The notes beneath the pieces were generated by a model. It saw only the letters and a program-made list of their open reading frames with translations. It was not told the origin of the DNA and searched no databases. DNA of 64,000 bases. Source: Eledone cirrhosa (taxonomy: Eukaryota). Numbering within the stretch: the first letter of the stretch is position 1; the number at the start of each line of letters is the position of its first letter. Of this stretch, positions 1-64,000 are shown one piece after another. The translations under genes were made by a program, and so were the position numbers. Location: positions 40,486,001 to 40,550,000 of the forward strand of contig OZ024754.1 of NCBI GenBank assembly GCA_964016885.1. The letters are read 5' to 3'.

Positions 1-198
1 TGTTATTTTTATCTAAAGACATTTTTTTCCAATTCCAACCAGGCCATCCCCTCAATCTATCTTATTTCTCATTCTTTCATTTGATGAAGGACTAGCATCC
101 GAAACGTTAAGACCCTCTTCCTGCTATATCAAGCGTTAACCTAATATATCCCTTCCATATACTGTACCGATTGTGTTGTTATTTCTGTTTACCTTTTA
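1..198 (+). mobile_element. Dispersed repeat with a minimal hammerhead-like motif (Penelope pLTR-like); second copy at 39961-40150
   Basis: Near-identical to 39961-40150; contains TTGATGA-aGGActagcaTCC-GAAACGTTA; followed by TA repeats. Confidence 0.55.
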
Positions 199-199
199 C

Positions 200-291
<92 letters not shown>

Positions 292-509
292 AGATCATTT
301 TAACGTCTGCTTTCCCTGCTAGTAAGGGTTGGACAGGTCTACATAGACCAAGTCAGTACTGAAGCGGTGGCTACTGATCTCCCAGACAAGCCAGGGATCT
401 GCATCTCGCTTATACACTGCTTCAAAATGACAAAATTCACCGAAACTGTTAGAAGATGAAAGAACTGAAGAAAATAATTGAGAAGAAACAAAGTGATTTC
501 ATTACTTAC

Positions 510-584
510 AATATTTCCACCCAACATAGCACGAAGACGAGAAATTTCAGCACGGAGTTCTCTAATGAGACGAACATTAGGATC
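510..584 (-). CDS. KIF16B: KIF16B exon 14 (neck coil DPNVRLIRELRAEISRLRAMLGGNI)
   Basis: ccccag| ... |gtaagt; 75 nt. Confidence 0.93.
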
Positions 585-794
585 CTGGGGAAAAAAGGAG
601 AAAAGATATTTTCACAAAATGTTTAACATTTAGAATCTACAGGTCTGGTATTCCGGTCTCAACAATCTTTTACTATTCTATATATTGGTAGACCTGTCTA
701 CCAATATATCATCATCATCATCATCATCATTTTACGTCCGCTTTTCCCTGCTTCCATCAATGACTGAGACTCTAAGAATAACAATAATAATAAT

Positions 795-1190
795 CTTTCT
801 TATATAGGCGCAAGGCCAGTAATGTTGGGGGAGGGGAAAGTCGATTAAATCAACCCCAGTGCATTACTGGTACTTTATTTTATCGACCCGGAAAGGATGA
901 AAAGCAAAGCTAACCTCGGCGGGATTTGTACTCAGATCATAAAGGGCTGTAACTCTATGCTGCAAAGCATGGCGTCCGACCCTCTACCGCTACTGCCAAT
1001 CCACTGCCCTTAATAATAATTGTTTCTACTTTTGGCACAAGGCCAGCAATCACCCAGTACATTACTGGTACTTTATTTTATTTTCCTTGTAAGGATGAAA
1101 GGCAAAGTTGACCTCGGCGGGATTTAAACTCAGATCGTAAAGGGACGTAACTATGCTGGAAAGCATGTCCAACCCTCTACCAATACTGCC
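795..1190 (-). mobile_element. Two tandem tRNA-derived SINE copies
   Basis: Reverse complement of the family with A-box TGGCAGTATCGGTAG, B-box GAGTTCAAATCCC, central TTTCATCCTTACGGGGTCGATAAAATAAAGTACC and (ATT)n tail. Confidence 0.8.
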
Positions 1191-1267
1191 AACAATAATA
1201 ATGATAATAGTTGACATAAAATTCTCAATGCTGAAATGATAGTCAAATATATGTAAATGATTCTGAC

Positions 1268-1365
1268 CTCATTGATAGTTGGTCGGTTAATTATGTTCTT
1301 GGCTCTGTTAGCATATCGCAGGGTACTCAACGTTTCACCATAGTTGATATCTGCTGGAGATATTG
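1268..1365 (-). CDS. KIF16B: KIF16B exon 13 ([32 protein letters not shown])
   Basis: ttacag| ... |gtcaga; 98 nt. Confidence 0.95.
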
Positions 1366-2139
1366 CTGTAAAAATCAAAAGTTTATTTAGTTACTTATCT
1401 ATTCTAATGATAAACAAAACAAGAAATTTCCCCAAAATATATTCTTGAAATAATCTTAATTTAACTTTTTTTATTCCAAGCACACACTTTTAAGATACAA
1501 AACAGTTTGTTTTAAAGTGTTTATATTTATCTAAAAACCTTCCATCATAATTTTATGTTATGTTAAGTTAAGTTATGTTCCAAACCACATGAAACCACAA
1601 TTGGTTCTATGATACAAAACAGTTTGTTTTAAAGTATTTATATTTATCTAAAAACATTATCATATTTAGAAAGAATGTATGTTTAGAAAACAGTGGAATA
1701 CGAAAATTGAATAAAATAGTCAAATGGTTCCTGATTTAGGCACAAGGCCAGCAAATGATTTTACATAAAGTATTGTAGAATTAGGGGCAGTTTCAGGCAT
1801 TTTGGTATCAAAAGTGTTCACTTAAAATTGTCTGCAAAGTAAAGAAATATTTCTTTTTCAAGATATCTATAAACTTAATTCTTATAACTTTCTATATACT
1901 GTTGTAATATTCTTATCTTCTAAACAGAAGAGTCATGGATATAACCCTTCCCTCCTTCCTTCCACTGGTCCCAGGAACCCTGTGAAAAGTCATGGTTCCC
2001 ACCCTTCCTTCCCCCTCCCACAAAGACCCTGTAAAGGTTATGGGTCTCACCCTTCCTTCCCTGACTAAACAATTAAAAACAAAACAAAACAGGTTGAAAC
2101 TAGAAATAAAATCTAAAATAGTGAAAAGATATAACTTAC

Positions 2140-2253
2140 TGGCAACCATAATGGTTCTAGAGTTTCCTCCAAGACTGTCTTTTAACAACCAAGTCAAAAC
2201 CGAGTTTCGATAGGGAATAAAAATGCTTTTTACTTTCTTTTCAGATATTTCAG
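2140..2253 (-). CDS. KIF16B: KIF16B exon 12 ([27 protein letters not shown])
   Basis: atgtag| ... |gtaagt; 114 nt. Confidence 0.95.
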
Positions 2254-2925
2254 CTACATTGAAGTAAGAAATTAAACATTAATTAGTTGTGTAAACATAT
2301 ATGAATATATTATCATCATCATCATTAACAACATCATCATCATCGTTGTCATCATCAGATCAATGATCAATCAGCTAACCAATATATTTTATACAAGAAA
2401 ATTTAATTTTTTTACATCAAAGATACCCTTAAATTAATTGAAGTGATTATCATCATCATCATCATCATCGTTTAGCGTCTATCTTCCACGCTAGCATGGG
2501 TTGGACGGGATTGTCCCACTTGAGGCAAGGTTGGTCGGGTGACTGTCTCGCTCATATAGGACTGTATCTGGCAGGTTTTCTACGGCTGGATGCCCTTCCT
2601 AACACCAACCACATTTACAGAGTGGACTGGGAGCCTTTTTACCATGTCTCCTACATGATCACTTTACAGTGTGTGGGAGTCTTTTTACCATGTCTCCAAC
2701 ACAACCACTTTACAGTATGGACTGGGAGCATTTTTACCATGTCTCCTATTAGACACTTTACAGTGTGGACTGCGTGCTTTTTATCGTGTCACCTACGCGA
2801 CCACTTTACAGTGTAGACTAGATGTCCTGTGCTGCCAACAATAAATAATTTTAGTTGAAGAGATCAATAGATCTTTTTCTCTTCTGTATATTGATAATTT
2901 ATAGTAAGTTGAAGTTGTCACTTAC

Positions 2926-3026
2926 CTAAAACTGATATTACATTCCCCAGTGTAACCAAGGATTTGTTGATACTGGCGCCTTCCTTAAGTCGTTGTCCAG
3001 TTGCTCCAGTCGCATCAGCTCGTTCA
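2926..3026 (-). CDS. KIF16B: KIF16B exon 11 ([33 protein letters not shown])
   Basis: atcaag| ... |gtaagt; 101 nt. Confidence 0.95.
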
Positions 3027-3622
3027 CTTGATAAAGGAAAAATTATTTCTTTAGCAAATACAGGGATAATTAAAATATATAGAATGTGTAGAATATTCTA
3101 AACAGAATCTATATTATGATCAGTAGTAACAGAACTATAGATAGATTTGTTTGTATGTGATGGATGCACAGGGTAGTAGGTAGTAAGAAAGGTACTGAAA
3201 TAAACTGTCTGTAAGTCAGGATTCAATAGAAGTAGTTGATAGTTTCTATGACTTAAGTAGCTTAATTAACAGTTGCGGAGGTTTCTCTCAAAGTATAGGA
3301 GCTAGAATAAGAGCAGGGTGGAAACGTTTTAGGAAGATACTAATCGCTGTCGGCAACAATCAATGAATAAGAAAGGGAGACAAGCCATTATAAAATGTAC
3401 CCAGTACTCTCTGCAAACTATTGTGTGTTAGGAAAGATATCAACTGTAGATATCATGTCGAAAATAGAAAGTATAAATGAGATGTGGTCCTCCAGCCTGA
3501 ACTTTGAATAAGAATTGATTTGCGCAAATGACAGCCATCCAATCCATGTCAGAACAGGAAGTGGATGTAAAATGAAGATGAAGTAATTATGAATTAAACT
3601 AAGAGCAATATAAATTGCTTAC

Positions 3623-3690
3623 CTTCCAGCTAAATCAACTAAATGGATTTTGCTGTGAATCTCACTCGGCATATCTTTAACAAACTTGGC
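3623..3690 (-). CDS. KIF16B: KIF16B exon 10 (AKFVKDMPSEIHSKIHLVDLAGS, switch II)
   Basis: atttag| ... |gtaagc; 68 nt. Confidence 0.95.
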
Positions 3691-5660
3691 CTAAATTGCA
3701 GCAAAGAAAAATATTGTTTTGTAAATAGATAAATATGACAGCATAATAATAAAAGTATGATATCACAATAATAAAAATATATCAAAATAATAAAAATATG
3801 ACATCATAATAATAAAAGTATGATATCACAATAATAAAAATATATCAAAATAATAAAAATATGACATCATAATAATAAAAGTATGATATCACAATAATAA
3901 AAATATATCAAAATAATAAAAATATGATATCACAATAATAAAAATATGATATCACAATGATATCATAATATAATAAAGGGAAGAGTGCCAGATTGTGTCC
4001 TGAATATATTTTTTTTATCCTGTTAGTAAAATAAGTTAGATTACTTTGAATAAATAATGAATGAATATTACATAATTTATCTACTAAATTTCGTAGCTGT
4101 TGATTAATCATAAATATTCTTATATATAATGATTGCTTATTTTAAGATTCACCTCTTTTAAAATGTTCAAATGTCTACACTTCCGGTTAGCGTCCGTTAT
4201 ATCATAACACTTATTACATCGCTTATGTAAACATCCATATATTTGCATCGTTATATAAGGTTTCATTACATTTCACCGTAATGCAGTTTATATATAATAT
4301 CGTCTTTTTTAAATGTATCATGGATTACGTTACTGATTACATAAGAGAGTTTAACACAGTCTCTCTTCAACTTCTGTGTATATTGTCAATTACGATTTTA
4401 TTTGATGTATCATATCTACATGCATATATATTTGCATATAATATCAATATACACACAACACATGCTAGTGGAAAACCTCTTGAAGGGTGGTTTTTCTGGT
4501 AGTCAAAATAATAAAAATATGATATCAAAATAATAAAAATCTGTTCACAATGAAAACTGTAAAAATGGAGGTAGCAGAAGTTTTAAATAAGGTATTATGA
4601 TATTAAGTCAAAATAACAAATACTGTATTTCCTGGCATCGAAGACGCTACTTTTTTCCTAAAATAAGTCTAAAAAATCATGCATCGTGGAAGCCGAAGGT
4701 TGTGCAGTATCAGTAGAGGGTCGGACGCCATGTTTTCCAGCATAGTTACGTCCCTTTATGGTCTGAGTTCAAATCCCGCCGAAGTTGAATTTGCCTTTCA
4801 TCCTTACGGGGTCGATAAAATAAAGTACCAGTAATGCACTGGGTAATTGCTGGCCTTGTGCCTAAAGTAGAAACAATTATTTTTTTTCAAATTTTTGGTT
4901 GTCATAATTAGGGTGCATCCTCAAGGATGAAGTGTCACCAGGAAATATAGTAATTGTTTCTAGCATAAGGGAAAGTCAATTAAATCAACTCCAGTACTTT
5001 ACTGGTACTTTGTCAAATGGAAGTCAAAGCTGACCTAAGCAGGGTTTGAAATCAAAATGTGAAGGATTGTAACTAATTGCCACAAAGCGTTTTGTCAAAC
5101 ATTCAAATGATTCCACCAAAACCACTGCCTTTCAAAATATCAAATAATATAGACTGCTTGAATGTGTGTGTATGTGTATGTATATATATTATTTAAGTCG
5201 AGGTAGACTAAAAAAGACCTAAGCAGAAGTGGTGAGAGCTGATCTCAAAATTGCTGAGACTCACAGAGGACTTGTCTAACCCATACAAGCGTGGAAAAAT
5301 GGACATGATGATGATATCTCTTGTGACGCTAAACTCAACCAGTTGCAGACTGAGCATTAACATGTGATATCTTTCTCCACAAAGTTCGATCACCAGCAGC
5401 AAAGTTCAAAGAGCAAAGATCAAGTCCAGTCCATAAGTTGACATTGTCAAGCCATCGTTTTGGCTGCCAGCCTCTGCTTCTCTTACCAGTCAACCTTCCA
5501 TCCAGGCATAACCTACTCACACCACGAGTTGATCTTTTTATATGGCCATATAGTTTGTGTACTCTTGACTTGACAATTGATGTAATTGGTCTAAGTCTGG
5601 TAATGATGATATAAACATTTAAAATTTAAAATATTAAATTACGAAAGAAAATATTCTAAC

Positions 5661-5733
5661 CTGAGTGAAAAGTATGGTAAATATTGCATGGGATCGACTG
5701 CTCACATCATTCATATTGGTGGCTGCTGTTGTC
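5661..5733 (-). CDS. KIF16B: KIF16B exon 9 ([24 protein letters not shown], switch I)
   Basis: actag| ... |gttaga; 73 nt. Confidence 0.95.
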
Positions 5734-6233
5734 CTAGTAACAAATATTTATGATTAATAAAAATCATTTATAAATACAAAGTTTTATAGTCATTTCATTC
5801 ACAGGTTTGGAATTGTTTTTAACTCTTTTATTAACATATTTCTAATGAAAGACACTCACTGTTGGACTGGAACAATGTGAAAATAAAATATCTTGCTCAA
5901 GGACACAATGAGTTGCCCAGTCCAGGAATAAAACTCACAACCTTATGACTGTGAGCCCACCACCCCACTAGACACTAAAGCCCACACCTTTACAAAGGTG
6001 ATTAATAGGCAGGTAAAATTATACACACATATCAAACAATATAAACTAATCCATTAATCCTTTAGCATTTACATTACTCTATATTTACTATTGTATTTTC
6101 ACAGTAAACACTTTATCTCATATAATATCAAATCTATGAGATTTTGATATTATTTATTTTAAGAACAACACCTTAACATAAGTATGAGCTGCTGGTTATG
6201 GCCAGTTTGAACAGAAAGAGGTGAGAGAATTCT

Positions 6234-6765
6234 GGGTTAATGACATAGGCAATGTCTTTCATTATAAATATGGTAATGAAAGGGTTAAAGACATAGACAA
6301 TGTCTTTCATTAGAAATATGGTAGTGAAATGGTTAAAGACATAGACAGTGTCTTTCATTAGAAAGATGTTAATAAAAGGGTTAATGACATAGACAGTGTC
6401 TTTCATTAGAAATATGGTAATGAAAGGGTTAATGACATAGACAGTGTCTTTCATTAGAAATATGGTAATAAAAAGGTTAATGATATAGACAGTGTCTTTC
6501 ATTAGAAATATGGTAATGAAAGAGTTAATGACATAGACAATGTCTTTCATTAGAAATATGATAATAAAAGGGTTAATGACATAGGTAGTGTCTTTCATTA
6601 GAAATATAGTAATAAAAGGGTTAATGACATAGACAGTGTCTTTCATTAGAAATATGGTAATGAAAGGGTTAAAGACACAGTGTCTTTCATTAGTAATATG
6701 GTAATGAAAGGGTTAATGACATAGGCAGTGTCTTTCATTAGAAATATGGTAATAAAAGGGGTTAA
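6234..6765. repeat. 48-bp tandem repeat, about 11 copies
   Basis: Unit gggttaatgacatagacagtgtctttcattagaaatatggtaatgaaa. Confidence 0.9.
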
Positions 6766-6798
6766 TCTTGTCACCTTACTGAGAATATAACATTTTAC

Positions 6799-6868
6799 CT
6801 GTTAGTGTTGCCATAATCCATTAAACTCTTAATATCCTCGTAGTTATTTACGTAATGTTTTGACAATT
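6799..6868 (-). CDS. KIF16B: KIF16B exon 8 (LSKHYVNNYEDIKSLMDYGNTNR)
   Basis: tttcag| ... |gtaaaa; 70 nt. Confidence 0.92.
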
Positions 6869-7154
6869 CTGAAATAACAAGAAACAAATTCAATACAAAT
6901 ATTCTTCTTGATGTTCATAATCATCAGAAACATTTTATGACCATTTGTTTTTCTACCCTAGCAAGGGTTGAACAGGTTGTTATAAAACAAGTCGGTACTT
7001 AATTGGAGCTACTATCAACTGACATGGAACAAAGAATCCAGTTGTTCGAGCACAATTATTTCAGATAGCCTCCCTATCACCAACCACTTTACAAAGTGTG
7101 TTGGGTCTCTATTGCTTTAACTTTATTTTCCATGCTAGTATGGAAAAATGGATG

Positions 7155-7382
7155 TTAACCCTTTAGCATTCACATTACTCTATATATACTATTATATTTT
7201 CATGGTAAATACTTTACCTCACATAATTATCTCACATAATATCGAATCTATGAGATTTTGAAAGTATTTATTTTGAGAACAATACCTTAACATCAGTTTG
7301 AGTGACTGGTTACAGCGAGTTTCAACAGAAAGAGGTAGAGAATTCTGGCCGGTTTTGGCCGGTTTGAACATTAAAGGGTTAA
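7155..7382. mobile_element. piggyBac-type non-autonomous MITE
   Basis: TTAA-CCCTTTA...TAAAGGG-TTAA termini; related copies at 6054-6240, 16254-16673, 25821-26753, 55691-55974 and 63462-63671. Confidence 0.75.
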
Positions 7383-7436
7383 ACAGTGATGATGATGATG
7401 AAAGAGTTAGTTAAAAGGAACAAAAGATCTGGTTAC

Positions 7437-7555
7437 CTTGGACGTAAGGACCGTCTTTGGGGTGTTCACGAACTCGAAGTGTATGTAGGCCCTTATCTTC
7501 AGAGCATGTTTGCTGCAGCAAATCTCGAACTTTTTCGTTGTAAATTTCTAAAAAG
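7437..7555 (-). CDS. KIF16B: KIF16B exon 7 ([13 protein letters not shown]...[14 protein letters not shown])
   Basis: tatag| ... |gtaacc; 119 nt. Confidence 0.95.
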
Positions 7556-8044
7556 CTATAAATGAAAAGTAATTTCCCAAATATAATTAAAATTAATTAC
7601 ACCATGGAAGAGTAATGTTAGACATTGAAAATATAGACATATAGATAGATAGACATATAGATAGATAGATAGCATGGAACAAACTACCTGCATCAGTTGT
7701 TAGCTGTCGAAACACTGCATCCTTTAAAACCTCCATGCTTCCTGAGATTCGCCAACACTACACCTAATATTCCCCCTCCATACACATACACACATGTATA
7801 TCATGACTCATACACTATTCACTTCCCTGACATTTGTATATTATTCTATGTACTATACATGCACCTTTGACGAGTTGTAGTGCACCTGAGCACTTTACAC
7901 AATATTTTCATTATTATTATTTTATTATTATAGACATAAAAAAGATAGATATAGATAGATATGTTTCTTTATTAGCCACAGGGGCACAAAAGAAGGGGAC
8001 AAATACAAAGGGGGAAGTTTACATACAATAAAAACGTGTAAAAT

Positions 8045-8097
<53 letters not shown>

Positions 8098-8556
8098 CAT
8101 ATATATTTCTAGGCAGAGAACGAGAGAAATAATATAATACATACGTACATATACATAATAAAAACAAGCCATTTTAAGGTAATTCCCTCTTCTAAAGCAG
8201 TGTTATCTCTACCGATTCCACAAGAAACTTCTCCACTTTGCTCCATCATCTGAATTCCCATCCCTCATCAACTCCCTGGCTTTCATTTCCTCTTCCATCA
8301 TCTTTAGCCATGTCAATTCTTGGTCTTCTCCTTTCCCTACCTACCCCCACATTTATTTCCATTGGTCTTCTCTCAAAGTCACTTTTATCCTTCCTCAACA
8401 CATGATCCAACCATCTCATTCCATTTCTCTTCACAATATTCATCCCTGGCTCTACTCCTTTCATCCTTCCTCAACACAAGACCAAACCATCTCATTTAAT
8501 TTCTCTTCACAACATTCGTCACAATTGCACACTTCTCCTATAATAAATACACTTAC

Positions 8557-8609
8557 CTAACTTCTGTCCGATAACTTGAATTACCATCCACCATCCTTGA
8601 AAATAATTC
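8557..8609 (-). CDS. KIF16B: KIF16B exon 6 (ELFSRMVDGNSSYRTEVS)
   Basis: caacag| ... |gtaagt; 53 nt. Confidence 0.9.
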
Positions 8610-8840
8610 CTGTTGAAAAGGTAAAAGACGAAAAGAAAAACAGTTCAATATTCAATAATAGTTTATTTTTAGGATTTGAGAAGTTTTGAAACAGTGTGAA
8701 GTATTTCTAGAGCTTTTGTAATCATATAACATCTGTTTTCCATGTTGACATGGGTTCATGTTTTGTCATGGTCTCAGACTACACTGTTAATGAAGGAACT
8801 AACGAGAATATTGATAACTAGAATAACAAGATCTACTCAC

Positions 8841-8873
8841 CTTACATATCCTTGGAACCAGCCCATGGTCAGT
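8841..8873 (-). CDS. KIF16B: KIF16B exon 5 (TDHGLVPRICK)
   Basis: cctcag| ... |gtgagt; 33 nt; kinesin GLxPRIC motif. Confidence 0.9.
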
Positions 8874-9103
8874 CTGAGGATTGAAATACAGCAATAAATG
8901 AATAGTGAACAATAAAATGACATTTTTACACAACATTACCTAGGAGTCATCTTGGGAAGATGTCTTCTACTCTAACTTCATTACAAGAGCAGTACAGTTA
9001 TCTTGTGGGTGGATTTTGGTGGATAGAAATTGTGCAGATGCCTGTTGTATATGTGTAGACGTATATGTGTGGTGTGTGTGTGTGTGTGTGTGTCTGTGTG
9101 TGT

Positions 9104-11450
9104 ACCCTAACCATTCTTTATAAACTAACCAATGTCTGTAAACTAACCATTGTCTGTAAACTAACCATTCTCTGTAAACTAATCACTCTTTATAAACTAA
9201 CCATTGTCTGTAAACTAACCATTCTCTGTAAACTAACCATTCACTGTAAACTAACCATTCTCTGTAAACTAACCAGTCTCTGTAAACTAACCATTCTCTG
9301 TAAACTAACCATTGTCTGTAAACTAACCATTCTCTGTAAACTAACCATTCTCTGTAAACTAACCAGTCTCTGTAAACTAACCATTCTCTGTAAACTAACC
9401 ATTGTCTGTAAACTAACCATTGTCTGTAAACTAACCATTCTCTGTAAACTAACCAGTCTCTGTAAACTAACCATTCTCTGTAAACTAACCATTCTCTGTA
9501 AACTAACCATTGTCTGTAAACTAACCATTCTCTGTAAACTAACCATTCTCTGTAAACTACATGAACTCTGAAAAATAAAACTATTATAAATAACAATATA
9601 CTAGTATAAATAACCATCTCAGCTAAACTAATCCACTTACTGAAAACTACAAAAACCCTTCTGCTAAACTAACCATTCTACAACCATTCTCTGTAAACTA
9701 ACCATTGTCTGTAAACTAACCATTCTCTGTAAACTAATCACTCTTTATAAACTAACCATTGTCTGTAAACTAACCATTCTCTGTAAACTAATCACTCTTT
9801 ATAAACTAACCATTCTGTAAACTAACCATTCTCTGTAAACTAACCATTCTCTGTAAACTAACCATTCTCTGTAAACTAATCACTCTTTATAAACTAACCA
9901 TTGTCTGTAAACTAACCATTCTCTGTAAACTAATCACTCTTTATAAACTAACCATTGTCTGTAAACTAACCATTCTCTGTAAACTAACCATTCTCTGTAA
10001 ACTAACCATTGTCTGTAAACTAACCATTCTCTGTAAACTAACCATTCTCTGTAAACTAACCATTGTCTGTAAACTAACCATTCTCTGTAAACTAACCATT
10101 CTCTGTAAACTAACCATTGTCTGTAAACTAACCATTCTCTGTAAACTAATCACTCTTTATAAACTAACCATTGTCTGTAAACTAACCATTCTCTGTAAAC
10201 TAACCATTGTCTGTAAACTAACCATTCTCTGTAAACTAATCACTCTTTATAAACTAACCATTGTCTGTAAACTAACCATTCTCTGTAAACTAACCATTGT
10301 CTGTAAACTAACCATTGTCTGTAAACTAACCATTCTCTGTAAACTAACCATTCTCTGTAAACTAACCATTCTCTGTAAACTAACCATTCTCTGTAAACTA
10401 ACCATTCCCTGTAAACTAACCATTGTCTGTAAACTAACCATTCTCTGTAAACTAACCATTCTCTGTAAACTAACCATTGTCTGTAAACTAACCATTCTCT
10501 GTAAACTAACCATTCTCTGTAAACTAACCATTGTCTGTAAACTAACCATTCTCTGTAAACTAACCATTCTCTGTAAACTAACCATTGTCTGTAAACTAAC
10601 CATTCTCTGTAAACTAATCACTCTTTATAAACTAACCATTGTCTGTAAACTAACCATTCTCTGTAAACTAACCATTGTCTGTAAACTAACCATTCTCTGT
10701 AAACTAATCACTCTTTATAAACTAACCATTGTCTGTAAACTAACCATTCTCTGTAAACTAACCATTGTCTGTAAACTAACCATTGTCTGTAAACTAACCA
10801 TTCTCTGTAAACTAACCATTCTCTGTAAACTAACCATTCTCTGTAAACTAACCATTCTCTGTAAACTAACCATTCCCTGTAAACTAACCATTCCCTGTAA
10901 ACTAACCATTCTCTGTAAACTAATCACTCTTTATAAACTAACCATTGTCTGTAAACTAACCATTCTCTGTAAACTAACCATTGTCTGTAAACTAACCATT
11001 GTCTGTAAACTAACCATTCTCTGTAAACTAACCATTCTCTGTAAACTAACCATTCTCTGTAAACTAACCATTCTCTGTAAACTAACCATTCCCTGTAAAC
11101 TAACCATTGTCTGTAAACTAACCATTCTCTGTAAACTAATCACTCTTTATAAACTAACCATTGTCTGTAAACTAACCATTCTCTGTAAACTAATCACTCT
11201 TTATAAACTAACCATTCTCTGTAAACTAATCACTCTTTATAAACTAACCATTGTCTGTAAACTAACCATTCTCTGTAAACTAACCATTCTCTGTAAACTA
11301 ACCATTGTCTGTAAACTAACCATTCTCTGTAAACTAACCATTCTCTGTAAACTAATCATTCTCTGTAAACTAACCATTCTCTGTAAACTAACCATTCCCT
11401 GTAAACTAACCACTGTTTATAGACTAACCATTCTCGAGACTAACCATTCT
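9104..11450. repeat. 18-bp minisatellite (tgtaaactaaccattctc), interrupted at about 9560-9680
   Basis: Direct inspection; 6-aa periodic ORFs. Confidence 0.95.
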
Positions 11451-11691
11451 TTACACTCTAGCTGATAAGTTAGAAATGTTAAAATAGACAGACGTGAGTG
11501 GCCAGCCATATTAGAGCAATGGTAACTCAGTTGTGTGGCCTACAGGCAGAATATAAGGTACATGTCCTATATGTGAATAACCATGTCTTTCTGCTTCAAG
11601 GGGTGGAATATACTTGAGTTGTTTTCTCAGCTAATTTATCGTGATAATCTCAATAGCAAAACCTAATTTGAAATTATATTCTGTGACTCAC

Positions 11692-11808
11692 CTGGTTTCC
11701 CATCATAGTGTAACTCTTACCAGATCCTGTCTGACCATAAGCAAATACACAAGCATTATAACCATCATACGCTGATCGCACCACATCAAGACCAAGTGAT
11801 TCGAAAAC
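11692..11808 (-). CDS. KIF16B: KIF16B exon 4 (P-loop [15 protein letters not shown])
   Basis: ataaag| ... |gtgagt; 117 nt. Confidence 0.95.
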
Positions 11809-12138
11809 CTTTATAAAAAAAAAATATATATATATATATCAGATTTAATTAACATCATCATTATCATCAGTATCATTTTTTAGATAATCTTTCCCCGTTA
11901 GCATGGGTTGGATGAGATGTCACCCTTGTCATCTCCATCAGGTTAACTTTCATCACATCATCCCAACCTTTCTTAGGTCTTCCTCTTCCACAGCCTCCGC
12001 CCTGCTCTTCTTGATGTTGCTCTCAGCCTATCCACATAGTTTCATTAAAGTTTGCTGAAGAAATATACCCAATTCTAGCCATGAAACAATGTGTCATGTT
12101 GAAATAAAAAAACATTACAAATGTTCAAGAATACTAAC

Positions 12139-12261
12139 ATGTTCTTGGCTGGCAAAGTTTGAATCTTCAGGTGTGGCAGACCAAAAGGAGTAATCAAATG
12201 TGAAGTCTTTCACTCTCATTGATTCCCGAGCACAGTCTCCATCAGATGCCATCTCAGGAAT
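12139..12261 (-). CDS. KIF16B: KIF16B exon 3 (IPEMASDG...KDFTFDYSFWS...ASQEH)
   Basis: taacag| ... |gttagt; 123 nt; kinesin-3 FTFDYSFWS motif. Confidence 0.93.
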
Positions 12262-12319
12262 CTGTTAAAAATACAAAAATACTAGCTAATAAAAGGAAAT
12301 AAGTACTATGATTCTGAGA

Positions 12320-12880
12320 GACCAGATGTGAATCTATTGTGAGACAACAGATGTCAATCTATTCTAAGAGAACAGATGTGAATCAATTCTAAAACAACAG
12401 ATGTCAGTCTATTGTTAAACAACAGATGTCAATCTATTCTGAGAGAACAGATGTCAATCTATTCTCAGACAACAGATGTGAATCTATTCTGAGAGAACAG
12501 ATGTCAATCTATTCTCAGAGAACAGATGTCAATCTATTCTCAGAGAACAGATGTCAATCTATTCTCAGACAACAGATGTCAATCTATTCTCAGACAACAG
12601 ATGTCAATCTATTCTCAGACAACAGATGTGAATTTATTCTGAGAGAATAGATGTCAATCTATTCTCATACAACAGATGTGAATTTATTCTGAGAAAACAG
12701 ATGTCAATCTATTCTCAGACAACAGATGTCAATCTATTCTCAGACAACAGATGTCAATCTATTCTGAGAGAATATATGTCAATCTATTCTCAGACAACAG
12801 ATGTCAATCTATTCTGAGAGAACATATGTCAATCTATTCTCAGACAACAGATGTCAATCTATTCTGAGAGAATACATGTC
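12320..12880. repeat. 25-bp minisatellite (aacagatgtcaatctattctcagac)
   Basis: Direct inspection. Confidence 0.9.
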
Positions 12881-13229
12881 GATGAATATAGCATTTTTAA
12901 AATACTAAAATGACATTTATATCAGTGACATTGAAAAGAAAGATAAAAGTCATTATTAGTTATTTGATAAAGTACCAGTAATGTACTGGGTAATTTGCTG
13001 GCCTTGTGCCAAAAGTAGAAACAATTATTTGTTATTTGATTAGTTACCTAAAAACAAAGGAGAAAAGGGACAAAAAATATATAAAATTAATAAAAGAGAG
13101 TGAATAAAATTAATGATAAATATTAATGAATATATCTAATAATGAGAAAATTAGTATTAACAGTAATATTATATCAAGAAATGTTTGCAAGAGTAATTAG
13201 TATACAATAGAAGGAACTTGGTAGAGAAC

Positions 13230-13535
13230 TATAGGACCCCAGCCTGTTTGAAGACTTGGTAGAGGACCCCCAGCCTGTTTGAGGACTTGCTACAGAGAAG
13301 GAACATATGTAAGATGTAGGACCCACAACCTGTTTGAGGGCTTGCTACAGAGAAGGAACATATGTAAGATGTAGGACCCACAACCTGTTTGAGGGCTTGA
13401 TACAGAGGAGGAACAGATGTAAGATATAGGACCCCCAGCCTGTTTGAGGACTTGGTAGAGAGAAGGAACATATGTAAGATATAGGACCCCAGCCTGTTTG
13501 AAGACTTGGCAGCATGAAGGAACATATGTAAGAGA
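13230..13535. repeat. About 56-bp tandem repeat
   Basis: Repeated taggacccc.agcctgtttgaggacttg...aaggaacatatgtaagat. Confidence 0.8.
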
Positions 13536-40345: not shown

Positions 40346-40794
40346 TACACACACACAAGTATATATAGTATATACACAAACTGTTCATAAAATGGATCAC
40401 ATTATATTTGCTTCGTAAATGAAGTAGTTTTTTTATAAATAAATATATTAACACAACTTTTCTCTTTTGTTTACAATCTTTAAAAGAAATCGTAAAACGA
40501 AAAACAAAATTTTATGTCGACAAAATCATTAAATTGAAAACGTTTTAGATAAATCCCAAATAGCAGTTAAACTAAAATATACAATATTTTATGAGAAATA
40601 AATGAATATTTGATATTTTAAAGAAAATTGTGTAAAAGAGAAGACTTGAGAAAAGTTATATGAAATAACCCTCGTTACTCATAGCCTGAGATTCCAAACA
40701 AAAATATCGATTACTACACGTATTAAACATACAATATACATTTACACTAACTTTTACTTTAGAATAATAACAAAGGAGGATAAAATAAAATGTA

Positions 40795-41023
40795 TACAGG
40801 GTGTCCCCAAAAATGTATACATACTTTCATTACCTCTACAGGCAATATTTATTAGAATACATAGCCTTTCCAAAAATTAAAATTATCTACAGACATAATT
40901 CAATTGTATGTAAACATCCAAAAATGTTTACATAATTTAAATAATGCGTGTAAAACAGAATTTAGTTTAAATATATTTTTTAAAGATTTTGTTGTGTATA
41001 CATTTTTGGGGGGGGACACGCTG

Positions 41024-41025
<2 letters not shown>
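40795..41025. mobile_element. Tc1/mariner-type MITE; short relatives at 36020-36210
   Basis: TA-CAGGGTGTCCCCAAAAATGTATAC ... GTATACATTTTTGGGGGGGACACGCTG-TA inverted termini. Confidence 0.7.
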
Positions 41026-41060
<35 letters not shown>

Positions 41061-41073
41061 AAAAAGCTCTTGC

Positions 41074-41120
41074 CTCTGGTTAATAGGCCGCACACGAACT
41101 GCTACTTTTACGGACGTCAT
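41074..41120 (-). CDS. KIF16B: KIF16B coding exon 1 (MTSVKVAVRVRPINQR), GC donor
   Basis: ATG at 41120-41118; 47 nt; ends AG|GCAAGA; phase 2 matches exon 2. Confidence 0.9.
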
Positions 41121-42042
41121 TTTGGAAGAAAGTTAATAATCAGGGATGAAAATGTTTGAACATAAAGTTGAATACATGGAGAAATTGACGGCCGAAACTT
41201 ATCGGCCTTAACAAGGCCATAGAGAGTCCACCATTTTGAAATATCATATGACAAAGTTTTATAGACTTCATATAATCTTTGTTTAACTGGCTATAAGGGA
41301 GGTAACTCCACCAGTCTCATTTGATTCTCTTTATTGCGATGCAGGTGGGGGGGATTGTATATATGTATGTATATATATATATATATGGGGTGTGTGTGTG
41401 TATATATATGTGTGTATGTATATATATATATATATGTCAGGTCACCAGTGGTGCTACTGGTAACATGTATCCCAGTACAACCTGTCCCATGGTCGGGTCG
41501 TTGGCGACTAAACTGGCAACCCCACCAAGGTTTCTTGGTGAGGAGGGTGACTTTGGACATCCTGCAGGACTAAAAACAAAACCTGTCAAAGGGCAAAGGA
41601 GCTCTTAAGAGTCAATGGCCATCCAAAATCACCGGGAGAGATGACCCCTTAGCCTTTGTCAAGGCAGAATTCTAGGAGAAGGAAAACTCTGATATAACAC
41701 CTGCAACCCTGATGGTATCCAATGATGTTGACTTGTTCTTCTTTTTGGTAAATATCATCTTGGTTAAGAGAGTGGGACTGGCTTTGTGCAGTGCCTTTGC
41801 TCACTATAAAAGCTTCACGGCACAGGCATTGCTTTATATCTGGAGATCTCTCTGCACTTGTCGTCACATGGTACCATGGGCCCAGCACTATGTGTCAGTA
41901 ATTGTCACAAGTGTAGTGTTTGTACCAGAGTTTTCAAGTCGCTGGCTGGACTAAAAAGTCACACTCGTTCAGCGCATCGGTAGGGGTTCTCCTACATGGA
42001 TGTAAGGTAGTGGCCGTACTCGAAAACGAGTTGGCAGCCACC

Positions 42043-42076
<34 letters not shown>

Positions 42077-43845
42077 ATGTATATATATATATATATCATC
42101 ATCATCATTTAATGTCAATTTTTCCACGCTGGCATGGGTTAGACTAGTTATCCTGTTGTGAGCAATGCTAGGTCAGGTGACAATGTCTTGCTCATACAGA
42201 ACTGATATTAGATTGATTTTTACAGCTGGATGTCCTTCCTTGTGCCAACCACATTTACAGTGAGTACTAGATGCTTTTTTGTCGTGGCGCCTACACGAGC
42301 ACTTTACATTGTGGGCTGGGCGCTTTTTTGCTGCGACACCTACATGACCACTTTACAGTGTGTGCTGGGCGGATTTATAATATATATATATACATATATA
42401 TTCATTTTATTAAGGCTGAATAGTGAGTCTTGTTACTCCGGAGTTTCGCCTGCAGGCAAAACTTCAGAGTAACAAGACTCACTATTCAGCTTTAAAAAAA
42501 TGAATATATATATATATATAAGATCTCTTAAGCTCCTTAGGCCAATGCTTATCCTGGTTTCATGGCGTGAAGCAACTGAGAGTATGGACCACAAGCAATA
42601 CCTTTCCATGTATTTCCCAGCTATTAATCAATATTTGTATTCTTATTGGTGTTTTTCTTGTGTCTGTGATTGATGAGTTAACTCATAGCATATCTCTTCT
42701 CTCACTTATTCCTGAGAGGGTGGTGAGGGCAAAGTCCTCAAACAGTTTTTTTTCTTCTTTTTCTTCTCAGTATCAAAGCCAAGGAACTTTGTTGAGGAAA
42801 CCCCAACTATATCAAGCCAGTAGCATTTGGCCTCCTCCACTAGTTCCTGCAAGAGTTGGGATGTTCCAGGTTCCAACTATCAAGGTTTGCTCCCTTCCAG
42901 ACCCTCTTTGGGGGTATCAGGATATGCAACCTTTGTGTGGCCATCCCACACCTCCTACACCAGTTTTTGCAGCAGCAAATGGAGACTGAAACATAACCCC
43001 ATCCCCCCATTACCAATTCATTATTATACTGTTTTTCAAAACCTGGAATAATAGTGAGAGTTCAAATCCCCCCAAGGTCAGCTTTGCCTTTCATCCTTCT
43101 GAAGATTCATGATCCTGGCATCACCATATACCAACCAAAGGTTCCATTACCTTGGAATGATTTAATGACTAAACCTTTCCAGCTTGGATGAAGTTGTCAG
43201 TGTTTCCACAGTTGGATAAAGAGTAAAGACCCCCTTTGGTCACAAATGGCCATGGGATTTACACCTAGAAAGTTCCCCCTATGAGGTTCAAGTCCGGGCA
43301 AAGTTGTTTATGGAAGACCAGCAGTTACCTATATATACCAGTCTCACCTCTCAATGCCACCGATGTTGTCCAAGGTAAAGGCAATGGCCAATACAGCTTG
43401 GCATCAGTGACATCACAACTCGTATATACATTATATATACACAATATTTATATATTATGTACAGTATATATTCACTATAGATACTATATATGATGTTGTC
43501 CAAGAGAAAAATAATGGCCAATACAACTTGGCACCAGTGACGTTACAATATATATATATATATATACAGTATATATACACTATATATATATATATACATT
43601 ATATATGATGTTGTCCAAGGGAAAGACAATGGCTGATCCAGCTTGGCTCCAGTGATGTCACAACTCATTTCTATAGCTCAGTAAACTGGAGCAACATGAA
43701 ATAAACTGTCTTGCTCAAGCACACGACACATTGCCCAGTCAACTAAAACTTACATTTATTATTAGTCATAATATTAGTGAAGGCACGAGATAAAGGATGT
43801 CCCAATATAGCTGAAAAATTTAAAGTTGAAGAGATTGTTGGAAGC

Positions 43846-44465
43846 AAGGCCTTTGTCAGCTGCTCTCCAGCTATCTATTTAAAGCTGTATATAGCTATGG
43901 TGCGGCCACACTTGGAATTTGCATCACCAGTCTGGAACCCCTATCTTGCTCAGAACATTGACCTCCTGGAAACTGTTCAGAGATGTGCAACCAAGCGAAT
44001 ACCCTCCATCAGACATCTACCATACTCAGAACGCCTTGCTTCCCTGGGCATGGATACATTGAAACACCGACGTCTGGCAACTGACTTGGTAAACACCCAC
44101 AAAATTATTAACCATCTTGCCAACAACAACCCTGAGCACCTTTTTGATTTCCATGTCTAACACACGTGGGCATGCCAACAAATTCAGAAAACAGCACAGC
44201 TCCCATGACTTTCGGAAACATTTTTTCACACTCAGAGTTGCTGAAGCATGGAACAAACTACCTGCATCAGTTGTTAGCTGTCGAGACACTGCGTCCTTTG
44301 AAACTCCATGCTTCCTGAAATTTGCCAATACTACACCTGATATCCCCCCTCCATACACATGCACACACGTATATCATAACTCATACACTGTTCTCTTTCC
44401 TGACATTTGTACATTATTCTATGTTCTATACATGCACCTGAGCACTGTACACAATAATTTCATGA
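43846..44465 (+). mobile_element. CR1/L2-type LINE 3' fragment
   Basis: KLYIAMVRPHLEFASPVWNPY...LETVQRCATKRIP...RKHFFTLRVAEAWNKLP; shorter copies at 7670-7925, 14350-14675 and 55553-55650. Confidence 0.85.
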
Positions 44466-47291
44466 TTACATTGTTATTATTTACCTGGTTTAAAATGTTT
44501 TAAACTTTTACTGTTCAAAGAGAACTATCAAACCACCTGAAAGACTTCATTTGTGACTTTATTATTATGTTAAATTGTATAAACATAAAATCTAATTTCA
44601 GACTGGAGTTAAACAATTACTGTTAATTTTTGCTAATTTTACAATTTCATATTTTATTTGTTTTTAGCCCTTCTTAGAAGAAGAGTGAATGTGATTTTTA
44701 CAGTCTTTTCATAGTTGGATGTATTCGTAATGGTTGAGTTCTCTCCCTTATTTAAACCGGATGTTGAGTTGTAGCATTATTCGTTGAATAAAGACTTTGG
44801 TATACATAGTTTACTTATCGTTGTTGCCAATGACAGATGCATCATCAAAATCAACAAGCATGCTCCTCAGGAATGACATTAAATATTTCATAGAAAAGGA
44901 TACTATCAGGGAGTTAAAAACAACAAATAGGGGCGAAGAATGGTTTTCAAACCCTTTTAGTGTGAGCAGCCATTTGTGATGCTTTCATAGAAGCTTTTGA
45001 GCAGACAACCGGATTAGCAAAGACGAAAAAGATATCAAAATTTCATGGAGCAGTGAAAAGCTAAAATGTTTCAATAAAGAACAGCTTAAACGACCACTGA
45101 GAAGTGATTGTCTAAACCCAACCATAAACATGCATGGCTACAAATACAATGCCAACGTATTGATGAATTCATTTTTGCTGAGAAAGCAAAATAAGTGTGT
45201 TAAACATTTGAAATATTTGCAGATTTCTACCCTCCTACAAATCAAAACATATACTCACTCATTAGCAATAAACATAGAAACAGTGGAAAGAATGAAACTC
45301 TCTCCAGGAAGCCAACTGCTAAACTATACTTAAGGCGGCAAATTAGCAGACTTGTTAAGAATGTCAAATAGAATGCTTTACGGTATTTATTCTGGCTCTC
45401 TGCACTCTGAGTTCAAAACCCACCAAGGTCAAGGGTCAACTTTGCCTTTGATCTTCTTGAAGTTTAAAATGAACATAAAGAGTTGTCTTTTCCTTAAATA
45501 GTCCAGGAATTATGGTTCTATACAGACAAACAAGCTATGCTTTCATCTCTGAAGTAAATAAAACAATGAAAGATAACTGCTAAATTGATTCTGTTCAGTA
45601 TCAATGTAAACAATATTAAAAAACATAGGAGAGAATAGATATTGAACTGAAGTTTGGCAAATCTGAGAAACTTGTAACTCCCGAGTTTCTAATTCTGCTC
45701 ACCAGAACACGAGACAAAATTTTAATAGCAAAATGGATTAGATCTGGTATAGATACTTCAGATGTTATACAAGGACTTTTACAGAAAATAGCTGAAATAT
45801 GTCTGAAGCCTTCTTCACCTTCTTAGAACACTACAGAAAAGCACCCAATAGTCAGTCACACAGCTATTTCATATCAACAGTAAAATGCGCTTTCCAATAT
45901 ATATCTCACTTCATTTAAACCAGAAAGAGGTTCATGAGAAACTAGAGATTAATACTTCTGAATGTCCAATATTTAAAGGACTTGGATATGTATATACAAG
46001 ATATGTATATATTAGATATTTATAATGTAAACCACCATGATTATGATGATGATGATATTCAGATAAGGGATCTCAACCAATATGATGCTAGTTTTCCAGG
46101 TAAGGGACCTAAACCAATGTGATGCTAGTTTTCCAGGTAAGGGACCTCAACCAACAACAGCAAACAGTTTAAGCCTATTTTCCCAGGTAAAGCAAGATTT
46201 CATATTGATCTAGTCCTATTTGAGGCAATGTTTTACATCTGGATGCCCTAATGGACCTCAAGAACAACAACATTCATTAGACAAAAGATATTGCTCTAAT
46301 CAGTGAGAATATTAAGAAATGGTTTAGTGAAAGAGATGATGACGATGATAGATAGCTACTAATGCTGAAGTCAGCTGCACCTTAAACTCCCTCAAGAACT
46401 AATCAAGTAAATAAAGGAAACATTTCTAGGGTTATTCAATTTAAATAATTATGTTCCTTCAAAACCAATAGACTGTTCAATCGACTTTTCTGCTTGTATT
46501 GATATAACAAACCTATGGAGCAATAGAGAACTACTTCCAAGAGGCTGAAAGTGAAGACTGAGAAATAAATGATATTGATTGATAGAGCTGTGATAGAGAG
46601 GTGCAAACCTGAACATTGAATGCATGAATTAATGAAATATGTGTGTATATATATAAGTATGTATGTATAATGTGGTGAGTTGTGCATGTGGAGAATATTA
46701 CGTATTTGGTGGGAGGAAAGGAGCAAAAGATGACAGCATATAAGAGGAACTCGAGTTTACTATTCATGGGCAAATGTGGTGCCTTTCTGGGTTTCTGGGT
46801 GTGAACTTTCAAAGGCTTTTAGAAAACAGCAATGAAACATTGAGAGAGAGGGGTGAGACAGAGAGAACCTATACTCAGTATATGGACAACATATGTTCAT
46901 AGATATACAGATGTAGCTAGATAATAAGTGTTGAAACAAAATAAATGAGAAGTGTAATAAAGAGTTGCAAATAAATGGTTGTTCCAAAAATGGTGGAAAA
47001 ACAATAATAATCCATCAGTTGAGATGCTGAGAAGAAGATTTATTCTTGTTTGTCTCAATTACGCTTTTTCCTGGTTATCTTTCCCCAGTATATTACTGGT
47101 TGAGTTTTACTAGAATGAAGAGTGTGTGAGATTTTAGATCAGTAGTAGTAGTAGTAATGAAAATGTAAAGAAATGCACTAAGTTAAGATCATGTGATCAC
47201 AATGGTGTTGGGTTGAAAATATATTCATACACAAGTCCGAATATTTAAATGTCCAAATCATTATATCGCCAGTAGTGTATGTAGCTTGTTT

Positions 47292-47633
47292 TCATTCGAT
47301 TACAGAAGTGAAAGAATCTGAACTTTGTAAAACTGATATTTTGGTTTGTGGTAGCTTAGCTTTTAGCTTGTCATTTAGTTGCCTTATGTTAATTTGAACT
47401 ATAGAGTTATCATTTGAAAAGTTATTATTCAGGTTGGAAAAACATTGGTCGTCTTGTGACTGGAAAGGAATTAATTCCGAGTTATCTTGGGAACTTTTTC
47501 CATATGAATTCATTTCAATGTCAGTCACAGTTTGAGACTCAGAGATCTTATTTTGGACAACACCCCATTCCAGAAACTTCAGATTCTTCAGTTTTGTTAC
47601 CAAGGCAAATGTATTGCTGTTTATCATGGCAGG
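47292..47633 (-). CDS. Terminal coding exon (LKNLKFLEWG...LKAKLPQTKISV...stop)
   Basis: taatag| acceptor; typical FBXL C-terminal LK..LP..KI motif; TGA at 47294-47292. Confidence 0.87.
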   Translation of the reverse strand, partial: PAMINSNTFALVTKLKNLKFLEWGVVQNKISESQTVTDIEMNSYGKSSQDNSELIPFQSQDDQCFSNLNNNFSNDNSIVQINIRQLNDKLKAKLPQTKISVLQSSDSFTSVIE

Positions 47634-47844
47634 CTATTAAAATAAAAAAAATAGAATACATTAGATTAAATCAAAGTGTGTACATCATCATCATTATCAT
47701 CATTTAACAGTCGTTTTCCCTGTCAGTAGGGTTGGACAGTTCATCACAGACTGTGTTAGTATTCAAAAGAAGTTACTGACCTTTCAAATTATCTATAGGG
47801 GAGTTTGAGAGAGAGAGAGAGTGAGACAGACAGTCAAAGAGAGG

Positions 47845-47900
<56 letters not shown>

Positions 47901-47942
47901 GAAAGAGAGAGAAAGAGAATTAGCTATCTGTAATGTTCTCAC

Positions 47943-48054
47943 CTGATGTGTTGTATCAGGCCAAATCACCAATTTTGAAAGATTGCTCAACAGACTAATG
48001 TTGGTGTGTAGTTCATCAGATATGACAAAGAGCATTAGTTCAAGTTGCTTTAAA
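47943..48054 (-). CDS. LRR exon (LKQLELMLF...LSNLSKLVIWP)
   Basis: tttcag| ... |gtgaga; 112 nt. Confidence 0.87.
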
Positions 48055-48084
48055 CTGAAAGAGAAATTGATCCATAGTTAAACA

Positions 48085-48503
48085 TTGCAACAACAGCTAA
48101 ACCTACATAAGTGTGAGCTTTAACAACACAACAACAGCTAAACCTACATAGGTGTGAGCTTTAACAACACAACACCAGCTAAAACTACATAGGTGTGAGC
48201 TTTAACAACACAACAACAGCTAAACCTACATAAGTGTGAGCTTTAACAACACAACAACAGCTAAACCTACATAAGTGTGAGCTTTAACAACACAACAACA
48301 GCTAAACCTACATAGGTGTGAGCTTTAACAACACAACAACAGCTAAACCTACATAAGTGTGAGCTTTAACAACACAACAACAGCTAAACCTACATAAGTG
48401 TGAGCTTTAACAACACAACAACAGCTAAACGTACATAGGTGTGAGCTTTAACAACACAACAACAGCTAAACCTACATAAGTGTGAGCTTTAACAACACAA
48501 CAC
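48085..48503. repeat. 41-bp tandem repeat filling most of an intron
   Basis: caacaacagctaaacctacataagtgtgagctttaacaaca. Confidence 0.9.
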
Positions 48504-48539
48504 CATTAGTATAAATGAAAGGCAATAAATGTTACTTAC

Positions 48540-48646
48540 CATTTCAGGTTGCCTAATGCCTTCGCCAAACTAACATCATTTAAACTACCACCAAGTTCAA
48601 GGCGGAGTCTTTCAAGATTTACAAGTTTGCCCAGCTGGAAATATGT
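48540..48646 (-). CDS. LRR exon (TYFQLGKLVNLERLRLELGG...)
   Basis: ttatag| ... |gtaagt; 107 nt. Confidence 0.88.
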
Positions 48647-48779
48647 CTATAAAAAGATAAATTGAAGATCAATTTAGAAAATAGTAGGGAAACTATCTCA
48701 TACAAGGACTCCCAACTTCCTTATTTACTGGGTTCTGTTGCAACCAACCATTCATAAGTCATTTAAATACCTATAGATT

Positions 48780-49770
48780 GGCATCTCGACTCGCTGCACC
48801 AGTGACAAAACTAGAGTGGCACCCCAACGACTGGCTAAACCAGTGGCACCATAATGACTGGCTGAACCAGTGGCACATCTAGAGTGACATCCTGACTCGC
48901 TGCTCCAGTGGAAAATCTAAAGTGGCACCACAATGACTGGCTGTACCAGTGGCACATCTAGAGTGGCACCCCAACGACTGGCTGTACCAGTGGCACCCCA
49001 ATGACTGGCTGCACCAGTGACACCCCAATGACTGGCTGCATCAGTGGCACCCCAACAACTAGCTTCATCAGTGGCACCCCAAAAACTAGCTGCACCAGTG
49101 GTACCCCGACTGGCTGCAACTGTGGCACCCCAACGACTGGCTGTACCAATGGCACATCTAGTGTGGAACCCCAATGACTGGCTGTGCCAGTGGCACATCT
49201 AGGGTGGCACCCCAATGACTGGCTGCACCAGTGGCACATCTAGGGTGGTACCCCAACAACTGGTTGTACCAGTGGCACCCCAACGACTGGCAGTACCAGT
49301 GGCACCCCAACGACTGGCAGCACCAGTGGCACCCCAACGACTGGCAGCACCAGTGGCACCCCAACGACTGGCAGCACCAGTGGCACCCCAACGACTGGCT
49401 GTACCAGTGGCACCACAACGACTGGCTGTACCAGTGGCACCCCAACAACTGGTTGTACCAGTGGCACCCCAACGACTGGCAGCACCAGTGGCACCCCAAC
49501 AACTGGTTGTACCAGTGGCACCCCAACGACTGGCAGCACCAGTGGCACCCCAACAACTGGTTGTACCAGTGGCACCCCAACGACTGGCTGTACCAGTGGC
49601 ACCCCAACGACTGGCAGCACCAGTGGCACCCCAACGACTGGCAGCACCAGTGGCACCCCAACGACTGGCAGCACCTGTGGCACCCCAACAACTGGCAGCA
49701 CCAGTGGCACCCCAACAACTGGCAGCACCAGTGGCACCCCAACGACTGGCAGCACCAGTGGCACCCCAAT
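48780..49770. repeat. 27-bp minisatellite (ccagtggcaccccaacgactggcagca)
   Basis: 9-aa periodic ORFs in multiple frames. Confidence 0.93.
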
Positions 49771-49847
49771 AATTGATTGGTACATTTATCATCTTTATTT
49801 CATGTTTATCATTATAGATGAAGGTTTAAGATCTCATAACACCCTAC

Positions 49848-49952
49848 CTCAGATGTCCAGTTGGTACATTCTCCCAATTCCAATACTTTCAGGCTACGCA
49901 GTTCTCCTAAGTAATCAAAATCGTGATCACTGGCTTTCAAAGACGTAATTGA
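49848..49952 (-). CDS. LRR exon (SITSLK...LGELRSLKVLELGECTNW)
   Basis: ttgcag| ... |gtaggg; 105 nt; LxxLxLxxC. Confidence 0.88.
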
Positions 49953-50019
49953 CTGCAAAAATATAAAATTCCAATGATTTAAAACAAACAATAAACAACA
50001 GCGAAATATTTTACAAAAA

Positions 50020-51530
50020 TCTCAAAATATATTTATATATAAAAAAAAGCAGAAATATATTTATATATAAAAAAAAAGCAGAAATATATTTATATATAAA
50101 AAAAAGCAGAAATATATTTATATATAAAAAAAAGCAGAAATATATTTATATATAAAAAAAAGCAGAAATATATTTATATATAAAAAAAAGCAGAAATATA
50201 TTTATATATAAAAAAAAGCAGAAATATATTTATATATAAAAAAAAGCAGAAATATATTTATATATAAAAAAAAGCAGAAATATATTTATATATAAAAAAA
50301 AGCAGAAATATATTTATATATAAAAAAAAGCAGAAATATATTTATATATAAAAAAAAAGCAGAAATATATTTATATATAAAAAAAAGCAGAAATATATTT
50401 ATATATAAAAAAAAGCAGAAATATATTTATATATAAAAAAAAAGCAGAAATATATTTATATATAAAAAAAAAGCAGAAATATATTTATATATAAAAAAAA
50501 GCAGAAATATATTTATATATAAAAAAAAGCAGAAATATATTTATATATAAAAAAAAGCAGAAATATATTTATATATAAAAAAAAGCAGAAATATATTTAT
50601 ATATAAAAAAAAGCAGAAATATATTTATATATAAAAAAAAGCAGAAATATATTTATATATAAAAAAAAGCAGAAATATATTTATATATAAAAAAAAAGCA
50701 GAAATATATTTATATATAAAAAAAAAGCAGAAATATATTTATATATAAAAAAAAGCAGAAATATATTTATATATAAAAAAAAGCAGAAATATATTTATAT
50801 ATAAAAAAAAAGCAGAAATATATTTATATATAAAAAAAAGCAGAAATATATTTATATATAAAAAAAAAGCAGAAATATATTTATATATAAAAAAAAAGCA
50901 GAAATATATTTATATATAAAAAAAAGCAGAAATATATTTATATATAAAAAAAAAAAGCAGAAATATATTTATATATAAAAAAAAGCAGAAATATATTTAT
51001 ATATAAAAAAAAGCAGAAATATATTTATATATAAAAAAAAAGCAGAAATATATTTATATATAAAAAAAAGCAGAAATATATTTATATATAAAAAAAAGCA
51101 GAAATATATTTATATATAAAAAAAAAGCAAAAATATATTTATATATAAAAAAAAGCAGAAATATATTTATATATAAAAAAAAAGCAGAAATATATTTATA
51201 TATAAAAAAAAGCAGAAATATATTTATATATAAAAAAAAGCAGAAATATATCTATATATAAAAAAAAAGCAAAAATATATTTATATATAAAAAAAAGCAG
51301 AAATATATTTATATATAAAAAAAAGCAGAAATATATTTATATATAAAAAAAAGCAGAAATATATTTATATATAAAAAAAAAGCAGAAATATATTTATATA
51401 TAAAAAAAAGCAGAAATATATTTATATATAAAAAAAAAGCAAAAATATATTTATATATAAAAAAAAGCAGAAATATATTTATATATAAAAAAAAAGCAAA
51501 AATATATTTATATATAAAAAAAAAGCAAAA
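50020..51530. repeat. About 28-bp AT-rich minisatellite (aaaaaaaagcagaaatatatttatatat)
   Basis: Direct inspection; variable A-run length. Confidence 0.95.
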
Positions 51531-51816
51531 GAAGAAAAGGAGGCAATTTTTGGATTGAACCAAAGAAATTATATTTCCATTTTTACCATTGATTTTTTTT
51601 GGTTACATATTCCTCAGCTTATATTCGAGTATATATGGTATGTTAGAAGAATTTAATTTAAATATGAAACATTTAAAATGGAGTGGTGTAGGTGATAGAA
51701 CCAGAAACAGTTTTAGGCAGAGTGGTATCAAAAGGGTTGATATGTAGTATATTAAAAAGCTTAAAAAAAAAAAAAGTTTTTTAAATTAAAATTAAAAGTG
51801 TGGTGGGTTTACTTAC

Positions 51817-51961
51817 AAGATGTCGAAGATACTTCAGTTTAATCAATTCAAAGATCCCAGATGGAAAAGAAGCAATTAAACCTCCAGTGCCACGCAGTTG
51901 TAATTTCTTCAACATTTTTACACTACAAAACTTGGTTAAGTCAATCTTGGTTGGAGTTGTC
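51817..51961 (-). CDS. LRR exon (TTPTKIDL...LKKLQLRG...LKYLRHL)
   Basis: tattag| ... |gtaagt; 145 nt. Confidence 0.87.
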
Positions 51962-52029
51962 CTAATAATTGGAGACAGTAAAAGATTACTTAAGAGAATT
52001 ATATATATATTAACAGATCATAAAATTAA

Positions 52030-52400
52030 TAATGGTTTCTACACAAGGCCAGCAATTACCCAGTACATTACTGGTACTTTATTTTATCGACCCCGTAAGG
52101 ATGAAAGGCAAAGTTGACCTCGGCGGGATTTCAACTTAGAATGGCAAGGGCCGTAACTCTATGCGTCAAAGCATGGCGTCCGATACTGCCAATCCACATA
52201 TCATAAAATTAATAATTGTTTCTATTTTGGGCACAAGGCCAGCAATTACCCAGTGCATTACTGGTATTTTATTTTATCGACCCCCGTAAGGATGAAAGGC
52301 AAAGTTAACCTCGGCGGGATTTGAACTCAGTCCGTAAAGGGACGTAACTGTGCTGCAAAGCATGGCGTCCGACCCTCTACCGATACTGCCAATTCACCAC
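52030..52400 (-). mobile_element. Two tandem tRNA-derived SINE copies
   Basis: Same family, reverse orientation. Confidence 0.85.
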
Positions 52401-52900
52401 CTAAAATTAATAATGGTTTCTAATTTTGCCAATTGTCATACTTAGTGGCGACTCCCCCCCTCTTTTTCCTTCTTTCTTTCCATTATCATTTTTGTTCATG
52501 ATTTTATATTTGTTATTACTTGTGTATATATTTAAAACATATTTGCAACGTTATTCTACTATAAATTTATACAACCGTAATAATCAAAATGATACTATTT
52601 TTAATAAATTTAGGCACAATTTTGAGGAAGTGAAAAACTGATTAAATTGGCCTCAGTGCATTACTGGTACTTTATTTTATTGACCCCATCACTACTACTT
52701 TACAGAGTGTACTGGGTGTATTTTATCGCGACATCAGCACTATCACTTTACAGAGCTGTACTATTTATTAATAACTTTAGATTGGAGTTATAAAATTGTT
52801 TGTCTTATGTAGTAATATTTTGGATAATCCTATGAAAAAAACATCCCCTGGAAACAGCAAAATGTTCAAAAAAGTAGAGTTAGAAATAAATACAACATAC

Positions 52901-53103
52901 CACTGCTGTTCATTGCTGATATCACTTATCTTTTTAGCTGTCAACTCTTGTAAATTGGGAAGTTTCTCACAGACAGTATACAGCATGAGAGCAGGTACAT
53001 GATCAAAATAGATTCGTTTTATTGTGCTCAATTGATCTAGGACAGGAGTTAGTTGGTGCCAAATACGGTTCCAGTCGTCACCAAGCTTCATTCCTTGCAG
53101 ACT
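52901..53103 (-). CDS. LRR exon (SLQGMKLGDDW...CEKLPNLQELTAKKIS)
   Basis: ttgtag| ... |gtatgt; 203 nt; acceptor lies in the last transcribed copy of a 65-bp tandem array. Confidence 0.85.
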
Positions 53104-53535
53104 CTACAACAAACAGTTAAAATAACACTTCACAGTTTTGAAACAACGAGCTTCATTCCTTGCAGACTCTACAACAGATATTTAAGATAACACTTCACAG
53201 TTTTGAAACACCAAGCTTCATTCCTTGCAGACTCTACAACAGATATTTAAGATAACACTTCACAGTTTTAAAACAACGATCTTCATTCCTTGCAGACTCT
53301 GCAACAGATATTTAAGATAACACTTCACAGTTTTGAAACACCAAGCTTCATTCCTTGCAGACTCTACAACAGATATTTAAGATAACACTTCACAGTTTTG
53401 AAACACCAAGCTTCATTCCTTGCAGACTCTACAACAGATATTTAAGATAACACTTCACAGTTTTAAAACAACGAGCTTCATTCCTTGCAGACTCTGCAAC
53501 AAACAGTTAAGATAACACTTCACAGTTTTAAAACA
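53084..53535. repeat. 65-bp tandem repeat x7 overlapping an exon's 3' splice site
   Basis: Units start at 53084, 53149, 53214, 53279, 53344, 53409 and 53474. Confidence 0.93.
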
Positions 53536-53875
53536 AGACAAAAGAAACACAAAACAATATCTGAAGTTGTGTGGTTAAGTTAGTTCACTACACAACGACA
53601 TAAGGTTCAGTCCCACCGTGTGGAACTTTGGGAAAGTTTCTTCTAATATAGCCTTGAGATAATCAATGTTTTACAAGTGAAATTCAGTAGACAGAAACTG
53701 CAGAAGCCTATCGTGTCTGTGTGTCTTCATGTTTGTGTTTGTCCACGTTCATGTCTGTGTATTCGTGTGTGTCCATGTGTGTGTGTGTGTGTGTAGAAAG
53801 AGGGAGAGAGAGAAAAGAGAAATAGATTGTAAAAGAGATTTTATAAAAGGTTTTATAAATATCTATAAAAAATGT

Positions 53876-53951
53876 AATATAGAAATGGCTTCTACATGAT
53901 GATTTCTTTCGAATGAAACAGTTCTAGTCCTGCAGAAGCCATTTCTATATT
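53876..53951 (+). ncRNA. Degenerate family A hammerhead copy inside a short inverted repeat
   Basis: Same stem II/III sequence, but the core reads ATGATGA and CTGCA; flanks form the inverted repeat aatatagaaatggcttct/agaagccatttctatatt. Confidence 0.45.
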
Positions 53952-54645
53952 AAATTTTGTATACACTCTACTAATGTATTGAGTACTTCACTTAGTGTGG
54001 TTACTCCCGACAGCACTCGGAAACCAATATATATATATATATTGGTTGAGGGCACATGGCTTAGTGGTTAGAGCATTGGCCTTGCAATCGAAAGGTTGTG
54101 AGTTCAATTCTCAGACCGGGTGATGTGTTGTTTCCTTGAGCAAGACACTTTATTTCACATCGCTCCAGTTTACTCAGCTGTAGAAATGAGATGATAGGGA
54201 CTGGGGTCCCTATCATTCCACTGTAAAGTGGTTGTGGTGGTGCCATGGCAAAAAAGCACCCAGCACTCACTGTAAATGAGGTTGGTGTTAGGAAGGGCAT
54301 CCAGCTGTAGAAATCAAGCCAGAATCAGTTCCCGTCCCACCCTTGCAAGCAGGGAAAAAGCGGACGTAAAATGAAATGATGATGATGAAATGATGATATA
54401 TATATATACACGTGTGTTATTATATCAAATATTTTGTGATTAGAGACCCTTTTTTCAAAACATGGAGTATGATGATGATGATGAGCAGACTCTACTGTAT
54501 TCACTCATGTCTTTCTAACTTAACTTATACGAACTTACCCAACCCAATCCTGACCACTGAATTCACAACGCTTCATATAAACTATAATATTTAAAGTAGG
54601 TTTTATTAAGTTTTATATAAACTATGGGAATGTTTTGAAACTTAC

Positions 54646-54732
54646 CAATTCTTCAACAGCAAATTTGCTAAAATGTTTTGTGGCATATGTCCAATTAGAA
54701 ATTCTGGTGTTGTTTAAATAAATGCTTTTCCA
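54646..54732 (-). CDS. F-box end/LRR start exon (WKSIYLNNTRISNW...)
   Basis: tttcag| ... |gtaagt; 87 nt. Confidence 0.87.
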
Positions 54733-55037
54733 CTGAAATGAAAATAATAATTATTAGCAGTGTATGTGATTGTAAGTATGCAGACATGACCAAATAAATT
54801 ATCATGATGTCCACTAATTTCAAGACATCATTAACCTTTTCATGGCACCTATATTGATCGTGCCAGCTCTGAAATTATGGGGTTCACAGGAGGAATAAAG
54901 AGAAAGCTAAATCAGTTCTAAACAGTGCCCCGGCATGGTCGCAGTCTAATGACTGAAGCAAGTAAAAAATAATAAATAAATAAGAGAATAATATATTTGA
55001 AGGTAATAATTAAAAAGTAATAAAATATGAGACTTAC

Positions 55038-55089
55038 CAGAGAAGGCTGAGTAGCAATTTGGTGCCATGATTTACATACCAATGAACAT
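55038..55089 (-). CDS. F-box exon (CSLVCKSWHQIATQPSL)
   Basis: taacag| ... |gtaagt; 52 nt; F-box VCKxW motif. Confidence 0.9.
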
Positions 55090-55986
55090 CTGTTAGAACA
55101 GGTGAGAAAATATAGATAGGTTATAATCAATATAATTAGATCAATACTATTTAAATAACTTATAATATAATATCAAATAATAATAATCATCATCATCATC
55201 ATTTTACGTCCGCTTTTCCCTGCTTGCAAGGGTGGGACGGGTCCTATTCAGCACAGCCTCTCTCCACTTATCATGGCCCTTCGTCATCTCCACCGTGAGC
55301 TTCAGCAATCTGAGGTCTGTTCTCACCACCTCTGCCCATGTTTTTCATGGTCTTCCTCTACTACGTCTTCCTTCAACTGGCATTTCTTGGCACTTCTTTA
55401 CCCAGTGGTCATCCTCATGCGCATCACATGTCCATACCATCGCAGTCTTCTCTCCCGCAAACTACAACTTATCCCTCTTATACACAGTTTCTCTCTCAAC
55501 ACATCCATGCTCGGTCGTTTACGCACATTGACATTGCACATCCAACCACTACATCAGTTGTTAGCTGTTGGGACACTACATCCTTCAAAATTTCCATGCG
55601 TCCCGAAATTTGCCAACACTACATCTGATATTCCCCCTACATACACACGCACCTGTGTGTCTGTGTGTGTGTGTCAATTTCAGAATTAACTTAATCCTTT
55701 AGCATTTAAACTGGCTATATCTGGCCAGAATTCTCTCAGCTCTTTCTGTTCAAACCAGCCGTAACTGGCCTTTCATACAGATGTTAAGGCGTTGTTCTCA
55801 AAATAAATATCAAAATCTCAGATTCGATATTATGTAAGATAAAGCCTTTACCACAAAAATACAATAGTATATATAGAGTAATGGAAATGTTATGTGAGAT
55901 AATTATGTGAGGTAAAGCCTTTACCATGAAAATATTATAATAAATATAGAGTTATGTAAATGGTAAATGGTTAATGAGAAACTTAC

Positions 55987-57188
55987 CTGACAAGATCTCC
56001 CGCACTTAAGTAGTGAAATATCTGTAGCATACTTGTGTAACCAGAGTATAACCTCTTGAAAGGACACAGATAGTTAGTAATTTTGTTTCTGCAATTTGGG
56101 ATTTTGCCGCTTGTTTTTGCAGATTCGGAACTTTTATTTTGATCTACAACTTGATTGCTTTCACTTGATTTGTTCTTTTCAGAGAGAGATACAGCGTAAT
56201 CTTTGGTACTATCACCAGACATAGTACCTGATGAAAATGTTATATTCATTGTGGTTGTCGAGCCACTGGGTACAGAGAACGTCTTGGGTGGCAGAAAAAC
56301 CTTTAAGCCTTCCGGTGTATTTATGCAACGAGATGGGGGGATAAAAAGCTGCATGTTATTAATACGTAATGCAAGAGGAAGAGAGGAATCTAAGCGCTTT
56401 GCTACAGCTAACGGCAATGTAAGAAGCTGGCCAGAGCGTGGGTAATTGTCTTTGCCACTATCACCACTATCACCAACATTACTAGATATGGTAGAAGATG
56501 AAGATGGAACTTCTAGTTTAACATTGGCTGATGATATATTCGGCTGCTGTGAGTGACCAGAAGTAAGAGAAGATTTGGGCGATGAAACGAGTACTGGACA
56601 ATCAGATGATGATGAGGTAGAAGCATTCAAGTCTTTTGTAGTTTGAATAAATGAATTAACACTTGTAGAAGGACTGTTAATAAGAGTAAATGTGGTAGGT
56701 GTAGAAGTTTCACCAATACTATCTTTTGACAATGGAGAAGAAAGTGAATGAGATATGGATGATAATGTCTGAGACAAACTTTTTGATGGATTTAATGAAT
56801 TATTAGATTTATTGGATTTCAAGCGAGATTTGCAATCTAGGATATCTGAAGTTGACTCTATGTCATTTAGATAATAAGGTTGTGATGGTTCAGATGATAA
56901 TGAGTCAGTAATTGACTGACCACTCAAGCTAGATTTAACAATGTTCATGACAACATATTTAGGAGGTCCATTTGAAGTATTTTTTGATGACTTGGAAGAA
57001 GATTTCTGTGTTTGAGATGAATACTTTGTATCTTTACATAATTGAATGACAGACGACATGCCAGATTTCCGCCCCTTTTCTGTACTCCATGAACTCTGGT
57101 TCATCTTTAGTGTTCTATTACCTGACAAACTATTAGACGCTGTCGTGTCAACATCGCTCATCCAACCACCTTGTTCTCTTTCACAGTT
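55987..57188 (-). CDS. Large exon: end of PHD, Ser/Thr-rich linker, start of F-box (SMLQIFHYLSAGDLVR)
   Basis: tttcag| ... |gtaagt; 1202 nt; contains ORF 55983..57161. Confidence 0.9.
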
Positions 57189-57299
57189 CTGAAATGAATG
57201 AAAGCAAAAGAATTAATTAATTAAATCCTCCAAACAAAGAATGTAATTCTAAATCAGTTTCATTCCAAGATAAAAAAATAAGAAAGAGCTTATAGCATA

Positions 57300-57502
57300 T
57301 ACGAGGGTAAGATGAAAAGTTCATAGACTGACTATGAAGGAGTGATGCTAGAGTTGTGAAATCTTGCATGTCGTTTATTTCAACTCTTCTCATTAATAAA
57401 TTCATTGTTTCTTTCCAGGGACTATGTTGAAAAATAAACCTCATTTGGTTATTCCATGGGAGTATCTTAGTCAGCCTATGAACTGTTTAGCCGACCCTCG
57501 TA
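57300..57502. mobile_element. mariner-type MITE (TA TSD, CGAGGG TIRs); related copy at 29130-29331
   Basis: TA-CGAGGG..AAAAGTTCATAG.CTGAC ... GTCAGCCTATGAAC..CCCTCG-TA. Confidence 0.7.
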
Positions 57503-57541
57503 TTTTAAGAATAAGGTTGACATAACTATAAAAGTACTTAC

Positions 57542-57704
57542 TTTACATTTGAAATTTTGTGGCACCTCATTTTCTTTGAGGTTTACACAGGAATTATGAA
57601 ATAGACACATGCATACATCACAGTGCAGTTGAGGGGGAATGCCTGTAAGGCCTGGACAGTTGAGCGAACATGGTTGGAAAGAATTTCTTTTGTTCATATT
57701 AGCT
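57542..57704 (-). CDS. PHD finger exon (CSLNC...CDVCMCLFHNSC...CK)
   Basis: ttgcag| ... |gtaagt; 163 nt; C4HC3 pattern completed by NC at the start of the next exon. Confidence 0.88.
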
Positions 57705-58871
57705 CTGCAAGAAATGTAAATTGAAACTTACGAAAAATTCTTATTTCTGGAGGTCAAATAAACAACCAAGCATTAATATACACAATATTATACTAGCAGA
57801 TACGTAACCAAAGTGTCATGCAGTGGGACAATCATTTTATATATCTCCTTATAATATATAACCAGCAATTTCTCTGTCTGTCTGTCCGACGCGGAGAGTG
57901 AGAGTGAAAGAAAGAGACAGACTACAAGAGGGGGATAGCGGGAGGGAGAGAGAGAGAGACGCTGGAAGAGGGGAAGGAAAGCTATGTCTTGCTGTCTGCA
58001 TTACGATACATATATATATACACACACACACACTGAGCGCGTCATAATAACGTAATGCAGACAGCCAGACATACAGACAGATATTATAAGGGCGCAACGT
58101 TATATCTATGTATCTATCTAAAAAGAAAGACTAAGAATTATATAGAGAGAACGCTAAATCGTCTAATGCGGTCCCTAGGGCATTGAAAATTTGAAATAAT
58201 TTTTGCTCAAAACACTCACAGGACCATAAGTATTACATGTCTAAAGTTTAAAAACAATCGGTTGGATGGTTCTCAAGTTTTAGTGAGCTGACAGACAGAC
58301 ATTCTCTGTTTTAGATATATAGACTAGCAGAAAACCGCCCCCCTGGGTGGTTTTCTGCTAGTCTATATACATAAATGGCAATTTCTGTCTGTTTGTGAAC
58401 CTAAAACTCAAAAACTACCAAACTGATCTTGATGAAACTTGACACGTGTGTAGGGCTCATGCCCCTTTGATTTCTTACGTATATTTCATTTTAATGAAAG
58501 GGTTCCCCAGGGGCTCAAACCCTGCTGAAAATATTTTCCCTTCGATTTATATGAAATTTAAACCATAGGTAAATGACAAGATATGATGCCTATTCACAAA
58601 ATTTCAGCAAATTTAAATAATATTAAGACACCCTAATTGGGGGTTCTATTTTTTCTCTTATAGCAACACTCAACTTCTCTGACAAACATTTTTTCGCCTG
58701 ACCAACGCAATCAACAATATTTGTTTGTATTATTGTTTCGTAAATGAATTTGTCTTCGTTTGTCATTATCTGTCATATATTTCGATTTCATTTTTCGTCT
58801 GAGAGGCACTGGGCATTTTAATGGGAACTAGGAATACAACTGCTCCCGGGTATTACCAGGTACCTCAGCTA

Positions 58872-58951
<80 letters not shown>

Positions 58952-59262
58952 TCATCATCATCATCATCACCGTTTTACGTCCGTTCTTCCACGCTAGCAT
59001 GGGTTAGACGGGTTGTCCTGTTGTGGGCAGTGTCTGGTCGGCTGACCATGCCTTGCTCATACAGGAACTGATCTGGCTTGATTTCTACAGCTGGATGCCC
59101 TTCCTAACACCAACCTCATTTACAGTGAGTGCTGGGTGCTTTTTCGTGGCGCCTACACGTCCACTTTACAGTGGGCTGGGTGCTTTTTTGCCGTGGCACC
59201 TCCACGACCACCTTGCGGTGGGGGGGGGGGGGGGGGGGGGGGGGGCATATTGTTTATATGCT

Positions 59263-59790
59263 TCAGCATGTACCCATGGGAGGTCGGGTACCCTGTATTA
59301 CTGCGTGACGCCAGAAGTCACGGTCGTGTGTCATTGACTTTGAGAGGTGTAGTTGGGTAAGGTCGGCTTTTATCACCTCATCCCAAGTCATCTTGGGTCT
59401 CCCCACTCCGCGGTTTCCATCAACTTCTAGTGCTCTGCACCTTTTTATGCAGCTGTCATCCTTCATACGCATCACATGTCCATACCAGCGTAACCGCCTC
59501 TCCTGCACGCAGCATTTGATTCCTCTTATGCTCAGTCTCTCTCTCAATTCCTTTATGCTTTGTCGTTCACGTATATTACTGTTACACATCCATCGGAGCA
59601 TGCAGGCTTCGTTTCTCTCTAATCTACGTAAGTCTTCCACCTTCAGCGCCCAGGTCTCACTACCATGCAACATCGCTGTTCGGATACACGCATCATACAG
59701 TCTGCCTTTCATTCTGAGGGAGAAGCCTTTTGCAGCTAGCAGTGGTAGTAGTTCCCTAAACTTCTTCCATCCCGTTCTTACCCTAGTTAT
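59263..59790 (-). mobile_element. RTE-clade LINE 3' fragment
   Basis: ORF KGRLYDACIRTAMLHGSETW...RRLRWYGHVMRM...GRPKMTW is the RTE C-terminus; shorter copies at 35440-35760, 55190-55545, 8220-8460 and 60500-60670. Confidence 0.85.
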
Positions 59791-60409
59791 TACTTACCCT
59801 ACACATATATATATATTTATATATATATATATGTGTGTATATATAATAGGTATCAGATTAACAATGAAAATAAAAACAACAAAGTCAAGTTATTTTACCT
59901 ATTCATATCATTGTTTTACGATCGTTTCGGAGGGTTGATTATATTGACATATTGTCTGATCTATAGCAGTTATATAACTGTATACTATCAGACCTCATAT
60001 ATAGGTTCAATCAGACCGTCTTACGGACCCTACCATTAAGGGTAGACCACACTGAAAGAGCATATATATATATATAACAAGTAACATCACTCTAAAGACC
60101 CTCGGAGATCAGAGAGTCACTCCAGGTAGAGCCACTATTTCTCCAAATTGAGAGATTACAGTTCTGATACTATGGAGGACATGTGGTTAGAATGTCTCAG
60201 GAAAAAAAATCGCTGGACAGATTTTACGGTTAAAAACAAACTGGCAGGAGACCCAGGGGTATACTCCAAGCAAGATGGTTGGATAACATCCATTAGATTG
60301 GCTGATCCAACCAGATCAGCTGGAGACAGTTGCTTCTGAAAAGACCCGCTGGAAAGAGTGTTTGAGGACTCTGCCCCCACGACCGTCTCAGGAATAAGTG
60401 GGTAAAGAA

Positions 60410-60444
<35 letters not shown>

Positions 60445-60782
60445 GTTAAAACACAAACAGAGAAGTAATTAAGAATTGTGAGGAATTATATGCTTAGAAT
60501 CCCAGTGGAAGGAAGCTGCAACAGAGGTAAACCAAGGAAGACCTGGGCAGAAGTGGTGAGAACTGATTAAATTACTGAGACTGACAGAGGAGATGATGAA
60601 GGAACGCAGTGAATGGAGAGATGCTGTGCTGAAAAAAGGACCCATCCAAACCATGCAAGCAAGGAAAAACGGTGGTGATGGCAGTGATGATGGTGGTGGG
60701 GATGATGATGTTATGATGGTGATGATGTTAATGATGATGGTAGAAACGAAAACCAGAGAAACGAAAAATAAAATATACTTAC

Positions 60783-61176
60783 AACATTGACTTAGAGATT
60801 AGACTTGTACTTTTGCGAGCAACAGATTTTATTTTCTTGGGAGGTATTTCACTGGAACTTGTTTCCTCTGATCTACGTTTTGACGGCGGAGATTTCCACT
60901 TGGAGTGTTTCTTCACATTTATCTTAGTTTCTAGTTGTAATGATTCATTAAACATGGGCTCTTCTATCAACTGTATATCTGCATCTCCAACACTACTCAT
61001 GGAATCATTGGCTCCGTGAGATTTTTTGTGACTACTCTTCTTACTAGTTTTCTCACTGTCATCGTGACGAGCCCGATGGGTGCCAGCAGTACGTACCATC
61101 TCAAATGGAGTTTTATAAATAGGTCGGCGTAGAAAGTTGAAGTTTTCTGCTGTCAAGCTAGTCTCCCTTTCAGCTA
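60783..61176 (-). CDS. MBD C-terminus (LAERETSLTAENFNF) plus basic/NLS-like region
   Basis: ttgcag| ... |gtaagt; 394 nt; the LT.ENFNF motif is typical of MBD ends; PPSKRR and PPKKIK basic clusters. Confidence 0.85.
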
Positions 61177-62023
61177 CTGCAAAATATCAAGATAAATCAC
61201 ACTGATGTAAGAAAATAACAAAGATATATGAAATATTTATTAAGACTACGTTGGTAGCGACATGTGATGCACATGGATGATAATTGATGGCTTGGGTAGA
61301 TACAGGTGTGGCTGTGTGGGTAAGGAGTTTATTTCACGCTTACATGGTAGGTACAGGTAAGGCTGAGTGGTTAAGGATTCTATTTCACAACCACGTGGTT
61401 TCAGGTTTGGTCCCACTGTGTGATAGCCTCAGATTAACTAATGAAATTTGGTACACTGAAACTGAGTGGAAGCCTATTGTAATATATATGTATGTATGTG
61501 TGTGTGAAATGTTGTAAAGTGATTAGTAATAGGAAGACATCTGGCCATAGAAAGCTTGCCAAACAAAAGATTGGGAGAGACCTTCAGTCGTGTCAAATAT
61601 ATGACCACCTCTCTTGTGTTGGTGCCACAATTAATTGCACTTGTAGAACATAAGACCCCATATAAGTGAAATGCAAATCCCTGGCCTGTCTGGGAGGTCA
61701 GTAGCTCTGTTTCGGTACTGACTCGGTCTGTGAAGACCCATCCAAACTTTGCTAGTTGGGAAGGCAGATGTTATATGATGATGATGATGGTGATAACGAT
61801 GATAGTGGTGGAGGTGGTGGTGGTGATGATGATGTGTGGCTATGTTTATGTTTACTATTCAACAAAGAGATTAATAAAATAAATTATCAGATTTGTAAGA
61901 AAAAGTATTTGGGTGGGGAGGGGATCAATAAGGATTAACTAATCCACCAAAGGCAGTGCCCCAGCATGGCCACAGCCTCACAACTGACAAAAATAAATAA
62001 TAGTATAAAAGTATAATACTTAC

Positions 62024-62051
62024 AGTAATTAACAATTTGTACCATTGATCG
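62024..62051 (-). CDS. MBD micro-exon (RSMVQIVNY), 28 nt
   Basis: tttttag| ... |gtaagt; supplies the MBD RS..I..YL helix; phases fit both neighbours. Confidence 0.82.
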
Positions 62052-62376
62052 CTAAAAAAAGAGAAAATAATATAATATAAAATCATGTTTGAAATATTTA
62101 TAATACTTTAAATACCACAATATGTAAATACCACAATATGTAAATTAATTGAAACAAACATGAAGTGAGCAACTGATTATCAATGGAGTTGAATTTGATC
62201 TGAAACTGTTTTGAAACTAAACTACTGTATATATATATATAATAATAATATTATTTATATTTATATCTACACTATATATAATTATAAACAGGAATGGTCA
62301 GTAATTCATTACCACCTTATTACCAGTAAGAAAAATAGCTCAATGTAAAAACATCAGATGTTTTACAGAGCAGGAA

Positions 62377-63083
62377 TATAAATTACAGAATAATCAAAAC
62401 TATGTTCAAAACATTTTATTGCTGACAATCATTTCTAACCAAACTTTCGTTTGGAAACATCGGAGCACTAGCAAAGTTTAGACATAATTAACCTCCTATT
62501 CCACAGAATATTTAAAGAGTGAAGATGATGTGGTCAGTGGATGCGACAAAGATTATAAAAGAATAATACAACAATTATAGAGGAATTAAAGAAGAAAGTT
62601 ACTCGTAAAACGAGGACCTTAGCAGTACATATGCAAATATATAGAAAGAGTGCAGATGTTTTAGGCATGTACAGAATAACCAGGTAAGAAACAAGCAATG
62701 GTACTAAGCATATATATCACAGTATGGCAAAGGTATCACATAATACATGTGATATATATATGCTTAGTACCATTGCATATGTACTGCTAATGTCCTCATT
62801 TTGCGAGTAACTTTCTTCTTTAATTCCTCTATAATTGTTGTATTATTCTTTTATAATCTTTGTCGCATCCACTGATACTGACCACATCATCTCCACTCTT
62901 TAAATATGACACTGTTAATAACAACACTAACATCTACGTGTCTTTACATTGTTCTGTGGAATAGGAGGTTAATTATATGTCTAAACTTTGCTAGTGCTCC
63001 GATGTTTCCAAACGAAAGTTTGGAAGAAACGATTGTCAGCAATAAAATGTTTTGAACATAGTTTTGATTATTCTGTAATTTAT
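62377..63083. repeat. About 700-bp imperfect fold-back inverted repeat
   Basis: 62377-62636 is the reverse complement of about 62774-63083 apart from small indels; nested inner hairpin at about 62696-62777. Confidence 0.9.
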
Positions 63084-63255
63084 ATATATATATATATATA
63101 TGTTCAATTCTCAGACCGGGTGATGTGTTGTTTCCTTGAGCAAGACACTTTATTTCACATTGCTCCAGTTTACTCAGCTGTAGAAATGAGATGATAGGGA
63201 CTGGGGTCCCTATCATTCCACTGCAAAGTGGTCGTGGAGGTGCCACAGCAAAAAA

Positions 63256-63455
63256 NNNNNNNNNNNNNNNNNNNNNNNNNNNNNNNNNNNNNNNNNNNNN
63301 NNNNNNNNNNNNNNNNNNNNNNNNNNNNNNNNNNNNNNNNNNNNNNNNNNNNNNNNNNNNNNNNNNNNNNNNNNNNNNNNNNNNNNNNNNNNNNNNNNNN
63401 NNNNNNNNNNNNNNNNNNNNNNNNNNNNNNNNNNNNNNNNNNNNNNNNNNNNNNN
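63256..63455. other. Assembly gap (200 N)
   Basis: N run. Confidence 1.
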
Positions 63456-63691
63456 TAAATTTTAACCCTTTAGCGTTTAAACCCATATCCGGCCAGAATT
63501 CTCTCACCTCTATCTGTTCAAACTGGCCTGTAACTACTCATACTGATGTTAAGGTATTGTTCTCGAAATAAATATCATCAAAATCTCATAGATTCAATAT
63601 TATGTGAGATAAATCCTTTTACTGTGAAATACAATAGTATATATAGAATAATGTGAATGCTAAGGGGTTAATATAAAGAGAGGCAAATTAC

Positions 63692-63805
63692 CAGTTTCTT
63701 GTTTTCAGGAGTATAGTAGTAAAATATCAGCTGGTGCTGGCTTTGGTTTGCCTGATTTGGTAAATTCTTTATAAACTGACCGAATAACCACTTCTCTTCT
63801 CCACC
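63692..63805 (-). CDS. MBD exon (GWRREVVIR...PADI/YYYTPENKKL), contains a +1 T frameshift near 63721-63724
   Basis: cctatag| ... |gtaatt; MBD signature GWxR..R...DxYY.P..KKL recovered by removing one T from a T4 run. Confidence 0.8.
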
Positions 63806-64000
63806 CTATAGGAAAACAACAGAGGGAAAAATAAAATGGGAAATTACGATTTCATGCATAACAGAAAAATAACTCCGACTGCTAAAATTAGCAGCCAATT
63901 CTCCAATGAATCATATCCTACTGTCATTACCATCAATATCATTGTTATATGTTTCTTATTCATGCTGGCATGGGTACGAACAGGTTGTCACGGTCTGAGA

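Follow-up and report, generated by a model that had tools for sequence, protein, structure and literature searches.

An octopod gene of the invertebrate MBD-Fbox family, likely encoding a SKP1-bound chromatin recruiter

Gene structure and a frame break in the MBD exon

The window analyzed here, a 64,000-nucleotide stretch of Eledone cirrhosa DNA (contig OZ024754.1, positions 40,486,001 to 40,550,000), carries on its minus strand a gene with 13 exons between 63805 and 47292, all bounded by canonical AG/GT splice sites. This agrees with the exon count of the initial annotation, and every peptide quoted there was found in the sequence. That annotation had the gene start at 63805; two further exons lie upstream, outside the window, at contig coordinates 40550535-40550591 (57 bp) and 40551602-40554818 (3,217 bp, Ser/Thr-rich). 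Judged from its sequence, this is a real locus of 13 canonical exons plus two upstream ones. When joined, exons 2-13 form a continuous 979-aa frame terminating in TGA, and all 15 exons give one 2,108-codon open frame once a single T of a T-run is skipped, encoding a protein of ~2,100 aa with the domain order MBD-PHD-F-box-LRR. The features in the window are as follows.

63692 to 63805, minus strand: MBD exon with strands 1-3, first Arg finger, loop, Asp and Tyr; contains the frame break, continuous in the Octopus orthologue P0019
63721 to 63724, minus strand: run of four T, one base beyond the orthologous frame; as assembled, leads to a TGA at 63707-63705
63256 to 63455, no strand: 200-N assembly gap inside an intron; the frame break is 266 bases away
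62024 to 62051, minus strand: 28-bp MBD exon with second Arg finger and Ser
60783 to 61176, minus strand: end of the MBD with conserved ExxR extension (predicted extra strand), then a basic linker
60806 to 60820, minus strand: ARKST codons, a histone-H3K9-like motif (as defined in PMC13108219) kept in molluscan orthologues
57542 to 57704, minus strand: PHD-type C4HC3 finger exon (final Cys in the following exon), without the Trp of H3K4me3 readers
55987 to 57188, minus strand: exon carrying a Ser-rich linker, a folded domain without annotation and the first part of the F-box
56234 to 56432, minus strand: ~65-residue beta-rich domain without a Pfam match
55038 to 55089, minus strand: F-box exon
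54646 to 54732, minus strand: end of the F-box and first LRR
52901 to 53103, minus strand: LRR exon; a 65-bp tandem array contains its acceptor, along with six decoy acceptors upstream
51817 to 51961, minus strand: LRR exon
49848 to 49952, minus strand: LRR exon
48540 to 48646, minus strand: LRR exon
47943 to 48054, minus strand: LRR exon
47292 to 47633, minus strand: final coding exon with the last LRRs, cap and stop codon

In the present assembly, the segments GWRREVVIR...PADI and YYYTPENKKL of the first MBD exon lie in different frames, and the tblastn alignment of P0012 changes frame at the T-run (63724-63721). The peptide DIYYYTP, which had been presented as continuous, is not so as written because its two halves fall in different frames, a one-base break that the initial annotation overlooked. 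The break is probably an assembly error, since the Octopus orthologue reads through this position and the domains downstream of it are 89-100% identical to Octopus, and we consider the extra T very probably an error of the consensus. The identity of these domains, compared with 52-63% for the linkers, indicates purifying selection until at least recently. A gene truly broken in Eledone cirrhosa, whether as a recently formed pseudogene or as a null allele, with its protein truncated at 1,124 residues in mid-MBD, would explain the four T and the TGA as assembled, as well as our failure to find a second copy of the MBD exon in a search of the genome, but is improbable given that the extra base is the sole lesion across 6,328 coding bases, that it falls in a homopolymer so close to the gap, and that every splice site is intact.

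Membership in the MBD-Fbox family

To be read as a single gene, as originally proposed, the locus should place its MBD and F-box on one protein, and the exons of the window are collinear; the Octopus orthologue P0019 (62% overall identity) carries both domains on one polypeptide. The same arrangement is found in 14 of the 16 homologue-search matches, the other two being a partial and a divergent model; in Eledone it is obtained only after skipping one base of the T-run. P0019 and 64 proteins with both domains rule out the assignment of the MBD exons to a separate gene. Shared-word homologue searches missed the cephalopod orthologue, which was recovered by profile search.

The MBD-Fbox family was named in 2019 by de Mendoza et al. 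(PMC6673714), who set it outside the MBD1-4/MeCP2 clades, in an outgroup that also includes BAZ2 and SETDB; the accessible portions of that paper mention no PHD, LRRs, extra strand, ARKST, unannotated domain or function. By its sequence, our gene is an octopod member of this invertebrate family. The MBD of the window gene model scored 126.6 bits on a family MBD profile, and the profile built from mollusc orthologues retrieved three of the four published MBD-Fbox rows (P0042, P0079 and P0120), which by eye correspond to the Capitella, Strigamia and Tribolium rows, respectively, of PMC6673714 Table S3. Our literature searches found no functional study of the family; the initial annotation likewise knew of none, and in this it stands, although the family itself had already been named.

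Members occur in molluscs, a brachiopod, a nemertean, an annelid and arthropods among the matches listed, where they are annotated as "uncharacterized" or "serine-rich adhesin". No deuterostome or cnidarian member appeared among the named matches (30 clusters named, from the best 150 of 574 matches). We considered whether the arthropod matches are MBD-R2 and rejected this, as those scanned contained no Tudor domain and only one THAP fragment. The MBD-R2-like rows are separate from MBD-Fbox in PMC6673714 Table S3. Drosophila CG2247 is a possible fly member of the MBD-Fbox family, but the MBD-Fbox clade of that table includes no Drosophila row. The CG2247 protein is nuclear and affects melanisation transcripts, and the published accounts, in the parts available, do not state its domains.

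Domain evidence and proposed function

The MBD proposed for this protein was recognized by Pfam in the Octopus orthologue (46.8 bits; cut-off 21). Using contact positions taken from an alignment to MBD2, we found that all five MBD2-contact residues (Arg, Asp, Tyr, Arg and Ser) have positional equivalents, as had been claimed for the two Arg, the Asp and the Tyr, and are invariant in 65/65 rows (best 150 of 574 matches); these rows were chosen with an MBD profile from seven molluscs and include near-duplicates, and such a profile favours conserved residues. The loop from the first Arg to the Asp spans 17 residues here and 9 in MBD2, the lengths given originally, with a range of 10-18 across the family.

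It is possible, though unlikely, that this MBD is a non-canonical module of the TAM/SETDB type that binds RNA, the DNA backbone or a protein, with its conserved residues serving that ligand or the fold. The top PDB sequence match is the BAZ2B TAM domain (E 3.9e-10, compared with 5.4e-7 for MBD2), which also ranked first in a second PDB search, and the MBD model gives structural Z-scores of 6.7 for BAZ2B, 6.2 for SETDB2 and 6.0-6.1 for BAZ2A versus 4.0-5.0 for most MBD1-4/MeCP2 rows, although gaps of 1-2 are modest for a domain of this size. BAZ2 chains are the only MBD-family rows that align through residue 88 of the predicted structure. In place of the canonical three-strand sheet, the model has a predicted TAM-type extra strand after the helix, and an ExxR extension follows the MBD in 63/64 rows (best 150 of 574 matches); the pLDDT of this last strand was 54-66 in the single-domain model, which was made from seven sequences, and 88-94 in the full model. 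According to the available text of the respective papers, the BAZ2B TAM domain shows no methyl preference (PMC10783490), SETDB MBDs bind C11orf46 instead of methyl-DNA (PMC13108219), and BAZ2A with both arginines restored still does not recognize methyl-CpG because its extra strand tilts strand 1 (PMC8600091). As the closest relatives of this MBD (BAZ2B, BAZ2A and SETDB2) either show no methyl preference when they bind nucleic acid or have a protein as ligand, its contact residues could serve another ligand. However, BAZ2 and SETDB rows of PMC6673714 Table S3 have lost several contact residues (Asp/Tyr/Ser or the arginines), a loss seen in none of the 65 MBD-Fbox rows from the best 150 of 574 matches. 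On this evidence, we regard a preference of the MBD for methylated CpG as an about even proposition.

The F-box proposed initially was confirmed in P0019 (Pfam F-box-like, 52.1 bits; cut-off 24.3), whereas the LRRs fell just short (LRR_14, 39.3 bits; cut-off 40). The predicted F-box-LRR model, with a pLDDT mostly over 90, has an FBXL-type fold whose matches to FBXL2 (Z 24.5; 322 aligned at rmsd 3.9) and FBXL17 (Z 24.2; 318 aligned at rmsd 3.4) stand well above those to other LRRs. The FBXL17 structure is that of a ubiquitin ligase, and the best 50 structural rows do not include KDM2B. The top PDB sequence match of the F-box-LRR region is KDM2B, tied with SKP2, which makes the FBXL19/KDM2 parallel drawn at the outset an apt one despite the tie. 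Among 11 segments of the same genome, KDM2 scored best on a family F-box-LRR profile (57.9 bits; next, 44.8), and in an F-box-LRR tree with long branches the family did not group with KDM2. A proline near the start of the F-box is relevant to CUL1 binding. Within the family, 3/64 rows have a proline 6-8 residues ahead of the F-box core and 61/64 lack it (best 150 of 574 matches); of 30 other F-box loci in the Eledone genome, assessed by eye, 23 have it, three lack it (KDM2 among them) and four are ambiguous.

These features also bear on the full mechanism first proposed for this gene, in which the MBD would pick methylated gene-body CpG and the F-box would assemble SKP1-CUL1-RBX1, directing ubiquitination to a chromatin substrate that the LRRs bind. 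We think this improbable on balance, notwithstanding the invariant contact residues, the proximity of the fold to FBXL2 and to the ligase FBXL17, and the presence of DNMT1 and SKP1 exons in the genome. Both the missing F-box proline and the predicted TAM-like strand, given the behaviour of BAZ2A, argue against it. In addition, Tribolium P0120 retains all five contact residues, yet bisulfite sequencing of Tribolium embryos detected no CpG methylation in the data accessible to us (PMC6220294), and the Tribolium MBD2/3 row of PMC6673714 Table S3 has Met at the Tyr position. Finally, in the accessible part of the relevant study, FBXL19 from ES cells binds SKP1 without CUL1 or RBX1; it brings in CDK-Mediator, and KDM2B brings in PRC1 (PMC5997449).

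Between the MBD and the F-box lie a PHD finger, a short motif and a further domain. C4HC3 zinc-ligand spacing is present in the PHD exon and in 50/64 rows (best 150 of 574 matches), in line with the original call, but its Pfam scores of 16-19 bits are below the cut-offs. In H3K4me3 readers, a Trp two residues before the PHD His is a cage residue. At this position, which we located by alignment to PHF2, the 50 rows have Leu (42), Met (6), Phe (1) or His (1) and never Trp. Two elements are newly described here, the histone-H3K9-like ARKST motif of molluscs and the unannotated 65-residue folded domain. ARK followed by S or T occurs between the MBD and F-box in 22/64 rows, compared with 1.3 expected from composition (best 150 of 574 matches), and in 15/16 named molluscs but 0/18 named non-molluscs; because a basic PPKK stretch precedes it, ARKST could also belong to a nuclear localisation signal. 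The ~65-residue domain is 100% identical to Octopus and present in 28/64 family rows (best 150 of 574 matches), with no Pfam match and no usable atlas match; it may resemble AbrB-type hairpins, which is only a lead.

Since the protein joins an MBD-type domain to an F-box and LRRs, it is likely to anchor SKP1, together with a partner, on chromatin that contains CpG. Our preferred reading, to which we assign a probability of roughly 45%, is that the gene encodes an MBD-Fbox protein that acts as a SKP1-bound chromatin recruiter, more probably with a scaffold-like role resembling that of KDM2B and FBXL19 than with that of a CUL1 degradation adaptor. The MBD would use two arginine fingers to hold on to CpG-containing DNA, SKP1 would be bound by the F-box, and the LRR solenoid would deliver a partner protein to the site. 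In molluscs, H3K9 methyltransferases would be able to mark the protein at ARKST, where HP1-type readers would then dock. A bolder version of this recruiter model, which we consider doubtful, makes MBD-Fbox a third methyl-CpG reader, specific to protostomes, in which a functional arginine-finger site arose on a TAM-type fold; it would be the missing effector of gene-body methylation and would do for methylated DNA what FBXL19/KDM2B do, delivering SKP1 with an LRR-bound partner or substrate to genes that carry methylation, and marking of its H3K9 mimic in molluscs would couple it to HP1/UHRF1-type readers.

On the reading of invertebrate gene-body methylation, the mollusc and annelid toolkit papers PMC11050768 and PMC8330077 deal with MBD2/3 and MBD4 alone (neither contains the word "box"). 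The MBD-Fbox family, conserved between octopods and beetles, retains every CpG-contact residue alongside an F-box-LRR output. It may represent either a novel reader coupled to a novel output or an MBD that keeps its contact residues without reading methylation. Tribolium, which retains MBD-Fbox and is reported to lack CpG methylation, makes a genetic test possible.

Comparison with known systems

The closest counterpart is the published MBD-Fbox set (PMC6673714, in its available parts), with the same MBD clade and the same pairing of MBD and F-box. Like FBXL19 and like KDM2A/B in their short forms, the protein has a DNA-reading domain, PHD, linker, F-box and LRRs in that order, and an F-box without the usual proline. 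Unlike them, it has an MBD in place of CxxC, no JmjC, and a PHD that is not of the KDM2 type: neither CxxC nor the KDM2-type PHD (PF16866) gave a Pfam match in scans of the window PHD and P0019, and on a family PHD profile the KDM2 PHD of the same genome scored 12.4 bits versus 65.4 for the window model. The separate KDM2 gene of this genome also has an intron-free F-box-LRR exon, whereas two introns split the MBD-Fbox F-box.

The TAM domains of BAZ2A/BAZ2B are the best match in sequence and structure, including the predicted strand after the helix, but lack part of the Arg/Asp/Tyr/Arg/Ser set that is kept in full here. Unlike BAZ2, P0019 has no DDT or bromodomain match, and a separate BAZ2-like exon lies elsewhere in the Eledone genome. 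AT-hook-like motifs follow the MBD in several bivalve family members, as in BAZ2. All five contact positions are shared with MBD2/3 and MBD4/MeCP2, both of which are present as separate genes in this genome; in contrast to these, MBD-Fbox has a loop of 10-18 variable residues instead of a 9-residue KSG-type loop, a C-terminal extension, and neither coiled coil nor glycosylase. Finally, the model packs the F-box on an LRR solenoid as in FBXL2, FBXL17 and SKP2 (Z ~24 to FBXL2 and FBXL17), but compared with these SCF receptors the protein carries chromatin-reader domains, has 14-18% identity and lacks the proline at the start of the F-box.

Gene structure and an interruption in the MBD exon

In the window, which spans G000:C14:40486001-40550000 of the 3.0-Gb assembly, the initial annotation had proposed a single 13-exon minus-strand gene joining an MBD to an F-box. 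The exon structure was confirmed in the genomic sequence, where every exon end in the window is AG/GT and exons 2-13 are open across 979 codons. Two further exons, of 57 and 3,217 bases, lie upstream of the window. Once a single T of a four-T run is left out, all 15 exons form one 2,108-codon frame, with its first Met at codon 8, near the start of the Octopus orthologue (P0019). The features of this region are as follows.

63805-47292, minus strand: the 13 in-window exons
63724-63721, minus strand: four-T run in the first in-window exon where the frame shifts, with MBD peptides in different frames on either side
53082-53536: 65-bp tandem array (7 copies) duplicating the LRR exon acceptor at 53103 and the first bases of the exon; any of the six decoy acceptors upstream of 53103 leads to a stop after 12 codons
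342-2278, minus strand: kinesin motor-domain exons, kinesin-3/KIF16B-like by their motifs
About 92600-93200 (window-extended coordinates, L008-L009), minus strand: open 202-codon stretch resembling, by eye, a membrane lipid-phosphate phosphatase, probably the upstream neighbour gene
19789-25229, 50025-51523, 48962-49769 and others: numerous long minisatellite arrays (units include 116-bp x47, 28-bp x53, 27-bp x19 and more)
59266-59793 and 43747-44500: decayed ends of non-LTR retrotransposon reverse transcriptase, by eye from translations

The proposed splicing of the MBD exon into one protein held for its domains and collinear frame, but the MBD frame is not continuous as assembled, and the as-assembled protein ends at residue 1,124. 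The break is the sole lesion across 6,328 coding bases and falls within a homopolymer; a 200-N gap lies 266 bases away from it. P0019 (Octopus vulgaris, in a cluster that also holds O. sinensis; 62% identity overall) is uninterrupted at this site, and identity to it is 85% in the MBD, 96% in the PHD, 100% in the pre-F-box domain, 89% in the F-box and 90% in the LRRs, versus only 52-63% in five linker or terminal regions. We consider the break very probably an assembly error; these same observations make it improbable that the gene is truly null in Eledone cirrhosa, as a young null allele.

A named protostome family and its domains

With E capped at 0.001, an MBD profile search returned 574 proteins, and the analysis used the best 150 of these; family members were those with an MBD above 55 bits and an F-box on the same protein, after removal of six same-cluster isoforms. 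At least 64 proteins from this set carry both domains, and among these 64 rows a PHD is present in 50, LRRs in 57 and the pre-F-box domain in 28. All 30 named clusters among the matches listed are protostome, including bivalves, gastropods, octopus, Lingula and Tubulanus; spider, ticks, mite, scorpion, horseshoe crab and sea spider; and prawn, beetles, moth, cricket, thrips and hemipterans. Three of the proteins correspond by eye to the Tribolium, Capitella and Strigamia rows in Table S3 of PMC6673714, the only paper in our literature search on MBD-Fbox that names the family (others were judged by title or abstract start). This is a conserved real gene of a family already named and, as far as that search reaches, uncharacterised. 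P0019, P0163-P0165 and P0175 are publicly annotated 'serine-rich adhesin for platelets', a misnomer arising from low-complexity regions of the orthologues. Fragments P0145, P0153, P0155 and P0157 have family-type MBDs with Asp to Glu or Ser to Thr changes, and possibly come from lineages that no longer have DNA methylation.

An HMM check of the proposed domains placed the MBD (46.8 bits), F-box-like (52.1) and F-box (34.7) of P0019 above Pfam cut-offs, with LRR_14 (39.3) slightly below. The proposed PHD has C4HC3 spacing in its exon, but its Pfam scores are below threshold. In the structure that AlphaFold predicts for the Lottia orthologue from an alignment of 46 rows, four confident blocks are separated by low-confidence linkers: MBD, PHD, a 65-residue beta-rich domain ahead of the F-box with no Pfam or atlas match, and F-box-LRR. 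With Trp absent from the PHF2-matched position in 50 of 50 PHD rows (best 150 of 574), this PHD is probably not an H3K4me3 reader.

Between MBD and F-box, ARK[ST] occurs in 22 of 64 rows (best 150 of 574) versus 1.3 expected from composition; 21 of the 22 are ARKST, just ahead of the PHD and kept though the surrounding linker is divergent. Among the matches listed, ARKST is found in 15 of 16 named molluscs (the exception is Aplysia) and 0 of 18 named non-molluscs, a clustering that reflects shared ancestry. The Aplysia protein P0043 and the similar P0050, both lacking ARKST, have an additional C-terminal PHD about 1,100 residues past the F-box. According to the available text of PMC13108219, G9a/GLP methylate A(R/K)K(S/T), a motif that mimics histones, and SETDB1 supports HP1 binding by methylating itself at motifs of this kind; alternatively, ARKST may serve nuclear localisation.

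A probable DNA-contacting surface of the MBD

The initial annotation had matched the methyl-CpG contacts of MeCP2, in MeCP2 numbering, to this MBD. Using contact positions from an MBD2 alignment, we found the equivalent Arg, Asp, Tyr, Arg and Ser invariant in 65 of 65 rows, which come from the best 150 of 574 and were selected by similarity; the arginine fingers of MBDs are described in PMC8600091. DNMT1 exons with the PCQ motif are present in the Eledone cirrhosa genome, and gene-body methylation is reported for Octopus (PMC9476566). CpG observed/expected is 0.31 in the window and 0.36 in the coding sequence of this gene, consistent with germline methylation.

A non-canonical MBD of the TAM or SETDB type is an unlikely alternative. 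In the PDB the BAZ2B TAM is the best match in sequence and also in structure, where it reaches Z 6.7 at rmsd 2.7 with 74 aligned, followed by SETDB2 (6.2) and BAZ2A (6.0-6.1), which are tied, and by MBD4 (5.0), MeCP2 (4.7) and MBD2 (4.4). Among MBD rows only BAZ2 chains align the last predicted strand, whose ExxR motif is present in 63 of 64 rows (best 150 of 574), and the loop has 10-18 residues and is variable, whereas that of MBD2 has 9. As far as the sources' available text goes, the BAZ2B TAM is without methyl preference (PMC10783490), SETDB MBDs bind protein (PMC13108219), and in BAZ2A, where a fourth strand tilts strand 1, restoring both arginines does not give methyl-CpG recognition (PMC8600091). 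Against this alternative, BAZ2 and SETDB rows in Table S3 lack several of the five residues that are invariant here. Against methyl-CpG reading, the Tribolium orthologue retains all five; Tribolium embryos are reported to have no CpG methylation by WGBS (PMC6220294, available text), and Tribolium MBD2/3 has Met at the Tyr position (Table S3, truncated row). The conservation pattern suggests that the contact residues are under selection as a base-contacting surface, with the chances of a preference for methylated CpG about even.

A possible SKP1 scaffold or CUL1 ligase

We favour, at a probability of roughly 0.45, a reading in which the protein would act as a chromatin recruiter with SKP1 bound, contacting CpG DNA. 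The full mechanism proposed initially, methyl-CpG reading plus CUL1, is a little less likely than a non-canonical MBD. Consistent with it are the invariant contact residues and the modelled F-box-LRR, nearest to FBXL2 (Z 24.5, rmsd 3.9, 322 aligned) and FBXL17 (Z 24.2, rmsd 3.4, 318 aligned), with the following row at Z 19.8. Against it stand the TAM-like strand, the Tribolium residues retained without embryonic methylation, and the F-box itself: its core is good, but Pro 6-8 residues ahead of the core is present in only 3 of 64 family rows (best 150 of 574), compared with 23 of 30 in a set of other Eledone cirrhosa F-box loci (counted by eye; the profile used to find these loci favours Pro). 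The Eledone cirrhosa KDM2 gene likewise lacks this Pro; its F-box and LRRs lie within one open 441-codon stretch (L035, G000:C28:63676170-63686660).

The proposed analogy to FBXL19 is a fitting one. KDM2B is the first PDB sequence match to the F-box-LRR (42.9 bits; SKP2 41.6), and the family profile scores KDM2 highest among 11 own-genome segments (57.9 versus 44.8 for the next). A 26-row F-box-LRR tree settled no sister group for the family, and structure comparison favours FBXL2/FBXL17 over KDM2B. The step from analogy to ligase is called into question, as FBXL19 purifications contained SKP1 without CUL1 or RBX1/2, and their authors conclude that FBXL19, like KDM2B, brings proteins to chromatin and does not degrade them (PMC5997449, available text). 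SCF-FBXL19 substrate reports also appear in that paper's reference list, which means that either mode has been described. CxxC domains bind unmethylated CpG islands (review PMC3685328, as available). Since FBXL19 was recovered with SKP1 but without CUL1, the comparison with FBXL19 points at least equally to a scaffold as to a ligase.
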